Part shown: positions 1 to 64,000 of the stretch, piece by piece
How positions within the stretch are numbered: the first letter of the stretch is position 1
Layout: each line of letters begins with the position of its first letter
Assembly: GCA_963788655.1 (NCBI GenBank)
Contig: CAWBHS010000088.1
Coordinates: 1-64,000, forward strand
From: an uncultured Verrucomicrobiae bacterium
Lineage (GTDB): Bacteria; Verrucomicrobiota; Verrucomicrobiia; Limisphaerales; JAFGQR01
DNA: 64,000 nucleotides
Direction of reading: 5' to 3'
The notes under the pieces: model-generated
Databases searched by the model: none
What the model was told of the DNA's origin: nothing
Seen by the model: only the letters and a program-made list of their open reading frames with translations
Translations under genes and position numbers: made by a program

Positions 1-51
1 AAAGGATAGCGACGCACTTCCGCGTTCGAGATCTGGTAGCGGACGAATTCC

Positions 52-643
52 TCAACGTCGAAAGACATAGTTGCCAACCCCCTTGAAGGACCGTCGGTCG
101 GCTGTGCCTCGTCGGCCTGCTCCTGCGAATAGTCGAAGCCGGGCTCGAGCATCACGTCGATGATCGCCCAGTGCTCCTCGAGAGTGGTATTGATCTCGAT
201 CAGCACCGACTGCACTCGCTTGTCCTTCAGCGTTCCTCGGCCCCGCTGATAATCTTCGGCTCGATGCCGTCGACGTCGATCTTGAGGTGGTCGGGGGGCT
301 GCACCGCCCCCACGCCGATCAGGCGTCGACCGACGCGCCGAAGCTTCCCTGTCGGAACGTCGCCTCCCGCGGCCGGCCGTCGGCGCGGCCGCTCGCCGAA
401 GGTGTGACACGATCCGCCGGGATGAAGTCGCTCAGGTACAGGGCGTCGAAGCGGTCCCGTCCGACAGCGCCACGCAATAGGCGGTGACCTATTCTGCAGC
501 CCGTTGCGATGAATGTTCTGATTCAGGATCGCGTAATTCTGCGATTCGGGCTCGAAGGCATACACCTTGACGCCGCGGAAGCGGGCCGCGCAGAGCGAGT
601 ACATTCCGACGTTGGCGCCGACATCGACCAGCGTCTGTCCCGC
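52..643 (-). pseudogene. FkbM-family methyltransferase, 5'-truncated and frameshifted
   Basis: Motifs [32 protein letters not shown] and SVLIEIN are spread over several frames; stop at 52-54. Confidence 0.8.
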
Positions 644-835
644 CGAGATGCAGAAGCCCGTGACCGTGCACATCCGGCGGCACAGCTTCGCCACGCATTT
701 CTGGCTCGAGGCCGGAACGGACCTGCGGGCGATCCAGACGCTGCTCGGCCCACGGGAAGCGCACGGACCACCCAGCGCTACACCCACGTGTCCACGCTTC
801 GGCTGCGCCGCATTCCTAAGCCCCCTGGACCTGCC
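644..835 (+). pseudogene. C-terminal fragment of a tyrosine recombinase/integrase
   Basis: [32 protein letters not shown] matches the H-x-L-R-H-S-F-A-T...LLGH box, with indels. Confidence 0.8.
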
Positions 836-849
836 GGTGGACGCGACCG

Positions 850-1900
850 TCCGCGGCGGGCAGCGACCCGCTCCGCGACACGAGGTCCGCGGAGGTCCTC
901 AGGCGGGGCGGAGGTGTCCGGTGGGCGTACGCCCCCGGAGCCCCGATCAGCAGCGCGTCGTCCAGCGTCTGCTTGCTCGCCGGCAGGACCGCCGCACTGG
1001 GCGGCCATGTTGACGCGTGTGAGACGTGCGGGCACCGGGTCATTCGAAGAATTCGTGCCGGGACCGCCACTGCCCGAAATGCCAGGCTTCGGCCACGGCA
1101 GACTGGCTCGAGCGGCAGCGGACCACGCTTCTGCCGGTCCCCTATACGCACGTGGTTTTCACCCTGCCTCATACGCTCGCGCCGCTCGCGCTCCAGAATC
1201 CGCGCGCGCTCTATGGCCTGCTGTTCCGGGCGGCCGCCGAGACGCTCCTCGAAGTGGCGGCGGATCCGCGCCATCTCGGCGCCCGCCCGGCTTGCTCGCC
1301 ATCCTGCACACCTGGGAAGACGCCGCTGCACCATCCCCACGCGCACCGTCTCGTACCGGCCGGCGGACTCGCCACCGACCGCTCGCGCTGGGTCGACTGT
1401 CGGCGCGGATTCTTCCTGCCCGTCCGCGTGCTCAGTCGGGTCTTCCGCGGCAAATGGCTCGCCCTCGCCCGGACCGCCTACGACGAGGGACGGCTGCACT
1501 TCCACGGCAAGCTCGCGCCCCTCCACAATCCGCATGCGTTTCGCCGTCTCCTGGCCGAATCCCGACGCCACGATTGGACCGTCTACGCCAAACCGCCCTT
1601 CGGCGGGCCCAGCAGGCGCTCAAGTACCTGGCGCGATATACCCACCGCATCGCCATTTCCAACCCCCCCCCCGCCTCCTCGCCGTTGACCCGTCGTCCGT
1701 CATGTTCTCCTCGTAAGGACTACGCCCATGACCACCGCCTGCGCATGCTGCAGCTCCCCACCGACGAATTCGCCCGCCCGACGCTCCCCTGCCGCCGTCC
1801 ACCGCGCCCCGCTGCGGCACCGCTTCGTCCGGAGCGCGCCGCGCTCGCAGCGGCTTGTGCTTCAACCGATTGTTTCCGAACTCTCTACCGGTTCGGCACA
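850..1900 (+). mobile_element. IS91-like (Y2) transposase with N-terminal zinc-binding domain, heavily frameshifted
   Basis: [46 protein letters not shown] (HUH), FFLPVRVLSRVFRGK and LKYLARYTHRIAISN. It lies directly downstream of the integrase fragment. End is approximate. Confidence 0.85.
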
Positions 1901-2110
1901 ACCTCGGCCCTTGCGTCGAGTTCGGAAACAAACCTTTTCGTTATCTGAAACTGATGGCCGCAGATTGCAATCACGTGCAGGTGGGCTGATGAATGGCGTG
2001 TGATTCCTCAGCCGGCCTTCCGGCGCAGTTCTCCACGTACCACTCCACGCAGGGTCTCTTCCAAAGGTTCGACCCCGAGCCGGAGATGTGTCCCGGAGCG
2101 AGCATCGCAA

Positions 2111-2161
2111 CAATACGTAACTGAACGAATAGGAATCAAAAAAAAAAAGTTACGTATTGCT
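2111..2161. other. Back-to-back Oxford Nanopore ligation adapter remnants (chimeric junction, artefact)
   Basis: CAATACGTAACTGAACGAA is the reverse complement of the adapter core TTCGTTCAGTTACGTATTG. It is followed by poly-A and then forward GTTACGTATTGCT. Confidence 0.93.
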
Positions 2162-2162
2162 G

Positions 2163-2312
2163 GCCACTGAAGCGGTTATCAGCGCGCCCGAATCCAAAGT
2201 CAAAATCATGGTCATCCCGACGAACGAAGAACTGGTCGTGGCCCGCGAAGTCAAACGCCTTTTAGGCAGCGGCAAGTTAAACACGAATAAACCCGAAGAA
2301 AGACGATTTTAA
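2163..2312 (+). CDS. ackA: Acetate kinase, C-terminal 49 aa only (cut by the junction)
   Basis: ISAPESKVKIMVIPTNEELVVAREV contains the conserved IPTNEE motif. Confidence 0.9.
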   Translation, partial: ATEAVISAPESKVKIMVIPTNEELVVAREVKRLLGSGKLNTNKPEERRF

Positions 2313-2340
2313 TTCTCAACACTCAACCATCAACTTACTT

Positions 2341-2625
2341 ATGGCTCATCAAGCAATTGGAATGATCGAAACGCGCGGACTCGTCGCCCTGGTCGAGGGC
2401 ACCGACGCCATGCTCAAGGCGGCAAACGTGGAACTCGCCGGACCGATGACCCAGGTCGGCAACGCCCTCGTCACCGCCGTCGTCGTCGGCGACGTGGCCG
2501 CGGTCAAGGCCGCCACCGATGCCGGCGCCCAGGCCATCAAGGCGATCAAAGGCGAACTCGTCAGCGTGCACGTCATCGCCCGACCGCACTCGGACGTGGA
2601 AGCGGTGCTGCCGAAGAAAAAGTGA
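2341..2625 (+). CDS. BMC-H hexameric microcompartment shell protein
   Basis: AIGMIETRGLVALVEGTDAMLKAANV...GDVAAVKAA...HVIARPH. Confidence 0.97.
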   Translation: MAHQAIGMIETRGLVALVEGTDAMLKAANVELAGPMTQVGNALVTAVVVGDVAAVKAATDAGAQAIKAIKGELVSVHVIARPHSDVEAVLPKKK

Positions 2626-2708
2626 CTCGTGAGCGTGGTGCGTGAATACATGATGTGTCGGCGAACGCCCGCTCGATTCCGAACATGGCGTAACCCTTCT
2701 CATCCCAT

Positions 2709-2750
2709 GCATCGGGCATCAGGAATCCGGTATCCGGCATCCAGCATCCA
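2709..2750 (+). repeat. Six imperfect GCATCCG heptamer units
   Basis: gcatcgg gcatcag gaatccg gtatccg gcatcca gcatcca. Confidence 0.85.
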
Positions 2751-2765
2751 TTTCCTCCTCCGCCT

Positions 2766-3085
2766 ATGTTCCTCGCCAAAGTCGAAGGCGTCGGTAGTCG
2801 CCACCAAGAAAGACGCCAACATGAGGGGGCGCAAGCTGCTGTTGCTGCGCCCGCATGCTGGTGGACGACAAAGACCCGACGAAGTTCGAACGCGGCGTGA
2901 ACACCATCGTGGCCGTGGACAGCGTGGGCGCCGGCGAGGGCGAGATGGTGATGTTCTGCCAGGGCAGTTCCGCCCGGTTGGCGCCCAATCTCAAGGATGC
3001 TCCCGTGGACGCCGTCATCATCGGCATCGTCGATACCGTCGATGTGCTGGGGAAACAAATCTACAACGCCAAGACCGGTGATTGA
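2766..3085 (+). CDS. BMC-P (EutN/CcmL) pentamer shell protein 1, two apparent indels
   Basis: MFLAKVEG / SVVATKK..MRGRKLLLLRP / VAVDSVGAGEGE.V...QGSSAR...PVDAVIIGIVD. Confidence 0.92.
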
Positions 3086-3120
3086 TTCTGGCTTGGCTGT
3101 CACCACTTTTAAAAGCCTTT

Positions 3121-4641
3121 ATGAACTCCTCAATCAATGAAACCTTAATTCGCGATGTCATTCAGGACGTGCTGGCCGTCTTGGCGGCGCCACTTCTCCG
3201 GCTACCAAGCCGGCAGCGGCACCGTCCCCGGCTCGGACCCCGGCGGTCAATCCGGTGTGCGGCTGTCCGATTCGACGGTCGGTCCGTCTCAACGCGAACT
3301 GCCACCCGCCGCAAATTCGGCGTGTTTCAGGATGCCGGGGAAGCCTGCGAAGCCGCCCAGGAAGCCTTTCGGCAATTATCGGAAAAAGGTGTGGCCGGTC
3401 GCAAGCAAGTGGTTCAGATCGTCAAAGACCTTGGCTATTCGAACGCCCAGGAATGGGGCCGAATCGAACTCGAAGAAACCAAGATCGGCCGGCTGGATCA
3501 TAAGATCGAAAAGCTCCTCGGCCAGCGCGACATTCCGGGCGTCGAATTCTTGCACCCGTTCGGCATGAGCGGGGATCACGGCATCACGATGGAGGAATAC
3601 ACGCCGTTCGGTGTCATCGGCGCGGTCACGCCCTCCACGCATTCCATTCCCACGATGGCGGCAACATCATCAGCATGGTTTCCGCCGGAAATGCGGTGGT
3701 GTTCAATGCGCACCCTGGCGCCTCCCAATGCGCGATCATGGCGGCGCGGATTTTCAACCAGGCCATTCATCGCGAACTGGGCATTGAAAACCTGGCCTGC
3801 ATCATCGATCCGCCGACGCTCGATTCCTTCAATGCCCTGAGCCAGAACGAGAACATTCGCCTGCTATGCGTTACCGGCGGTCCCGGAGTGGTGAAAGCCG
3901 CGATGGCAGCGGCAAACGCGCCATCTGCGCCGGGCCGGGCAATCCACCCGTGCTCGTGGACGGCACCGGTTGTCTCGACCGGGCGGCGGAATGCGTAGTG
4001 GCGGGCGGCGCTTACGACAACAACCTGCTCTGCATTGGGGAGAAGGAAGTGTTCGTGCTCGCACCCGTGTTCGACCAGTTCATGGCCGCACTCGAACGGC
4101 ATGGCGGGGCCCGGTTGAACTCAGCGCAGGTGGAGCGGTTGACCCAGGCGGCGTTTGTGTTTCCGCAAGGACAAGGCGCGGGTTGCCCGCACCCCGTGGT
4201 GAATCGCGACTTGGTGGGCAAAGATCCGGCAGTGCTGGCCCGTGCCGCCGGCGCGACGGTCCCGGCCGGAACCCAATTGCTATTTGCGGAAACCCAGCTG
4301 ACCACCTTTTTGTCGAAGAAGAGCAAATGATGCCGTTCGTGCCGATTGTGCGCGTCAAGAGCGTCGAGGAAGGCATCGCCGCCGCCAAGCAAGCGGAACA
4401 CAACTACAAGCACTCCGCGATGATCCACTCGCACGACGTTACGCACATGACCGACATGGCGCGGGCGTTGGACACGACCCTGTTCATCAAGAACGGTTCG
4501 TGCGTGGCCGGCTTGGGCAGTGGCGGCGAAGGTTACTCGAATTTCTCCATCGCCACCACGACGGGCGAGGGAATTGCCAATCCGCGCACCTTCTGCCGCG
4601 TGCGGCGGTGCGTGATGGTGGGGAACTTGAAAATATACTAG
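3121..4641 (+). CDS. Acylating aldehyde dehydrogenase (EutE/PduP-like) with N-terminal encapsulation peptide, several apparent indels
   Basis: INETLIRDVIQDVL (encapsulation-peptide-like), EETKIGRLDHKIEK, PFGVIGAVTP, VTGGPGVV, AGPGNPP, DNNLLCIGEKE, EQMMP and TTGEG, pieced from 4-5 frames. Confidence 0.92.
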
Positions 4642-4921
4642 ATGTTTTTAGCCCGCGTGGAAGGTAATGTAGTGGCGACCCGCAAACATCCCAGTTTGGA
4701 CGGGTGGCGGCTCATTGTCTGCCAGCCCATCAACAATGCCGGCGATCCGCAAGGCGCGCCCCAAGTGGCGATTGACCCCCACGGTGCGGGCATGCATCGA
4801 GCGCGTCATCATCTCGTCCGACGGCGCCGCCTCCCGCAAAACGGTCGGCAACGAGAAGAGTCCCGTCCGCTGGATGATCGTCGGCATCGTGGACGAAAAC
4901 GAACCCAACGTGCCGGTATGA
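4642..4921 (+). CDS. BMC-P pentamer shell protein 2, one apparent indel near 4798
   Basis: MFLARVEGNVVATRKHPSLDGWRL..C...VAIDPHGAG / VIISSDG...SPVRWMIVGIVD. Confidence 0.9.
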
Positions 4922-5220
4922 GACTCGGAACGGTCATTGGTCGGGTGACGCTCAGCCAGACGGTGCCCGCATTGGTAGGAGCGCGGTGGCTGATTGTCAG
5001 CCCGTTTACCCGAGCACACTTCCAGAGCGGCACCGAAACGCCCGCCGGTCTCAGCAAGGATTTTACGCCCGTTGTTTATGACAACATCGGCGGCGGTGTG
5101 GGCCAGACCATTGGTTACGTGGAAGGCCGCGAAGCTGCCCAACCGTTTGACACTCCTACGCCCGTGGACGCGTTCAACGCGGCCCTCGTGGACGAAATCT
5201 TTTACTCACCCTTATCATGA
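4918..5220 (+). CDS. BMC-P pentamer shell protein 3
   Basis: MRLGTVIGRVTLS...VVYDNIGGGVG..IGYVEGREAAQPF..PTPVDAFNAALVD; ATGA overlap with the previous gene. Confidence 0.9.
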   Translation: MRLGTVIGRVTLSQTVPALVGARWLIVSPFTRAHFQSGTETPAGLSKDFTPVVYDNIGGGVGQTIGYVEGREAAQPFDTPTPVDAFNAALVDEIFYSPLS

Positions 5221-6284
5221 AACAAGTCATCAGCGCCCGAGACATTGAGGAACTTCTCCGCCAAGGCGGCGACCCGAATTCACTTCCCACCGAAGCGATC
5301 CTGACGCCGTCCGCGCGGGATCTGCTGCGCGATCTCGAATTCAAAAACGGCTTTGGCAATGGAAAAGTCGCTTCAACTCCTTCCCCCGCAGCGAAGCCGA
5401 ACCAGCCCGCCGCCGCCCCCCGAGTGGTGACTTCCAAGAGTTCGAAATCGGATTTGGAAGCGTTCTATAATTCGTCACCCATCCAGACGTTCAAAGAGCA
5501 GATGTGCGAAATCGGCCGCCGGCTTTGGCAGCGATCGTACGTGGACGGTAATGGCGGCAACATCGCCATTCGGGTGGGCGAGGACGTCGTGCTCTGCACC
5601 CCCACCTTGGTTTCGAAAGGATTCATGAAGCCGGAGGACATGTGCTTGGTGGACTTGGAGGGCAACCAATTGATCGGTGCCAAGAAGCGCACCAGCGAAA
5701 TCCTGATGCACCTCCAAATGATGAAGCGCCAACCTCAGGATGTCGCGTCGGTACATTGTCATCCGCCGTATGCCACGGCGTTCGCGGTGGCGGGCATTGC
5801 GCCGCCCACGTGCATGATCCCGGAATACGAAGTGTTCTGCGCCGTGGCCGTGGCGCCGTATCGCACGCCCGGCACGCCGGAAATGGGCAAGCTCGTCGCC
5901 GATCTGGTGGACAAGCACAACACCATTCTCATGGCCAATCACGGGGTGGTGACCTGGAGCCACAACCATGTGGAAGAAGCGTATTGGCGGATGGAAATCA
6001 TCGAAGCCTACTGCCGGACGCTGACCGTGGCCGCGCAATTGGGCCAGCCGATGAAGACCTTCAGCACGGAACAAATGAAGGACTTGCTGAACATCAAACA
6101 AGGTCTGGGCTTTGTCGATCCGCGCTTCGGTCTGAAGGAATGCGAACTGTGCGACAACGACGGTTGGCGTCCCGGTGTGACCTGCACGGTGCCGCCCCCG
6201 GAGTCCGCGGCAACGGGTTACGATGGCGATGCCGAACAGATCGTCCAGACCATCACGGAACAGATCATGGCCAAGGTGAAGTAG
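5217..6284 (+). CDS. Class II aldolase (fuculose/rhamnulose-1-phosphate aldolase-like), signature enzyme of PVM loci
   Basis: GNGGNI, TPT..SKG, SE..MH, HCH and NHG metal ligands; C-terminal amphipathic helix AEQIVQTITEQIMAK. Confidence 0.92.
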   Translation: MKQVISARDIEELLRQGGDPNSLPTEAILTPSARDLLRDLEFKNGFGNGKVASTPSPAAKPNQPAAAPRVVTSKSSKSDLEAFYNSSPIQTFKEQMCEIGRRLWQRSYVDGNGGNIAIRVGEDVVLCTPTLVSKGFMKPEDMCLVDLEGNQLIGAKKRTSEILMHLQMMKRQPQDVASVHCHPPYATAFAVAGIAPPTCMIPEYEVFCAVAVAPYRTPGTPEMGKLVADLVDKHNTILMANHGVVTWSHNHVEEAYWRMEIIEAYCRTLTVAAQLGQPMKTFSTEQMKDLLNIKQGLGFVDPRFGLKECELCDNDGWRPGVTCTVPPPESAATGYDGDAEQIVQTITEQIMAKVK

Positions 6285-6336
6285 AAGCCGTTCCAGGAAG
6301 CTTGTTTTCACTCAACCCCACCGCTAGATTTCGACC

Positions 6337-6591
6337 ATGAGCGTTACATTGGAAATCCCGGCTGAAATCGCGGCCAGTATGCGCGTGCCGCCCCAGGAAG
6401 TGGAAAAGCGCCTGCGGCTGGAGTTGGCAATCGCGCTTTACAGCCAGAAGCTGTTGTCATCTGGAAAAGCATGCGCGTTGGCCGGCATGACCCGCTGGCA
6501 GTGGGACGAATTATTGGGGGAACGCCAAGTGCCCCGGCATTACACCTCGACTGAACTTAACGAAGATCTTCATGGCAACGGCCGTCAGTGA
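6337..6591 (+). CDS. UPF0175-family HTH protein (putative antitoxin 1)
   Basis: LRLELAIALYSQKLLSSGKACALAGMTRW. Confidence 0.88.
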   Translation: MSVTLEIPAEIAASMRVPPQEVEKRLRLELAIALYSQKLLSSGKACALAGMTRWQWDELLGERQVPRHYTSTELNEDLHGNGRQ

Positions 6592-7069
6592 TTCATCAGT
6601 CTTGATTCATCTGGGACTCATTGGCCATTTGAGCTGGTTGCCGGCCTTCTTCCAGGAAGTTCTCGTGCCGCCGGCGGTTTGGACGGAGGTTGTTGAGCAG
6701 GGACGATCCGCAGAGGTGGTCCGAGCTATTCAACAAGCGGCAACCGATGGATGGTTGAAGGTTGTTGAACCATCGAATGCCGCGCTGTTGCGTACTTTGG
6801 GGCAAGAGCTTCATCTCGGCGAAGCGGCGGCCATCTGTCTGGCGGTGGAACAGGAGCCAGACGTCCTCTTGATGGACGAAGCCGATGGCCGCGAAATCGC
6901 TGGCCGACTCGAACTCAACACCAGAGGCATCGTTGGACTACTCTTGCATGCCAAGCGTGCGGGGCATTTGCAGGCGGTCAAGCCGGTTATTGAGGAGTTG
7001 GTTCAAAGTCGGTTCCACCTTTCCTCTGCTTTCATTGCCCAAATTCTCGCAGCCGCCAATGAAGCTTAA
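6572..7069 (+). CDS. DUF3368 PIN-domain protein (putative toxin 1)
   Basis: VSDSSVLI, VPPAVWTEV, LHLGEAAAI, LLMDE..GR and GIVGLL. Confidence 0.88.
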   Translation: MATAVSDSSVLIHLGLIGHLSWLPAFFQEVLVPPAVWTEVVEQGRSAEVVRAIQQAATDGWLKVVEPSNAALLRTLGQELHLGEAAAICLAVEQEPDVLLMDEADGREIAGRLELNTRGIVGLLLHAKRAGHLQAVKPVIEELVQSRFHLSSAFIAQILAAANEA

Positions 7070-7097
7070 CAATCGTGACAATCGCTTCTGATCAATC

Positions 7098-8030
7098 ATG
7101 AAGGTCACCATCCTTGGCGGTGGCGGACGAGTTGGCGCTTGCGCGGCGTTTGCGCTGCAAGGCGGGGGCATTGTCTCCGAGATTCAAATCCTCGATGCCA
7201 ACGAGGCGGCTGCTGACGGTGAAGCCCTCGACCTGCTGCATGGCACGGCTTTCGCGGCGGACCAGCGCATTTATTCGGGCGACTACGGTCGCGCCGCCGA
7301 CAGCGACCTGCTGCTTATCACCGCCGGACTGCGCCGCAAGCCCGATGAATCACGGCTCGATCTGATTAACCGCAACGTCGCGCTTTTTGTGCAGATCCTG
7401 GCCGACATCCAGTCAGCCGGGCTCCGCCGTGATGCCATGGTGCTGGTGGTGTCGAATCCCGTGGACATCCTCACGCACCTGGCGGTGGTGCAACTGGGAT
7501 TGCCTTGGCAACAGGTGTTGGGATTGGGAACCATGCTCGACACCGCGCGGTTCAGTTCGCTGATTGCCGACGAACTCAAGCTGGCGCCCACGCAAGTCAA
7601 GGCGTTGATCCTCGGCGAACACGGCGATTCGATGGTGCCCATCTGGTCAAGCGCTACGGTGAACGGTTTGCCGCTGACCGGTCTGCCGCAGTGCCGCACT
7701 GGATTTCAGAACGCCGTATTCGAGCGCACCAAAGGCAGCGGCGCCGAAGTCATCAAAAAGAAGGGCGGCGCCGGTTGGGCGGTGGCGATGGCCATTCGCG
7801 ATGTGATTCATGCCATTGCGCTAAACCAGCGACGATTGCTCCCCGTATCGACTCTGCAGCAGGGTGCTTATGGATTGCAGGACATCTGCCTGAGCGTGCC
7901 GACCGTTATTGGCCGCGCCGGAGCCTTGCAGCACGTCGAACTCAAGCTGTGGCCGAAGGAACTGACCGGTTTGCAGAATTCCGCCCGGACGCTGCAAGAG
8001 ACGTTGGGAAAGTTGGGGCGGCCGGGTTAG
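7098..8030 (+). CDS. Lactate/malate dehydrogenase family protein of the BMC locus
   Basis: GGGGRVG Rossmann motif, TAGLRRKPDESRLDL, VSNPVD, LDTARF, GEHGDS. Confidence 0.93.
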   Translation: MKVTILGGGGRVGACAAFALQGGGIVSEIQILDANEAAADGEALDLLHGTAFAADQRIYSGDYGRAADSDLLLITAGLRRKPDESRLDLINRNVALFVQILADIQSAGLRRDAMVLVVSNPVDILTHLAVVQLGLPWQQVLGLGTMLDTARFSSLIADELKLAPTQVKALILGEHGDSMVPIWSSATVNGLPLTGLPQCRTGFQNAVFERTKGSGAEVIKKKGGAGWAVAMAIRDVIHAIALNQRRLLPVSTLQQGAYGLQDICLSVPTVIGRAGALQHVELKLWPKELTGLQNSARTLQETLGKLGRPG

Positions 8031-8127
8031 AGAAAGGCCCAATTGAACTTGAAAAGAAATCCGAGACTCGACGAGCGCCGCAACGAAAGTTTTCCTCTCC
8101 GGCCCGATATGCTACGCTTCTTTTGGT

Positions 8128-8388
8128 ATGAGCACCGTGAACCTGGAGATTAAGGAAGAATTCGCCCGCAGCTTCGGCACGACGGACGAGGAAGTGGCCC
8201 GCAACGCGCGCATCGAACTGGCTATCCAGATGTATCGCGAGGGCAAATGGTCCACACGAAAAGCGGCCGAATTCATCGGCCTGAGTCGCTGGCACTTCAT
8301 GGATATTTTGAAGGCTCGCCAGATTCCATTCCCCTATACTCTGGAAATGGTAGAGCAGGATTGCGCTTATGCCCGCAGTCGTTTCTGA
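8128..8388 (+). CDS. UPF0175-family HTH protein (putative antitoxin 2)
   Basis: RIELAIQMYREGKWSTRKAAEFIGLSRWHF. Confidence 0.88.
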   Translation: MSTVNLEIKEEFARSFGTTDEEVARNARIELAIQMYREGKWSTRKAAEFIGLSRWHFMDILKARQIPFPYTLEMVEQDCAYARSRF

Positions 8389-8875
8389 CACGTCGCCTTT
8401 GATTTACCTGGCACGCCTCGGCCATTTCCAATGGTTGAAGGATTTTCATGGCGAAATCCTCATTCCACCAGCCGTGTGGAGCGAGATTACTGACGCGGGC
8501 GCCAAATGGCCTGAAGCAGCGAAAACCACGCAAGCTGCAGCCAGCGGTTGGTTGAGAGTCCAGGCGCCAACAACCATTCTTCCCGCCGCTTCGGTTGACG
8601 ATTTGGATCGTGGCGAAATGGAGGCGATTTCGCTCGCGAGCGAGCTGGGCTTGCTCCTGATCATTGACGAGCAAGCCGGACGACGGATTGCCGCAAGCAT
8701 CGGCCTCAAGATCACCGGCGTGCTGGGGCTGCTGTTTGAAGCCAAGGTGCGAGGCTTGATCCCCAGTTTGCGCCATGAACTGGATCGTCTGCGCGACGAA
8801 ACCACTTTCTTCCTTAGCGAGGCTGTGCGCACCGCAGTGTTGCGTCAAGCCGGCGAATTAGACACGCAACCATGA
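8369..8875 (+). CDS. DUF3368 PIN-domain protein (putative toxin 2)
   Basis: VSDTSPLI, IPPAVWSEI, LDRGEMEAI, LIIDE..GR and TGVLGLL. Confidence 0.88.
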   Translation: MPAVVSDTSPLIYLARLGHFQWLKDFHGEILIPPAVWSEITDAGAKWPEAAKTTQAAASGWLRVQAPTTILPAASVDDLDRGEMEAISLASELGLLLIIDEQAGRRIAASIGLKITGVLGLLFEAKVRGLIPSLRHELDRLRDETTFFLSEAVRTAVLRQAGELDTQP

Positions 8876-10157
8876 AATCCCTAGACACCAAGCTTGCCGA
8901 AATCAAAGCCAACCGCGCCTCGCGCGCGTTCATCATTGCCGATGCCAAAGATGCCGACATGGCATTTGGCGTGCGCGCGGCTGGACCCAGGTCTTATCTT
9001 TCCAGCTTTGGGGCCCGGCCTGCCCAGTTTTCCCCGGAACTCTGGACCCGCGAGGAATTCGGCTATCGCAACCTGCCGGAGTTTCTCGACATCATCCGCG
9101 AAGTAGTCCACCAGGGACTGGTGGACATCACGCTCATGTCTGCGTCGGTGAACGATCACCTCACCATCCAGGAAGGGCTGTTCCGCAATTCGCGCGTCAC
9201 GCCGGCCGCCCGCGCCAACGACACCACGGACGTGTGGGCGGCGCGTCACGGCAGCTACCTCAAGGAACCGCCGCAGCCATTTCGCTCGGCCAGCATCGAC
9301 CAGATCCAATGCGGCAAAGTTGAGTGTGCCCGCGACGGCAGCGAATTTCCCGGCGCTAATCTGGGGCTCTACTCGGTGACGTTTGTCAACGATCTGGAAA
9401 ATGACCGGCGTACGCTCGAAGCGTTCAAAGCCTTTCGCGAAGAAGCCGAGCGCAAACAATTCCGTTATTTCCTCGAAGTATTCGATCCGAACGTCGATAG
9501 CGGCATTCCACCGGAGAAACTCGGCGAGTTCATCAATGACAACATCCTACGCACCCTGGCCGGCGTGCCTGAAGCCGGGCGACCGTTGTTTCTGAAGATC
9601 GTTTATCACGGTCCGCGCGCGATGGAAGAACTGGTGCAGTATGATCCGAACATGGTCGTGGGCATTCTGGGCGGCAGCGCGGGCACGACCTACGATGCCT
9701 TCAAGTTGATCCACGATGCGCAAAAACACGGCGCTCGCGTCGCCTTGTTCGGCCGCAAAATCAACAACGCCGAGCACCAATTGGCGTTCATTGAAATGCT
9801 GCGCTTGATCACGGACGGGCGCATTTCCCCCGAAGAAGCAGTCCGCGCGTACCATGGCGTGCTGCAGGCCAAAGGTATTACACCCAAGTTGCCGTTGGAG
9901 AAGGATCTCGAATTAACCGATCAGGCGATGAGTTATGGAGGGAGCTCTCGACGCTCGGTGTCGATGGCTGGGAAACCACCAACGGATTCGACATCGACGG
10001 GTAACGCTTCATCTAACTCGCCGACCCAGCCCGTTTCGCCCCACCAGAATGCGACCGACTTGCCGACGCTTCCCAACGGCCGCCCGGACTTTGCCCACAT
10101 GGCCCGGCTCAGCGCCGTGCTTATGACCAAGCGCGATTGACCCGCCGGTTCGGTTAG
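8872..10157 (+). CDS. Conserved hypothetical protein, class I aldolase-like TIM barrel; apparent indel near 10103
   Basis: FLEVF, FLKIVY, GILGG and GARVALFGRKI resemble the DhnA/LacD-type pattern. An alternative frame gives the C-terminus PAQRRAYDQARLTRRFG*; the ORF as called ends at 10140. Confidence 0.6.
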
Positions 10158-10267
10158 TGCGGGCCTAATGGCTATCGCTGATTTTTTCTGTCGAACCGCC
10201 TTGCCAAATTGTTGCAATGCCGGCAGATTGCCCGCCGAAATTTGTTGAAACCCAATTGAGCATTGTC

Positions 10268-11569
10268 ATGAGTAACGTAGCGAAACTGGATCTGGACGGA
10301 AAAGTGTTTGAACTCCCCATCGTTGTGGGTTCGGAAGACGAACGGGGAGTTGACGTGTCCACGCTCCGCAGCAAAACGGGGCATATCACCCTGGACGACG
10401 GATACGGCAACACCGGATCGTGTTCCAGCGCGATCACCTTCATCGACGGCGAAAAAGGCATCCTGCGTTACCGCGGCTATTCCATCGACGAGCTGGCCGA
10501 AAAGTCCACCTTCGTCGAAACGGCTTACTTGTTGATCTACGGCGAACTGCCCGATCGCGGACAATTGCGGGAGTTCTCCACGCTGCTGACGCAGAACGAA
10601 AACCTGCACGAGGACATGAAGTACCATTTCGAGGGCTTCCCTTCCAGTGCGCATCCCATGGCCATGCTGTCCGCCATGATCAACGCCAGCAGTTGCTTCT
10701 ATCCGGGGCTGATGGGGTCGGCCAACCGCGAACGGTTCGGCATTCACGCCGCCCGGCTGATTTCTCAGGTGCGCACGATTGCTGCGTTCTCCTTCCGCAA
10801 ATCCCGCGGGCTCCCGATCATTTATCCGAAGCCGATTTACAAATACACCGCCAACTTCCTGCACATGATGTTTTCGGAGCCCTACCAGGATTACGAACTC
10901 AAGCCGGAAGTGGTGAAGGCGCTGGATTTGATTTTCCTGTTGCACGCCGACCACGAGCAGAACTGCTCCACCTCAACCGTCCGGATGGTGGCGTCCAGCC
11001 AGGCCAACCTGTTCGCCAGCGCGGCGGCGGGCGTTTGCGCGTTGTGGGGGCCGTTGCACGGCGGCGCCAACCAGGCCGTCATCGAAATGTTGGAAGCCAT
11101 CCATGAGTCCGGCGACGACGGCTCGAAGTTCATTGACGCGGCCAAGGACAAGAACAGCGGCAAACGCCTGATGGGTTTCGGCCACCGGGTTTACAAGAAT
11201 TACGATCCGCGCGCCAAGATCATCAAGCAGGCGTGCGACAATCTGCTGAATGCGCTGCAAATGGACGATCCGTTGTTGGACATCGCGAAACGGTTGGAAG
11301 CAGCGGCCATCAACGATTCCTATTTCGTCGAGCGCAAGCTCTACCCGAACGTGGACTTTTACAGCGGCATCATCATGCGCGCGATGGGCATCCCGAAGGA
11401 AATGTTCCCGGTGATCTTTGCCATTGGGCGCATGCCCGGATGGATCGCCAATTTCAAGGAAATCCTTGACGATTCCAAGAGCCGCATTTACCGGCCCCGC
11501 CAGATCTACACCGGCTCGACCGAACGGCCTTACGTGCCTGTCGAAGAACGGGCCGAAGGCGCGGCCTGA
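10268..11569 (+). CDS. gltA: Citrate synthase
   Basis: [39 protein letters not shown] and YPNVDFYSG. Confidence 0.97.
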
Positions 11570-11578
11570 TCCATCGGA

Positions 11579-12865
11579 CTACGATTTGATCCAGCGTTTG
11601 GCTTTCATTTCAAAGCGGGGCAAAGCGCCGGGCGAGGCGACGGAGACGGGCAGACGCATCAGGAGGGATTCCTCAAAATGCTTTTCCAGTTTTCGGGCCA
11701 GGGCGGTGGAATCTGGACAGTCGCGTGTGGGTTCGATGGTCAGTTTGAGCTCCGTCATTGAGTGTTCCTTGCTGATGACCACCTGATATTCGGCCACCCC
11801 GCCAGTGGTGCGAATAATCTCTTCGATGGCGCTGGGAAATACCTTGACCCCCCGCACGACCACCATGTCGTCCACCCGTCCCAGGATGCCTCCTTCGAGC
11901 GCCAAGTCAGAGCGGCCACATTGGCAAACATCATCCTCGGCGATTTTGACCAGGTCGCCCGTGCGGTAACGCAACACGGGCGATCCCAGACGGCCCAAGG
12001 GGGTCAGGACCAACTCGCCGGTGTCACCCGGATCAACCGCTTGGCCGGTGGTGGGATCAATGACTTCCGGCAAGTAAGCATTCTCCATCACGTGAAGAAC
12101 TCCGGGCCGCGCCGGGCATTCAAAGGTCACCGCGCCGACTTCGGTCATGCCGTGGTGGTCATAAACCTGCGCGCCCGGCCATAGTTCCTCAATGCGAGCG
12201 CGTGTGGCCGGAATACTGCCGCCCGGTTCTCCCGCGGTGATGATCCGTCTGACCGGTTGCTCGGCCAGAGAGATTCCTTCTTCCGCTGCCACCTCGGCCA
12301 AACGCAGGGCATAAGTCGGGGTGCAGCAAAGCACGGTGGCTTGGTGATCCAGCAAGGCGCGCAATCGGGCCGAACTGCCGTAGCCGCCCCCAGGCAGACA
12401 CAGGCAGCCGATCTTGATGGCCGCTTCGAAGGCACTCCAGAATCCGAGAAACGGTCCGAACGAAAAAGCAAAAAACACCCGGTCCGCTGCGGTGACTCCC
12501 GCGGTGCGATGGACGTATTCCCAGTTGCGGAGAATCCACTCCCAACTCTCCGTGGTGTCGAGCCAACGCAACGGGGTGCCCTGGGTGCCACTGGTTTGAT
12601 GGCAGCGGGCATAGCGTTCGAGCGGGTACGTCAGATTGGTGCCGTACGGCGGATTGGCGATCTGGTCCTCCACCAACTCGCGCTTCGTGGTGAAGGGCAT
12701 GTCCTGAGTGAGTTGGTAGGGGGTGCTGATTTTGCGGGGGATGGCGGCTTCGTCAAACTTGGCGGAGTAAAACGGATTGGCCGGCAGAATGGCGGAAACC
12801 AGGGCGCGCAATTGGTCGGTTTGCCACTGCACGATGGCGAGGCGTTTGGGAAACGGCGGAGGCAT
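11579..12865 (-). CDS. Phenylacetate-CoA ligase (PaaK)-like AMP-binding protein
   Basis: PFTTKREL, HQTSGT.G.P, AGEPGG, DHHGMTE, RYRTGD, GRVDDM. Confidence 0.88.
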   Translation of the reverse strand: MPPPFPKRLAIVQWQTDQLRALVSAILPANPFYSAKFDEAAIPRKISTPYQLTQDMPFTTKRELVEDQIANPPYGTNLTYPLERYARCHQTSGTQGTPLRWLDTTESWEWILRNWEYVHRTAGVTAADRVFFAFSFGPFLGFWSAFEAAIKIGCLCLPGGGYGSSARLRALLDHQATVLCCTPTYALRLAEVAAEEGISLAEQPVRRIITAGEPGGSIPATRARIEELWPGAQVYDHHGMTEVGAVTFECPARPGVLHVMENAYLPEVIDPTTGQAVDPGDTGELVLTPLGRLGSPVLRYRTGDLVKIAEDDVCQCGRSDLALEGGILGRVDDMVVVRGVKVFPSAIEEIIRTTGGVAEYQVVISKEHSMTELKLTIEPTRDCPDSTALARKLEKHFEESLLMRLPVSVASPGALPRFEMKAKRWIKS

Positions 12866-12873
12866 GGCGGTGG

Positions 12874-13435
12874 TTAGGGAGTGCTGGGGGACGCGGGGCG
12901 GGCGATCGTTCGGGCGGTGGCAGTCTTTGGCGGGACCGGCGGCAGGTTTGTACAAAGTAACCAGGCAGCCGCCCAAGGCGGCCAGCAGGATGCCCAAGTA
13001 GAACTGGGGCTTGATCGAACTCCAACCACCGGCCGGCGGATGCAGCAAGAGCGCCAAACCGGCGTTGATGACCGGAGCGCCGGCAAAGACGATGGACATC
13101 ACCACGCCCGGTTTCCCGCCCGCTCCGAAAGCCAGTAGCACCCCAAACGCACCGACTGCCCCCACGATGCCCGCCAACAGCGACCAGCCCATGCCTTTGA
13201 CGGTGTAGCCTGACCAGGCCCCGCCCTTCAGCATCAATAATGCGAGCGGCGCCAGCACGGCGGTCAAGAAGTAGGCCAAACCGACAAACAGGAAAGCACG
13301 GTAACGTGCCAGTTCTCCTCCCCCCATGGTGGTTTGTCCCGTGTGGAGAAAAATGCCATAAACGCCCCAAGACACGACGGTCATCAAGGCGAACACCAGC
13401 CAGGTCATTCCCGGACCTTGAGAATTTTCAGCCAT
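12874..13435 (-). CDS. Small multi-pass membrane protein (DMT/EamA-like); reads in frame into the PaaK-like gene as sequenced
   Basis: About five hydrophobic helices (WLVFALMTVVSWGVYG...VMSIVFAGAPVIN). A plausible stop lies at 12874 in another frame. Confidence 0.7.
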
Positions 13436-13690
13436 ACGAGGGGGGATTGTAGCGGGGGATGGCCCTGACTTCAAATGGATTGATTGAAAGACCGAAGGCC
13501 GAGGGCCGAAATCCAAAAGAATCGGAAATCCGAATACCGAGCGCGACGCAAGTTTGAACATGATAGCCGGGCAGGTGACTGGACCGACCGTCCGAATTTC
13601 AGCCTGCGGCCGTCTATCGGACCTCGACCATCGGCTTGCTGAGTTCAGTTTTAGTTTTCGATTTTAGCCCATTCATGGCATGATTGGGAC

Positions 13691-14122
13691 ATGCAACGAT
13701 TCGTTGGGTTCATGTTATTAGGCTGGTTGGTGGCTGGCTGTGCGACCAGCACGATCGAAACTCGCAAGAAAGAGGATTACGGAACGTATTCAAAGCTTAC
13801 TTCCGAATTCAAGTCCGCGGTGGACGAGGGCCAAATCAAAGTGGGCATGCCCATGGACGCGGTTTATATCGCCTGGGGCAAACCCTCGCAGGTGCTGACC
13901 AACGAATCGGCGCAGGGCACCTTCATCACTTGGCTTTACCAGAACAGCCGGTTGAAGTCCTACCGATACTTGACGATGCACTCCTACCTCCATGGGGATT
14001 ACGTTTGGCGCGAACCATACGTGGCCACGTCCTATTATCCGGAGGAATATGTCAGCGCCGAAGTGATCTTTGAGGACGCCAAGGTCAAGGAATGGCGTAC
14101 CTTGCCGGCCCCGGTTTATTAG
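13691..14122 (+). CDS. Lipoprotein, SmpA/BamE-like motif
   Basis: Lipobox LVAGC; GQIKVGMPMDAVYIAWGKP. Confidence 0.75.
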   Translation: MQRFVGFMLLGWLVAGCATSTIETRKKEDYGTYSKLTSEFKSAVDEGQIKVGMPMDAVYIAWGKPSQVLTNESAQGTFITWLYQNSRLKSYRYLTMHSYLHGDYVWREPYVATSYYPEEYVSAEVIFEDAKVKEWRTLPAPVY

Positions 14123-14213
14123 GAATTCAGTCCTGGACGGTATCGACGCTCCCTAACAGTCACCGCGCGGTTCCCGATGTGATGGCAGCCCTTTGGGGGG
14201 CGCGCGGACTCCG

Positions 14214-14663
14214 TCAATGTTTGGGGCGCAAGAGAATGGCTTTCTTCTCGGTCCCTTCGACTTCGACGCTTTTAGTTTCCACCGAGGGGTCGCTTTTGAG
14301 CGCGTTGTGGACAATGCGGCGGTCGAAGGCGTTCATGGGCTCCAGTTCCACCACATCCCCCCAGCGCCGTACTTTTTCGGCGGCCTCCTGGGCTTTCTTG
14401 ACGAGGGCTTCCCGGGCTTGGGAACGGTATCCGCCAACGTCCACGGTCACCTTCGGCACGCTGGGATCGCCTTCAAAGGAAATGCGATTCACCAGATATT
14501 GCAGATCCGCCAGGGTTTGTCCCTGACGGCCGATCAGCCGGCCGGCGTCGGCCATTTGAACGTTGAGCAAGATCCCCTCGTCCAGGTGCTGTTCTTCCAC
14601 TGCGGCTTCGAAGCCGAGGGTGCGGAGCATTTCTTCAAGCGTAACTTTTGGATTGGCTGACAT
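14214..14663 (-). CDS. jag: KH + R3H RNA-binding protein (Jag/EloR/KhpB), short form
   Basis: GRLIGRQGQTLADLQYL (KH) and PMNAFDRRIVH (R3H); directly downstream of yidC. Confidence 0.92.
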   Translation of the reverse strand: MSANPKVTLEEMLRTLGFEAAVEEQHLDEGILLNVQMADAGRLIGRQGQTLADLQYLVNRISFEGDPSVPKVTVDVGGYRSQAREALVKKAQEAAEKVRRWGDVVELEPMNAFDRRIVHNALKSDPSVETKSVEVEGTEKKAILLRPKH

Positions 14664-14719
14664 AAATTGGTGGCGGGCAGGTTAGACGGTTGCCCCTCGC
14701 GGCAAATTGGTCCGAATAC

Positions 14720-16888
14720 TCATCGTCGTTTTTTCTTTTGCGGCACCACCGGCACGGGAGCTTTGGGAACCAACGGTGCGTTCTTGTCGGCGGCGCGCGT
14801 TAACTTCGTTTGCACAACGGAGAGTAAGTTTTGCACAGTCCAATACAGCGTCAAGCCTGCCGAGAAATTGTACAAGATCACCAGGAACATCAACGGCATG
14901 TAACGCATGACCTTCTGCTGCATGGGATCCACCCCAGGCGAAGCCGGCGTCAGCCGGGCTTGCCAGAGCATGGTGGCTCCCATGATGAGCGGCAGCAGGT
15001 TGAACGGCACATTGAGGCCCGGGATGATGAACAACGTGTCCGGCTGAGACAGATCGGAAATCCACAGCCAACTGGCCCCGCGCAATTCGATGGCGGTGCG
15101 GATCATGGTGTAAAACCCAAAGAAAATCGGCATCTGCACCATCACCGGGAGGCAGCCCGCAGCGGGATTGATTTTGTGTTCCTTGTAAAACTCCCACATC
15201 TTGCGCTGCATTTTTTGCGGGTCATCTTTGAATTTCTCCTGGAGCGCTTTGATTTGCGGTTGCAGCGCCGACATGCGTTTCATGGACCGCGTGCTGATAT
15301 TGGTCAGCGGCCAGAAGATCCCCTTGATGATGATGGTGATGGTGATGATGGCCCAGCCGTAAGAAAACCCCATTGCGTTCAGGCCGTTCATCGACACCAG
15401 CAGCAATTGAGCGAACCAGCCGAAGAACCCAAAACTCATGATCTTGTCCAGGTTGTTCTTCAACCGCGCGCCCAGCCGGGACAAGAGTTTGTATTCTTTG
15501 GGACCGGCGTAGATCAAGAAGGAGTGTGCCACCGAACCCTGCGGTTGCAGCACGGTAGCCGGATAAACCATGCTCGTCTGGTAACCCATTGGGCTCGGCT
15601 TGAGGTCGCGAGTATAGGCCTGCTCCAAGATCAGCCGATTTAGCCGCACCACGTCCTCGGGCCACTGGGTTTGATCCACCAGCCGCCGAACCTGTTCCGG
15701 CAGCGGATGGCGCAAAAAGTAATCCTGATTGGCCTGGTAAATCGATGGTCCGTGGAGAACGTCATTCAAATCGGCCACCAGCGCTTGTTGCATCGGTTCA
15801 GACAGCGACCGGAAATCCACCACATTCTTCAGTTGCGCCCGCGTGTCAGCGGAAAGATGCTGGTACACATATTGGGACAGGCTGTCGGTCGAACTCTGCA
15901 ACGCGAACGCCAAGCCGCCCAGGTTGCTGAAATCCTCCGCCGCAAACAACCAATCCCGCCCGTTGAGCGACCGTTCGGTAGCAGCCAGCGCGTTGGTGGG
16001 TTCGCGCAGTGGGGGCAGATAGACCTCCCGGACGATGACTTCCGTGGCCGGCATGTTGGTGGGGGCGATTGCGGCCAGGGCAAAGAACTGATTGTGGACG
16101 GCCACCCATTCGACATTGTCCTTGCCGCCCGTAAACTGGTGCCGCGGCGTGCCTGGGAAACAACCCAAAGTGCGGTTGGCAAACCAGCCGGCCTGGACTT
16201 GATGGGCCGCCTTGCCATCGTACCAAAACGTTCCCAGCAACCGCAGGTCGTCGGCCAGCCCCATTGGTGTGGCGGTCCCGGTCACCCATTGCTGCGGGGG
16301 AATCGTCATCGGCTGGGAGGAACGGTTCTCCAGGCGGGTCACCGCATCCACCAGGTAGTTGGTCAGCAAATGAAATTCCTTCACCAACGTCAGGCCATTG
16401 GTCAGAGCCTTCTCCGCGCGCACGACGTTCCCCTGGTGACTCAACTGGAACACGTCATTGCCCACGAAGGTCTGGCTGTCGGCCAACGCCATTACGGGCA
16501 ATGGGGCCAAAGTATTGAGACTGGCCCAATTCGTGGCATGGGTAAGGGTGCGCGCCCGTTTGGAAACGCGCGCCGGATACTTCATCAGTTCAACCAGTTT
16601 GAGGCCGCCGCCGTGGGAAGTGAACGTGTAACGGGCCAGATCATTTGTCAGGACCAGCAGTTGTTCCGGGGGCGCCACTTCCTTGGGTGTGACTACGGGA
16701 GCCGGACGATTGGTCGGAATGTTACTGATTTCCGCGATGTTTGTGCCGGCGCTGGTCACCACCTCATTGGTGCCGGACGGTTGGACGACGGGCAGAGGCG
16801 CGGGCGGGTAGAGCTTCTTCATGAGCGCCGGCCACATCAGCAGCGCCATGAAGGAAAGAATGAGAATGATAATGCCTTTACGATCCAT
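14720..16888 (-). CDS. yidC: Membrane protein insertase YidC with a ~120-aa insertion
   Basis: [45 protein letters not shown]. Confidence 0.96.
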
Positions 16889-17240
16889 GCTCGCAGGTCT
16901 TCAGAGAAGTAATTGTCGAATGAAGTTCCGGGTGCCCGGACGAAGCCAGGCCGCCGGACGCACGTGCCGCCGCCTGGTCAGGTGGCAGCGATTGGTGAAC
17001 CGGCGGAACCGGGTCATGTCCGCACCCGCCCCAAGGCTGACACCGCAGCAACCGGCGCAACGCCAGCCAACTACCGCGCCGCGCGCCATGCCGTTGGATT
17101 GCTTCCAACGCGTATTGGGAACAGGTGGGGGTGTAACGACAGCCCATGCCAAACGGAACGGTGAGCGCCGCCAGCACAGGGGAGAGCGTGACGCGGTAAA
17201 TGCGCAGCAGCAAAACCAGGATTTGTTGGGCGAAATTCAA
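16878..17240 (-). CDS. yidD: Membrane protein insertion efficiency factor
   Basis: [17 protein letters not shown]...[21 protein letters not shown] start inferred. Confidence 0.92.
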
Positions 17241-17323
17241 GTTCGATGAGGACGAGGCTTGCCGGATTGCCAGGGAGCGCCAGTGGTTGTCGCAATGGAA
17301 TAGCTCATGGGCGGTCTTGTGTC

Positions 17324-17701
17324 CTATTCCGGCGTCGCCAGCAAACGAGCCCGTTGGATCGCTTCGAGAAAGTCCTTTTCGACCGCGGCGAATTTCCGGC
17401 CGACGATCGACGAGCGCGCCACCAGCACCAAGTCCAGTGGCTGCTGGATTTGATCCTGGTGCAGCCGGTAACTCTCCCGCAACAAGCGCCGCGCCCGGTT
17501 GCGCACCACCGCATTGCCCAGCTTGCGTCCGGTGACCACCCCCAAACGAGAGGGTGAGCCGGCCGGCAGCAGCAGCCAATTGGCAATCAGGCAGCCGTGG
17601 ACCATTCGCCGGCCCTGCGTCTTGACGCGCGAAAAATCGCGGCCATGCTTCAGATGGCGCCGGCGCGGCAGTCCGCGTCTAGCTGGCGGTGCGGTGGCCA
17701 T
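17324..17701 (-). CDS. rnpA: Ribonuclease P protein component
   Basis: [25 protein letters not shown]. Confidence 0.95.
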
Positions 17702-17712
17702 AGCCCGGCGGA

Positions 17713-17850
17713 TTAGACCGGGGTCAAGCGCTTGCGGCCCACCCGGCGGCGGTTCGCCAGAGTCGCCCGGCCACTTTTGGTGGAATTGCGACTCCGAAAG
17801 CCATGCTGTCGTTTACGACTGATTTTGGACGGTTGATACGTTCGTTTCAT
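17713..17850 (-). CDS. rpmH: 50S ribosomal protein L34 (not in the ORF track)
   Basis: [45 protein letters not shown]. Confidence 0.97.
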
Positions 17851-17945
17851 GTCAAATTCTCAATTCATCTCGCGCCTGGCTTCAATTGCCACACGCCCGC
17901 GCGACGTTTACCGTTGTAGGTGCTCCCTCGTCCACGGAACGCGAG

Positions 17946-17973
17946 AGCTTATCAGTGAAGCCTGACGTGTCAA
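17946..17973 (-). promoter_or_regulatory. Sigma70-type promoter of the rpmH operon
   Basis: TTGACA-16 nt-TAAGCT on the minus strand, about 95 nt upstream of rpmH. Confidence 0.6.
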
Positions 17974-18032
17974 GCGCGAGGGCAGGCAAAACTTGTCACC
18001 GGCATGGGCTTCGGGCTTAATGCCGCATCATT

Positions 18033-18479
18033 ATGGACTGGCTGACACACTTGTTTTGGTTCGACCAAAAGTTTTTGGGCATTGAATGGCACTTATGGAA
18101 GGTGGTGGGCTGGACGGGCAACATTGTGTTTTCGTCCCGTTTCTTCGTGCAATGGTGGGCGACCGAACGCCGCAAAGCCGTGGTTGTGCCTTCCATATTT
18201 TGGTATTTAAGCTTGTTCGGCTCGGGTTGTTTGTTGGCTTACAGTATTTACCGGCGGGATTCCGTCTTCTTCTTTGCCTATGCCTTTACCTGGATTCCTT
18301 ACATTCGCAACTTGATCATCGGCCATCGTCACAAGAAAGCTCGGGCCGTCTGCCCGCATTGTGCGGAGCGTTGTCCGCCCGAGGCGTTATTCTGCCCGCT
18401 GTGCGGAACGAAGTTGAACGGATTGCCGAGTCTCCCCGCGTCGGAAGCGGCAAGTTCTGGCGGTCCGAGGTCGGAATAG
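18033..18479 (+). CDS. Lipid-A-biosynthesis N-terminal (LAB_N) domain membrane protein with C-terminal zinc ribbon
   Basis: FSSRFFVQWWATER..VVVP..FWYLSL.G...LL.Y; CPHC...CPLCG. Confidence 0.8.
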   Translation: MDWLTHLFWFDQKFLGIEWHLWKVVGWTGNIVFSSRFFVQWWATERRKAVVVPSIFWYLSLFGSGCLLAYSIYRRDSVFFFAYAFTWIPYIRNLIIGHRHKKARAVCPHCAERCPPEALFCPLCGTKLNGLPSLPASEAASSGGPRSE

Positions 18480-18793
18480 TTGCCCCATTTCCGGACTTTG
18501 GCCGGGGGTGAACCGGGATATTTCAAGCCTTGGCGCAACCTCGAGGGAGCTTCATGTTATCGACGGTGTCCTCTGGCCTTGGAACCGGTTCGAAATCTGC
18601 GTGACGCCCGGCGCCCGGCTTGACCCGGCCGTTGGGTTGTTCAAGGTTGAGCGTCCCTAAACGCTTGTGAGGCGCCCGAATTCCTTGTCTTTTTGAATTT
18701 TTGGCGTGACACATTTGGGGTGCGGGTGTCAAAAGGTACTTGTTATTGAACGCCGCTGCTGTTGTTAGCCAGTGTGAACCGACTCGAATGATT

Positions 18794-20512
18794 ATGAAAA
18801 CTTCCATCTTACGTCACGTTGCCCCAACCTTCCTGGCTCTCGGCCTGGTCGTCTTCCTCGGCGGCGGTTGCGGCAAACAAGGGCCGGCTTCGGGCGCCGC
18901 CTTCAAATCTTCGGAACACGCCGTGCCGGAGCCGGCGCAGACCAATAGCTTCCAGGAAGTCGCCGCCTACCTGGACCCGGGTGGCAGTTTCTATCTTTAC
19001 CTGGACACCGAGCAATGGCTGCGGGGGCTCTCGGGCAAAATCGAAGATTTGCGCTCCGTGTTCACCTCGTTGCCGAACATGAAACCGGAGGACCGCGTCA
19101 ACGTCGGCAAGTTGCTCGATGTTGTATATGGTCTGGTCAAAGCCAGTGGCATTGAGGAAATCAGTGGCGTCGGCGCCAGCGGCATTCTGGTGGAACCTGG
19201 GATGTATCGCAACCGCTTCATCCTGCACCATTACCCGGGCCGAAATCAGGGTCTGCTCTGGACGATGTTCGGCAAGGAGCCTCATGCCCTGTCCGGCATC
19301 GATTTCCTGCCGCCCACCACGGCGTTGGCCAGTTTTAGCGACGTGGATGTTCCGATGTTTTGGAAAGCCCTGAAAGATCAGGTGCAACAGGCGAACCTGC
19401 CCGAGTTATCCAAAGGATTGGCACAAGTCTCCGGCAACTTGGAAAAACAATTCGGCCTCACTCTGGACCAACTATTGGCCACCTTCGGCGGACAGGTGGG
19501 CTTTGTGTTGACGCTGGATGACGACAAACTCGTCACGCTGCCCGGCCCGCGCGGCGGACGAATTGAATTCCCCCAACCAGCGCTGGCCCTGGTGTTCAAG
19601 GTCACCGATGACACCATCTTCAAACGTTTGGCCCCGCTGCTGGAAAAGAATCCGCAGGTGATCAAAACCGACGAAGGCGACCTGCACATGCGCAGCCTGC
19701 CGTTGCCGTTCCCATTCCCGGTGAAACCCACCGTTGCCTACAGCGGTGAGTATCTGTTTCTGGCCAGCAGCGACAAGCTGGTGCAAAACATGGTGGCTTT
19801 GAAGCAAGGCAAGGGCCCGAACTTGAAGGATAACGAGGAGTTTGCCAAAATTTCGAAGGGCATTCCGCTGCAAGGCAACAGCTTCACATACGTCAGCCCG
19901 GAAGTCAGCCGCACGGTGGCGCACCTCATCGATTCCGCCGCGTTCGCGCAGGCACAATCCGGCAAGTCCGACGGCGGGGCCGAAATGTTGCGCCGCCTGA
20001 TGGGCGACGGTCAGGAAAGCTTTGCCTTCTCCGTGGCCAGCAACACTCGCGACGGCTGGGTGATCATGGGCCACAGCAGCCAGCACCCGGCCCTGGCTTT
20101 CCTGGGGCCGACCCTGATCGCGCCGACCGCCATCATCGCCGGTATGGCGTTGCCCGCCATGGCCAAGGCCAAGCAAAAGGCGCAAACCATCTCCTGCGTC
20201 AACAATCTGAAACAAATCGGCCTGGCCGCCCGGATGTATGCCAATCAGCATGGCGACGTATACCCCAAAGACTTCGTCTCCATGAAGGACGAATTGAGTT
20301 CGCCGCGAATCCTCGTCTGTCCCGCCGACAAGTCGAAGACTCCTGCCACCAGTTGGGCGACCTTCAACGAGGCGGACGCCAGTTACGTCATCGTGACGCC
20401 TGGAGCCAAGGCAACCGATCCGCAGACGGTGTTTGCCCGTTGCCCAATCCACGGAAACGTTTGCCTGGTGGACGGCAGTGTGCAACAAGGCCAACGGGTG
20501 CGTGGGCGGTAG
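18794..20512 (+). CDS. Lipoprotein-like protein with a C-terminal pilin-like / H-X9-DG-type domain
   Basis: Signal ending LGGGC; C-terminal IIAGMALPAMAKAKQKAQTISCVNNLKQIGLA...YP...CP.D...HGNVCLVDGSV. Confidence 0.75.
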   Translation: MKTSILRHVAPTFLALGLVVFLGGGCGKQGPASGAAFKSSEHAVPEPAQTNSFQEVAAYLDPGGSFYLYLDTEQWLRGLSGKIEDLRSVFTSLPNMKPEDRVNVGKLLDVVYGLVKASGIEEISGVGASGILVEPGMYRNRFILHHYPGRNQGLLWTMFGKEPHALSGIDFLPPTTALASFSDVDVPMFWKALKDQVQQANLPELSKGLAQVSGNLEKQFGLTLDQLLATFGGQVGFVLTLDDDKLVTLPGPRGGRIEFPQPALALVFKVTDDTIFKRLAPLLEKNPQVIKTDEGDLHMRSLPLPFPFPVKPTVAYSGEYLFLASSDKLVQNMVALKQGKGPNLKDNEEFAKISKGIPLQGNSFTYVSPEVSRTVAHLIDSAAFAQAQSGKSDGGAEMLRRLMGDGQESFAFSVASNTRDGWVIMGHSSQHPALAFLGPTLIAPTAIIAGMALPAMAKAKQKAQTISCVNNLKQIGLAARMYANQHGDVYPKDFVSMKDELSSPRILVCPADKSKTPATSWATFNEADASYVIVTPGAKATDPQTVFARCPIHGNVCLVDGSVQQGQRVRGR

Positions 20513-20594
20513 GCCGTAGCCGCTGGATCCTTGGTTTACGTGACGACCAGCCGTTATAATCCACCGCCTACCCGATTCGGCGTGCCTTTCGACT

Positions 20595-20850
20595 TCACGT
20601 GCCTCCCGATGCTTTGTAGCTGACTCGATCGTGGTCGTCGAATCCGATTGCGTAAACGTGTCTATGCCGTTTTGCCACGACAACCAGTATATGGACTTGC
20701 TGCGCGCTGACTCCGCGTACTGCCGCTCAAACCCGGCCTCCTGACCTAAACGAAATTGGTCGAGCCTCGTGCCGGCGGACCCATGAGGGCTGGGATCTGC
20801 GCGCGGGGCATCCCAGTAACCCCGCCTTGGAATCCTCGGTCCACCCGACG
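20595..20850 (-). pseudogene. Decayed small hypothetical gene
   Basis: Three frames join into GMPRAQIPALMGPP / FRLGQEAGFERQY..YWLSWQNGID / VYAIGFDDHDRVSYKASGGT*. Confidence 0.35.
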
Positions 20851-21053
20851 ATTACTGGCACTGAAGTGCGCCGTCTCCGCGCGTCTTTTCTACCATCGGG
20901 CTGTCATTTGGTGGACCGGAACTTCGGTTTGAGGCGGGGGGTACGGAATTACTGAATGGTGAGTCTGCGTCGTCCCTTCAAAATTCAATATCCTTTAGTG
21001 TTCTCTCTGTTTTCTCGGTTGTCTCCTGGTTCCAATTGAAGGATTAGGGTTTA

Positions 21054-21173
21054 GTGCGCGTTTGAAAAGGGTAGCCGCCGACGTGAGGAGGCGGATTTGC
21101 CAGCGCCATGTAACCCCAAGGTCCACCTCCTCACGTTGGTGGCTACGGGTTTCCGGACTTTCCAAACACGCTC
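21054..21173. repeat. REP/MITE-like nested inverted repeat
   Basis: 25-bp arms at 21071-21095 and 21122-21146 (GTAGCCGCCGACGTGAGGAGGCGGA, 3 mismatches), inside 16-bp outer arms GTGCGCGTTTGAAAAG / CTTTCCAAACACGCTC. Confidence 0.85.
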
Positions 21174-21243
21174 CGGGCGGAAAACGCGGCCGGCCGCGAC
21201 GGCTTCCCGGCTTCCGTCCTTCAGTTCTTCAACGCCTCAAGGT

Positions 21244-22716
21244 TCAATACTTCCGCCACAACGATGGCATGAAGAGGACCAGCACCGCGAAAAACTCCAA
21301 CCGCCCCAGCAGCATCAGCAGACTCAGGAACATCAGACTGCCGCCACTCAAATGAGCGAAGTTATGCGTCGGCCCGACGGCGCCCAAACCGGGTCCAATG
21401 TTGAATAAAGTGGCCATCACGGCAGAGAGACTGCTGTCCATGTCCATCGTGGGTTCGAACAAACTAACCAAGGCAGTACCGACTGCGACAGTCATTCCGG
21501 CCAGCGCGACGAAGAACACCGTTTGCAGTTTTGACGTGGCATCCATCAAGTTGCCGTTCAGCCGCAGCGAAAAGACCTGGTTGGGGCGGAACGCACTGAC
21601 GACTTCCTGGCGCACGATTTTGTAAAACAACACCCACCGGCTCACCTTGACGCCCCCCGCCGTGGAACCGGCGCAGCCGCCAATCGCCATCAACAAGAGC
21701 AGCAGTACGCGCGTCAACGACGGCCACCGGTCAAAATCTGCCGTGGCAAAACCAGTCGTGGTTATGATGGAAACGGTTTGAAAGAGAGACTCGCGTAACG
21801 CGGCGAGCGGCGCATGATCTTTCCCCACCAACACCAGGTCCGCCGCGATGATGACCGTGGCAACGACGATGATCCATAGATAGACTTTGACTTCCTCCTC
21901 CTGAGTCCAGCGGTGCCATTTGCGGCGCAGCAGCCAGGCAAACAGCATGAAATTGGCGCCGCCCAAAATCATGAACAGCACCAACCAAAGCTCGATGCCC
22001 GCGCTGTGGTAATAGGCCACGCTTTCGTTGCGGGGGCTGAACCCACCGGTCGAAATTGCGGTCATCGTGTGGCACACCGCATCGTAGAAGCTCATGCCCT
22101 GGGCCATTAAACCGAGCGTACAGACAATCGAAAGCCCCACATAAATTTTCCAAAGCAAGGCCGCCACGTCCTGGATGCGCGCCTGGACGCCGCCGCCGGA
22201 TTTGGCGGAGGACTCATGCTGAAACAGCGCCTTGCTACCCACGCCGAGCGACGACAACAACGCCACGAACAGCACCAGAATTCCGGCGCCGCCGAGCCAC
22301 TGAGTCAGGGATCGCCACAGCAGAATGCCTTTGGGAAAAAGCGTCAGGTCCTGGATGACCGTCGAGCCGGTGGTGGTGAACCCGGACATGGATTCGAAAA
22401 AAGCGGGCATCGGGCTCAGGCGGGGATCGCTCAGCATATACGGCAAGGCACCAAAGGCGGCACAAATCAACCATCCCAAACCCACCACGGCGATGGCTTC
22501 TTTACGCAGGATTTCCCGTCCGGATTTGCGGCCCAGGATCACCAGAATCAAACCCGCAGTCGCGGTGGCCGCCACCGAAATGATCAAGGATTCCACGGCA
22601 TCGAGCCCGGGCTGGCGTTCCTGGTCCCAATACGCATAAGCCACACACAACAACATGGTGGCGCTCAGCAATAGCAGCAGCAGCCCTAGAAGTTTGCTTA
22701 CCAGGCGATAGTTCAT
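21244..22716 (-). CDS. trkH: Trk potassium uptake membrane subunit
   Basis: FESMSGFTTTG, QWLGG.G, ISTGGFS, GGCAGSTAGG, NIGPG, GRLE. Confidence 0.96.
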   Translation of the reverse strand: MNYRLVSKLLGLLLLLLSATMLLCVAYAYWDQERQPGLDAVESLIISVAATATAGLILVILGRKSGREILRKEAIAVVGLGWLICAAFGALPYMLSDPRLSPMPAFFESMSGFTTTGSTVIQDLTLFPKGILLWRSLTQWLGGAGILVLFVALLSSLGVGSKALFQHESSAKSGGGVQARIQDVAALLWKIYVGLSIVCTLGLMAQGMSFYDAVCHTMTAISTGGFSPRNESVAYYHSAGIELWLVLFMILGGANFMLFAWLLRRKWHRWTQEEEVKVYLWIIVVATVIIAADLVLVGKDHAPLAALRESLFQTVSIITTTGFATADFDRWPSLTRVLLLLLMAIGGCAGSTAGGVKVSRWVLFYKIVRQEVVSAFRPNQVFSLRLNGNLMDATSKLQTVFFVALAGMTVAVGTALVSLFEPTMDMDSSLSAVMATLFNIGPGLGAVGPTHNFAHLSGGSLMFLSLLMLLGRLEFFAVLVLFMPSLWRKY

Positions 22717-22726
22717 GCGGCGCGCC

Positions 22727-24079
22727 TCACGACTTGAGCAGCCGCGCAAACTTTGATTTCGCTTTGGCGGCCACGAGGGCGTAGATCATGTCGCCGGCTT
22801 CCATCACGTCTTCTGCGCCGGGCACCACCGCGGCCGAACCGTGCAGCAGCGCCACTAGCACGCTGCCTTCAGGCCATTCAACTTCGGCCACCTTTTTGCC
22901 CGTTAGCGGGCCTTCGGCGGGAATCACCGCTTCGAGGACTTCCGCTTCACCGGCCAATTGCAGCACGGTGTTGGAGCGTTCGGCCTTGATGTAGCGCAAC
23001 AAGTCCCGGTCGGTGGCCTCACGCGGACTCACCGCGGCACGGATTTGCAATTGCTGGCTGTTGCGCGAAATAACATCCGCGTAATCCGCCCGGTGAATCA
23101 GGGTCAGGCAGTATTTGGTGCCGAGATTCTTGGCTTGAAGGCACGTCATCACGTTGTCTTCGTCGTCCTCGGTGGCGGCGATGAAGAAATCCGCCTCGCC
23201 CACCTGCTCTTCCTTGAGTTGCTGCACGGACGTGGCGTTACCGTGAATGACGACGGTGCGGTTAAGCATGTTGGACAGCTCGCGGCACAGTTTTTCATCG
23301 CGCTCGATGATGCGGACGCGATACCGCCGGCCCTCAAGCATTTGCGCCAGTGAAAAGCCGTATTCACCGCCGCCGAAGATGATGACGCTCACCTCTCCCT
23401 CGGGCACGGCGTCGTTGCGGAATTGCGGCAGAACCTCGGACAATTTCAGCGGCGCTCCGAACATGGTGATCAAATCGCCGGCCTCCAAGGTGTCGGCGGC
23501 GGTGGGAATGAACAGGCGTTTCTCGCGTTGAACGGAGCCAATGCGGACGCGATCCGGCAGTTTCAGGTCGCGCAAGGGCCGGCCCAGCACGGGCAGGTCG
23601 GGCGAAATCTGCACCTGTTGCACTTCGATGCGGCCCCGGGCGATTTCCTCGACCAACAGGCCTTCGGGATTGCGCACATACTTGGCTAGTTCGATGGCCG
23701 CCAAGCGTTGCGTGCTGAACAGGTGGTCGATGTGGAAATGGGTTTTGAGGTCGTACAACCATTCTTCGCGTTGCACGCGGGCATGCACGCGGGCAATGGT
23801 GCGTTTGGCGCCCAGCGACTTGGCCAGCGAGGCCGCAACCAGGTTGGCATTGTCGTCGCCGGATAACGCGAGGAACAAGTCAGCTTCGGCCACGTCGGCT
23901 TCGGCCAGGGTGGTTACCGAGGAGCCATTGCCCCAAATCACCTGGGCATCCAAACGTTCGTCCAACTCATCGGCAACGCCCTCTGACGATTCGATGATGC
24001 TCAGGCTGTGCTGTTGGCTGGTCAGGCTTTCGGCCAGATGACGACCGATGGCCCCCAAACCCACGATGACAATATTCAC
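22727..24079 (-). CDS. trkA: Trk potassium uptake NAD-binding subunit
   Basis: Two RCK repeats with IVGLGAIG and IFGGGEYG; 450 aa. Confidence 0.96.
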   Translation of the reverse strand: MNIVIVGLGAIGRHLAESLTSQQHSLSIIESSEGVADELDERLDAQVIWGNGSSVTTLAEADVAEADLFLALSGDDNANLVAASLAKSLGAKRTIARVHARVQREEWLYDLKTHFHIDHLFSTQRLAAIELAKYVRNPEGLLVEEIARGRIEVQQVQISPDLPVLGRPLRDLKLPDRVRIGSVQREKRLFIPTAADTLEAGDLITMFGAPLKLSEVLPQFRNDAVPEGEVSVIIFGGGEYGFSLAQMLEGRRYRVRIIERDEKLCRELSNMLNRTVVIHGNATSVQQLKEEQVGEADFFIAATEDDEDNVMTCLQAKNLGTKYCLTLIHRADYADVISRNSQQLQIRAAVSPREATDRDLLRYIKAERSNTVLQLAGEAEVLEAVIPAEGPLTGKKVAEVEWPEGSVLVALLHGSAAVVPGAEDVMEAGDMIYALVAAKAKSKFARLLKS

Positions 24080-24170
24080 GCGATCAATCTGCTTCCCAAA
24101 ACGCTACGGGATAAAAGAAACCCGGCGGCTTGGCCAGCGAAAAACTGTGCGCGGAGAGCACCAAGATCCG

Positions 24171-24356
24171 TCATGGCATCGGGATTTCAAGCTGGCGGCA
24201 GGCGGACCGCACCGTACCTCCCTTGATTTCGCGGGGTCTGGGAATCGGGGCAACTTTGCCATTTGCAGGATGTTTCCAAATCGCGTGATCTCCTCCTTCA
24301 TGCGCCAGAATGCAGCCGCAGGTCCGCAGGTGTCGCTCCAGCTCGAGCCGTTTCAC
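24171..24356 (-). CDS. hicA: HicA-family toxin
   Basis: MKR..LERHLR..GC....EGGDH.IW.HP......IPR..EI. Confidence 0.88.
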   Translation of the reverse strand: MKRLELERHLRTCGCILAHEGGDHAIWKHPANGKVAPIPRPREIKGGTVRSACRQLEIPMP

Positions 24357-24592
24357 GACGCCGCCAGTTGGAGTTCTTCACGCACCGCATCGGGGGTGGC
24401 ATTCTTCCGCGACTCCTCGCGATGGTAATCCAGAATCTGCGTGAGCGCGTCCAGCAAGTTTGCTTTGGCTTCCTCCAGGGTTTCGCCTTCGGAAAACACC
24501 TCCGGCAACTCTTCAAAGTGGCACGTAAAGCCACCTTCCGGTGCCGGCTCGAAAACCGCGGTCAATTTGAATTTCAATTCATCCAGACGCAT
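24353..24592 (-). CDS. hicB: HicB-family antitoxin (short, no HTH)
   Basis: EGGFT...EELPEVFSEGETLEEAKANLLDAL. Confidence 0.88.
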   Translation of the reverse strand: MRLDELKFKLTAVFEPAPEGGFTCHFEELPEVFSEGETLEEAKANLLDALTQILDYHREESRKNATPDAVREELQLAAS

Positions 24593-24672
24593 AAGCGTAG
24601 TTTCCTATCGCTGGCCCGGGCATTCAAGCTCCAAACTGAGATCGTGGTACGGCACCGCCGAGCCGCCATCCG

Positions 24673-24696
24673 GGTAGGGCCAGACTCCGTCGAGCC
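24673..24696. repeat. Single arm of the GTAG-type REP family also found at 44657-44835
   Basis: GGTAGGGCCAGACTCCGTCGAGCC, 1 mismatch to the 44657 arm. Confidence 0.8.
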
Positions 24697-24729
24697 TTAC
24701 CAAGCCGGCCGATTTGCGACCGGACCGTT

Positions 24730-25832
24730 TTAGAATCGTGGCGCCGAGCAGTTCAAACCGTGCGCCTGGGCAACCGCCGGGCAGGTGAGCTGGCCGGCCA
24801 TCACGTTGATGCCTCCCACCAGCGCGGGATGGCGCTGGCAGGCCTCGGCCAGTCCGTGATCCGCCAGTTCTTCGAGGTAACGGTAGGTCACATTGGTCAG
24901 GGCCTGCGTGGCGGTGCGCGCGTAGGCGGCTGGCATGTTGGCCACGCAGTAGTGCGTCACGCCTTCCTCGACAAATACCGGGTCATGATGCGTGGTGGGG
25001 CGCGAAGTTTCGGCGCAGCCGCCCTGGTCAATGGCAATGTCCACCAGCACACTGCCCGGCCGCATGCACCGCACCATTTCGCGGTTGATCAGCCGGGGCG
25101 CCTTGGCCCCGGGCACCAGCACCGCGCCCACCAGCAGATCCACGTGCGGCAACAATTCCATCAAGTGCGCCGGACTGGAGTACAGCGTGTGCGCGGTGTG
25201 CAGGGTGATGTCCAGGAACCGCATCCGTTCGAGATCGACTTCCAGAATCGTCACGTCGGCGCCCAAGCCGGTGGCCATGCGGGCGGCATTCACGCCCGGC
25301 CACGCCGCCGCCGAGCACGACGACGCGGCCCGGCAACACGCCCGGCACGCCGCCCAGCAATACGCCGCTGCCGCCGTAATGCTTGGCCAGGAAATAGCCG
25401 CCCACCAGCACGGACATGCGCCCGGCGATTTCGCTCATCGGCTCGAGCAACGGCAGATGCCGGTTGACCTCGATGGTTTCGTACGCCAGGCCGGTCACGC
25501 CGGATTGCAGGAGCGCCTCCGTCAACGCACGGTTTGCCGCCAGGTGCAGATAGGTGAATAGAAGCTGGCCCGGCGCGCAACAGGGGGAATTCGCTCGGTT
25601 GCGGTTCCTTGACCTTGACGATCAGTTCGGCCCGCTCGAACACGGCGGCGTGTTCAGCCACGAGCGTGGCGCCGGCCTTTTCGTATTCAGCATCGGGGTA
25701 GCCCGCGCCGGCGCCGGCGTCGCGTTCGACCAACACTTGGTGGCCGCGTTGCACAAGTTGATACGCCGCCGAGGGCAACAGGGCCACGCGGTATTCCTGT
25801 GGTTTAATTTCTTTGGGGACGCCGATAATCAT
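24730..25832 (-). CDS. ald: Alanine dehydrogenase, two apparent indels (~25575, ~25295)
   Basis: [45 protein letters not shown] and HYCVANMP. Confidence 0.92.
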
Positions 25833-25855
25833 AGGGATTTAGGAGGATGGGGGGA

Positions 25856-25977
25856 TGGATGCTGGATACCGGATGCCGGATGATCAATGATGGGATGATG
25901 ATCGTTCCAGTTGCTGAAAGTGCCCAAAACCGAACGCCCGATGCATCCGGCATCCGGCATCCGGCATCGGGCATCCA
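25856..25977. repeat. Inverted arrays of GCATCCG heptamers
   Basis: (YGGATRC) x4 at 25856-25882 facing (GCATCCG) x5 at 25943-25977. Confidence 0.85.
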
Positions 25978-25987
25978 CCGTCTTCCA

Positions 25988-27766
25988 TCATTCATGGGAT
26001 TGAGGTTTTCGCCCGGAAGCCACCAGTTGTTGCATGGTTACAGCCTCCGAGACTTCTTTTTCCACCTGGTAAAACTTCTCGAATTCCTGGCGCACCTGTT
26101 CGCGGGAGGAATCGCTGCTGGTGGCCAGTTCTTCCCCCGGCCCAATCCGTAACGCCTCCAGTACATCGTAGGCGGTGATTTTATCCAGGGGCCGGGCGGG
26201 CTGATACCCCGTGTCGCCATTCAACACCTCGACCACCAGGTTCGCTTGCTGGAGCGTTTGCAACAGCTCATTCACCAGCCGGAGCGGGACTTCCAACGTC
26301 GTCGCCAAGTCGGTGCTGCCAGGCGGTTTTTGGCCCTGCGAAAAATATTCCGCCACGCGGGCCATCAACCGCAAGGCAACGAATTCGCGTCCCCGCTGGT
26401 TGACTTGTTCGCTTTGTTTTTCCTGGGCATCCGATTCGCGGTTTTGGAAGGAATACGCCACTTGGGCCCCCAGTAACAGGATCAGCCACGAAAAATAAAG
26501 TCCCACGAGGAACAACGGCAGAATGCCCAAGCTGCCATAGATGGTGGTGTAGGTCACCACGCGCGAAACGTAGATCACACTGAACAGGTTGTTGAGTTGC
26601 CAAAGGCAGCCGCCGACCGCTCCGCCCACCAGCGCGGCCCGCCACTTCACCCGTGTATTCGGCATGAACTGGTACAAGAGGCCAAACGCCAGGGTTAAGA
26701 TCGCGAACGGTAGCAATTGCAGGATGAGGGGGATCTCCTCGATCAATTTAGCCGTGGTGGTGAAATACGGCCCGGAACTCAATCCCCACACCAAGGCCAG
26801 AACCAGCGGTCCCAGGGTAATGACGGCCCAATACTGGATGATGCTCGCCACCCAACCGCGACCACGATGCACCCCCCAGATGTCATTGAACGCCGCCTCG
26901 ATGGTCCGCAACAGGCCGATGGCCACAAAGACCAGCGCAATGGTGCTGGTAATCCCCAACGAACCGCTGCGGATGTTGCTGATAAAACCCGTGATCTTCT
27001 CGACCACCTGCTGGCGGCGGTCCACGGGGCTCTTCTCCAGCGCGTCGGGATACTTGTCCTCCAGCAACAAACGGTTCAACTGCTGGAGGCGTTCGTCTTT
27101 CGGTGATTGCTGGATCAGTTGGCGGGTCCGTGCTTTCAGGTTCACTCCGTCGAACCGCTGCGGATCGTAAAGCGCCGGGCCTTGGATCACCTGGTTCAGG
27201 GCCTGGACCAGGGCGATGTCGAATTGCTCCTCGTTGGTGGTCGCCAGGCCAGTTCGGGTCAGCCACGGCTGCAGAACGGCCCACGCTTGATTCGTCACAA
27301 ACCGTGACACCGGATCCGCCCCAACCCGCAACTTTTCGAACAGCGCCGGAGCATTCTTGATTTCGTTCGTGGCTAGCAACGGTGAACTGGCGGCCGTCGT
27401 TTCTCCCGGCTTGCTTTCGAGGTTCAGCGCCGGGGCCACGTAGGCGACCAGCTTGTTGATGGCTTCCTCGATGGGTTTCTGTCCCTCGCTCTTGAGCAGA
27501 CTCGAAGAAACGCTGATGGCGATGGCCAGCATCGGCACCAGGGCCAGCAAGGTGGTATAAGCCAGCGCCGACGCCCGATCCAGGCAGCGGTTGCGCACGA
27601 AACTCTTCACCACCACCACGCAGAAATGAGCGAGACGTTGCGTGCGCGAATGCGGCACACCGGGCTTCTGGATGAGATTTTCGGACAGGAGCGCCTCGGC
27701 TTTTTGCCGAAGCGCTTTGATTTTCGGCTTGAGCTGCTTGAGTTTCCCAAAGGTTTTGCCGGCCAT
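25988..27766 (-). CDS. YihY/BrkB (UPF0761) membrane protein with C-terminal Rrf2-like HTH and a ~118-aa insertion
   Basis: ASALAYTTLLALVP, IEAAFNDIW, PNTRVKWRAALVG and IYGSLG.LP.FL..LY.SW.I.LLGA; C-terminal winged helix. Confidence 0.92.
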   Translation of the reverse strand: MAGKTFGKLKQLKPKIKALRQKAEALLSENLIQKPGVPHSRTQRLAHFCVVVVKSFVRNRCLDRASALAYTTLLALVPMLAIAISVSSSLLKSEGQKPIEEAINKLVAYVAPALNLESKPGETTAASSPLLATNEIKNAPALFEKLRVGADPVSRFVTNQAWAVLQPWLTRTGLATTNEEQFDIALVQALNQVIQGPALYDPQRFDGVNLKARTRQLIQQSPKDERLQQLNRLLLEDKYPDALEKSPVDRRQQVVEKITGFISNIRSGSLGITSTIALVFVAIGLLRTIEAAFNDIWGVHRGRGWVASIIQYWAVITLGPLVLALVWGLSSGPYFTTTAKLIEEIPLILQLLPFAILTLAFGLLYQFMPNTRVKWRAALVGGAVGGCLWQLNNLFSVIYVSRVVTYTTIYGSLGILPLFLVGLYFSWLILLLGAQVAYSFQNRESDAQEKQSEQVNQRGREFVALRLMARVAEYFSQGQKPPGSTDLATTLEVPLRLVNELLQTLQQANLVVEVLNGDTGYQPARPLDKITAYDVLEALRIGPGEELATSSDSSREQVRQEFEKFYQVEKEVSEAVTMQQLVASGRKPQSHE

Positions 27767-27899
27767 CGGAGAGCAACCTAGGCGGGGACCGCCGCTTGGG
27801 AAAGCGGAAAAGTGGGCGGATTACCCGGAACTTCCAATCGGCCAAATTCAAAAATGTCTTCCGCCCTTGGCACGCCGTTGGGTGGAGTTGCGGTTGCAT

Positions 27900-28270
27900 C
27901 CAGCGAGTGCCAGCGCGGTGCTGCGCCTGTGAGGTATCGGAGTGCCGATGGCCCGGGCGGGCCGATGGTTCCCGAGGAATTGGCGGGTCGTAACGGCAAG
28001 CAGTCCGACGGCAAAGCCAAAACCCGCCAGGCATACTTGGGATGCGTGTTCACGCAACATGAGGTCGATGAGCAAGGCCGACCCGTGCGGGATGGGGCGT
28101 TGACCACCTACGTTTCGAGCTTCAAATCGATCAATGATTTTGGGCCCTTGTTGCGGCAGGAGGGGCTCCGGCGAGGGATGGCCACGGCCCAGCAAATCGT
28201 GCTGCTCATCGACGGAGCCAACGGCCTGGAAAACATGGGCCAGCAGAACTTTAAGGGTTGCATTGGGTTG
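27900..28270 (+). mobile_element. ISKra4-family transposase internal fragment
   Basis: Y.SADG.G.PM..EELAGR.GKQ.DG.AKTR...LGCVFTQ; EGLRRG; LIDGA. No intact ends seen. Confidence 0.75.
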
Positions 28271-28355
28271 GCGGTCAATGTGCTTGTCCATTTCATGCTG
28301 CAAATGAAGACCGTGTGGGGCGCTTTTTAATTGGTCCGTGCCCAAGTCCATCGGT

Positions 28356-29453
28356 TTACTCGATCAACATCGCATCCCCGTAACTGAAGAAGCGGTAACG
28401 GCGTCGCACCGCCTCCGTGTAGGCGGCCAGGATCAAGTCACGTCCGCGCAATTCTTCCGGCGCTGCAAACGCGCTGACCAACATCAATAGCGTCGAGCGG
28501 GGCAGGTGGAAATTGGTCAGGAGCGCGTCCACGATCTGAAATTGGTGCGGCGGATAAATAAACAGTCGCGTGGTGCTCGAACCTCCGGAGAGCTGGCCAG
28601 CATTTTTCGCGACCACGCTTTCCAATACGCGCACCGAGGTGGTCCCCACTGCCACAATGCGCCGGCCTTCGCTTTTGGCTTTCGTGATGGTTGCCGCGGT
28701 GGAGTCACTCAGAGAATAGCGTTCCTCGTGCATTGGGTGCGCGGTGATCTGGGCGGTCTTGACGGGGGCGAATGTTCCCAGACCGACGTGAAGGGTCACC
28801 TGACAAACCTCGACTCCCTTGCGGCGGATCTGCTCCAGCAGTGTCTCAGTGAAGTGCAACCCGGCCGTCGGTGCCGCCACGGAACCTTGCGTGGTGGCAT
28901 AAACCGTTTGATACCGGAGATTGTCAGCTTCCAGGTCGCTTCCTGGAGCTCGCCGGATGTAAGGGGGCAGGGGAACCTCGCCCAAGCGGGACAAGGAATC
29001 CCACAAATTCGGTGTGCCTTCAAATCGCAGCCGGCGATGGCCCTCGTCATTCCTACCTGTCACAACTGCGTGGATGGGTGCGAGCGTTCCCTGATGGTTC
29101 GTTAATTGGATTCTCGTGTGCAATCGGGCTTTACGTCCCGGCCGCATCATGGCTTGCCACTCATTTGGCGCCATTTCTTCGAGCAGCAGGATTTCGAACG
29201 TAGTTCCGGTGGACGGGTTGACGCCCCACAACCGGGCGGGAATGACCTTGGAATCGTTCAACACCAACACATCTCCGGCGTGCAGGTAATCCAGGAGATC
29301 GCCGAAAGCCTGATGGGATAACTGCCCGGAAGCCCGCGAAACCACCAGTAATCGTGAGGCATCACGTTGCGGTGCCGGGTGCTGGGCAATCAATTCAGGC
29401 GGCAAATCATAATCAAACCAATCCGTGCGCACACCTGGTTCTACGTTAACCAC
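28356..29453 (-). CDS. queA: S-adenosylmethionine:tRNA ribosyltransferase-isomerase
   Basis: FDYDLPPELIAQ.P, PLPPYI, SVAAPTAGLHF, TNFHLP, FFSYGDAM. Confidence 0.97.
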   Translation of the reverse strand: MVNVEPGVRTDWFDYDLPPELIAQHPAPQRDASRLLVVSRASGQLSHQAFGDLLDYLHAGDVLVLNDSKVIPARLWGVNPSTGTTFEILLLEEMAPNEWQAMMRPGRKARLHTRIQLTNHQGTLAPIHAVVTGRNDEGHRRLRFEGTPNLWDSLSRLGEVPLPPYIRRAPGSDLEADNLRYQTVYATTQGSVAAPTAGLHFTETLLEQIRRKGVEVCQVTLHVGLGTFAPVKTAQITAHPMHEERYSLSDSTAATITKAKSEGRRIVAVGTTSVRVLESVVAKNAGQLSGGSSTTRLFIYPPHQFQIVDALLTNFHLPRSTLLMLVSAFAAPEELRGRDLILAAYTEAVRRRYRFFSYGDAMLIE

Positions 29454-29498
29454 GGTGGCAAATCAATGCTTGCAAGCGAGGCACCCAAGCGATCATTC

Positions 29499-29518
29499 TG
29501 TGAATATCTTGTGAATAA
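29499..29518 (-). promoter_or_regulatory. Two tandem DnaA-box-like sites upstream of the dcw promoter
   Basis: TGTGAATAA (29510-29518) reads TTATTCACA and fits TTWTNCACA; TGTGAATAT (29499-29507) has 1 mismatch. Confidence 0.5.
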
Positions 29519-29545
29519 CTCCAGAATTTTAGCGGCGAAAACCTG

Positions 29546-29591
29546 TTGACAAGCACTGGGAGAAAACGGTAGATAACGGGACGTATTGGGA
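29546..29591 (+). promoter_or_regulatory. mraZ promoter -35 box with 10-bp-periodic MraZ operator repeats
   Basis: TTGACA at 29546; TGGGA, CGGTA, CGGGA, TGGGA at 29557, 29567, 29577, 29587. Confidence 0.7.
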
Positions 29592-29631
29592 AATTATGTC
29601 ATGAAACGTTGGTTCAGATGAATAGGTTGCC

Positions 29632-30096
29632 ATGCCGGAAACCGAGCAAAAACCGCTGGAGTTCCACGGCCGATTCCGTCACGGAATCGACGGGAGCCGG
29701 CGGGTCATGGTGCCGGCCAAATGGCGTCCGACCGACAAGAGCACGGTGCTCAAGGCGATTCTATGGCCCATCAATGTCAACGACTACGTCCTGGTGCTGC
29801 CGCCGGAGCAATGGCGCCAGCGCATCCTGGACAAAATCAAAGACAACAAACTGTCCAATGAACGGGCGGCGATATTGGAGCGGGTCATTGGTGAAACCTC
29901 CGCCGCGCTGGAACTCGATAAGGTGGGCCGCTTCTGCCTGCCCGACAACTTGGCGCCGCCGGCGGGACTGGACAAAGAAGCCGTGTTCGTGGGTCGGGTT
30001 GACAAGTTTGAAATCTGGAGTTCCAAACGTTTTGACGCTTCCCATTCGTACAATGCAAGTCTGGCTGCCGAATATGCGAAAGAAATTGAGATATGA
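29632..30096 (+). CDS. mraZ: Transcriptional regulator MraZ
   Basis: F.G.F.H.IDG..R..VPAKW and LDKVGR..LP...FVG..DKFEIW. Confidence 0.93.
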   Translation: MPETEQKPLEFHGRFRHGIDGSRRVMVPAKWRPTDKSTVLKAILWPINVNDYVLVLPPEQWRQRILDKIKDNKLSNERAAILERVIGETSAALELDKVGRFCLPDNLAPPAGLDKEAVFVGRVDKFEIWSSKRFDASHSYNASLAAEYAKEIEI

Positions 30097-30656
30097 GCCT
30101 GTTAAATCTACTTTCCGTGGGTAACAGTTTCTCCACCATTGAGGATCATCCAAACCGCTTCAAAATGTTGCGGGAAAACCTCCTCCCCCACTTCGGCGAC
30201 CTCGAAGTGGACGAGGCAAACGACGCGTCCGCCCAGACGCATGGTAATCATTGCCATGGGTGCATAGCGGAGGCCGGATTGACTTCCGCACGCGAGTTGT
30301 CCGAGGCAACTGCCAACCTCCCGGAAGGTGCCCGATCCGCGGCGAAATCTGAGGCGAATTCCCCTGCGAATCCGATGAACGCGTATCCCCAGGGGCGTTG
30401 GACCACGAAACGGACGTTCTTCATTACTGGAAAAGCCTCCGCGCCAACCGAAGCGCAACCCGTGCAGTGCGAACTGCCGTGGGAGGACATTCCCGTCATG
30501 CGCAACGATTTGAATGAAACCGATGTTGAGGTCGTTCAGGCGGCGCGCCAACCGGCTTCGGCCGAATCCAGTAAGCCGGTTCCCTCCGAACCATCCCGGT
30601 CGGGCCGGATGTTGGGCCGGCTCCGTGGCCGCTTGTTTCCGGTGGAGAAACTATGA
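30093..30656 (+). CDS. Hypothetical protein between mraZ and rsmH
   Basis: 187-aa ORF with ATGA coupling to mraZ; PVQCELPWEDIPVMRNDLNETDVEVV in an otherwise low-complexity chain. Confidence 0.7.
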   Translation: MSLLNLLSVGNSFSTIEDHPNRFKMLRENLLPHFGDLEVDEANDASAQTHGNHCHGCIAEAGLTSARELSEATANLPEGARSAAKSEANSPANPMNAYPQGRWTTKRTFFITGKASAPTEAQPVQCELPWEDIPVMRNDLNETDVEVVQAARQPASAESSKPVPSEPSRSGRMLGRLRGRLFPVEKL

Positions 30657-30676
30657 ACCGGCGCAAGCCATGAGAA

Positions 30677-31607
30677 GTGGCCGCATACGTCCACAAGCCG
30701 GGACCTGGTGGCCGAAATATTGGCCGCGCTGCGGGTGTGCCCGGGCGGTCGCTGGGTGGACGGCACCCTGGGAAGCGGATCTTTAGCTGCGTCCATTCTC
30801 TCCGCGAGCAGTCCGAAGGGATGGCTGTGGGGCTGCGATCGCGATGGCGCGGCGATTGAGGCGGCGGGGCAACGGTTGGCGGAGTTCGCCGGGCGGTTTG
30901 AACTTCGCCGCGGCAATTTTGCAGAGTTGGCGGAATGGCTGGAGCCCGGCGGCAGCGATGGGGTGGTGTTCGATTTGGGAGTTAGTTCGCCGCAGTTGGA
31001 TCAGCCGGAACGTGGGTTCAGTTTCCAGCACGATGCCCCGCTGGATATGCGGATGGATGACCGGCAACCGTTGACCGCCGCCCAAGTGATCAACGAGTGG
31101 GGCGAAGCAGAGTTGGCGCGCATTTTCTGGGAGTACGGGGATGAGCCTCAGGCGCGCCGAATGGCCCGGGCGATTGTGCGGGAGCGGCAGACGCACCGGT
31201 TGGAAACGACCGGGCAGTTGGCCGGATTGATCGAACGGGTGGCGCCGCGGCAGGGCCGGAAACGGCACCCGGCCACGAAGGTTTTTTTGGCCGTGCGCAT
31301 GACAGTTAATTTTGAGGAAAAGTCGCTGCGAAGCGGACTTGCGGCAGCTTGCACTGTTTTAAAACACGGTGGGCGCCTGGCGGTGGTCACGTTCCATTCG
31401 TACGAAGACCGGCTGGTCAAAGTGTTCGGCCGCGAGCAAACACGCGATTATACGTTTGCGGGGGAAGTCGATGTGCCGGAATTGCGCGTCCCCCGCGTCC
31501 CGCTATTGAAATGGGTGCAGCGCAAGGCGATTCGTCCCGGTGACCAAGAGGTCACGGAAAATCCCCGGGCGCGCAGCGCGCAACTACGAGTGTTGGAGAA
31601 ACTTTAA
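30677..31607 (+). CDS. rsmH: 16S rRNA m4C1402 methyltransferase, apparent indel near 30700
   Basis: YVHKP / DGTLG.G, DLGVSSPQLD..ERGFSF, PLDMRMD, TFHSYEDR, NPRARSA.LR. Confidence 0.95.
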
Positions 31608-31610
31608 AAA

Positions 31611-31982
31611 ATGGCCCGCAATCGAGGTCGAAACCAGTCAGGCGCCATCCGGTTCGTACCGGCGTTGAAAGCGTTCATGCTCTGCCTGCTGTTGGGCGGC
31701 ACTGCGGTAGGTTACGTGGCGCAGAAGAACAAAATTTACGAATTGGGCCGGCAGATCACGGCCCGGGAAGAGCGATTGCGCCAGTTGAAGAAACACAATG
31801 AAATGCGCGCCAGTTATCTGGCCAACATGCAATTGCCGCAGACCATTGCCGAACGCGTCAAGGAATTGCACCTCGGCTTGTATCCACCGCAGCCCGGCCA
31901 GGTCGTCTGGCTGGCCGAACCGGCCCCGGCGACCCCCACCAACGCTGCGCCCCCGGTGCTGGTAGCCCGGCAAAACCAATAA
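31611..31982 (+). CDS. ftsL: Cell division protein FtsL-like
   Basis: Single TM followed by a coiled coil; position between rsmH and ftsI. Confidence 0.75.
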   Translation: MARNRGRNQSGAIRFVPALKAFMLCLLLGGTAVGYVAQKNKIYELGRQITAREERLRQLKKHNEMRASYLANMQLPQTIAERVKELHLGLYPPQPGQVVWLAEPAPATPTNAAPPVLVARQNQ

Positions 31983-32070
31983 TTAAACCGCCGCCTCGTC
32001 AGCCGTTGGTGAGGAGCCCAACGGCGCGGGGCGGTCGGCTGTCATCAGTCGTCACCAACGCGATCCATTT

Positions 32071-33972
32071 ATGAACCAGGCCCGACAATCTCGTCGCTGG
32101 TGGATTCCCACACTGCTGGTATTCCTGGCCTTTATTGGCCTGGGGGGGCGGCTGTCCTACCTGCAGGTTTATGACTACGCCAAGTGGAAATACCGGGCGG
32201 AGCTTAATACCGAACGATTGTTCCTGATGGAGCCCCGCCGGGGCGAGATCCTGGACGCCAACGGGAATCCCCTGACGACCAGCGTATCGATCAAGCGTGT
32301 GTTTGCCAATCCACGGTTCATTGGGCCGTATTACGCCGAAGTGGCCCAAGTGCTGGCACCCTTGGTCGGTTGGGATCAACGAGAATTGACGGAACGGTTG
32401 CGTCCCTTTGTTTGCGGCACCAATGACGCCGGCCAACCGATCACCAACGCCTACGTGAATTTGCGGCGCAAAGTTAGTTTCGAAACGTGGCAGCAGGTGA
32501 CGCAAGCGATGACCCAGTTGACCCATTACCTGGTGCAGCAGGCGGGTGACCGCGAATTGAATTCAAAGGAAAAGACATTTTATCGGGCCCTGCGGAAGTC
32601 CGCCATTTACGCCGTGGACGATTTCCAGCGGGAGTACACGTGCAACCGGCTCGCTTCGCACGTCATCGGGTTTGCCCAAGATCACGAGATCGAGTTCAAT
32701 CGCAAGACGGTGTTCGAAATCGTGGGGCGTGACGGCATTGAAGCCTGGTTCGACAACAAACTCACCGGGGTCCGCGGCTGGCGGCAGACGGAGACGGACA
32801 ACAATCGTCACGAGCTGCTGGTGTATCGCGACGTGTACCTCGAGCCCAAGCCGGGGCTGAATGTCGAGTTGACGCTCGACATGATCATTCAACAATTTGT
32901 CGAACAAGGACTGGCGGAAGCCGTGAAGCAGCACACGCCGGAAAGCGCTTCAGCCATTGTCGTGCGCCCGCGCACGGGGGAGATCCTGGCCCTGGCCACG
33001 TTGCCGAATTATGATCCCAACCGCCCCGGGGACGTGCCGTTGGCCGACCTGCGCAACCGGGTGATCAGCGACCTCATCGAGCCGGGATCAACCTTCAAAG
33101 TCGTGACCATTTCCGCGGCGCTGGACGAGGGCGCCGTGACGTTGGACGACGTGTTTGATTGCGAACGGGGACGCTGGACGTACATGAGAAAAGTGCTCCA
33201 AGACCACGGCCGCTACGACCTCCTGCCGGTGCGAAAGATCCTCTCCAAATCGTCGAACATCGGCGCCGCCAAAGTCGCCCTCAAATTGGGCGAAGCGCGT
33301 TTATATGATTACACGCGGCGTTATGGCTTTGGCGAGAAGACCGGCATCCCGCTTGGCGGTGAAGTCCGTGGCATTGTGCATGCCCCGAGCAATCGCGACC
33401 GGCTCCGCGTCACGCGCGTCGCCATGGGGCAGGCAATTTCCGTGACCGAATTGCAGATGGTCATGGCAGTGAGCGCGATTGCCAACCGCGGGGTGTTGAT
33501 GCAGCCACTGTTGGTGAAAGGACTGCGCGACCAGCACGGCCAATACGTGACCCGTTACGAACCGCAGGTGGTGCGGCGAGTGATTCGCGAGAGCACTGCC
33601 CGCCAAATGGTGGATGCGATGAAAGACGTCGTGGGCCCCGACGGCACGGCGCCCAAAGCGGCCCTGGCGCATTACACGGTGGCGGGTAAAACCGGTACGG
33701 CTGAAGTCGCGCGCAACGGACGTTACGTTGATGGCGAATATGTGGGATCCTTCATCGGCTTCTTTCCCGCGGACAACCCGGAAATCTGTCTGGCGGTGAC
33801 GCTGGTCAAACCGCACAACGGTTATTACGGCGGCCAAGTGGCAGCACCGTTCTGGCAACAGATGGCCGAGCAAATCGCCCAGTACTTGAAAATTCAGCCG
33901 GATCGGGAGCCGGAAATCGAGCCCAAACCGGACTTGAAATCCGGACCCAAACTGGCCCACGCCGAGCCGTGA
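32071..33972 (+). CDS. ftsI: Peptidoglycan transpeptidase FtsI/PBP3
   Basis: RGEILD.NG, EPGSTFK (SxxK), KSSN (SxN), GKTGTA. Confidence 0.95.
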   Translation: MNQARQSRRWWIPTLLVFLAFIGLGGRLSYLQVYDYAKWKYRAELNTERLFLMEPRRGEILDANGNPLTTSVSIKRVFANPRFIGPYYAEVAQVLAPLVGWDQRELTERLRPFVCGTNDAGQPITNAYVNLRRKVSFETWQQVTQAMTQLTHYLVQQAGDRELNSKEKTFYRALRKSAIYAVDDFQREYTCNRLASHVIGFAQDHEIEFNRKTVFEIVGRDGIEAWFDNKLTGVRGWRQTETDNNRHELLVYRDVYLEPKPGLNVELTLDMIIQQFVEQGLAEAVKQHTPESASAIVVRPRTGEILALATLPNYDPNRPGDVPLADLRNRVISDLIEPGSTFKVVTISAALDEGAVTLDDVFDCERGRWTYMRKVLQDHGRYDLLPVRKILSKSSNIGAAKVALKLGEARLYDYTRRYGFGEKTGIPLGGEVRGIVHAPSNRDRLRVTRVAMGQAISVTELQMVMAVSAIANRGVLMQPLLVKGLRDQHGQYVTRYEPQVVRRVIRESTARQMVDAMKDVVGPDGTAPKAALAHYTVAGKTGTAEVARNGRYVDGEYVGSFIGFFPADNPEICLAVTLVKPHNGYYGGQVAAPFWQQMAEQIAQYLKIQPDREPEIEPKPDLKSGPKLAHAEP

Positions 33973-34000
33973 ACCAAGCGGACAATACCAAGGAGCGGTC

Positions 34001-35494
34001 ATGTTGTTGAAAGAACTCGTCCAATCGCTGCCGGAGGCGAAAGTGGAGGGAGCGCTGGACCGCGAGGTGGCCGGCATTGCTTATGATTCGCGCCGGGTCG
34101 TGCCGGGAATGGTCTTCGTCGCCGTGCGCGGCCAGCGCGTGGATGGACATGACTTTATTGTCCCGGCGGTGGACCGGGGCGCGGTGGCGGTGATTTGCGA
34201 ACGGAATGGCGTGCTCAAAACCCGGGCCACAAAAATTCAAGTGCCCGATTCGCGGGAAGCCCTGGCGCGGGTGGCCATGACGTTTTATCAGCATCCGAGT
34301 TCCCGGTTGAAAATCATTGGCGTCACCGGCACGAACGGCAAGACGGTGGTGGCCTTCATGGTGAAACAGGTGCTCGAAACCGCCGGCCTCAAAACCGGAT
34401 TGATTGGCACGGTTCACTACGAAGTGGGCGATCGCATCATCCCGGCGCAACGCACGACGCCGGAGTCGTTGGAATTGCAGCAGACTCTGGCCCAGATCGC
34501 GAAGGCGGGATGTCAGGCGTGCGTGTTGGAAGTCACGTCGCACGGACTGGATCAGAAGCGCGTGTTGGGAATCGAGTTCGACGTGGCCATTTTTACCAAC
34601 CTCACCCACGACCATATCGATTATCACGGATCGATGGAGGATTACTTCCGCACCAAACAGCTCCTGTTCGCGGCGCTGGGGCGGGGGGGCAAGCGCGGCA
34701 CGGCGGTGATTAACATCGACGACACGTATGGTGCGCGATTGGCCGAAGCGAAGCACGCCGAAGTGCAGCTCACTTACGGCTTGCAGCGCAAAGCGACGTT
34801 GCGCGCTTCGGAGATCCAGTTGAATGGGGAAGGTTCGCAGTTTCAGGTGGAAACGCCGAAGGGCTCGTTTGCGTGCCGTTTGCCGCTGATCGGCCGGCAC
34901 AATGTTTACAATGCCCTGGCGGCGGTCGGCGCCGGCTTTGCCTTGAATGCTGAGGAAGGAATCATTCAAACAGCGCTCAACGACATGCCGGCCGTGCCGG
35001 GGCGATTGGAAGCCATCGCCGGCGGCCAACCGTTTGCGGTATTTGTCGATTACGCGCACACGGATGATGCGCTGAAGAATGTGCTGGCGTCCTTGCGGGA
35101 AGTGACGGGCGGCCGCTTGTTGTTGTTGTTTGGTTGTGGTGGCGGACGCGATGCCCGCAAACGTCCATTGATGGGAAAAGTGGCGGCGGAACTGGCCGAC
35201 TTCACGCTCATTACGAGCGACAATCCTAGGCAGGAAGATCCCGCGGAGATCGCCGGCCAGATTGAGGCAGGTTACCGGTCGGTCAAAACCGACAGTTACG
35301 AAATTGAACTGGACCGTCAGCGGGCTATTCAACAAATCCTCGGGTCCGCCCGCGCCGGCGACACTGTGTTGCTGGCGGGCAAAGGTCACGAAACCTACCA
35401 GGAATTTGAGAACACCGTGGTGCCGTTTGATGACCGGGTGATTGCCCAGGAAGCGTTGGAGAGCTTGGGATTTGCCGGATCGTCCGAGTTTTGA
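34001..35494 (+). CDS. murE: UDP-MurNAc-dipeptide:meso-DAP ligase
   Basis: GVTGTNGKT, TTPE, FTNLTHDH.DYH, VDYAHT, SDNPR (DAP-type), AGKGHE. Confidence 0.96.
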   Translation: MLLKELVQSLPEAKVEGALDREVAGIAYDSRRVVPGMVFVAVRGQRVDGHDFIVPAVDRGAVAVICERNGVLKTRATKIQVPDSREALARVAMTFYQHPSSRLKIIGVTGTNGKTVVAFMVKQVLETAGLKTGLIGTVHYEVGDRIIPAQRTTPESLELQQTLAQIAKAGCQACVLEVTSHGLDQKRVLGIEFDVAIFTNLTHDHIDYHGSMEDYFRTKQLLFAALGRGGKRGTAVINIDDTYGARLAEAKHAEVQLTYGLQRKATLRASEIQLNGEGSQFQVETPKGSFACRLPLIGRHNVYNALAAVGAGFALNAEEGIIQTALNDMPAVPGRLEAIAGGQPFAVFVDYAHTDDALKNVLASLREVTGGRLLLLFGCGGGRDARKRPLMGKVAAELADFTLITSDNPRQEDPAEIAGQIEAGYRSVKTDSYEIELDRQRAIQQILGSARAGDTVLLAGKGHETYQEFENTVVPFDDRVIAQEALESLGFAGSSEF

Positions 35495-35632
35495 CCGGTT
35501 GACGCCCATCAGATCCGTGGCCTGAACCGGGACGCCAAAACGAGATTTTCCAGCCGGCTCACAACGGTTTCGCGCTTCAACTCTTTAACGCTTCAGCCCT
35601 TCAACTTTTCAACGAAGCGTAGCAATTGGTGA

Positions 35633-37030
35633 ATGGAACCCCGCTCGCTAAAGTTCATTGCGGAGGCGTGCGCTGCCGATGTCCGGTCTGGCTCGTTGGA
35701 CACGGTGGTTTCCCGCGTCTGCACCGATTCCCGGCAACTCCAGCGCGGCGATTTGTTTTTTGCGCTTAAGGGCGAGCGGTTTGACGGTCATGACTATGTG
35801 GTGGACGTGGCGCGGCAAGGAGCCGCTGCGGTGGTTGTGGAGCCGGACAAAGCTCCACTTCTGGAATGTCTGCCGCCCCAAGTCGGCTTTTTCGCCGTGG
35901 CCAACTGTCGGGCCGCGCTCGGGGCCTTGGCAACTCGCTATCGGGCGGATTTCCGTTTGGCGATGATTGCGGTCGGCGGGTCGAACGGCAAAACCACGAC
36001 CAAGGAACTGCTGGCCTCCGTGTTGCGCCAGCGTTTCAACACCTTGTGGAGCCAGGCCAGTTTCAACAACGACATTGGCGTGCCGTTGACCTTGCTGCAA
36101 CTCGACCGTTCCCATCAGGCGGCGGTGGTGGAGGTGGGCACCAATCATCCGGGCGAACTACCGCCGCTGGTGCGTATGGTTCAGCCCCAATACGGCGTGC
36201 TGACCAACATCGGGCATGAGCATCTCGAGTTCTTCCACGATCTGGCCGGCGTGGCGCAGGAGGAAGGCTGGCTGGCCGAACTGTTGCCTGCTTTTGGCAG
36301 ACTCTTTCTCAATGGCGATGAAGAATGGTTGCCCGCCATCGTCAAACGCACACAAGCCAGCGTGGTAACCGCCGGTTTGGGGGCGCGCAATGACTGGCGC
36401 GCCGGTAATGTTTGGGTCGGAGAGGAAGGTGTGAAGTTTGAGGTCAACGCACCGCGCCCGGAATACTCCGGAGCCTACCAGATCCGGCTCCTGGGGCGGC
36501 ACCAAGTTTCGAATGCACTCCTCGCCCTCGCGGTGGGGACGGAACTTGGTGTCCCCCCGGAGCTGGTGCGCCGCGGCCTCGCCGAATGCGCGCCGCTCAA
36601 GTTGCGGTTGCAAATTAAGCACTGCGGCGGTGTGGGCGTGTTGAACGATGCCTACAACGCGAATGCTGATTCGATGCGGGCGGCCTTGGAAACCTTGCGA
36701 GATTTGCCCTGCAACGGACGGCGCGTGGCGGTGCTGGGGGACATGGCGGAACTGGGTTCCAGCACCGCTCAAGCCCATCGGGAAGTGGGTCAGCGCGCGG
36801 CGGAATTGGGAATCGACCGGCTCTTGGCCGTGGGCACTTGGGCCCAGGAAACCGCCGAAGCCGCCCGCCGGGCGGGAATGAATGAGGTATTCGCCTGGGC
36901 CGATGTACCGGTAGCGGTTGGTGCGATCGTGGAACTGGTGAAACCCGGTGACATGGTGCTGATCAAGGCCTCCCGGGCGGCGGGATTGGATCGGATTGCC
37001 GAAGCGGTTTGTCGTGGCGCATCCAACTGA
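35633..37030 (+). CDS. murF: UDP-MurNAc-tripeptide:D-Ala-D-Ala ligase
   Basis: GSNGKTTTKE, NNDIGVPLTL, NDAYNAN, LGDMAELG, KASR. Confidence 0.96.
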   Translation: MEPRSLKFIAEACAADVRSGSLDTVVSRVCTDSRQLQRGDLFFALKGERFDGHDYVVDVARQGAAAVVVEPDKAPLLECLPPQVGFFAVANCRAALGALATRYRADFRLAMIAVGGSNGKTTTKELLASVLRQRFNTLWSQASFNNDIGVPLTLLQLDRSHQAAVVEVGTNHPGELPPLVRMVQPQYGVLTNIGHEHLEFFHDLAGVAQEEGWLAELLPAFGRLFLNGDEEWLPAIVKRTQASVVTAGLGARNDWRAGNVWVGEEGVKFEVNAPRPEYSGAYQIRLLGRHQVSNALLALAVGTELGVPPELVRRGLAECAPLKLRLQIKHCGGVGVLNDAYNANADSMRAALETLRDLPCNGRRVAVLGDMAELGSSTAQAHREVGQRAAELGIDRLLAVGTWAQETAEAARRAGMNEVFAWADVPVAVGAIVELVKPGDMVLIKASRAAGLDRIAEAVCRGASN

Positions 37031-37234
37031 AATACTGCGATGAAGACGACAGCTAAAATGAATCGATCACTGCCGGCCGCAGTGGGAGCGAAGACGTCCG
37101 GCTGCTCCGTTTGCCGGGCATATACTTCACGGCGCAGCCGGGTTTGGCCCAGTTTCCTGGTGCGGCTGATTGGCGAAGAGCGAGTCCGCCGTTTGCCGGC
37201 CGAGCCGTTCATGCTGCCACGCCACGATTAGCGG

Positions 37235-38386
37235 ATGATTTTTTACTGGAGCCAATACGCGTTGGATATGGCGCACGGCACGGTATGGGAGGACCAGCTT
37301 TCATTCCTGCGGCTGTTCCGCTACATCACCGTCCGTAGCGCCGGTGCCGCGGTGACGGCGCTGGTGCTGTGCTGGTGGCTTGGCCCCAAGGTCATCACTT
37401 GGTTGAAACGGCTGAAGTTCGGTCAGGAATACCAGGATCGGGCGGAGGAAACGGGCTTCTTTACCCGTCCCGGCTCGAAAAAGGGCACGCCGACCATGGG
37501 CGGCATTCTGATCGTGGCGGCCATGGATTTCACCGCCTTGCTTTGGGCGCAATGGAATTTGCTGGTGCTGTTGACTTTGCTCTCGGTGGTTGTCTTGTGC
37601 GGCCTGGGTTTTTACGACGATTGGGCCAAGATCACCAAGCAGACCAGTTCCGGCGTGGCCGAGTGTGTCAAGCTGGCGGTGCAATTTGCGCTGGCCGGAT
37701 TTATCGCGGTTTACTTGTGGCAGGTGCCGTCAACCAACGAGTTGATCCGCGAGTTCATGGTGCCGTTTTACAAGCATCCGGTGGCGGCGGGCTCGTTGGG
37801 CGTTGCCCTGGGACTGATCATTACCGTGTTAACGATTGTCGGCAGTTCGAACGCCGTCAATTTAACCGATGGTCTGGATGGTCTGGCGGTCGGTTGCACG
37901 TTGATCGTCTCGTTTGTTTTTGTGGTGCTGACTTACGTGGCCGGCAATGCCGTGCTGGCGGGCTACCTCAACGTGCCATTCGTGCGCGGGGCTGGAGAAT
38001 TGAGCGTGTTTTGCGCGGCCATGATCGGGGCCGGTCTGGGCTTTTTGTGGTTTAACTGTCACCCGGCACAGGTGTTTATGGGGGATACGGGATCGTTGGC
38101 ATTGGGCGGGGCGTTGGGAATTATTGCCGTGTTGATTCATCAACCGCTGGTGCTGGTGATTGCGGGGGGCGTCTTTGTGGCGGAGGCGGTTTCGGTGATT
38201 CTCCAACGCGGTTATTTCAAATATACGCGCCTGCGGTACGGGCAGGGACGCCGGATTTTTCTGATGGCGCCGTTACACCACCACTTTGAGAGCAAGGGCT
38301 GGCATGAATCCCAGGTGGTGACGCGGTTTTACATTTTGGGCATTCTGTGCGGCGTCATTGCCTTGAGCACGTTGAAGATTCGCTGA
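37235..38386 (+). CDS. mraY: Phospho-MurNAc-pentapeptide transferase
   Basis: KKGTPTMGG, NAVNLTDGLDGL, FMGDTGSLALG, MAPLHHHFE. Confidence 0.97.
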   Translation: MIFYWSQYALDMAHGTVWEDQLSFLRLFRYITVRSAGAAVTALVLCWWLGPKVITWLKRLKFGQEYQDRAEETGFFTRPGSKKGTPTMGGILIVAAMDFTALLWAQWNLLVLLTLLSVVVLCGLGFYDDWAKITKQTSSGVAECVKLAVQFALAGFIAVYLWQVPSTNELIREFMVPFYKHPVAAGSLGVALGLIITVLTIVGSSNAVNLTDGLDGLAVGCTLIVSFVFVVLTYVAGNAVLAGYLNVPFVRGAGELSVFCAAMIGAGLGFLWFNCHPAQVFMGDTGSLALGGALGIIAVLIHQPLVLVIAGGVFVAEAVSVILQRGYFKYTRLRYGQGRRIFLMAPLHHHFESKGWHESQVVTRFYILGILCGVIALSTLKIR

Positions 38387-38509
38387 GTTGGCGTCGAGTA
38401 CGTCCTGTGCGCCGGTAACCCACTTGGGATCTGACGCGAGGCGCTTCATTCTTTGGCCAGACCGGAAACGCAGAGATGCTTAACGCCGTCTCCTACAGCT
38501 CAGATTTGA

Positions 38510-38790
38510 CCGCCAGTTCAGCGGGCTGCCGAATGGCCCGTATCATGCTGAAAATCGAGGGTTGAAGTGGTATTCGACGCGAGTATGTTGCCGACACGAA
38601 CCAATTTTAGCAAACTAGTGCGCACGGAAGCTTTTGCTCCTTGCACGCATGCGGATTCATTGTTAGAAGCATTGACACGGTGCAACAAACGCTTTAGCCG
38701 CTGGCCCAAGCGAATCATGGGAACCCTCTCCAACGAGCGGCACGCGTTCGACAGTTTGGACTGCCGGACGGTTTTTAGCGTCAGGATTAA
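38510..38790 (+). pseudogene. Possible highly decayed remnant of the murD C-terminal domain
   Basis: At the syntenic murD position: FSGLPNGPYHAENRGLKWY, then PCTHADSLLEAL and LS.....FD. These weakly resemble MurD F.GLPHR...E..GV.W, SL.EAV and LSPA..SFD. Confidence 0.4.
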
Positions 38791-38975
38791 TATCCGGCCG
38801 GTGCCGGGAAGTCGGGCGGCTGGGCGCGAAATTCGGAGCACGGGGCGCACGCATACAAGTTTTGAAAGCACAAATATTCGAATTCGAAATCGTCAGGGGC
38901 CTCACAGCGTGCCCAGGGCGACCGTTTTAACTCAAAGCCTGATGAAAGGACGCTGTGACAGGTTATAGGTTGACC

Positions 38976-39770
38976 ATGAATACTCCAAATCCACTTCACC
39001 CCCAGGGCACTTTTATCGAGAACCAAGGCAGGTCGCACGTTCGGATCGCCGTGTTTACGATTCTCGCGGTTCATGTCGTGTTACTTGGAGCGTTGCTGCT
39101 CCAGGGCTGCAAACGAACCACGACCGAGACGGACGCCGACGAGAACGCATCCAGTTCCTTGCCGCCGTTTGAACCGACCTCGAACGTGTTCGCGCCACCT
39201 CCACCGGTCACCACTTTTGCGCCGCCGCCCGAAGTGACACCCGTCGAGCCACCGCCTACCATTTCCACCACGCCGCCGGTGGAGACATCCGCCCCGCCCG
39301 TGGTGACCACGCCACCGGTGGTGCCGCCCATCCCTTCCGCGGTTACGCCACCTGTACCTACGGCGGTGACCCCGCCCAGCGAATTCTATCCGCCGACCGC
39401 CAACCGCGAGCACACCGTGGAAAAAGGCGACAACTTCTATACCCTGGCCAAGAAATACGGCGTGTCGATGAAAGCCATCTCCGCCGCCAATCCGGGCGTG
39501 GATCCGCGTCGCTTAAAGATCGGGAACAAGCTCGTGATTCCGCCGGCCGAAGAAAAATCCAGTTCCAATGCGGCCGAGTCCGCCACGGCCGATGGCCCCA
39601 CTGGCACTGTGTATGCCGTGAAATCCGGTGACAACCTATACAAAATAGCCAGGAAATACGGCACCAAAGTTGACGCGTTGCGCCGGGAAAATAATCTGCG
39701 CACGGATCGGTTGGTGGTCGGACAGAAATTGAAGATTCCCGCCAGCGCCACGAAACTGGAGAAGAAGTAA
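38976..39770 (+). CDS. Membrane-anchored Pro/Thr-rich protein with two LysM domains
   Basis: HTVEKGDNFY.LAKKYGVS and YAVKSGDNLYKIARKYG. Confidence 0.93.
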   Translation: MNTPNPLHPQGTFIENQGRSHVRIAVFTILAVHVVLLGALLLQGCKRTTTETDADENASSSLPPFEPTSNVFAPPPPVTTFAPPPEVTPVEPPPTISTTPPVETSAPPVVTTPPVVPPIPSAVTPPVPTAVTPPSEFYPPTANREHTVEKGDNFYTLAKKYGVSMKAISAANPGVDPRRLKIGNKLVIPPAEEKSSSNAAESATADGPTGTVYAVKSGDNLYKIARKYGTKVDALRRENNLRTDRLVVGQKLKIPASATKLEKK

Positions 39771-39900
39771 GCGCACCGCCAATGCAAGTCAGCGCCTGGC
39801 GGTGGCCTGACCTTCGAGTGGTCGGTTCCAATTTGTCGGCGTCCCGCCGCCAGATGCGAACGCGGACACACTGGGCAATTTGCCTACGGCCAACCCAAGT

Positions 39901-40046
39901 CGCGTAGCGTTTGGAGTGTGACCGGCTTGCCGGCGCTTTCGATTAGCAAGAAGGTGTCGCAGGTTTACTGGCACTGGTTTCCATATTGTGGCACGTTGGA
40001 TCATCCAAAGCGGGAGCAAGCTCCACGCACTCCAAACGCGGGCGCG
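39901..40046. repeat. ~145-bp palindromic intergenic element, copy 1
   Basis: GCGTTTGGAGTGTGACCGGCTTGCCGGCGCTTT ... AAAGCGGGAGCAAGCTCCACGCACTCCAAACGC. Confidence 0.88.
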
Positions 40047-40126
40047 ACGTTTGCAGGACTTCTTGACACCCGATCATTGGTATTGATCATTCTCTGGTCA
40101 TTGGGTGATTGCACATTGAACCTTCC

Positions 40127-41257
40127 ATGAAGGTTGCCACTTCTATCCTATTCTCTTCCGTGGTGGGCTTGCTCGCCTTGGGCATGGTCATGCTGTTCAG
40201 TGCCAGCACGGGTGAAGCCAAGTTGAGTTACTGGAAAATGCAACCGGTGTGGTGTGCGCTCGGGCTGGGGATTTGTTGGATCCTGGCTGCCTGCGGAGAT
40301 TACGCCTGGCTGAAGAAACTCTGGTGGCTCTGCTGGCTGGCCGGCCTCGCGGTGCTGGTATTGGTCCTCATCCCCGGCATTGGCAAACACTTGAATGGGG
40401 CGAGCCGCTGGATCAAGTTTCAAGGGTTCACGTTCCAACCGTCCGAATTGGCCAAGATCGCTACCATCATCGCGCTGGCGTGGTATGGGGACCGTTACGC
40501 GCGGTTCATGGGCCAATGGCGGCGCGGCTGGCTTTACCCGGGACTGTTGATTGCGCCGGTGATGCTGCTGATCTTCGCGGAACCGGATTGGGGCACGGCG
40601 ATGCTGTTGGCGGCGGTATGTGCCATCATGTTGTTTCTGGCCGGCACGCGAATTGATCTGTTGATGGTCACCGGCACCGGCGCGTTTTCCGCCCTGGCGG
40701 TCCTGCTGTCGAACGACCCCGTGCGCCGTGCGCGTTGGCTGGCTTTCCTGGATTTGGAGCGTTACAAGGAAAGCTTTGGCTTTCAGGTATTCCAATCGGT
40801 AACGGCCATCGGTTCGGGCGGAATCGAAGGCAAAGGTCTGTGCGACGGACGGCAGAAGTTCGGCTTCGTGCCGGAGTTGCACACGGATTTTATCTATTCG
40901 CTCATCGGCGAAGAACTCGGATTGATCGGCACGTTAGCGGTCATTCTGGCGTTTTTGGCCATCCTTTTCACTGGCCTCTACATCGCCCGCCGGGCGCGCG
41001 ACAACTTCGGGATGTTGCTGGCGAGTGGGATCACGTTTCTCATCAGTCTCCAGGCGGCCATCAACATCGGCGTGGTGACAAGTTCGCTGCCGAACAAAGG
41101 CTTGCCCCTCCCATTCATCAGTTACGGCGGTTCCAACCTGGTCATCCTGCTGGGGTGCATCGGCATTCTGCTGAACATTGCCCGGCATGCCGAAGAACCG
41201 GCCAATATCTTTTGTCCCTCGCTGGAACCTTCCGGCGAACTGGAACCCGCCCGATGA
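40127..41257 (+). CDS. ftsW: SEDS peptidoglycan polymerase FtsW
   Basis: GASRWI, FQPSELAK, EPDWGT, PELHTDFI, EELG, LPFISYGGS. Confidence 0.95.
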   Translation: MKVATSILFSSVVGLLALGMVMLFSASTGEAKLSYWKMQPVWCALGLGICWILAACGDYAWLKKLWWLCWLAGLAVLVLVLIPGIGKHLNGASRWIKFQGFTFQPSELAKIATIIALAWYGDRYARFMGQWRRGWLYPGLLIAPVMLLIFAEPDWGTAMLLAAVCAIMLFLAGTRIDLLMVTGTGAFSALAVLLSNDPVRRARWLAFLDLERYKESFGFQVFQSVTAIGSGGIEGKGLCDGRQKFGFVPELHTDFIYSLIGEELGLIGTLAVILAFLAILFTGLYIARRARDNFGMLLASGITFLISLQAAINIGVVTSSLPNKGLPLPFISYGGSNLVILLGCIGILLNIARHAEEPANIFCPSLEPSGELEPAR

Positions 41258-42510
41258 GTGACCGTGTCAACCAACCGTTGATCGCCATCGCCTGCGGCGG
41301 CACCGGCGGACATCTGTTCCCCGGCCTGGCGGTTGCGGGCGAATTAAAGCAACGCGGTTGCGACGTGCTATTGCTGGTGTCTCCCAAAGACGTGGACCAG
41401 CAAGCCGTAAAACAAATTACCCAGATGACCGTGGCCACATTGCCGGCGGTGGGCTTGACTCGCGGCAACGTCTTCCGGTTCCTGGCGGGTTTTGGGAAAT
41501 CCTATTTCACGGCCCGAAATCTCTTTCGCCAACGAGCGCCGCAGGGCGTGCTGGCCATGGGCGGATTCACCAGTGCGCCGCCGGTGCTGGCCGGGCGGGC
41601 CTGTGGCGCGGCGGCTTTTCTGCACGAATCGAACAGCGTTCCGGGACGGGCCAATCGCTGGTTGGCGCGTTGGGTGAATCAGGCTTACGTCGGCTTTCCG
41701 CAAGCGGCCGAGCGACTGCGCTGCCGCGACGTGGTGAAGACCGGTACTCCCGTGCGCCCGGGTTTCTTGCACCCGGATCACGCGGCCAGCCGCAAGGCAT
41801 TGGGCTTCGATCCGCAGCGGCCAGTGCTGCTGATTACCGGTGGTAGCCAGGGTGCTCATGCCATCAATCGTTTGATGATGGACGCGTTACCGCTGCTGGC
41901 GGCGGGACTGCCGCAACTCCAGTTCCTGCACGGGTGCGGCGGGCGCGACGAAGCGGAAGTCAAAGCTGCTTACGCGCGGCAGCCGGTCAAAGCAGTGGTA
42001 CGCGGCTTTGTGACGGAAATGAACCTTGCTCTGGGCGCAGCGACATTGGCGGTGAGCCGGGCGGGGGCCTCGTCGTTAGCTGAACTGGCTGCGGTGCGTT
42101 TGCCGGCGTTGCTCATTCCGTATCCGTCCGCGGCAGACAATCACCAGCACTTCAACGCCCTGGCTTTTGCCGACACTGGCGCCGCGGTGCTTAAAGAACA
42201 ATCCGAAGCCACCGCGGAAAACGTCGCTGAGCAATTGTTGGCGTTGCTCCAGGATGATACCCAGCGCCAGGCGATGAGCGAATCGCTGATCCTTTGGGAG
42301 TCGCCGCGGGCAGCGCAACTCATCGTCGAAAACATGCTCCACCGTTTAAAGGCCACCGGGCTTTTGCCGGCCAACCTGCTGACCATACCGTCAGCATCGC
42401 ACTCCATGCGCCACACCCCGCCCCACAGTTCCTTCGTAACTGCGGCACTGTGGACGCCTTGGAGATTGTGTTCTTGGCTGCGGCCATCTGTAGTTCGCGA
42501 AGCGTCTTGA
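41254..42510 (+). CDS. murG: Lipid II GlcNAc transferase with an extended C-terminal tail
   Basis: GGTGGHLFP, HESN..PG.AN, GGSQGA, SRAGASS, HQ..NA. Confidence 0.96.
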   Translation: MSDRVNQPLIAIACGGTGGHLFPGLAVAGELKQRGCDVLLLVSPKDVDQQAVKQITQMTVATLPAVGLTRGNVFRFLAGFGKSYFTARNLFRQRAPQGVLAMGGFTSAPPVLAGRACGAAAFLHESNSVPGRANRWLARWVNQAYVGFPQAAERLRCRDVVKTGTPVRPGFLHPDHAASRKALGFDPQRPVLLITGGSQGAHAINRLMMDALPLLAAGLPQLQFLHGCGGRDEAEVKAAYARQPVKAVVRGFVTEMNLALGAATLAVSRAGASSLAELAAVRLPALLIPYPSAADNHQHFNALAFADTGAAVLKEQSEATAENVAEQLLALLQDDTQRQAMSESLILWESPRAAQLIVENMLHRLKATGLLPANLLTIPSASHSMRHTPPHSSFVTAALWTPWRLCSWLRPSVVREAS

Positions 42511-42640
42511 GTGCGTGGAGCTTGCTCCCGCTTTCGGTTGTCAGAGGGCGCACGACACACAATACAGCTCCCCAGTAATCTGAACCTCGCGCCTCATGCG
42601 AGAGCGCCGGCAAGCCGGACGCACTCCAAACGCTGGCGCG
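42496..42640. repeat. ~145-bp palindromic intergenic element, copy 2 (inverted relative to copy 1)
   Basis: Both arms are near-exact reverse complements of the arms of 39901-40046; the spacer differs. Confidence 0.88.
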
Positions 42641-42728
42641 ACCAATCATGGGCCAATCGAAAATAGCGGACAATTACACATATCAACGCCGTCCTATAAA
42701 GACTCTGCTGCTCAGTTCATAGTTCGTC

Positions 42729-43646
42729 TTGCCCTCGCCACCCCAATTTTTTTCCGAGTTAACCGCAGCCCTCTCCGCGGAAGCCGTCGCGCGCCAGAAC
42801 GAACCTTTGGCCCGGCGAACCACGTTGCGAGTTGGCGGCCCGGCGGATATTTATGTGGAACCGGCTTCGGAGGAGGATTTGTCGCGCGTGTTACAACTGG
42901 CATCCCGGCAAGCCATTCCTTTCATGTTGTTAGGGCGCGGCTCCAATTTGTTGATTCGGGACGGCGGCATCCGGGGAATGGTGATCTGTTTGGCGCACGC
43001 AAATTTCAGTCGCATCGAGATCAAGGAAACGCAACTGCACTGCGGCGCGGGGGCCCGACTGAAGAACGTGGCCATCGAAGCCCGTCGGCACCATCTCTCG
43101 GGGGTGGAGTTTCTGGAGGGCATTCCCGGCACCGTCGGTGGGGCGTTGCGGATGAATGCCGGAGCGATGGGCTCCTGGACGTTTAACGTGGTCGAGCGCG
43201 TCCGGATCATGGACCAAGCGGGCGAGGTTTCCGAACGCCTCCGGAGCGAGGTCACGGTCGAGTATCGGCGTTGTCCCCTATTCGTGGACCATATCGCGTT
43301 GGGCGCCGTGCTCAAAGGTGAACCGGCGTCGGCGGAACTGGTTTCTGAGCGGATGAACCGATTCAGTCAAAAACGCTGGGATTCGCAGCCCGCCGCGCCG
43401 AGTGCCGGCTGCATTTTTAAAAATCCAGTGACCATCCCTGCCGGCAAATTGATCGATGAACTGGGGCTGAAAGGCGCCCGCGTGGGGGGGGCGGTGGTTT
43501 CGGCCGAACACGGCAATTTCATTGTGAATGAAGGCAACGCCACCGCACAGGATGTGTTGAACCTGATCGAGCGCCTTAGGCAAAAGGCAAAAGTCGAGCG
43601 GGGCGTTGACTTGGAAACGGAAGTGGAAATTTTAGGAGAACCGTGA
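42729..43646 (+). CDS. murB: UDP-N-acetylenolpyruvoylglucosamine reductase
   Basis: TTLRVGGPA, LGRGSNLL, GIPGTVGGA..MNAGA, SAGCIFKNP, HGNFIVN. Confidence 0.96.
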   Translation: MPSPPQFFSELTAALSAEAVARQNEPLARRTTLRVGGPADIYVEPASEEDLSRVLQLASRQAIPFMLLGRGSNLLIRDGGIRGMVICLAHANFSRIEIKETQLHCGAGARLKNVAIEARRHHLSGVEFLEGIPGTVGGALRMNAGAMGSWTFNVVERVRIMDQAGEVSERLRSEVTVEYRRCPLFVDHIALGAVLKGEPASAELVSERMNRFSQKRWDSQPAAPSAGCIFKNPVTIPAGKLIDELGLKGARVGGAVVSAEHGNFIVNEGNATAQDVLNLIERLRQKAKVERGVDLETEVEILGEP

Positions 43647-43691
43647 TGTGGTCCCACGTGGACCGTTCGCGGATTATCGTGCAGTAAGTCT

Positions 43692-44597
43692 ATGAACATC
43701 ACGGTCATGTTGGGTGGACCCTCCGCCGAGCGCGAAGTGTCATTACGTTCTGGCGCGTCGGTGGCCCAAGCCCTGCGTTCGTTGGGACACCAAGTCAACG
43801 AGCTTGACCCGCAGCAGCCGGATTGGATTTTAGCCGCGGGAACGGAGGTCGTGTTCCTGGCGCTCCACGGCACCTACGGCGAGGACGGTGCCGTGCAACA
43901 ACGTCTCGAAGAGCTCAAGGTGCCGTACACCGGCTGTGGTCCGGAAGCCAGCCGCATTGCCTTTGACAAGGTGCTCACCAAAGAACGTTGCGTGGCAGCG
44001 GGGGTGCCCACGGCAAAATACGTGGTGGTCGATGATGCCGCGTCTGACTGGCCAACCGGTTGGCAACCGCCGGTCGTGCTCAAGCCGGTGTGCCAGGGAT
44101 CAAGCGTCGGACTGGAATTTGTCGAGCAACCGGGTGAATGGAACGCGGCGTTGGCGCGGGCCATGCAATTCGATCGTGCGGTCCTGGTCGAGGAAAAGGT
44201 TGTGGGTCGGGAATTAACCGTCGGCATTCTCGCGGGACGCGCGTTGCCGCTGGTCGAGGTGCGCCCGAAACAAGGCTCCTACGATTACACCAACAAATAC
44301 ACCGTGGGCGCCACGGAATATTTATGTCCCGCGCCTTTTGATGACGCCGCCACGGCGAACATCCAGCGAGTGGGTCTGGCTGCCTTCGAGGCGGTGGGCG
44401 GCGGTGATTACGCACGGGTGGATGTGATGGTCCGCGCCAACGGCGAACCGCTGATGCTCGAAGTGAACACCTTGCCCGGCATGACTGAAACCAGTCTGCT
44501 GCCCAAAGCCGCTGCCGCTGCGGGGATCGGTTACGAGCAATTGTGTCAGCAGATGATCGATCTGGCCCTGACCCGCGCCGGACGAAAGAAACCATAG
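43692..44597 (+). CDS. ddl: D-alanine-D-alanine ligase
   Basis: GGPSAEREVSL.SG, LHG.YGEDG, GSSVG, YDY..KY, LEVNTLPGMT. Confidence 0.97.
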   Translation: MNITVMLGGPSAEREVSLRSGASVAQALRSLGHQVNELDPQQPDWILAAGTEVVFLALHGTYGEDGAVQQRLEELKVPYTGCGPEASRIAFDKVLTKERCVAAGVPTAKYVVVDDAASDWPTGWQPPVVLKPVCQGSSVGLEFVEQPGEWNAALARAMQFDRAVLVEEKVVGRELTVGILAGRALPLVEVRPKQGSYDYTNKYTVGATEYLCPAPFDDAATANIQRVGLAAFEAVGGGDYARVDVMVRANGEPLMLEVNTLPGMTETSLLPKAAAAAGIGYEQLCQQMIDLALTRAGRKKP

Positions 44598-44656
44598 AAA
44601 TCCGAAGGCCGAAAAACCACGGTCCAATATACGCGGCCTGGCCGTAATTCGATCCA

Positions 44657-44835
44657 GGTAGGGCGAGACTCCGTCGAGCCCTGACATCCCCGAAGCACCG
44701 TCATTCATTACGTGATGAAGAATGGGAAATCCTTGGCGGTCGAATATACCAACGCCCCCGGCTTTCCGCGGTTTCGGTTCTTGGTATTCGAAACCGATGA
44801 GGGAAAATCAGGGCTCGACGGAGTCTCACCCCACC
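44657..44835. repeat. GTAG-type REP doublet (REPIN-like)
   Basis: 28-bp inverted arms at 44657-44684 and 44808-44835 (GGTAGGGCGAGACTCCGTCGAGCCCTGA, 2 mismatches). Confidence 0.9.
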
Positions 44836-44888
44836 GTCTGATGCTGCTTCAGTTCTCGCACTCTTGATCTCCTTAACCACTCCGCCCC

Positions 44889-45842
44889 ATGTTCAATCGC
44901 AAACCCAAAAACCGGCGCTTCGAGCGCAAGCACGTGCTGGATGTCAAAGTCAGCTCGGCACGACGGCGGCAGATTTGGTTTCGGCGCCTGGCCATGCTGC
45001 TGATGGTGGTTTTTATGGGGGCGCTTGGCTTGTTCGTGGTTGGCCGGGGCGGCGATTACGTGTTGGAAAAGTTGGTCTATACCAATCCGGCGTTTGCCAT
45101 TCACAACGTGGACATCGAAACCGACGGCGTGTTGTCGCTCGATCAATTGCGCGCCTGGGCGGGGGTGCGATTGCGCTCCAATTTGATGAAGCTGGACTTG
45201 GGCCGCATCAAGCGCGACCTCGAGTTGGTGCCGGTGATCGAGTCCGCGGCGGTCGAGCGTATATTGCCGCACACCTTGCGGATTCGAGTTACCGAACGAG
45301 AAGCGGTGGCGCAGGTTTTCCTGCCGCCGTATTTGAATCCCGATCCGAATCACCCGGTGGTGTACACCCTGGATGCCAAAGGCTGTTTCATGTTCCCCGT
45401 TGAAGGGCCGCAACGCGCGATTCCCACCGCGACCAACGCGCACTTGCCGGCGCTGGTCGGCCTTCCGGTGTCCGAACTGCGCCCGGGACGACAGACAGGA
45501 ATGCCCCAAGTGCAGGCCGCGTTGCGGTTGATCCAGGCGTTCAAACAATCGCCCATGGCGGGGCGCGTGGAATTGCGGCAGATCAATTTGAGTGAGCCGT
45601 TTATTCTCAAAGTCCTGACGGATCAAAACAGCACGATTGTGTTCAGCCTCCAGAAACCGGAATTCCAACTGCACCGCTGGACGGCCATCTACGAACATGG
45701 CTTGCGCCTGGGCAAGCAGGTGGCTTGGATGGACCTGTCGGTGGCCAACAATGTGCCGGTCCGCTGGCAGGAACCGCCGGCCGCTACGCCCATGAATTCG
45801 AAGTATAACCCGCGATCAACCTTCACCAAAAAACATGTTTGA
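44889..45842 (+). CDS. ftsQ: Cell division protein FtsQ/DivIB
   Basis: TM plus POTRA domain (VERILPHTLRIRVTERE); between ddl and ftsA. Confidence 0.9.
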   Translation: MFNRKPKNRRFERKHVLDVKVSSARRRQIWFRRLAMLLMVVFMGALGLFVVGRGGDYVLEKLVYTNPAFAIHNVDIETDGVLSLDQLRAWAGVRLRSNLMKLDLGRIKRDLELVPVIESAAVERILPHTLRIRVTEREAVAQVFLPPYLNPDPNHPVVYTLDAKGCFMFPVEGPQRAIPTATNAHLPALVGLPVSELRPGRQTGMPQVQAALRLIQAFKQSPMAGRVELRQINLSEPFILKVLTDQNSTIVFSLQKPEFQLHRWTAIYEHGLRLGKQVAWMDLSVANNVPVRWQEPPAATPMNSKYNPRSTFTKKHV

Positions 45843-47055
45843 TTCCTCCTCCATTATCGTTGGGCTTGAAATCGGCACCTCCAAAGTCTGCGCCATGGTG
45901 GGCGAGGCTGGCGCCGGCGGCGGCCTGAACATTATCGGCGTGGGCCAGGCTCGCTCGCGCGGCGTCCGCAAAGGCGAAATTGCCGATGCCTCGAAGGCCG
46001 TCGAGGACGTGCGCAATGCCATCGTCGATGCCGAAACCAAGGCCGACATTGAAATCCGCAGCGTGTACCTGGGCGTCACCGGCGGGCACATTCGCGGCTT
46101 TACCAATCGCGGCTTGCACCCGGTGGTGTCGGCGGATCGCGAGATTTCCGACGACGACGTGGCGGATGTCATCAAGAACGCCAAGGTGATGAACCTGCCG
46201 TCGGAGAACACGCCGCTGCACGCCATCCGCCAACATTTTTTGGTGGATGGCCAACCCGGCGTCATTGATCCGGTGGGGATGTTGGGAGCCCGGTTGGAAG
46301 TGGATATGCACGTGGTTCACGGCAACGCCAATCGCCTGCAAAATCCCATCCGGCTGATCAAAGGCTTGCAGTTGGAAGTGGAAGACGTGGCGTTCAACGG
46401 GTTGTCCTCGGCCCTGGCGTTGTTAACGCACGATCAAAAGCAAATGGGTGCCCTGGTCATCGACATTGGCGGCGGCACCACGGAATACGTCGTTTATAGC
46501 GGCGGCATTATCCGGCACACCGGCATTCTGGCCGTGGGCGGCGATCATATTTCCAACGACTTGGCGTATGGGCTCAAAGTGCCGTTGGGCCGGGCCGAAG
46601 ATCTGAAAGTCAAATACGGCTCGGCCTTCGTTACTGAAGCTGACCGCGGGCAAACCGTCACGTTGACCAATGAATTGGGCCTGCAGGTCAAAACGATCAA
46701 CCTGGAGCACTTGCGCCGGATCATGGCATTGCGGATCGAGGAAATCTTCGAAATCATTGCCGATGAATTGAGCCAGGCCGGGTTGTTGAACTACTTGTGC
46801 GCGGGCGTGTTTATTTGCGGGGGCGGCGCCCGGATTGCCGGAGTGGACAAACTGGCGGCGCGGGTCTTCGACATTCCGGCTACGCTCGGGAAAGCGGCTT
46901 TTATCAGTGGGGTAAAGTCCACCCTCGATCAGCCGGAATTTGCCGCGGCCATTGGCTTGGTGAAATATGGTTCGGCGCAGCAGAAACGGCGGGCCGGTGG
47001 CGGCTTCATGCAGACCATCCGGCAACGGGTTCAGGGAATGCTGCGTCGGCCTTGA
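45835..47055 (+). CDS. ftsA: Cell division protein FtsA
   Basis: GLEIGTSKV, SRGVRKG, IDIGGGTT, VGGDHI..D, GGGA. Confidence 0.96.
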   Translation: MFDSSSIIVGLEIGTSKVCAMVGEAGAGGGLNIIGVGQARSRGVRKGEIADASKAVEDVRNAIVDAETKADIEIRSVYLGVTGGHIRGFTNRGLHPVVSADREISDDDVADVIKNAKVMNLPSENTPLHAIRQHFLVDGQPGVIDPVGMLGARLEVDMHVVHGNANRLQNPIRLIKGLQLEVEDVAFNGLSSALALLTHDQKQMGALVIDIGGGTTEYVVYSGGIIRHTGILAVGGDHISNDLAYGLKVPLGRAEDLKVKYGSAFVTEADRGQTVTLTNELGLQVKTINLEHLRRIMALRIEEIFEIIADELSQAGLLNYLCAGVFICGGGARIAGVDKLAARVFDIPATLGKAAFISGVKSTLDQPEFAAAIGLVKYGSAQQKRRAGGGFMQTIRQRVQGMLRRP

Positions 47056-47084
47056 ACGTTCTCAGTATTTGACCCCTCATTGTT

Positions 47085-48398
47085 ATGATCCAAAACTTCG
47101 AAACCACTTCCGAAGAGCAAACCCTCAACCAGCAAATCGCCATCAAAGTGCTCGGGGTCGGCGATGCCGGCTGCAACGTGGTCAGCCATTTGGCGCGCGA
47201 ATCTCTGGACGGCGTCAGCTTTGCCGGGATGAACACCAACGCCCGCACGTTGGCGTTGTCGGCGCTGGATGCGCAATTGAGTCTCGGCGCGAAAATGATG
47301 CGCGGCCTGGGCACGGGCGGCGATCCCGAACGGGGCCGCGCGGCCGCCGAGGTGGATTTGGCGCGCATTCGCGAGTTGTGTGCCGGGGCGGATATTCTGT
47401 TTCTGGTGACCGGTCTGGGCGGCGGTACCGGCACGGGGGCAAGTCCCGTTGTCGCCCGGGCCGCGCGCGAGATGGGGGCGTTGGTGTTGGCGGTGGTGAT
47501 CCTGCCGTTCGAGTGCGAGGGCCTGCGGCGCGAGCGCCAGGCGCAGGCAGGTTTGCACGAACTCAAGAAAGCCGCCGACGGGGTGATCTGCGTGCCCAAC
47601 CAAAAGGTGTTCAAACTGATCAATGAGAACACCAGCTTGGTTGAAGCGTTTGCGCTGACCAACGACTTGGTCGCGCAAGGCGTGCGCGGGATATGGCGGC
47701 TGTTGTCCAAACCCGGCTTGATCAACGCGGATTTCGCTGATCTGTGCGCGGTGACCCAAGGCAAACACGCCGAAAGCGCCCTGGCCGCGGTGGAAGCGCA
47801 CGGGGAACATCGCGTGCGTGAACTGGTGGAAAAACTGCTGGAGCACCCCTTGCTTGAAAACGGCCAGGCCTTGACCGAGGCCGCGGGCGTACTGGTGAGC
47901 ATTGTTGGCGGACCCGGATTGACATTGGCCGAGGTGGACCGGCTCATGGACCAGATCAACCGCCAGGCCGACAACGCGCAAATCATCATGGGGGCGGCGA
48001 TTGATGAGGAATTGGGCGACCGGTTGCAGGTTACCTTGGTGGCTGCCCACCAGGCTCCGGTGGCCGAGGAATGCCGCTGGCAGGAACCGCCCAATGGCGC
48101 TTCCGCGCTGGCGCCGGAATTGCACACTCAACTGGTCGAGCCTTTGTTCTCCCCGCGGACGGTATCGTCGCGGTTTATCCCTCCGCCGCCCGAATTGACG
48201 CCCGAACAGACCGAGCAGCTATGGAGTCAGCAAAAGGGCCGTGGTCGCCAGCGTCAAAGCAAGTCCCGCCTGCGCCAGGGACAGTTGCCGCTCGAAATCA
48301 TGTCCAAGGGCCGGTTCGAGAAAAGTGAACCCACCATTCACCGCGGCCAGGATTTGGATGTGCCGACGTATGTCCGCCGCGGGATTGCTTTGAATTGA
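47085..48398 (+). CDS. ftsZ: Cell division protein FtsZ
   Basis: GGGTGTG, PF..EG, GLINADFAD, C-terminal DLDVPTYVR. Confidence 0.96.
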   Translation: MIQNFETTSEEQTLNQQIAIKVLGVGDAGCNVVSHLARESLDGVSFAGMNTNARTLALSALDAQLSLGAKMMRGLGTGGDPERGRAAAEVDLARIRELCAGADILFLVTGLGGGTGTGASPVVARAAREMGALVLAVVILPFECEGLRRERQAQAGLHELKKAADGVICVPNQKVFKLINENTSLVEAFALTNDLVAQGVRGIWRLLSKPGLINADFADLCAVTQGKHAESALAAVEAHGEHRVRELVEKLLEHPLLENGQALTEAAGVLVSIVGGPGLTLAEVDRLMDQINRQADNAQIIMGAAIDEELGDRLQVTLVAAHQAPVAEECRWQEPPNGASALAPELHTQLVEPLFSPRTVSSRFIPPPPELTPEQTEQLWSQQKGRGRQRQSKSRLRQGQLPLEIMSKGRFEKSEPTIHRGQDLDVPTYVRRGIALN

Positions 48399-49102
48399 CG
48401 GGCTACCTGAAAAAGGTCGTGCCACGGACGTCTAAACCGTAAGGGAACGCCCCGGGTTTCACGGGATGAAAGCGCACCAATTCTAATCTCCACCATCATC
48501 TCAGTAACACTGTTTCAGCACTGCGTGTGCGTAACCTCCAGAAGACGATGAAAGCCACCAAAACCAAACCGCAACCCCTTTCACGGCGCTGCGTGTTCTC
48601 GATGACGCAAGCGCGCCGGTCGGCCGAAGACCCCTGTCGGTTAGGATTTTTCAAGCGTCGGGCCTGGTTGCATCGCTCGCAACAAAGTTGGAGCCCCACC
48701 GCAACTTTCGGCCGCCTCGTCTGTTTATATCCCTCGAACTCGTTGGTCGAGCCGGACCGAAAATGAGCTCGGGTTGGCAGAGCCCGGGAGTGCGAACCTT
48801 GCTCGGTTCGTGCTCCCACAACCCCGAACTCGAGCGATAATTTCTTCAGGGGGAGGAAAACTGAGAATCAAGGCTCGCGAGGCACGGCAGGTGAACATGC
48901 TTCCTCAAGAAGCGGGTAAAAACCACTGGATACCTCCCACGTACCAGTCCCTCTACTGAGATCGGGTATCCTGCCTCGCGAGCCATTCCCTTCGTTGGCG
49001 TTTCACATTGTTTACCACTTGCGGGCGGAGCCATGTACGTTTTTGACTTTCCTGCCAAGTCGCCCTCGCCATTGGCGGATTCACTTGGCATAATCCCCGG
49101 CA

Positions 49103-50341
49103 ATGGGCCTCGTTGAGTTCCTGATTTTGGGCGGAGTAATGGTTTGTGCGGGGGCAAGTTTCTTTTTTGCCCTGGCCGAATCGAGCTTGTTTGTCTTGGG
49201 CCGATGGCGCGCCCGGCAACTCGCCGAACAGAATCCGCGGCAAGGCGACTTGATTGTGCGGCTGCTGGAAAAACCCTCGGAATTGCTGGCGACCATTTCG
49301 CTGGGGAACACCCTGGCTAATGGCAGCATGGTGGCGCTCGTGCTGTTGCCGGCGTTGATCGAAGGTTGGCCGCTGAGCCGGCTGTTGGCGGGAACGTTTC
49401 TGCTGATTTTGGTCGGTTGCGAGGTCGTGCCCAAAACGCTGGCCGTGCGTGCGCCGGACCGCTGGGCGTTGCGGGTGGCGCCCTGGGTGGCGCGCATCCA
49501 AGGTGGCAGCGGTCCCTTTCAGCATCTCGTGCAGAAGCTGAACGATCGGCTGCTCAAAATCTTTGTGCGGAAATCGGTCCGGCCGGCAGCCGCGCTGGCC
49601 GACGAGGAATACCAGGAATTGCTGGACCTGGCCTACCAACAAGGAGCGCTGGCCCAGTCCGAAAAGGAAATCATTCTCAATATTGTCAACCTGGACCAGC
49701 GCACCGCCCAGGACGTGATGAAGCCCCTCTCGCGCATGGATTTGATCTCCGACGATCTGCCCATGGAGGAAATGGTCGGGGCAGCCCGAACCTACAAGCG
49801 TCGCCGCCTGCCCATTTATGATGAAACGCCGGACACCATCGTCGGCCTGTTGAACACCCAGGCGTTGTTGCTGAATCCGGAAATGGACCTCGAGCAAGTC
49901 ATTGAATTTCCGTCCTTCGTGCCGGAGAGCATGAATCTGCTGCAATTGCTCAACAGCCTCCAGAAACAGCGGCGCGGCCTGGCGATCGTGTTGGATGAAT
50001 TTGGCGGTACCGCCGGCGTGGTCACCATGGCCGATATTTTGGAAGCCGTGGTCGGCAAGATTCGGGACGAAGGCGAACCAACCGGTTTCGTCATGGAGAA
50101 GCTGGGGCCCGGGCGCTGGCGCGTGAACGGCACCGCGTGGATTGAGGATTTTCGACGGGAATATCCGGCCCTGGGGGAGACGCCCGACGTGGATACCATG
50201 GGCGGACTGGTCGTGGCGTTGATGGAAATTGTGCCGTCGGCGGGGTCGTCCGTGTCGTTTCGCGGACTGCGGCTCACCGCGCAGACGGTAACCCCCCGGC
50301 GCGTGCGGGAAGTGTTGGTGGAAGTGCTCGGCAAGAAATAA
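49103..50341 (+). CDS. CNNM(DUF21)-CBS-CorC domain protein 1
   Basis: FFALAESSLF, GNTLAN, EVVPKTLA, VLDEFGGTAGVVT..DILE.VVG.I.DE. Confidence 0.92.
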   Translation: MGLVEFLILGGVMVCAGASFFFALAESSLFVLGRWRARQLAEQNPRQGDLIVRLLEKPSELLATISLGNTLANGSMVALVLLPALIEGWPLSRLLAGTFLLILVGCEVVPKTLAVRAPDRWALRVAPWVARIQGGSGPFQHLVQKLNDRLLKIFVRKSVRPAAALADEEYQELLDLAYQQGALAQSEKEIILNIVNLDQRTAQDVMKPLSRMDLISDDLPMEEMVGAARTYKRRRLPIYDETPDTIVGLLNTQALLLNPEMDLEQVIEFPSFVPESMNLLQLLNSLQKQRRGLAIVLDEFGGTAGVVTMADILEAVVGKIRDEGEPTGFVMEKLGPGRWRVNGTAWIEDFRREYPALGETPDVDTMGGLVVALMEIVPSAGSSVSFRGLRLTAQTVTPRRVREVLVEVLGKK

Positions 50342-50383
50342 GATGATACCGTTTTCCCGCCGCTACTGATTCACCCTGAATAC

Positions 50384-51367
50384 ATGCAGAACCTGTTGTT
50401 CATTGCGTTTTTAGTCAGCCTCATGATCGGCTTCTTGATGTCCGGCATGGAAGCCGGCGTCTTTGCCTTGAGCCGGTTGCGGATTCGTCATCAAATGCGC
50501 GCGGGCAATCCCCGGGCCAAGATTCTGTATCATTTTTTGGAGAATCCGGAGGATTTTCTTTGGACCATTCTGGTCGGCAACACGGTGGCGAATTTCGTGG
50601 TGGTGAGCATCGGCGTCATCGGCTTGTTCAGCTGGCTGGGATCCTGGCCGGCGGCGCTGCTGGCGGCACTATTGCTGGCGGGCGTTGGGTTTTATTCCTT
50701 CAGCGAGCTGTTCCCTAAAATGCTGTTCCGGCTGTATCCGAACCGGCTGTGTTTGTGGATGGCTTTGCCGTTCCGCCTGGTTCATCTGGTGCTGCGCCCG
50801 TTGGTGCTGCCCATGGCTTGGTTGGCCAATCACTTGGTGGTTTGGTTCGGTGGACGGAAGTTCACCGGGCGTTTGTTCGGCGACCGCAAGGAACTGCGCT
50901 ACGTGATTCAGGAATCCGCCCAGGACATGAGTCTGGAGGAACGGGCCATGATCAAACGGGTGCTGACCCTCCAAAACCTCACCTTGCGCCAGATCGCAGT
51001 GCCGATGGCCAAGGTCGCTTCCGCTCCGGCGCAAACCCCGGTGCGCGAACTAATGCAGCTTTGTCGGGAACGCGGATTCAGCCGGTTGCCGGTTTGGAGT
51101 CAGGATCCGCGCAGCCAACGCATCGTGGGCCTGGTGAACATCAATCGCTTGTTGTTCCAACCGGATTTGGATCCGGAAAAAGTGGCCGCCGATTTTGTGA
51201 AACCCGCCTTGTTCCTCGACGCCGATTTGCGGATCGAAGTGGCTTTGCGCCAAATGCAACGCACCGGCCAGCGCCTGGCCATCGTTGTCGAACGCGATTT
51301 GGCGGAACTGGGTGTCGTCAGTCTGCAGGACATCTTGAAAGTGATTTTCGGCGAGGTGGCTTTCTAG
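50384..51367 (+). CDS. CNNM(DUF21)-CBS protein 2, no CorC domain
   Basis: SGMEAGVF, TILVGN, ELFPK; ends DILKVIFGEV. Confidence 0.9.
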   Translation: MQNLLFIAFLVSLMIGFLMSGMEAGVFALSRLRIRHQMRAGNPRAKILYHFLENPEDFLWTILVGNTVANFVVVSIGVIGLFSWLGSWPAALLAALLLAGVGFYSFSELFPKMLFRLYPNRLCLWMALPFRLVHLVLRPLVLPMAWLANHLVVWFGGRKFTGRLFGDRKELRYVIQESAQDMSLEERAMIKRVLTLQNLTLRQIAVPMAKVASAPAQTPVRELMQLCRERGFSRLPVWSQDPRSQRIVGLVNINRLLFQPDLDPEKVAADFVKPALFLDADLRIEVALRQMQRTGQRLAIVVERDLAELGVVSLQDILKVIFGEVAF

Positions 51368-51371
51368 CGCT

Positions 51372-52712
51372 ATGGATCCCGAACCCACCACCATTGTCCT
51401 GAAAATCCTGGCGGTCCTGGCGCTGGTGCTGATCAACGGCTTTTTTGTGATGGCGGAATTCGCCCTCGTCAAAGTCCGCGAGACGCAGCTTGAGCCGTTG
51501 ATTGCGCAAGGCCAGCGCCGGGCCAAAGCCGTGCGGAGCGTGTTGGGCAGCTTGGACCACTATTTGAGCGCCGCGCAAGTGGGCATCACCATTGCCAGCC
51601 TGGCGTTGGGATGGGTGGGGGAACCGGTGTTCGCCACATTGCTGCGGCCGTTGATGGAATGGTTGCACATCGACTCGGAGAGTATGCAGCACACGATTGC
51701 GTTTGTGGTCGGTTTCTCCGCGATCACGTTCCTGCACATCACGGCCGGCGAGCAGGCGCCGAAATGGCTGGCCATCCAGAAGCCATTGTCGGCTGCCTTG
51801 TGGGTGGCTTATCCGCTGGTCTGGTTTTGCCGCATCGCCTATCCCTTTATCTGGATCATCAACCAATCCTCGTTGTGGTTGTTGCGCCGCATGGGGATCA
51901 ATCCCGCCGGCGAACACGAAATGGTCCAGTCGGCCGAAGAGTTACGCCTGATGTTCGCGGCCATGCAAAAACGTCTGGGCGGTACGCCGCTGGGCAAAGA
52001 GATCGTGTTGAACGCGCTGGATTTGCACTTGCGCGTGGTTTTGGAAGTAATGCGTCCTCGCCAGGAGATCGTGGCCCTCAACACCCAGGCCAGTCTTACC
52101 GAATGCCTGGAGGTGGCGGAGAAAACCCGTTTCTCCCGCTTTCCCCTGTGCGAGGACGGCGACCCGGACAAGACTCTGGGGGTGGTTCACATGAAGGATT
52201 TGTACGCCATGCGGTTCCGGGCGAAGACGGGCGCGGACTTGCAGGCGGTGATGAAAGGATTGGTCTATTTCCCGGAGACAGCGCGGCTGGAAAAAGTGCT
52301 CCAAGCGTTGCTCGAACGGAAACTGCACCTGGCGGTGGTGGTCGATGAATACGGCGGCACCGTGGGATTAATTACGCTGGAAAACATCCTCGAGGAATTG
52401 GTGGGCCAAATTCAGGATGAGTTTGACACCGAGAAGCCGATGTTGGTGCAGACCTCGCCCGACTCCTGGGACGTGCTGGGATCGTTGCCGATGCATCATC
52501 TGGCCGAATTGGTGGACGAGCCATTGGAAGTCGAGGGCATCTCGACCGTGAGCGGCTGGGTGACGCACCAGTTGGGTGGTTTTCCCAAAGTGGGCGACCA
52601 ACTCACCTTGCGCCACTTCACTTTGCGGGTCGAGGAAACTGAAGCCCGACGTGTAGCCCGCATGCAGTTGACACGCCTGCCCGCACCCGAACCGGAAGCA
52701 AACTCGATTTGA
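51372..52712 (+). CDS. CNNM(DUF21)-CBS-CorC protein 3 (HlyC/MpfA-like)
   Basis: NGFFVMAEFALV, QVGIT.ASL.LG, GEQAPK, VVDEYGG..G..TLE.ILEELVG.I.DEFD. Confidence 0.93.
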   Translation: MDPEPTTIVLKILAVLALVLINGFFVMAEFALVKVRETQLEPLIAQGQRRAKAVRSVLGSLDHYLSAAQVGITIASLALGWVGEPVFATLLRPLMEWLHIDSESMQHTIAFVVGFSAITFLHITAGEQAPKWLAIQKPLSAALWVAYPLVWFCRIAYPFIWIINQSSLWLLRRMGINPAGEHEMVQSAEELRLMFAAMQKRLGGTPLGKEIVLNALDLHLRVVLEVMRPRQEIVALNTQASLTECLEVAEKTRFSRFPLCEDGDPDKTLGVVHMKDLYAMRFRAKTGADLQAVMKGLVYFPETARLEKVLQALLERKLHLAVVVDEYGGTVGLITLENILEELVGQIQDEFDTEKPMLVQTSPDSWDVLGSLPMHHLAELVDEPLEVEGISTVSGWVTHQLGGFPKVGDQLTLRHFTLRVEETEARRVARMQLTRLPAPEPEANSI

Positions 52713-52798
52713 ATCTGATACGACGGAGGGTTGCGGGAACCTTCGGCAATCGTTGGCCGTGGCGCCAACTGCGCAGCAGAATCTAGGCAGTTGATTAA

Positions 52799-53067
52799 GG
52801 GGAGCGCGCCCGCCCCGGTTGGCTTGGCGATTGAGCAGTCACTGATTCAATCCAGCTTTCAAGTCGAGGCTAATGCGAAATTGAATTGGAGCGCGGACAT
52901 TCCGGTCCGCTCGTGTAGCCCCATCCCCGCCGAGCGGACCGGAATGTCCGGGCTCCGGTTGAAGTCTCATCCTGAACGGGAATTGGAATGAACAGCGAGC
53001 GATTCGGGGTGTTCGATTAGGGACTGGCGAGGCGCCAACCACAGCGCCCGGGGCGGGCGCGTTCCCC
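52799..53067. repeat. Nested palindromic elements between convergent genes (possible bidirectional terminator)
   Basis: Outer 20-bp arms at 52799-52818 and 53048-53067; inner 26-bp arms at 52888-52913 and 52931-52956. Confidence 0.88.
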
Positions 53068-53089
53068 TTTCTAACGGAATCGTTTCAGC

Positions 53090-54085
53090 TCAGTGCGGCT
53101 TCGGCAGATGCTCGCTGACCATTGAGCGTTCTTCCTTCAACTCATTCACGGACGCGTCGATCTTGGCGCGGCTGAAATCGTTGAGCGGCACGTCCTGGAC
53201 GACCTCCCATTTTTGGCCGTCGCTGCGGATCGGGAAGGAACTGATCAGGCCTTTCTCCACTTGGTAGCTGCCGTCCGAACAGATCGCGACACTGTGCCAG
53301 TCGCCGGTCGGCGTGGGCGTGATCAGCGTGCGGACGGTATCCACGACGGCATTGGCGGCGCTGGCGGCACTGGAGGCGCCGCGCGCTTTGATGATGGCCG
53401 CGCCGCGCTGTTGCACCGTGGCGAGGAAATCTTTCTCCAGCCATTCGCGGTGCCCGATGACTTCCGGGACCGGGCGGCCCTGGATTTTCGCGTTGAAAAA
53501 GTCGGGATACATCGTGGAGCTGTGGTTGCCCCAGATGGCGAGGTTGGTGACCGCGGTCACGTCCACGCTGGCCTTCTTGGCAAGCTGCGTCTTGGCGCGG
53601 TTTTCGTCCAGGCGCGTCATGGCGAAGAACCGGTCGCGCGGCACATCGGGCGCGTTGTTCATGGCAATGAGGCAGTTGGTGTTGCACGGATTGCCCACCA
53701 CCAGCACGCGGACGTCCTCGGCGGCGTTTTTCTCGATGGCCTGGCCCTGGCCGACGAAGATTTTGCCGTTGATGCCCAGCAGATCCTTCCGTTCCATGCC
53801 TTGTTTGCGGGGCACGCTGCCGACGAGCAACGCCCAGTTCACGCCGCGAAAACCTTCGTCCAGGCTGGCCGTCGGCACAATGCCTTTGAGCAGCGGGAAG
53901 GCGCAATCGTCCAGTTCCATGACCACGCCCTGAAGCGCGGGCAGGGCGGGTTCGATCTCGATCAGGTGCAGGATGACTGGTTGGTCCGGGCCAAACATCG
54001 CGCCGGAAGCAATGCGGAACAACAAGGCGTAACCGATTTGTCCGGCCGCGCCGGTGACGGCCACTCGAATAGGTGTCTTACTCAT
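53090..54085 (-). CDS. mdh: Malate dehydrogenase (dimeric, type 2)
   Basis: [48 protein letters not shown]. Confidence 0.97.
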
Positions 54086-54383
54086 AAAGTTGATTAGTTA
54101 AGCGGGCGCAGTATAGGGAGTCCGGTTTTGCCAAGGCAAGCGGCAATCGCGGAGAGGACCTGGATCGGGTCGCACTAACCTCCGCAGGCCGAAGTGAAAT
54201 TGGAAAGCCATCCGGGATCCGAAATCCAAGGCCCGAACAGAATTCGAAGTGATGCGTCCACCTGCTGGGCATTTGGGCGCGCCATCGATGCCGCCCGCAA
54301 AAACAAAATCAATCGGAACGTATCATGTTCGCTCTCGACCTCCTCGTTGCGCACCGGGTCGCGCTGGCCAGATTGTGAACCTG

Positions 54384-54469
54384 TCACTTTGTCTTTGTTG
54401 TCACTTTGTTCACTTAGGACACCGTTCTCACTTTGTCTTTGTTTCATCTGTTTTGTGTCACTTTGTTCA
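54384..54469 (+). repeat. Four TCACTTTGT direct repeats
   Basis: Copies start at 54384, 54401, 54428 and 54458. Confidence 0.85.
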
Positions 54470-54739
54470 GACCCGCTTCCTGCGGCAGGCGGTTGCCCTT
54501 GAGTTGGTTTACTTCGTTACTGGAGTACTGACTTATTATTACGCCGAACGGCTGAACTGGTTCTGATTTCTACCGATGACCTCAACATGGCGGCTCCGGG
54601 AGCGACCTAGGAAACAGATTTCCTCCCCGACTGGATGTCCATTTGACGACCGGCTGTTTTGGTCTGTTGCGGCGAATGACAAGCAGGGATTGCCGCCGCA
54701 AACAGAATCCCGCAGCCGGGATCACGGATCGAATGTACT

Positions 54740-55921
54740 ATGGTTGTTAATACGAATATCACGGCCCAGGGAGCCGCTCGCCTCCTGGGCGATGCGTCCC
54801 AGCGACTGTCTAAATCCCTGGCTCGGCTTTCTTCCGGCTCGAGAATTGTCTCGCCCGAAGACGATGCCGCGGGACTGGCAGTCTCAATGCGCTTTCAAGC
54901 ACAGATCAATCGAACTTCTGCCTCGATGCACAATCTTGGCAATGCGATTTCATTCAACCAGACACAGGATGGTTACATGCAAAAGATCGGCGCGGCGCTG
55001 GATCGGATGAGCGAACTGGCCATTCTGGCGCAGGATGTCACCAAGACCGATAACGATCGCGGATTATACAACCAGGAATTCCAGACGCTGGCCAGTTATG
55101 TCACCGACGTTGTTGCCAAGGACTTCAACGGCGTGAGTCTGTTTAGCAGCAGCGCGCTGAACGTGACGAGCGATGCCGACGGCGGCACGGTCGAGATGCA
55201 AGGGATCGAAGCGGAATTACCTCGCCGAGGCGACCACCCCGAGCGCACCGGTCCCGCCACCGCCAACCACTACCTTGGCAGAGTTGATCCCCGGCTTCAC
55301 CCTCGGTGGTTATCAGTACGACCGGGCTCGCTAGACGACCTTAGCGATGGAGGTTTTGCTGCGCAGTCGCTAAGCTGGTTCGTATCTACCTTGGACTTCG
55401 CCCTGGCAAACGCCGGCGGCGGGAGCGCGAGCTACGATTCTGGAACGGGAGAGCTCTCCGTAACTCTGGGGGCGGATCAGATCCTGTATACCCAATCCGG
55501 CGATGATGTCTTTTCCGGGCTTGGATTTTCGCCGTCGGATTTGGATAACACAGGAGGTGGTTCGCCCAAGACGGTGAGTGTGACATTGAGCATCCCTGGG
55601 CCTTCTACCCCGTCTGATGCTCCGGACATCAGCACGCTTGAAGGCGCGGCTTCGGCGCTGACCACCGTGAAATCGGCGATCAACCAATTGGCCACCGACC
55701 GCGCCACCGTCGGCGCAAACATCGCGCGCCTGAGCCTGACTTCGGAACAATTGGGCACGCTCAAGGACAATCTTACCGCCGCCAACAGCCGCATCAAGGA
55801 CGTGGACGTGGCCCAGGAGAGCACCGAATTCGCACGCTACAACATCCTGGTTCAGGCTGGCACCGCCATGCTGTCCCAGGCGAACACCGTCCCCCAATCC
55901 GTCTTGCGGCTTTTGGGTTGA
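54740..55921 (+). CDS. fliC: Flagellin
   Basis: VVNTN, LARLSSGSRI...DDAAGLA, QTQDG, LDRMSELA; C-terminal RATVGA..RL, SRIKDVDVAQE, QAGTAMLSQAN..PQ.VLRLL. Confidence 0.96.
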   Translation: MVVNTNITAQGAARLLGDASQRLSKSLARLSSGSRIVSPEDDAAGLAVSMRFQAQINRTSASMHNLGNAISFNQTQDGYMQKIGAALDRMSELAILAQDVTKTDNDRGLYNQEFQTLASYVTDVVAKDFNGVSLFSSSALNVTSDADGGTVEMQGIEAELPRRGDHPERTGPATANHYLGRVDPRLHPRWLSVRPGSLDDLSDGGFAAQSLSWFVSTLDFALANAGGGSASYDSGTGELSVTLGADQILYTQSGDDVFSGLGFSPSDLDNTGGGSPKTVSVTLSIPGPSTPSDAPDISTLEGAASALTTVKSAINQLATDRATVGANIARLSLTSEQLGTLKDNLTAANSRIKDVDVAQESTEFARYNILVQAGTAMLSQANTVPQSVLRLLG

Positions 55922-56068
55922 AGTTGAACCGCGTGGTTACCGCTCTTGTCCGAGTCCAAACGGTACGGATTGACATCGGAAGCGAGCGATTGCAAAAACT
56001 CGTGGCTTGGTGTCGGCCTCATGGATGCCGGGCAGGTCAGCCCACGGGTTGGAGTATCCGGATCAAAG

Positions 56069-56278
56069 TCAGCGCTTCCACCACTTCAGAATCTGATTCA
56101 ATCGATGCAGGCGCAAATCGGGCGGACCGGTTCGGCTCAATCCATGACTGCGGTTGGTCGGGTAACGCACAAATCGCGTCGGCACGTTGTTCAGCTTCAG
56201 CACGGTGAACACTTGCTCCCCTTGCTCGATGTGGCAGCGCAGGTCAGCTTCGCTGTGGATGATCAGGGTGGGCGTCCG
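56069..56278 (-). pseudogene. C-terminal fragment of an S9 (prolyl oligopeptidase family) peptidase
   Basis: TPTLIIHSEADLRCHIEQG / FVRYP..SHGLSRTGPPDLRLHRL. Confidence 0.8.
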
Positions 56279-56474
56279 GCATTGGCCGGCGGGCCGGCTT
56301 CACTTGGGAAAATGACTTTCCAAACCGAAGCGATGGCGAGAACTGGAAGGGCATGTCGGTAAGGCTCCGACCTTTCCGGTTTGGAAGACCGCCGTCTGGC
56401 GGCGGCTCTCAGAGCCTGTTTTAAAATTGGGCGAGGTCCTGCGGCGAGGGATTTTGGACGCGGGCGAGCCAACG

Positions 56475-56941
56475 GAACAACTCTACAACTTTGGAGCCGT
56501 CCGGCGCGACCCGCGCGAACGGGTCGTCAGCGTCGCCTATTACGCGCTGGTCAAATTGGCGGATTTCGAAACCAAAGCCGCCACCGACGCGGCCGACGCC
56601 AAATGGTTTCCGATCACGAAAGTGCCCAAGCTCGCCTTTGATCATGCGGACATCTTCGCGACCGCACTGGCCCGACTCAAAGGCAAGGTGCGCTTTCAGC
56701 CGATCGGTTTCGAACCCTGCCGCCAAAGTTCACCCTGTCCCAACTCCAACACCTTTACGAAACGATCCTGGAAACCGATTTAGACAAGCGCAACTTCCGC
56801 AAAAAGCTCCTGAACTTCGGCCTGCTCGTACCGCTAAACGAAACCCAAATGATCGGCCGTCACCGCCCGGCCCAGTTGTTCCGCTTCAATGCGGACAAAT
56901 ACGAAAAGCTCAAACGAACAGGATTCAATTTTGAACTATGA
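56475..56941 (+). pseudogene. NrtR-type Nudix-wHTH regulator lacking its N-terminal Nudix box; one frameshift
   Basis: EQLY.FG...[29 protein letters not shown]...[17 protein letters not shown]. Confidence 0.85.
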
Positions 56942-56959
56942 GCCGCGACCAGAGAGCGA

Positions 56960-57440
56960 ATGAGCCAATGATCTCAAATCCAACAGCCAAACGACCGCCT
57001 GGCGGATCATTATTGCTGTCAGCATTCTGACATTGGCGACAATTATGGGATACTGGTTCTGGAACCCCGGTCTGGATATTCGCGACGGGCGCCATGATCG
57101 TGGCCGAAACGCGATCTGGCTCGCTCATGGATGGTTGGGTGGCGATGAATGGTTCACTCGCTACGGGAAGACCAATGAATTCGAGCGCTATCGCAATCCC
57201 AGCCGGATTCGTGAACTGGCGACGAAATTGCGGCGCCATCACATCACCAATGTGTTTCCGCATCTCTGCCCGGCAAACGTGGATGGCAGCCTCCCGCCGG
57301 TCAACGCGGCTCAAGTCGAACGATTCCTCAACGAATTTGAATGAATTCGAGTAATTCCATGGATTGGCGGCCCCAATGGAGCCAGTGTGCGCCTCCAGGA
57401 TGCCGTTTGGCACCGCGCCTTCACCGACAGCATGAAAGAG
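56960..57440 (+). pseudogene. Fragment of an exported hypothetical protein
   Basis: WFWNPG...GRNAIWLAHGWLG...LRRHHITNVFPHLCP. Stops lie upstream, and a small GAATTTGAATGAATTCGA duplication breaks the frame. Confidence 0.5.
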
Positions 57441-57444
57441 TTTG

Positions 57445-57653
57445 GGCTAGTCGGCGGTAAAATTCCTTTTGGGCGTCGTTAAGGCTCTGCGTATTCAGCG
57501 AGCGATACGTGGGTTCCCCCAGAATCGAGGGACGTTCATAGAACATCGGTGTTCCCAGATGCCGTCGGCGGCTCGTCGCCGGGTTTTGGGGTGTTGATCT
57601 GGGGATGGATCGGTGGGCGGGGTGGCCCGTTCGGTCGTGCGTTTTGTCTTCAT
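57445..57653 (-). pseudogene. Possible N-terminal remnant of a phage-type integrase
   Basis: MFYERPSILGEPTYRSLNTQSLNDAQKE resembles an arm-binding N-domain; it lies immediately 3' of the tRNA. Confidence 0.45.
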
Positions 57654-57780
57654 GGTGTCGGGGCGACACCACGCTCGGTGCATCTGATGTCAGTGTATAA
57701 GAAACGTATAAGTCATCAGATGTCGTGTTGAGTGGGAACTCAGAAGCCTTCCGTAACTCGTTGGTATTCGAGCAAGTTAG

Positions 57781-57858
57781 TGGTCGGGGCGGTGAGATTC
57801 GAACTCACGACCTTCTGAACCCCATTCAGACGCGCTAGCCAGGCTACGCTACGCCCCG
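57781..57858 (-). tRNA. tRNA-Pro(GGG)
   Basis: CGGGGCG acceptor stem, anticodon arm TCTGA-ATGGGGT-TCAGA, GTTCGAAT T-loop, encoded CCA. Confidence 0.97.
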
Positions 57859-57988
57859 ACGATTTTGCTCGGCTTGAAAGCCAAATTCCCGAGTAGTCTA
57901 ACGGCCGATCACCGGATTTCAACAACTTTTAACGCCTTGGCGATTATTCGGTGGTGGTCCACAGCATTGCTTCGATGCGCGGGGACCT

Positions 57989-59530
57989 TTATTCGAGGAC
58001 TTTGATAACGATGGCCGTGACGTCGTCGTCTTGAGGTCTGTCTTTCGAGAAGTTCCGAACCGCATTGTACAGCAGTTTCACGATGGCCTGCGCGGGTTGG
58101 TCTCGATTGGTTCGCACCAGATCCAGCGTACGTTCAATGCCGAACATCTGATTCTCGGCGGTCATGCTCTCCTCAATGCCATCGGTGGACAACAACAGAA
58201 TATCGCCGGCGGCCAGATGAATCTCCTCTGAGGTGCGGTACGTGGTGCGCGGGTGCAATCCCAGTGGCATACCGCTGCGGGGCATCTTGCGTTTTACGTG
58301 GCCATCGGCATCCAGCAAATAGGCGGGTGGATGACCGGCATTGGCGAACGTCAGCGACCGGGTTTCCGGATCGAGACGCGCCAGGAACAACGTGACATAC
58401 CGCTCGTGGCCCACGTCTTCGGCCAACACGACATTGGCGAGCGTAAGAATTTCTCCGACATCGTCGCGGCGGGTGCTGAGCAAATGCAAGTAGGCTCTCG
58501 TTTCGGCCATCAACATGGCGGGGCCGACTCCGTGTCCGGTCACGTCGCCAACCACAATCCCCAGACGACCGTGGAGCATGGGCAGGTAATCGAAGTAATC
58601 CCCGCCGGTGGCCTCCGTCGGATAGGAGGCCCCGCCGATGTCGAAGCCTTTCAACGCCGGGGCGTGCTTGGGAAACAACCGTTGTTGGATTTCGCGGGCG
58701 ACGCGAAATTGTTCTTCATTGTCCCGCAGGGCCCGCTCCGCCCGTTTGCGCTCGGTGATGTCACGAATGAAGCCCACAAAGCGCCGCTCGCCGTCCATGG
58801 TCATGTCGCTGTAACTGACCTCCACCGGAATTTGGGCGCCGTCCTTGCGCAGGCCAATGGTTTCGGTGGCGCGCCAATTCATTCGTTTAATGCCCGTCTG
58901 GAGGTAGCGGGTGATCCCGCCCAGATGGTTCCCGCGCAATTCCGGTGGTTGCAGAACCGTGAGATTCTTCCCGATAATTTCCTCCGGCGTATAACCAAAC
59001 ACGTCTTTAACCGCCGGATTGGCAAACAGGATTTTGCCGTCCCGATTCATTAGAATGACGGCGTCCGGGCACGTTTCCCACAGCAGGCGGTAGCGTTTTT
59101 CACTTTCGTGCAGGGCGATCTTGGCTTCCCGTTGGCTGGCCCGGATGGCGGCTTCGCGCAGCTCACGTTCCACGGCGGGCGCCAGGCGGTTCAAGTTGCC
59201 TTTCATCAAGTAATCGTGAGCGCCTGCTTTCATGGCCTCCACGGCGACATCTTCGCCGATGCCCCCGGAAACAATGACGAAGGGCAAATCGAGTTGGCTG
59301 TCCTGCGCGATCTTCAATGCCGCCAGGGCGTTAAAGTCCGGCAAATTATAATCGGCGAGAATGACGTCCCACTGCTTGTTCGTCAGCGCGGCTTTCATCT
59401 GCTCACCCGTTTCCACCCGTTCAAAAGCGGGCTCATACCCTCCTTTGCGGAGGATGTTCACCATCATTTGCGCATCAAACTCCGAATCTTCGACAATCAG
59501 CGCACGTAAAGCAGTCTTCATAGTTGACAT
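57989..59530 (-). CDS. REC-PAS-PP2C (SpoIIE/RsbU-like) phosphatase
   Basis: LIVEDS..D (REC), PAS ending RDITERK, then GGDYFD, GDVTGHG, NAGHPP, TDG.., DDVT. Confidence 0.93.
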   Translation of the reverse strand: MSTMKTALRALIVEDSEFDAQMMVNILRKGGYEPAFERVETGEQMKAALTNKQWDVILADYNLPDFNALAALKIAQDSQLDLPFVIVSGGIGEDVAVEAMKAGAHDYLMKGNLNRLAPAVERELREAAIRASQREAKIALHESEKRYRLLWETCPDAVILMNRDGKILFANPAVKDVFGYTPEEIIGKNLTVLQPPELRGNHLGGITRYLQTGIKRMNWRATETIGLRKDGAQIPVEVSYSDMTMDGERRFVGFIRDITERKRAERALRDNEEQFRVAREIQQRLFPKHAPALKGFDIGGASYPTEATGGDYFDYLPMLHGRLGIVVGDVTGHGVGPAMLMAETRAYLHLLSTRRDDVGEILTLANVVLAEDVGHERYVTLFLARLDPETRSLTFANAGHPPAYLLDADGHVKRKMPRSGMPLGLHPRTTYRTSEEIHLAAGDILLLSTDGIEESMTAENQMFGIERTLDLVRTNRDQPAQAIVKLLYNAVRNFSKDRPQDDDVTAIVIKVLE

Positions 59531-59648
59531 GTGATTCCGGGGCCGCCAAGCCATCCCGCCGTCCACACCAGTTACTTTTTGAGTGTAACTGAAAATCCCC
59601 GGCGTGCCAGTGGATTTGATTGGTGCGGTTGGGTTTGAACGCAGCCGC

Positions 59649-60041
59649 TTAGCGGTGTTTGCTTTGCCCTCCCAGCGCGAAATAAAATCCAAAGCTGCCC
59701 CCCAGCAGAATCATAATCAAGGTGAGGGTGCGAAGCTGATGCAGGTGTGTGAGGAAATAGCTCAGGCTGTCGTCGGCCAGGAAAGGAAAGCCACGCCATT
59801 CGGCCAGCACACCCAACGCCAGAGCCAGGAATCCGCACAATCCTGCAAACGCCCACGAGCGGTGATGGATGAGCAAACCGCCGCCAAATCCCAATAACGC
59901 ACCCGGCAACGCCAGCATGTAAAAGCCCTGCCGGGCTACCCAGAGAAACACCACATAACCGAGCGCGCCTCCGGCCATCGCTCCGCCCAATCCAAGTAGA
60001 AAGTTGGCGGCGGTGTCGGGCTTGCGCAGGCGCGCGTCCAT
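59649..60041 (-). CDS. Small four-TM hypothetical membrane protein
   Basis: Gly-rich hydrophobic ORF directly downstream of recA. Confidence 0.7.
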   Translation of the reverse strand: MDARLRKPDTAANFLLGLGGAMAGGALGYVVFLWVARQGFYMLALPGALLGFGGGLLIHHRSWAFAGLCGFLALALGVLAEWRGFPFLADDSLSYFLTHLHQLRTLTLIMILLGGSFGFYFALGGQSKHR

Positions 60042-60063
60042 AACGGGGAAAACGGGACCGTGT

Positions 60064-61143
60064 TTACGGCGCCGGCGGCGCGGCGCGTTTAGCCAGGATG
60101 GCATCGACGATCTTTTGCGCCAGCTCCGGCTTTTCGACCAGCGCCAGCTGGGCAGCTTCCTTGCCCTGGCCGATCAATTCGCCATTGAATTGCATCCAGG
60201 CGCCTTTCTTTTCCACCACGCCATCGTTGATGCCGACTTCCAGGATGCTGCCTTCCTTGTTGATGCCGTGATTGTAGATGATGTCAAACTCGGCTTCGGC
60301 AAACGGCGGCGCCACCTTGTTCTTCACAACCTTGACTTTGACGTGATTGCCAACGGCGTTGCCGGACGCATCCTTGAGCGTTTCCTTGCGGCGGATGTCG
60401 ATGCCGCACGCTGGCGTAAAACTTCAGCGCCTTGCCGCCCGGGCGTGGTTTCGGGATTGCCAAACATCACGCCGACTTTCTCGCGAATTTGGTTGGTGAA
60501 AATGCAGGTCGTCTTGGCCTTTGCCAGAATGGCGGTGAGCTTGCGCAGCGCCTGGCTCATCAACCGCGCCTGCATGCCCATGGTGGCCATGCCCATTTCG
60601 CCTTCCAGTTCGGCCTTGGGCACCAGCGCGGCGACGGAATCCACCACGATGACGTCCAGCGCGTTGGAGCGCGCGAGGGTTTCGCAAATGCGTCAGCGCC
60701 TCTTCGCCGCTGTCCGGCTGCGAAACCAGCAAATCGTCCAGGTTCACGCCCAGCTTTTTGGCGTAGCCGGGATCCAGCGCGTGTTCGGCGTCAATGAAGG
60801 CCGCCAGACCGCCGGCTTTTTGCGCGTTGGCAATGACGTGGAGCATGAGCGTAGTTTTGCCCGAGGATTCCGGGCCATAAATTTCCACCACCCGGCCGCG
60901 CGGAATGCCGCCCACGCCCAGCGCCAGATCCACGCCCAGCGCGCCGGTGGGGATGACTTCGATTTTGACCCGCGCGTGTTCATCGCCCAGTCGCATGATG
61001 CTGCCTTCACCGTAGGATTTGGTGATCGCTGAGATGGCGGCATCCAGATCGCGTTGGCGGGTGGCGCTGAGTTTGGCGGCCTCGGCGGCTTTCGCGTCCG
61101 GCGTTTTGGTTTCATTGTTTTTTTCGGCAGCTTTGGGTGGCAT
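60064..61143 (-). CDS. recA: Recombinase A, apparent indels at ~60690 and ~60400-60440
   Basis: [59 protein letters not shown]. Confidence 0.95.
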
Positions 61144-61239
61144 AAGTTTGTTGTCGTTTGCTTTAGCGTCCTGGTTCTCGTTGCAGGGATGGTAATAAAT
61201 AAGTGGCCGGGCGAAGTCAATCCTTGGATTTCACCTGAA

Positions 61240-61351
61240 CCCACCTTGGGCGAGGATTTCAAATTCGTCAATCGGAGCGCGGACAAGAATGTCCGTCTGC
61301 CCGGCATCAACCACAGGCGGACAGGAATGTCTGCGCTCCGACCAAGGTGGG
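61240..61351. repeat. Palindromic element of the GGAGCGCGGACA family (as at 52888)
   Basis: TCGGAGCGCGGACA...TGTCTGCGCTCCGA (61272-61341), flanked by CCCACCTTGG / CCAAGGTGGG. Confidence 0.82.
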
Positions 61352-61542
61352 ACGCGCCTACGCCGAAGGTCGAGTCCGAATAAAGCTTTTCGATTCGATT
61401 ATGAACCGTTACAACAGCGGCGTTGCCGTTAGGCACGTTGCGCCGCCGCAGTTGCGGTCCAGGAATAAGTGGCAAGTCGCGCTGGCCGCGCCGCCGCAAC
61501 GCCAGTGGCCGACACGACGTTAAACAGGCAGAATCGACAACT

Positions 61543-62061
61543 ATGGCCCGATCCAGGAACAAACCGGTAGCAACCTCTCGATCACTCCAACAGCATCGCT
61601 TCCTCAAGACGGTGGTCTTGCTGCTGGTCGTGGGAGCCATCGCGGCGCTGGTTTACCATTTCATGGAACAACAAGCAGGTCCGGACGGGGCCGGTCCAGT
61701 TCCCTCCGGGCAAACCACCACCAATGCGGCTGCTACGTCTGCCCAGGTGAATCCCGGATTTAAGAAATTGATCGGCCGCTGGCAACGCCCCGATGGCGGC
61801 TATATTTTGGACATCAAGAGTGTCGAGCCGCAAGGAACTATGGCCGCCGCCTATTACAATCCGCAGCCCATCAACGTTGCCCGGGCCGAGGCGAAAGAAG
61901 TGGATGGGGCCACGAAAGTGTTCCTCGAACTGCGCGGACCGGGCTATCCCGGCAGCACCTACACGCTGACCTATCAGCCGGAGCGTGACGAGCTTGAAGG
62001 CGTTTATTTTCAGGCGGCCATGGGGGCGTATTATGACGTGTTTTTCGTGCGGATGAAATAA
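61543..62061 (+). CDS. Membrane-anchored hypothetical protein
   Basis: One TM, then GRWQRPDGGY.L.I...YYNP.PI.V...YPGSTYTL.Y. Confidence 0.75.
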   Translation: MARSRNKPVATSRSLQQHRFLKTVVLLLVVGAIAALVYHFMEQQAGPDGAGPVPSGQTTTNAAATSAQVNPGFKKLIGRWQRPDGGYILDIKSVEPQGTMAAAYYNPQPINVARAEAKEVDGATKVFLELRGPGYPGSTYTLTYQPERDELEGVYFQAAMGAYYDVFFVRMK

Positions 62062-62080
62062 TCGGTTTCTGCTCAGGCCC

Positions 62081-63250
62081 ATGGATGATTCCGCCCGCAA
62101 CCATTCGCCTCCGACCGGGAGCCCGCTTCCGGCTTATCTCAAGCTTCACGAATCGGCGGGCGAATTGGAACTCGAGTTGGGCGGCGACTGGCGAAACGCA
62201 GCCCGTACGCCGGACGGTCGGGAAATTGAGCGGCGCTTCGCGGCGGATGCGAAACCACGTGTCGTCAAATTCAGCACGGCCGGCGTCACGTCCTGGGATT
62301 CCCGATTGTTGACCTTCGTGCTTCAGACCAAGGAACTCTGTGCGCAACACGGAAGCACCTTTGCGACGGAAACGCTGCCCGGTAGTTTGCGGAAGTTGAT
62401 CGCACTGGCCGAGGCCGTTCCCGAAACCAAGGATGCGCGCCGGCAAGTCCGCAAGGTTGGTTTGGTGGCGCGCTTTGGCGAAGGAGGCTTGACGTTGTGG
62501 AATGCCGGCAAAGACATTTTGACCTTTCTGGGGCAGTGCGCGCTGGCGTTTCTCCAACTCCTGCGCGGCAAAGCCCGGTTCCGGTGGTCGGATGCCTTGG
62601 TGGTCATGCAAGAAACCGGGGCCGAGGCGTTGCCCATCGTCATGCTGATCAACCTGCTCGTCGGCTTGATCCTCGGCTTCGTGGGAACCGTGCAGTTGGC
62701 GGGTTTCGGTGCGGTGATTTACGTGGCGGATCTGGTCGGCATCGCCATGGTGCGGGAAATGGGCTGCATGATGACCGGCATCATTATGTCCGGCCGCACC
62801 GGCGCCGCCTTTGCCGCGCAACTGGGCACCATGAAGGTGAATGAAGAAATCGATGCCTTCCGCGTCCTGGGCATTTCCCCAATTGAATTCCTGGTGCTGC
62901 CCCGCATGGTGGCATTGTTTCTGATGATGCCGTTGCTCTGTGGGTTCGCCGATCTCATGGGCATTCTCGGCGGCCTGCTGGTGACCGTGGCCATGCACGG
63001 CCTTTCCGTGCGCGAATACTGGCATGAAACCGTGGCCGCCATCTCCATGACCAACTTCGTTTTGGGGATCGTGAAAGGATCGTTCTTTGGGCTGTTGATC
63101 GCCGTGACCGGATGCTTGCGGGGGGTGCAATGCGGTTCGACCGCGGCCGCCGTGGGCCGGGCCGCCACGTCCGCGGTGGTCCTGGGAATCACCTCCATCA
63201 TCGTCGCCGACGCCGTGTTTGCGGTGCTGTGTAATGTCCTGGGGATTTAA
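62081..63250 (+). CDS. mlaE: MlaE-family ABC permease with N-terminal STAS-like domain
   Basis: REMG.MMT.II..GRTGAAFAAQLGTMKVNEEIDA; AVGRAATSAVV. Confidence 0.92.
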   Translation: MDDSARNHSPPTGSPLPAYLKLHESAGELELELGGDWRNAARTPDGREIERRFAADAKPRVVKFSTAGVTSWDSRLLTFVLQTKELCAQHGSTFATETLPGSLRKLIALAEAVPETKDARRQVRKVGLVARFGEGGLTLWNAGKDILTFLGQCALAFLQLLRGKARFRWSDALVVMQETGAEALPIVMLINLLVGLILGFVGTVQLAGFGAVIYVADLVGIAMVREMGCMMTGIIMSGRTGAAFAAQLGTMKVNEEIDAFRVLGISPIEFLVLPRMVALFLMMPLLCGFADLMGILGGLLVTVAMHGLSVREYWHETVAAISMTNFVLGIVKGSFFGLLIAVTGCLRGVQCGSTAAAVGRAATSAVVLGITSIIVADAVFAVLCNVLGI

Positions 63251-63252
63251 GC

Positions 63253-64000
63253 ATGACCGTTTCCCAACCCAAGATTGAGATTCGCGACCTGGAGATGGCT
63301 TATGGCTCGTTTGTGGTCATGCGCAACGTTCACGCCATCGTTCAGCCCGGCGAAATTTTTGTCATCATGGGTGGCAGCGGTTGCGGCAAAAGCACGTTGC
63401 TGCGGCACCTGATTGGGCTCCAGGAACCGGTGCGCGGCGACATTCGGTATGACGGTCACAGTTTCACCGCCGCTGATCCGGCCACACGGGAAACGCTGCT
63501 GCGCCGGTTTGGCGTGCTCTTTCAGGCCGGGGCGCTGTGGAGTTCGATGACCCTGGCGGAAAACGTCGCGTTGCCATTGAGCGAATACACCGGCTATTCG
63601 CGGGCGGAAGTGGCGGCCATCGTGCGGGTGAAGCTGGCCCTGGTGGGCTTGAAAGGTTTCGACGATTTTTACCCGGCGCAACTTTCGGGCGGCATGCGCA
63701 AACGTGCCGCCCTGGCGCGGGCCATGGCGTTGGATCCGGACATCTTGTTTTTCGATGAACCCTCGGCCGGGCTGGATCCGTTGACGTCGCGCCGGTTGGA
63801 CGAATTGATCGTCCAATTGCGTGACAGCCTCGGCGCCACGGTGGTGGTGGTGACCCACGAATTGGACAGCATCTTCGCCATCGGTGATCAGGCGATCTTT
63901 CTCGACGCGGAAACCCGGACCGTCACGGCCTGGGGCAACCCGCGCGAATTGCGCGACCACAGTCCCGACCCGCACGTCCGCGAGTTTCTCTCCCGCGGTC
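63253..64000 (+). CDS. mlaF: MlaF-family ABC ATPase, runs off the window end (not in the ORF track)
   Basis: GGSGCGKST, LSGGMRKR, FFDEPSAGLDP, VTHEL. Confidence 0.92.
   Translation, partial: MTVSQPKIEIRDLEMAYGSFVVMRNVHAIVQPGEIFVIMGGSGCGKSTLLRHLIGLQEPVRGDIRYDGHSFTAADPATRETLLRRFGVLFQAGALWSSMTLAENVALPLSEYTGYSRAEVAAIVRVKLALVGLKGFDDFYPAQLSGGMRKRAALARAMALDPDILFFDEPSAGLDPLTSRRLDELIVQLRDSLGATVVVVTHELDSIFAIGDQAIFLDAETRTVTAWGNPRELRDHSPDPHVREFLSRG

Follow-up and report, generated by a model that had tools for sequence, protein, structure and literature searches.

Two copies of one protein module interrupt, in frame, the YidC and YihY proteins encoded in a window of 64,000 nt (by which we mean the whole stretch analyzed, from contig CAWBHS010000088.1 of assembly GCA_963788655.1, an uncultured Verrucomicrobiae bacterium). 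The reading that we favor, to which we assign a probability of roughly two in three, is that these blocks are old, vertically inherited copies of a non-autonomous MITE with ISL3-type ends, which encodes an all-alpha domain of ~118 residues. For the two copies of the window, which appear to be old and ameliorated to the base composition of the host, the mechanism is inferred from their relatives. The features to which we refer are the following:

14720..16888, minus strand: host gene 1, yidC, an ORF of 722 aa in the operon rnpA-yidD-yidC-jag/khpB
15590..15949, minus strand: module copy 1, YidC aa 314-433, a predicted eight-helix domain between two periplasmic beta-sandwich strands
15950..16018, minus strand: Pro/Thr/Ala-rich linker before copy 1, YidC aa 291-313
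15592..15600, plus strand: decayed 3' terminus of copy 1, GGCTCGGCT, equal at 6/9 positions to the ISL3-type end GGCTCTTCG
25988..27766, minus strand: host gene 2, of the yihY/brkB family, an ORF of 592 aa that ends in an Rrf2-like winged-helix domain
27026..27379, minus strand: module copy 2, YihY aa 130-247, at 'site A', a loop that connects predicted membrane helices 1 and 2
27028..27036, plus strand: 3' terminus of copy 2, GGCTCTTCT, equal at 8/9 positions to the ISL3-type end GGCTCTTCG
27380..27391, minus strand: codons A-S-S-P before copy 2, in the place of the family's G-S-S (the translated 5' inverted repeat)

The first host is a YidC/Oxa1 insertase (PF02096, 198.8 bits; PF14849, 73.5 bits), with the Pfam domain 60KD_IMP at aa 510-697 and YidC_periplas in two stretches; its gene neighbors code for Ribonuclease_P, YidD and KH/R3H proteins. 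The second belongs to the YihY/BrkB family (PF03631, 177.6 bits; TIGR00765, 135.7 bits; NF003256 and NF002457 are the other NCBIfam matches), with Rrf2 at aa 464-582 and a match to Virul_fac_BrkB that is broken into two parts (the best one at aa 252-443). As Pfam splits both YidC_periplas and Virul_fac_BrkB around the block, the latter is an insert in both hosts, and foreign to both families as an earlier note on this DNA had supposed. The ~30% identity between the two blocks that the same note had counted by hand is reproduced by BLASTP (36 identities in 120 columns, 30%, with one gap of 2, E = 1e-6), and its coordinates and translations are confirmed; when the full-length proteins are compared (E = 6e-5), the module is the only significant common stretch. 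The Smith-Waterman score of the two blocks is 113; in 2000 controls with one or the other block shuffled it was 28.4 ± 5.1 and at most 60, and the observed value was never reached (0/2000, z = 16.6); together with the 2732 family proteins described below, these shuffles rule out a chance resemblance. In a tree of modules each window copy clusters with those found in orthologues of its own host, and the two copies are not specially related to each other.

Both copies follow a Pro/Thr/Ala-rich linker and end in Ser-Pro, as had been pointed out earlier; an HMM of 64 sequences scores them at 117 bits (copy 1) and 123 bits (copy 2). The 3' terminus GGCTCTTCT of copy 2 codes for the '...K-S-P' end of the block and its 5' DNA repeat is decayed; in copy 1 the final codons of the linker, G-R-D-W, take the place of G-S-S, which in the family results from translation of the 5' inverted repeat. 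The complementarity between arms is only 5/22 in each window copy, and the target duplication is unclear, with 3/8 and 4/8 flanking matches. Around the two copies only short repeats at chance level were found; a six-frame translation of the window searched with HMMs of 2 and of 64 sequences contained no third copy, and a scan of 53 ORFs of the window gave no match to any transposase family.

The isolated module is predicted by AlphaFold with high confidence (pLDDT 95.4, pTM 0.87) as a domain of eight helices whose ends touch; a bridge joins residues 7 and 116 in the model. In the model of full-length YidC (mean pLDDT 86.9) the helices of the module are flanked by strands E283-290 and E434-442. 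Mean pLDDT is 94-98 for the 10-residue blocks that start at 311-421, apart from a single one at 83, and low for those of the linker that start at 291 and 301 (74 and 60, respectively). The module matches no described family in Pfam, NCBIfam, PHROGs, PADLOC or the PDB, and it had gone unrecognized in the earlier note as well. In the two window blocks themselves neither Pfam nor NCBIfam detects a family; no Pfam family was matched by more than one of 64 module members, NCBIfam gave one weak match among the same 64, PADLOC singleton matches only, PHROGs one weak match among 10 modules, and the best hit of a PDB sequence profile had E = 0.075. Foldseek searches of the PDB and BFVD yielded 0 matches at E≤1e-3, ESM Atlas look-ups no usable match, and our search of the literature no published description of the module. 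A word-based search for the YidC block within longer proteins recovered, among 480 candidates, only the query itself.

In orthologues of the two hosts the module is either cleanly present or cleanly absent. Among 120 close relatives of YidC it is found in 11, always at the same site, and the other 109 are ~120 aa shorter; among 120 close relatives of YihY it is found in 55, in 5 of them at site A and in the remaining 50 in a different loop, site B. The 109/120 YidC and 65/120 YihY relatives without the module rule out that it is ancestral host sequence. Modules from sites A and B are not sisters in the module tree, and the positions and phylogeny of these inserts indicate that YihY site A, YihY site B and YidC were independent insertions.

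A profile built from the two blocks detects the module in 2732 representative proteins at E≤1e-3 (1019 at E≤1e-10), in 1-8 copies per protein. When the modules are masked, the best 150 matches fall into ~100 unrelated host groups, 86 of them singletons; many matches in unrelated hosts were what the earlier note had named as support for a mobile domain. The hosts include proteins of the envelope and of export (YidC, YihY, SecA, TatC, MraY, MurJ, LptC/D/E, SecDF, Wza, ABC exporters), and also TssB/VipA, TssG, an ECF-type sigma factor (sigma-70 family), a DNA methylase, an RNA ligase, NACHT NTPases, SIR2, a RAMP protein, kinases and baseplate proteins; many of their Pfam domains are cut in two by the module. 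The earlier view of a portable extracytoplasmic helical domain recruited repeatedly into envelope proteins is thus right about portability, helical nature and repeated insertion, and wrong about restriction to one compartment (the module is periplasmic in YidC P1 and LptE, but cytoplasmic in SecA, TssB and the sigma factor) or to envelope hosts (DNA methylase, RNA ligase, NACHT, SIR2). Nor is the module specific to one lineage, as had been suggested: it occurs in Verrucomicrobiota, Acidobacteriota, Nitrospirae, Planctomycetota and Cyanobacteria (an isolate Nostoc genome), in proteobacterial MAGs, and on an 880 kb Methanotrichaceae MAG contig. A tblastn search of plasmid and phage collections with a near-consensus module gave no match.

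The modules of P0024 and P0090 are 94-95% identical, and that of P0146 is 83-85% identical, in proteins that have no similarity outside the sharp boundaries of the module; judging from these sequences, near-identical modules in unrelated proteins would reflect recent spread. The DNA of two copies from one MAG (L006 and L038) is only 68% identical. In all 80 loci that were fetched the module lies within a long ORF (≥317 aa) and none (0/80) is intergenic, which counts against an ordinary MITE, as many intergenic copies would then be expected; the search, however, was run through the conserved peptide.

Marks of a DNA transposon are preserved at locus L006, where a terminal inverted repeat of 22 nt with 95% complementarity (21/22) falls exactly at the ends of the module and bounds an element of 361 nt. 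This is the only copy with a near-perfect repeat: L047 has arms of 17 nt (88%), and most copies have no detectable pair. The pattern GGYTCTTCGCNATTT is matched only by L006 among the 80 loci, and its single match in the window is at chance level (1.1 expected). For the 27 instances outside the TMEM260-like group arm complementarity peaks in the predicted register with 8.3/22, where other shifts give 4.7-7.2 and random 22-mers 5.7 ± 2.0; the 39 TMEM260-like copies show no such peak (6.3/22). A first test for inverted repeats and duplications, with mismatched partners and loose windows, had given 9.22 for the real data versus 9.03 for the control, a lack of signal explained by the fact that a repeat common to the whole family pairs across copies too; the scans at fixed register supersede it for both repeats and duplications.

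These ends resemble those of ISL3 elements, for which our reference consisted of the repeat strings of just two papers: ISArsp7 has an IRL reading GGCTCTTCGCGG.. and an 8-bp direct repeat (PMC6305408), and the Microcystis MITE and ISL3 copies have ends that begin with GGCTCTTCG and 8-nt repeats (PMC11448079). The 3' end of the element equals GGCTCTTCG at 9/9 positions in L019 and at 8/9 in L006, L035 and the YihY copy of the window; 17/33 TMEM260-like 3' ends match at ≥7/9, a level that random 9-mers reach with a frequency of 0.002-0.003 (0.0016 in the comparison for the YihY copy of the window). The 8-nt flanks, in turn, match at ≥6/8 in 4 of 25 DNA instances at the predicted register (7/8 in L019; 6/8 in L006, L005 and L047), versus 0-1 instances at the 18 other shifts tested. 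At the protein level, both flanking residues are equal in 13/285 modules at the predicted register (3 of the 13 being tandem units of one protein), versus 0-7 modules at 12 other shifts. As an example, P0090 reads ..QQR|GSSLF..EIAKS|QQR.. and P0146 ..TNL|GSSLF..EIAKS|PNL.., junctions which we interpret, from their sequence, as protein-level footprints of the 8-bp duplication. The suggestion made earlier of a domesticated coding mobile element therefore fits best, given the inverted repeats, the 8-bp duplications and the 94-95% identical copies in unrelated proteins.

The repeats are also visible in the way in which the element is translated. In well-preserved copies translation of the 5' arm gives G-S-S-L-F, and the 3' arm comprises the codons of E-I-A-K-S and one more base, with which the following codon begins. 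Positions -3 to -1 before the module are most often G, S and S, which is also the commonest tripeptide there and is not part of the folded domain. The repeat ends in C, and 59% of 287 modules, versus 29% in the background, have at residue 118 an amino acid with codons that begin with this base (Q, P, L, R or H). Rare ATA, CTA and TTT codons sit at positions predicted from the repeat; in 9/19 instances the Ile of E-I-A is encoded by the rare ATA, versus 2.05 expected from host usage (p = 6.5e-5, uncorrected, this being the only one of five codon tests to survive correction). Near-consensus copies are more AT-rich than the genes of their hosts (Spearman -0.51 between HMM score and GC difference, p = 0.0075, n = 26). 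The in-frame reading, which gives the helical module, is the only one open in all 67/67 DNA copies, the others being open in 1 (+2), 8 (+3), 31 (-1), 3 (-2) and 0 (-3) of them; there is no hidden out-of-frame ORF in these copies, and the element, which is short, has no transposase of its own.

According to the reading that we favor, such an element, open end to end in one frame and one orientation, would be mobilized in trans by an ISL3-family transposase and would duplicate 8 bp of target upon insertion. Since 361 nt of element and 8 nt of duplication add up to 369 nt, or 123 codons, the frame of the host is kept. With its N and C ends in contact, the domain could be accommodated by a surface loop and leave the fold of the host intact, and the survivors would be those insertions that occurred in the open frame and orientation, in tolerant loops. 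Once established, an insert would be inherited with its host gene, would take on its base composition and lose the repeats, and would be kept by purifying selection. A loop of the periplasmic domain of YidC would have been struck once, in the ancestor of a small clade, and the first extracytoplasmic loop of YihY by a separate event. The domain would, in our view, be for the most part a harmless passenger and not the bearer of a selected function.

This last point is where an alternative view must be considered, namely that the module is a selected adaptor (for self-association, or for binding of membranes or partners) spread by duplication, recombination and horizontal gene transfer, with its ends being incidental. 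Purifying selection on the module matches that on the host (median dN/dS 0.21 versus 0.19, from 60 non-independent pairs out of 111), and polar positions S25, N62, N104, R105 and Y112 are nearly invariant; a selected function and the mere need of a domain to stay folded would explain these two observations equally well. Also in favor of the adaptor view are the tandem arrays (up to 8 copies), the many hosts in envelope biogenesis, secretion, contractile injection or conflict systems, and the long retention in YidC, in YihY site B (50 clusters) and in TMEM260-like glycosyltransferases across Verrucomicrobiota. However, a module that occurs on either side of the membrane is hard to reconcile with a single partner confined to one compartment, and the ~100 unrelated contexts speak against an adaptor in general; no conserved neighboring gene was noticed in the flanks of L007 and L009, and repeats and duplications in a fixed register, AT-rich young copies and a frame-preserving length are not expected from ordinary domain shuffling. 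On balance we consider a selected adaptor unlikely.

It could also be argued that the module is mobile, but by illegitimate recombination, a different transposase or retro-insertion, and that both the complementarity of its ends and their likeness to GGCTCTTCG are by-products of the G-S-S-L-F and E-I-A-K-S peptides. The absence of a detectable repeat pair from most copies, and the two-paper basis of the ISL3 comparison, are in favor of this idea; the peptide motifs could by themselves explain the family-wide excess of complementarity, and the translated ends might be conserved because the protein needs them, as they form the bridge that closes the domain. Against it, the 21/22 complementary bases of L006 include wobble positions not dictated by the protein, the rare codons fall at places predicted by the repeat, G-S-S is the preferred tripeptide despite being outside the fold, and the duplication peak coincides exactly with the length and register of ISL3; a non-ISL3 route is thus improbable in our judgment. 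Ancestral host sequence and a resemblance due to chance or low complexity can hardly be credited at all, and the same holds for a self-splicing intron and for an intein. An in-frame insert in conserved essential genes is what inteins often are, but the all-alpha fold, the lack of a Cys/Ser...His-Asn junction and the variable junction residues rule out an intein, in line with the earlier note; a self-splicing intron is ruled out by Rfam, which returned one tRNA and no intron for the entire window.

A broader formulation of the transposition hypothesis, to which we would give even odds, is that the module represents an undescribed class of mobile element, a 'domain transposon', in which the whole sequence including the repeats has been shaped by evolution for translation into an autonomous, loop-compatible domain of unseen fold that colonizes essential genes (yidC, secA, mraY, tatC) across phyla. 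In the boldest version, the domain may later have been co-opted as a common handle joining envelope and secretion machines. A transposon appears to carry a complete folded domain into ~100 unrelated proteins of several phyla, including core machines of membrane biogenesis, where the insert is subsequently maintained under selection. If this is true, bacterial proteins can gain an entire domain by one step of transposition, a form of transposon-driven domain insertion in prokaryotes comparable to exon shuffling, and puzzling lineage-specific inserts of housekeeping proteins would find an explanation. A large unannotated family (2732 representative proteins) would be added to domain databases, a natural loop-tolerant insertion scaffold would become available, and annotators would be warned that such inserts are not host-specific innovations.

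Selfish DNA inserted in frame within genes is known mainly from short Rickettsia elements. The module element works like a Rickettsia palindromic element but is not a member of that group. Both are short and non-autonomous, and occur in frame in many unrelated genes as a tolerated conserved peptide; however, the Rickettsia elements, according to a review (PMC10969869), are ~150 bp long and confined to Rickettsia, whereas the module element has 361 bp, is present in several phyla, and differs further by its complete eight-helix domain (pLDDT 95), ISL3-type ends, 8-bp duplications and long purifying selection. PARCELs are likewise repeats within coding sequence that have dyad symmetry, a patchy distribution among distant microbes and a frequent location in membrane-targeted proteins, but they consist of tandem motifs of 25 residues, in ORFs whose function is unknown, while the module is a discrete domain of 118 residues, single, in loops of housekeeping proteins. 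Inteins are also selfish in-frame insertions, often in conserved essential genes; the module, without Hint fold or splicing residues, remains in the mature protein. The ShiLan domain, an in-frame homing insertion of a phage DNA methylase, is according to PMC11855218 neither intein nor intron and is predicted to loop out, as is the module, in which, by comparison, no other frame is consistently open (67 copies). With ISL3 insertion sequences and MITEs, as represented by the repeat strings cited above, the element shares ends that begin with GGCTCTTCG or near it and the 8-bp target duplication. The Microcystis MITE (PMC11448079) is 187 bp long, mostly intergenic, and has two ORFs of <30 aa; the module element differs in being one open frame over its entire length including the repeats, and in that all copies seen are genic. 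Finally, when the arm of L006 is compared with the initial 22 bases of the ISArsp7 IRL (PMC6305408), 15 are the same by our count.

The two blocks that the earlier note had recognized as a shared, undescribed module of about 120 residues lie within the following genes, both on the minus strand.

14720-16888, minus strand: yidC, 722 aa, within an rnpA-yidD-yidC-jag operon; module at 15590-15949
25988-27766, minus strand: yihY/brkB-family gene, 592 aa; module at 27026-27379

Their translations are as the note gave them, and their relationship was confirmed: the blocks align with 36 identities over 120 columns and a single 2-residue gap (BLASTP, E = 1e-6), and represent the sole significant similarity between the full-length proteins (E = 6e-5). 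The local alignment is significant against shuffled controls, with a score of 113 versus 28.4 ± 5.1 (z = 16.6), a value that 2000 shuffles of either block never reached. Pfam recognizes the periplasmic domain of YidC as two stretches flanking the block, and likewise the BrkB domain of YihY; neither Pfam nor NCBIfam has a family within either block, and profile scans found no third copy in the window. The C-terminal end of YihY is an Rrf2-like winged-helix domain (aa 464-582; window 26021-26377, minus strand), common to most close relatives, an architecture that NCBIfam names 'ribonuclease BN/unknown domain fusion'.

A profile built from the two blocks and searched against 1.84 billion representative proteins matched 2732 of them at E≤1e-3; 1019 of these pass E≤1e-10 and 29 pass E≤1e-30. 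The matched proteins are 169 to 6426 aa long and carry 1 to 8 copies apiece. The module also lies outside the described families searched, as had been supposed. For the 64 instances of an alignment taking a single stretch per protein (A2), no Pfam family was matched by more than one member, NCBIfam gave a single weak match and PADLOC nothing but singletons; PHROGs gave a single weak match for 10 near-consensus instances, and the best hit in a PDB sequence profile search had E = 0.075. The AlphaFold2 model obtained from A2 contains eight helices (mean pLDDT 95.4, pTM 0.87), and its N and C ends touch, because residues 7 and 116 are bridged; Foldseek found no match to it in PDB and BFVD at E≤1e-3, with best TM-scores of about 0.3. 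No description of the module was found in the literature searched, in which subscription journals are poorly covered. In the full-length YidC model (mean pLDDT 86.9) the module helices, with mean pLDDT of 94-98 in most 10-residue blocks, are preceded by a low-confidence linker and placed between periplasmic-sandwich β-strands 283-290 and 434-442.

Pfam was used to identify the hosts among the 95 shortest matches, 26 longer matches and 38 ORFs of fetched loci. They include proteins of membrane biogenesis and transport (YidC, MraY, MurJ, TatC, SecA, SecDF, LptC/D, LptE, Wza, PorV, a BamB-like propeller, ABC exporters, POT/MFS, OPT, PTS EIIC and AI-2E transporters, prepilin peptidase), other enzymes and periplasmic proteins (thioredoxin, multihaem cytochromes, subtilase, patatin), secretion or injection (TssB, TssG, baseplate-locus proteins, a Tc-toxin-A-like protein), signalling and regulation (Ser/Thr and histidine kinases, CHASE2 cyclases, P-II, and a sigma-70 family protein with the module between regions 2 and 4), and nucleic-acid or conflict-system proteins (N6 DNA methylase, RNA ligase, SIR2, NACHT, RAMP protein, DO-GTPase); TMEM260-like glycosyltransferases with TPR repeats carry it in about 40 Verrucomicrobiota loci. 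In many hosts the module splits a domain in two; about half of the short matches have no Pfam domain at all. With the module masked, the best 150 matches fell into about 100 mutually dissimilar groups, 86 of them singletons; partial modules left unmasked probably account for the cohesion of one group, of 35 members. By established family topology we take YidC P1 and LptE to be periplasmic and SecA, TssB and the sigma factor to be cytoplasmic hosts, and the module would therefore work on either side of the membrane.

A genome scan with one conserved nonapeptide yielded 213 stretches; 184 passed confirmation, and 80 were kept. The kept loci are mostly from Verrucomicrobiota MAGs, the others including Acidobacteriota, Nitrospirae, Planctomycetota, Cyanobacteria (among them the isolate Nostoc sp. 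UHCC 0251), proteobacterial MAGs and one archaeal locus, on an 880-kb Methanotrichaceae MAG contig. The shared module noticed in the window is real, and of wider scope than the earlier note had assumed. The cyanobacterial isolate and the archaeon carry it in similar surroundings, with gpV-like OB, gp25, Baseplate_J and DUF6519 proteins:

L007 (Nostoc sp. UHCC 0251) 1879-4416: large module-bearing protein in a contractile-injection/baseplate cluster
L009 (Methanotrichaceae MAG) 2107-4989: large module-bearing protein in a contractile-injection/baseplate cluster

Such a cluster could have carried the module from one domain of life to another. No module was found in plasmid and phage records.

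Comparison of orthologues bears out the clean in-frame presence and absence that the earlier note anticipated. Among the 120 proteins nearest to the window YidC, a set that counts the query itself, the module occurs in 11 (712-778 aa), always at a single site, and is missing from 109 (590-613 aa); when aligned, the two kinds differ cleanly and in frame at a short loop. P0054, the closest orthologue, shares 63% identity with the window protein over its length and 53% within the module. Among the 120 closest YihY proteins 65 have no module (427-571 aa) and 55 do, 5 at the site of the window protein, between the first and second predicted membrane helices (site A), and 50 at another loop (site B). 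The loop of site A seems generally permissive. A different, low-complexity insertion, unrelated to the module, occupies it in the YihY relative P0331 (columns about 140-280 of the YihY alignment).

In a tree of 78 modules (SH-aLRT supports in brackets) those of YidC form one group (98), as do 14 sampled site-B modules (92), the TMEM260-like modules (84) and the TatC modules (100); site-A modules are separate from those of site B, and the window copies of YidC and YihY are not especially close to each other, many other family members being at least as near. The three MraY modules are scattered. One of them, that of P0135, nests among the six tandem modules of the unrelated protein P0005 (96), to which it is 62-73% identical; this suggests exchange or fresh insertion within one lineage. 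In one TMEM260-like branch (loci L034, L044, L046, L054, L060, L061, L064, L066, L071, L073, L075, L076, L078) the module matches the profile as two overlapping pieces (1-67, then 38/46-117), indicating an internal duplication of the long central helix.

Several lines of evidence point to a DNA transposon, the first being signs of recent spread. The modules of proteins P0024 and P0090 are 94-95% identical, and that of P0146 is 83-85% identical to both; the three share nothing outside the module, whose boundaries are sharp (SSLF...EIAKSQ). At locus L006, 22-nt inverted repeats, 95% complementary, lie exactly at the module ends (GGTTCTTCGCTATTTATAGTGG and CCACTAGAAATAGCGAAGAACC) and delimit an element of 361 nt; this near-perfect pair occurs in L006 only, the arms of L047 being 17 nt long and 88% complementary. 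Over 27 instances outside the TMEM260-like group, which has no pairing peak, complementarity peaks at 8.3/22 in the predicted register, versus 4.7-7.2 at other shifts and 5.7 ± 2.0 for random 22-mers, of which 0/5400 reach 15. According to two reports, the left repeat of ISArsp7, of the ISL3 family, is GGCTCTTCGCGGTTGGTGGTGAAT with an 8-bp direct repeat (PMC6305408), and a 187-bp Microcystis MITE (a non-autonomous miniature transposon) and its ISL3 partners have ends beginning GGCTCTTCG and 8-nt repeats (PMC11448079). The 3' end of L019 matches GGCTCTTCG at 9/9 positions, those of L006, L035 and the window YihY copy at 8/9 each and that of the window YidC copy at 6/9; at least 7/9 is reached by 17 of 33 TMEM260-like 3' ends, versus a frequency of 0.002-0.003 in random 9-mers.

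Target duplications can also be recognized. In the predicted register the 8-nt flanks are equal at 6/8 or more in 4 of 25 instances (L019, 7/8; L006, L005 and L047, 6/8), versus 0-1 at each of 18 other shifts. The two residues ahead of G-S-S recur directly after position 118 in 13 of 285 modules, versus 0-7 at 12 other shifts; three of these footprints are tandem units of P0006, and others are in P0090 (QR), P0146 (NL) and P0273 (ES), the closest orthologue of the window YihY. A 361-nt element plus an 8-nt duplication makes 369 nt, or 123 codons, and every insertion therefore keeps the host frame. The repeats are themselves read as protein: positions -3 to -1 are most often G-S-S, and 59% of 287 modules have Q, P, L, R or H as residue 118, versus a background of 29%. 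Since the codon of residue 118 begins with the last repeat base, C, the Ser-Pro ending that had been noticed in both window blocks is explained. The Ile of E-I-A is encoded by the rare ATA in 9 of 19 instances versus 2.05 expected (p = 6.5e-5); TTT at position 2 (p = 0.03) and CTA at position 1 (p = 0.02) are likewise enriched, both before correction. Near-consensus copies are richer in AT than their host genes (GC3 of module versus host: L019, 0.59 vs 0.72; L006, 0.32 vs 0.48; L012, 0.56 vs 0.73), and HMM score is anti-correlated to the GC difference (Spearman -0.51, p = 0.0075, n = 26). The in-frame reading is open in 67/67 DNA copies and no other frame consistently so; none of the 80 loci has an intergenic copy, all lying within ORFs of at least 317 aa. 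Rfam recognized no intron in the window, and an intein was excluded as the identity of the module.

We interpret the module as an ISL3-type MITE doubling as a portable protein domain, with two old, independent insertions in the window (probability about 0.68). Against this reading stand the decay of the window copies, the confinement of a near-perfect repeat pair to L006, the missing pairing peak of the TMEM260-like group, the lack of intergenic copies among the 80 loci and the absence of the module from plasmid and phage records. A selected adaptor function is less likely but plausible, whether in place of such an origin or in addition to it. Median dN/dS is 0.21 for the module and 0.19 for the host (60 of 111 pairs, non-independent); judged from these values, purifying selection after insertion is as strong as that on the host. 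Several polar residues are nearly invariant in A2. Both observations fit a real function and a mere need to stay folded equally well. Like the transposon-derived domain that we favor, Rickettsia palindromic elements are selfish DNA lying in frame within unrelated genes (PMC10969869), and ISL3-derived MITEs have similar ends and duplications; unlike both, the module element encodes a complete domain, confidently predicted to adopt an unseen fold, has repeats that are part of the reading frame, occurs across phyla, and persists under selection in core proteins. ShiLan (PMC11855218) and PARCELs (PMC2996958) are looser analogues.

In the window copies the arms pair at 5/22 each, the flanks match at 3/8 and 4/8, and GC equals that of the window; these copies are decayed, so that we infer their mechanism from relatives. 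The YihY module is flanked by a 12-nt direct repeat (11/12 identical; 27011-27022 and 27387-27398), its two copies 376 nt apart; since this spacing is no multiple of three and off the 8-bp register, the repeat, which is GC-rich, is probably due to chance.

The window has other features as well.

2341-6284, plus strand: clustered genes for a BMC shell protein, an EutN/CcmL vertex protein and a class II aldolase
6337-7069, plus strand: adjacent UPF0175 and DUF3368 genes
24700-25832, minus strand: alanine dehydrogenase gene, with N-terminal, middle and C-terminal parts in three different frames
40735-42510, plus strand: MurG ORF, with about 180 N-terminal residues lacking a Pfam match ahead of the GT28 domains
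49103-52712, plus strand: three tandem CNNM/CBS/CorC-type paralogues

The first is presumably a microcompartment locus of the planctomycete/verrucomicrobial type, and the second looks like a toxin-antitoxin pair. The three frames of alanine dehydrogenase imply two frameshifts, in a pseudogene or through assembly indel error, and the N-terminal stretch of MurG may stem from an ORF called too long or be an extension.

What the first reader, a model, noticed from the sequence alone, without database searches (positions are those of the whole stretch)
27026..27379. Second copy of the inserted module, in the first loop of YihY/BrkB
Seen: LLATNEIKNAPALFEKLRVGADPVSRFV...ALVQALNQVIQGPALYDPQRFDGVNL..RTRQLIQQSP..E...LNRLLLEDKYPDALEKSP sits between the first TM segment and the resumption of YihY sequence (RQQVVEKITGFISNI..GSLG), giving a 592-aa protein. 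I see no obvious DNA-level repeat with the yidC copy, so this looks like an old acquisition kept under protein-level selection. Inference: both copies face the periplasm, so the module could link envelope-biogenesis proteins.
Basis: partly seen in the sequence, partly recalled or inferred. Interest (0 to 1): 0.75.

Follow-up and report, generated by a model that had tools for sequence, protein, structure and literature searches.

The report
Promiscuous helical insert domain in YihY
The extra 118 residues in this YihY membrane protein are one copy of a large, unnamed family of small helical domains that turn up spliced in-frame into the loops of dozens of unrelated bacterial proteins, behaving more like a copy-and-paste passenger than a purpose-built link between envelope proteins.

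Summary
Residues 128-247 of the 592-aa YihY/BrkB protein (window 27026-27385, minus strand) and residues 314-433 of YidC (15590-15949) are homologous, at 29-31% identity with no DNA similarity. Both fold with high confidence (pLDDT 89 and 92) into the same five-helix domain. Its two ends touch, and it has no Pfam, NCBIfam or PDB relative.

It is not a YidC/YihY speciality. An exhaustive profile search found 4,966 cluster representatives, with up to nine matched stretches per protein. About 60 unrelated host families carry it, in Verrucomicrobiota, Planctomycetota, Acidobacteriota and other phyla. Hosts include cytoplasmic proteins (sigma-70, P-II, RNA ligase, relaxase, NACHT ATPases).

Among 121 YihY orthologues:
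- 65 lack the module;
- 5 carry it in loop 1;
- 51 carry it in a different loop.

A few unrelated proteins share 83-95% identical copies with sharp borders. The module is under purifying selection (omega about 0.3) but evolves about 1.7 times faster than its hosts.

Best reading: an autonomously folding, loop-insertable passenger domain spread by repeated in-frame insertion. The insertion mechanism and any host benefit are unknown. The "envelope-biogenesis linker" idea is not supported.

The parts
25988..27766 (-). Host gene: YihY/BrkB-family inner-membrane protein, 592 aa, with a C-terminal Rrf2-like domain
   Evidence: ORF. Pfam PF03631 E 4.8e-52, 177.6 bits (cut-off 33.7), in two stretches. 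TIGR00765 135.7 bits (cut-off 73.15).
27026..27385 (-). The finding: inserted five-helix module, aa 128-247, in the loop between TM1 and TM2 ('site A')
   Evidence: Coordinates mapped. Profile match of aa 128-245. AF2 pLDDT 89.3, pTM 0.84, five helices, single bridge residues at model positions 11 and 118. Absent from 65 of 121 orthologues. Clean gap in insert-less orthologues.
27494..27550 (-). TM1 of YihY (aa 73-91), immediately upstream of the loop that holds the module
   Evidence: Hydropathy peak 2.25.
26909..26965 (-). TM2 of YihY (aa 268-286), where the family sequence resumes (GSLGITSTIALVFVAIGLL)
   Evidence: Hydropathy peak 2.07. Pfam BrkB resumes at aa 252.
26738..26746 (-). Empty 'site B' in this YihY (about aa 341-343, loop between TM3 and TM4). 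This is where 51 of 121 orthologues carry the module instead
   Evidence: Insertion columns map to body positions 214-221 of P0001. Alignment. L072 orthologue.
26021..26377 (-). C-terminal Rrf2-like winged-helix domain of the host (aa 464-582). It is the basis for placing the C-terminus in the cytoplasm
   Evidence: Pfam PF02082 E 8.7e-8, 32.8 bits (cut-off 30).
14720..16888 (-). Host of the other copy: YidC insertase, 722 aa
   Evidence: Pfam 60KD_IMP E 7.7e-59. YidC_periplas in two stretches. TIGR03593 yidC_nterm in two stretches. PDB YidC chains align only from aa 445 on.
15590..15949 (-). First copy of the module, aa 314-433, nested in the P1 domain of YidC
   Evidence: BLASTP and phmmer to the YihY copy. 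Profile match 2e-37. AF2 pLDDT 91.7, pTM 0.86, same helix order, bridge residues 11 and 120.

Best explanation
The stretch is a genuine, autonomously folding domain of about 115-120 residues with five helices. Its N- and C-terminal ends lie side by side, so it can hang off a surface loop without disturbing the host fold.

It belongs to a large unnamed family. Members are found almost only as in-frame insertions, single or in tandem, inside or between the domains of about 60 unrelated protein families. These hosts come from Verrucomicrobiota, Planctomycetota, Acidobacteriota, Nitrospirota and a few other phyla.

Shown:
- The YihY copy and the YidC copy are homologous.
- Each has many closer relatives in other host families than the other window copy.
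- The YihY family acquired the module at least twice, at two different loops.
- Most orthologues examined lack the module.
- Near-identical copies with sharp borders exist in otherwise unrelated proteins.
- The module is under purifying selection, but weaker than on its hosts.

Inferred: the family spreads by repeated copy-and-paste insertion of a roughly 354-nt coding cassette. Only copies that land in-frame in tolerant loops survive. The conserved residues mainly keep the domain folding on its own, so it is a tolerated passenger, comparable in logic to translated Rickettsia palindromic elements. In this YihY it decorates periplasmic loop 1 and is not needed for the core YihY function.

The DNA-level insertion mechanism is unknown.
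For: Family size and hosts:
- The exhaustive profile search found 4,966 proteins at E<=1e-3, 3,101 at <=1e-10 and 214 at <=1e-30. Hosts are 171-7,546 aa, with up to 9 matched stretches per protein.
- Host families by Pfam: 22 of 65 short hosts, 67 of 76 locus hosts, 31 of 50 mid-size hosts and 9 of 17 others have a named family. Together this gives about 60 different families.
- Examples: MFS (26 loci), P-type ATPase (8), DUF1080 (7), LptC/D/E, TatC, SecDF, MurJ.
- The module is nested inside folds: thioredoxin P0169, two loops of P-II P0086, RNA ligase P0137, between sigma regions 2 and 4 in P0131.

No named relative: none in Pfam or NCBIfam, by PDB sequence or by PDB fold (0 hits at E<=1e-3).

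Structure: AF2 gives pLDDT 89.3 and 91.7. The only two bridge residues are near the two ends.

YihY orthologues:
- Of 121 proteins, 65 have no module, 5 have it at site A and 51 at site B.
- L072 is 51% identical in the host body but has the module at the other site.
- The free tree needs 6 state changes, where the minimum possible is 2.

Recent copies:
- P0043, P0100, P0152, P0173 and P0166 share 83-95% identical modules and nothing else. The borders are sharp.
- Of 786 pairs at >=55% module identity, 72 have unrelated hosts.

Rates:
- Module omega has median 0.29 against 0.21 for the host body.
- Module omega exceeds body omega in 112 of 130 pairs.
- The dN ratio (module/body) has median 1.74.
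- Module identity falls to a floor of about 32% while host bodies are still 60-70% identical.

Taxa of the best 80 of 416 confirmed genome loci: Verrucomicrobiota 47, Planctomycetota 11, Acidobacteriota 10, Nitrospirota 2, others.
Against: No DNA-level hallmark of a mobile element was found:
- no terminal inverted repeats or target duplications at the two window copies;
- no excess RNA folding in 36 modules against 36 host-coding controls (median z -0.31 against -0.47, p 0.48);
- module GC equals host GC;
- no DNA similarity between the window copies.

Copies in different genes of one genome are only 30-41% identical, which is the background level (median 38%).

Only 4 of 420 modules have a nearest copy at >=80% in an unrelated host, and 7 at >=70%. 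I had no DNA for those.

The AU tests are borderline. One clade for the site-A holders is not rejected (p 0.066). One clade for site B is only weakly rejected (p 0.026). Firmly, only two insertion events (two sites) are shown.

Omega is well below 1. Three polar residues are nearly invariant across 318 non-redundant modules: N66 90%, N106 96%, R107 93%. The module has been retained in MFS and P-type ATPase lineages. All of this fits a real function as well as it fits a fold-only constraint.

The 150 listed hosts are the top scorers and so are biased towards multi-copy proteins. The 120 YihY hits listed are the best of 2,515 and favour insert-bearing forms.
Confidence: 0.55

Rival explanations
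1. A functional adaptor domain. The module gives its hosts a shared property, such as self-association, docking to a common partner, or binding a small ligand or ion. It has been recruited many times by ordinary domain shuffling because that property is useful.
For: Purifying selection in every pair tested. Near-invariant polar residues N66, N106 and R107. Retention of the module in MFS and P-type ATPase genes from MAGs of several phyla. Near-identical copies in unrelated proteins are also what co-evolving homotypic adaptor pairs would look like (pattern recalled from work on conflict-system adaptor domains, not read here). Tandem arrays of up to 9 matched stretches per protein.
Against: It occurs on both sides of the membrane, in periplasmic loops and in sigma-70, P-II, RNA ligase, relaxase and NACHT proteins. 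A single partner or ligand is therefore hard to picture. No signalling output domains appeared among the Pfam hits. Copies within one genome are no more alike than random pairs. 65 of 121 YihY orthologues do without it. It evolves faster than its hosts. No fold relative with a known binding function was found.
Confidence: 0.33
2. One reading: a periplasm-facing module shared by YidC and YihY that physically links envelope-biogenesis proteins.
For: Both window copies probably face the periplasm. Many hosts are envelope-biogenesis proteins: YidC, LptC/D/E, TatC, SecDF, MurJ, prepilin peptidase.
Against: There are cytoplasmic hosts. There are about 60 host families, most of them transporters or enzymes unrelated to envelope biogenesis. 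The two window copies are only 31% identical, below the 38% median of another pair set, and are not nearest relatives. Most YihY orthologues lack the insert or carry it in another loop. The YidC-region search found no other YidC among its 4 hits from 1,612 candidates.
Confidence: 0.05
3. Not a discrete element: chance similarity between two lineage-specific loop expansions.
For: The pairwise identity is only 29-31%.
Against: Profile matches at 4e-42 and 2e-37. Thousands of family members. Shared invariant motifs. The same confident fold for both copies.
Confidence: 0.01

Closest known systems
Rickettsia palindromic elements (RPEs) and other translated intragenic MITEs
   Same: They are repeated elements found in-frame inside many unrelated genes and translated as part of the host protein. 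The host fold is predicted to tolerate them. (Passages of the review PMC10969869 read: about 150 bp, ten families, 44 integrations in R. conorii, nearly half of them in ORFs.)
   Different: Here the unit is about 354 nt and encodes a confidently folded five-helix domain. It spans at least five phyla. The copies examined show no palindromic or TIR structure and no DNA-level similarity. Conservation is at the protein level.
Inteins
   Same: They are selfish protein-coding insertions nested in-frame in host proteins, often essential ones, with patchy presence among orthologues.
   Different: The module has no Hint fold; it is all-alpha. No conserved Cys/Ser/Thr or His-Asn sits at the borders. Nothing suggests splicing, so the module presumably stays in the mature protein. 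The intein features are recalled, not read here.
Lineage-specific inserted domains of conserved proteins (for example the RNA polymerase insertions BEAN/HABAS)
   Same: They are discrete domains nested in loops of a conserved host, polyphyletic across lineages. (PMC11515920: only the search listing and the start of the abstract were seen.)
   Different: Those insertions belong to one host protein. This module recurs in about 60 unrelated hosts.
Promiscuous small helical adaptor domains (Death-like and effector-associated domains of bacterial conflict systems)
   Same: They are small all-alpha domains shuffled among many architectures, including NACHT/STAND ATPases (hosts).
   Different: That comparison is recalled, not tested by sequence. 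Foldseek found no Death-fold or any other PDB match at E<=1e-3. Those adaptors sit at protein ends, not inside periplasmic loops of transporters.

Membership tests
YihY/BrkB (PF03631, TIGR00765), the host protein | Match to the family profiles above the curated cut-offs | tested here: met
   PF03631 177.6 bits against 33.7. TIGR00765 135.7 bits against 73.15. The match comes in two stretches, split by the module.
YihY/BrkB, the host protein | Polytopic inner-membrane protein with six TM segments and a cytoplasmic N-terminus (topology recalled from E. coli YihY) | tested here: inconclusive
   Six hydropathy peaks, one weak (1.15). The N-terminal 72 aa have K+R 15 against D+E 3. No dedicated topology predictor was available.
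Unnamed insert-domain family (profile A1 built here) | Near full-length match to the 125-position profile, including the LN...(I/L)YDPQRF...RLNRLLLEDAYP motifs | tested here: met
   YihY copy matches profile 4-122 at 4e-42; YidC copy matches 3-123 at 2e-37 (both copies are in the profile). Independent pairwise matches to 26 other proteins at 1e-9 to 1e-34. Motifs.
Unnamed insert-domain family | Five-helix fold with the two ends adjacent | tested here: met
   AF2 models: pLDDT 89.3 and 91.7, same order of helices. The only two bridge residues are at 11/118 and 11/120.
Inteins | Hint (all-beta) fold, N-terminal Cys/Ser, C-terminal His-Asn followed by Cys/Ser/Thr | tested here: not met
   All-alpha models. 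No such conserved residues at the borders in 14 or 318 aligned modules.
RPE/MITE-type translated repeats | DNA-level repeat family with palindromic or terminal-inverted-repeat structure, usually under 200 bp | tested here: not met
   No TIR or TSD. No excess folding against host controls. No DNA similarity between the window copies. The unit is about 354 nt. Not testable for the recent 83-95% copies, for which I had no DNA.
Any Pfam-A or NCBIfam domain | Profile match at or near the curated cut-off | tested here: not met
   0 families for the module. Among 14 members scanned at E<=10, no family was hit by more than one member.
DUF3349 (PF11829) | Profile match above the gathering score | tested here: not met
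   One multi-copy protein (P0027) scored 26.7 bits, below the cut-off of 28.3. 0 of 14 single modules matched. No PDB sequence hit.
Canonical YidC P1 domain (is the YidC copy native to P1?) | Continuous match to the YidC_periplas and yidC_nterm models | tested here: not met
   Both models are split into two stretches around aa 278-423. E. coli and other solved YidC chains align only from aa 445 on.

The most novel reading that the evidence does not exclude
The module is the translated payload of a still-active, multi-phylum mobile element of a new type. A roughly 354-nt cassette copies itself in-frame into the loops of arbitrary genes on either side of the membrane. It persists because it encodes a self-folding domain with touching ends, a 'protein-domain transposon'. 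Some unidentified trans-acting machinery moves it, and it leaves no classical terminal repeats.
Probability: 0.3. Interest if true: 0.9.

Novelty: new variant of a known kind. Interest (0 to 1): 0.76.

Why it matters
If the reading holds, several abundant soil and freshwater phyla carry a family of several thousand sequence clusters of one small domain. That domain has been pasted into the loops of essential machines (YidC, TatC, SecDF, Lpt, MurJ), transporters, enzymes and defence-type ATPases.

This would be a natural, large-scale experiment in domain insertion:
- It marks the loops that tolerate about 120 extra residues in roughly 60 protein families.
- It offers a ready-made insertable scaffold for protein engineering.
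- It raises the question of how a coding cassette is copied in-frame without the usual transposon hallmarks.

For annotation, it explains many over-long orthologues in Verrucomicrobiota and Planctomycetota, and it deserves a family model.

Tried and rejected
- **Module-module complex.** YihY copy plus YidC copy, each with its alignment. The verdict was 'no answer': ipSAE 0.00 in both runs, controls not run. This is no evidence either way. The first two hand-ins met a full queue.
- **ESM Atlas look-alikes.** Nothing usable for the YihY module. For a consensus-like module the only hit was an unnamed 56-aa cluster at 0.76, below the level of a lead.
- **PDB.** The sequence profile gave only a chance hit at E 0.45. 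Foldseek with both models gave 0 hits at E<=1e-3 and TM at most 0.30.
- **DUF3349.** A sub-threshold hit in one six-copy protein was not reproduced by single modules.
- **Terminal repeats and target duplications** at the two window copies: only short, low-identity matches of the kind expected by chance.
- **RNA structure of the module.** No different from host coding sequence. A first, larger run timed out.
- **Composition.** No GC anomaly.
- **Plasmid (PLSDB) and phage (INPHARED) collections.** tblastn with P0164 found no match. These collections hold few genomes of the phyla concerned.
- **Intein idea.** Rejected on fold and border residues.
- **Concerted evolution within a genome.** Rejected: same-genome copies are 30-41% identical.
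- **Literature.** Motif strings LNRLLL, YDPQRF, IYDPQR, ADPVSRF and ADPVSQF gave 3 irrelevant papers and 0 papers. Keyword searches on YidC/Verrucomicrobia insertions, in-frame selfish elements, and domain insertion in Planctomycetes/Verrucomicrobia found no description of this family. Subscription journals are not covered.
- **Mapping the YidC insertion onto E. coli P1.** The P1 region did not align.
Full report
**1. The observation**

The ORF at 25988..27766 (minus strand) encodes a 592-aa protein.

Pfam and NCBIfam identify a YihY/BrkB membrane protein: PF03631 at E 4.8e-52, TIGR00765 at 135.7 bits. The family match is split in two, resuming at residue 252 at profile position 54. An Rrf2-like winged-helix domain lies at 464-582.

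The YidC gene is 14720..16888 (minus strand, 722 aa). Its P1-domain models are also split in two.

- BLASTP of the YihY loop against 38 window ORFs found YidC 314-445: 38 of 132 identical, E 3e-10 in that tiny database. The next ORF scored E 0.21.
- phmmer gave 7.5e-9 for the same pair.
- A profile of module copies hit only these two places in the six-frame translation of the window.
- blastn found no DNA similarity between them.

So the observation, including 'no DNA-level repeat', is confirmed.

**2. A very large family, not a YidC/YihY feature**

Searching with only the module region returned the same roughly 115-residue unit inside many other proteins. These include LptC/LptD-like proteins, P-type Mg-ATPases, FucP-like MFS permeases, a DMT permease, an MscS channel, TatC and a Kelch protein.

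I aligned 14 diverse copies (A1). Eight positions are invariant, including L-N-R-L-x-L.

An exhaustive hmmsearch of 1.84 billion cluster representatives gave 4,966 proteins at E<=1e-3, 3,101 at <=1e-10 and 214 at <=1e-30. Host proteins are 171-7,546 aa, with up to nine matched stretches each.

The module has no match in:
- Pfam or NCBIfam;
- PDB sequences;
- the ESM Atlas.

Motif-string and keyword searches of the paper library found no description of it.

**3. Fold**

AlphaFold2 with the 14-row alignment gave confident models.

| Copy | pLDDT | pTM |
|---|---|---|
| YihY | 89.3 | 0.84 |
| YidC | 91.7 | 0.86 |

Both have the same order of five main helices. In each model the only two residues in a beta-bridge state are near the two ends (11 and 118; 11 and 120). 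I take this to mean that the ends pair with each other. It is the geometry needed for a domain that is inserted into a loop.

Foldseek against the PDB found nothing at E<=1e-3 for either model. The best E was 1.7-2.4 and TM was at most 0.30.

**4. Host range**

| Host set scanned with Pfam | Hosts with a named family |
|---|---|
| 65 short hosts | 22 |
| 76 of 81 locus host ORFs (the five longest left out for the size limit) | 67 |
| 50 mid-size hosts | 31 |
| 17 others | 9 |

Together this gives about 60 different host families.

Many hosts are membrane or exported proteins:
- MFS incl. POT 26 loci, P-type ATPase 8, DUF1080 7;
- PTS EIIC, ABC exporters, MMPL, LptE, SecDF P1 head, AI-2E, SSF;
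- HtrA-like, AhpC, cytochromes c, MurJ, OPT, HlyD, PorV, Wza-like.

Some hosts are plainly cytoplasmic:
- ECF sigma-70, with the module between regions 2 and 4 (P0131);
- P-II, with two separate insertions (P0086);
- a phage-type RNA ligase (P0137);
- Mob_Pre relaxases (L073, L078);
- an N6/MmeI-type methylase (L028);
- NACHT and AAA_16 STAND ATPases, KaiC-like ATPases, an SF1 helicase and TssG.

In several hosts the module lies inside a fold. In thioredoxin P0169 it lies between the N- and C-terminal Pfam matches to the fold. The BrkB, YidC_periplas, BPD_transp_2, Peptidase_A24, AI-2E, SSF, MMPL and OPT models are each reported in two stretches.

The genome scan used the pattern LNRLLL[EQA][DQE]A[YF]. 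It confirmed 416 of 459 stretches. The best 80 loci come from Verrucomicrobiota 47, Planctomycetota 11, Acidobacteriota 10, Nitrospirota 2, Binatota 1, Vulcanimicrobiota 1 and unknown 3. Five MAGs are labelled Actinomycetota or Pseudomonadota, and I suspect these labels reflect mis-binning.

**5. The YihY family itself**

One locus (L072, a Verrucomicrobia MAG) encodes a 593-aa YihY with the same Rrf2-like tail. It is 51% identical to the window's protein over the host body. Its loop 1 is uninterrupted, and the module sits in a later loop.

A full-length search listed the best 120 of 2,515 hits at E<=1e-30. With L072 that makes 121 proteins:
- 65 have no module (427-571 aa);
- 5 have it at site A, loop 1 (the query, P0175, P0176, P0177, P0269);
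- 51 have it at site B, the loop between TM3 and TM4.

The alignment shows clean gaps in the insert-less forms.

On a tree of host bodies with the module excised, the three states need 6 changes where the minimum possible is 2. The window's protein groups with P0176 and P0177, and the insert-less P0178 joins this group as the next branch.

The AU tests are borderline:
- One clade for the site-A holders is not rejected (p 0.066).
- One clade for the site-B holders is weakly rejected (p 0.026). One site-B row (L072) has a long branch.

What is firm is two independent insertions at two sites in one orthologous family. Further gains or losses are likely but not proven. The listed hits favour insert-bearing proteins, because the query contains the module.

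Hydropathy gives six peaks. The N-terminal 72 residues have K+R 15 against D+E 3, and loops 2 and 4 are net positive. So loops 1 and 3, that is both insertion sites, are inferred to face the periplasm.

**6. Rates of evolution**

The site-A modules are only 27-37% identical to each other, while their host bodies are 48-64% identical.

For site-B pairs, module identity tracks host identity (r 0.76) but falls faster:

| Host body identity | Mean module identity |
|---|---|
| 90-100% | 81% |
| 80-90% | 53% |
| 70% or below | about 32-34% (a floor) |

That floor is close to the similarity of any two modules. So the 31% between the YihY and YidC copies says nothing about when they separated. They rank 157th and 98th of 318 in each other's lists.

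Nei-Gojobori estimates were made on host pairs among the loci, using 130 of 281 pairs with unsaturated dS:
- Module omega has median 0.29 (IQR 0.25-0.36, maximum 0.61).
- Host-body omega has median 0.21.
- Module omega exceeds body omega in 112 of 130 pairs. These pairs are not independent.
- In 15 disjoint pairs, module omega was 0.14-0.61.
- The dN ratio (module/body) has median 1.74.

The module is therefore not neutral, but it is less constrained than its hosts. These values come from other hosts, not from the window's own copy.

**7. Recent copies**

Among 420 near-full-length modules in 310 hosts, 786 pairs are at least 55% identical. In 72 of those pairs the hosts share at most one 5-mer outside the module.

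The extreme case is a group of five proteins: P0043, P0100, P0152, P0173 and P0166. Their modules are 71-94% identical in the profile alignment, and 83-94% among the first four (BLAST alignments up to 95%). BLAST aligns nothing else between them. The similarity begins at '(G)SSLFSVGDFIDL' and ends at 'AYPLEIAKS'. P0100 also holds a second, old-type copy that is 33% identical.

Such recent cross-host copies are rare. Of 420 modules, 4 have a nearest unrelated-host copy at >=80%, 7 at >=70% and 18 at >=60%. None of these pairs lay among the loci for which I had DNA; the maximum there was 57%.

Tandem copies within one protein reach 89% identity (P0028). Copies in different genes of one genome are 30-41% identical, which is the background level.

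**8. DNA-level tests were negative**

- No terminal inverted repeats or target duplications at the two window copies.
- No excess folding energy in 36 modules against 36 host-coding controls.
- No GC anomaly.
- No matches in plasmid or phage collections.

**9. Interpretation**

What is shown: this is a real domain of a large, unnamed family. It is inserted into many unrelated proteins on both sides of the membrane. It was inserted independently at two sites in YihY, is dispensable for most YihY orthologues, is occasionally copied recently between unrelated genes, and is under relaxed purifying selection.

What I infer as most likely (0.55): a copy-and-paste, loop-insertable passenger domain, whose conserved residues mainly secure autonomous folding. 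The most conserved columns are:
- hydrophobic residues;
- probable helix caps (my reading);
- N66, N106 and R107, at 90-96%.

The main rival (0.33) is a functional adaptor domain recruited by shuffling. The near-invariant polar residues, omega below 1 and long retention in some hosts fit it equally well.

**10. Comparison with what is known**

In logic, the closest known things are translated Rickettsia palindromic elements (passages of PMC10969869) and inteins. The module meets the defining features of neither. The copies examined show no palindromic DNA repeat, and the module has no Hint fold or splice residues.

**11. Limits**

- I had no DNA for the recent copies.
- I could make no whole-genome copy counts.
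- No topology predictor and no model coordinates were available.
- The lists of hosts are top scorers.
- Host compartments rest on Pfam family names.

Noticed in passing
window 24730-25832 (-): The alanine dehydrogenase gene next to yihY is split over three reading frames. AlaDh_PNT_N 1-94 is in ORF 25290-25832. AlaDh_PNT_C 1-44 is in 25028-25525, and 41-213 is in 24730-25293. That means two frameshifts: either a pseudogene or assembly indels.
   Followed up: partly
window 26021-26377 (-): This YihY carries a C-terminal Rrf2/IscR-like winged-helix domain. The fusion is shared by most of the 120 orthologues listed, according to the precomputed Pfam column. Its role on a membrane protein is unexplained.
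   Followed up: no
P0291 (YihY orthologue), loop 1 = site A: This orthologue has a different insertion of roughly 60-70 aa at the same loop-1 site. The module HMM does not match it. The loop seems generally permissive, or this is a decayed copy.
   Followed up: no
module consensus (A1): The domain looks like an internal duplication. '..ADPVSxFLxxxLSxxTRxxL' and '..YDPQRFxxVxLSxETxxLL' share a DP...F...LS..T..L pattern. This was read by eye and not tested.
   Followed up: no
L004/L042, L006/L066, L018/L032, L009/L012: FucP-like MFS genes carrying the module are 77-94% identical between MAGs labelled as different phyla or families. Examples are Limisphaerales against 'Bifidobacteriaceae', and Thermoguttaceae against 'Burkholderiaceae'. 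The cause is either gene transfer or mis-binned contigs.
   Followed up: no
P0100 (1,471 aa): One protein holds a recent-type copy (aa 88-203, 92-95% identical to the two P0043 copies) and an old-type copy (aa 613-733, 33% identical). This suggests repeated invasion of the same gene.
   Followed up: partly
window 16878-17579 (-): The ORF upstream of yidC has its YidD domain only at aa 119-191 of 233. The mechanical start is probably too far upstream, or it overlaps rnpA.
   Followed up: no
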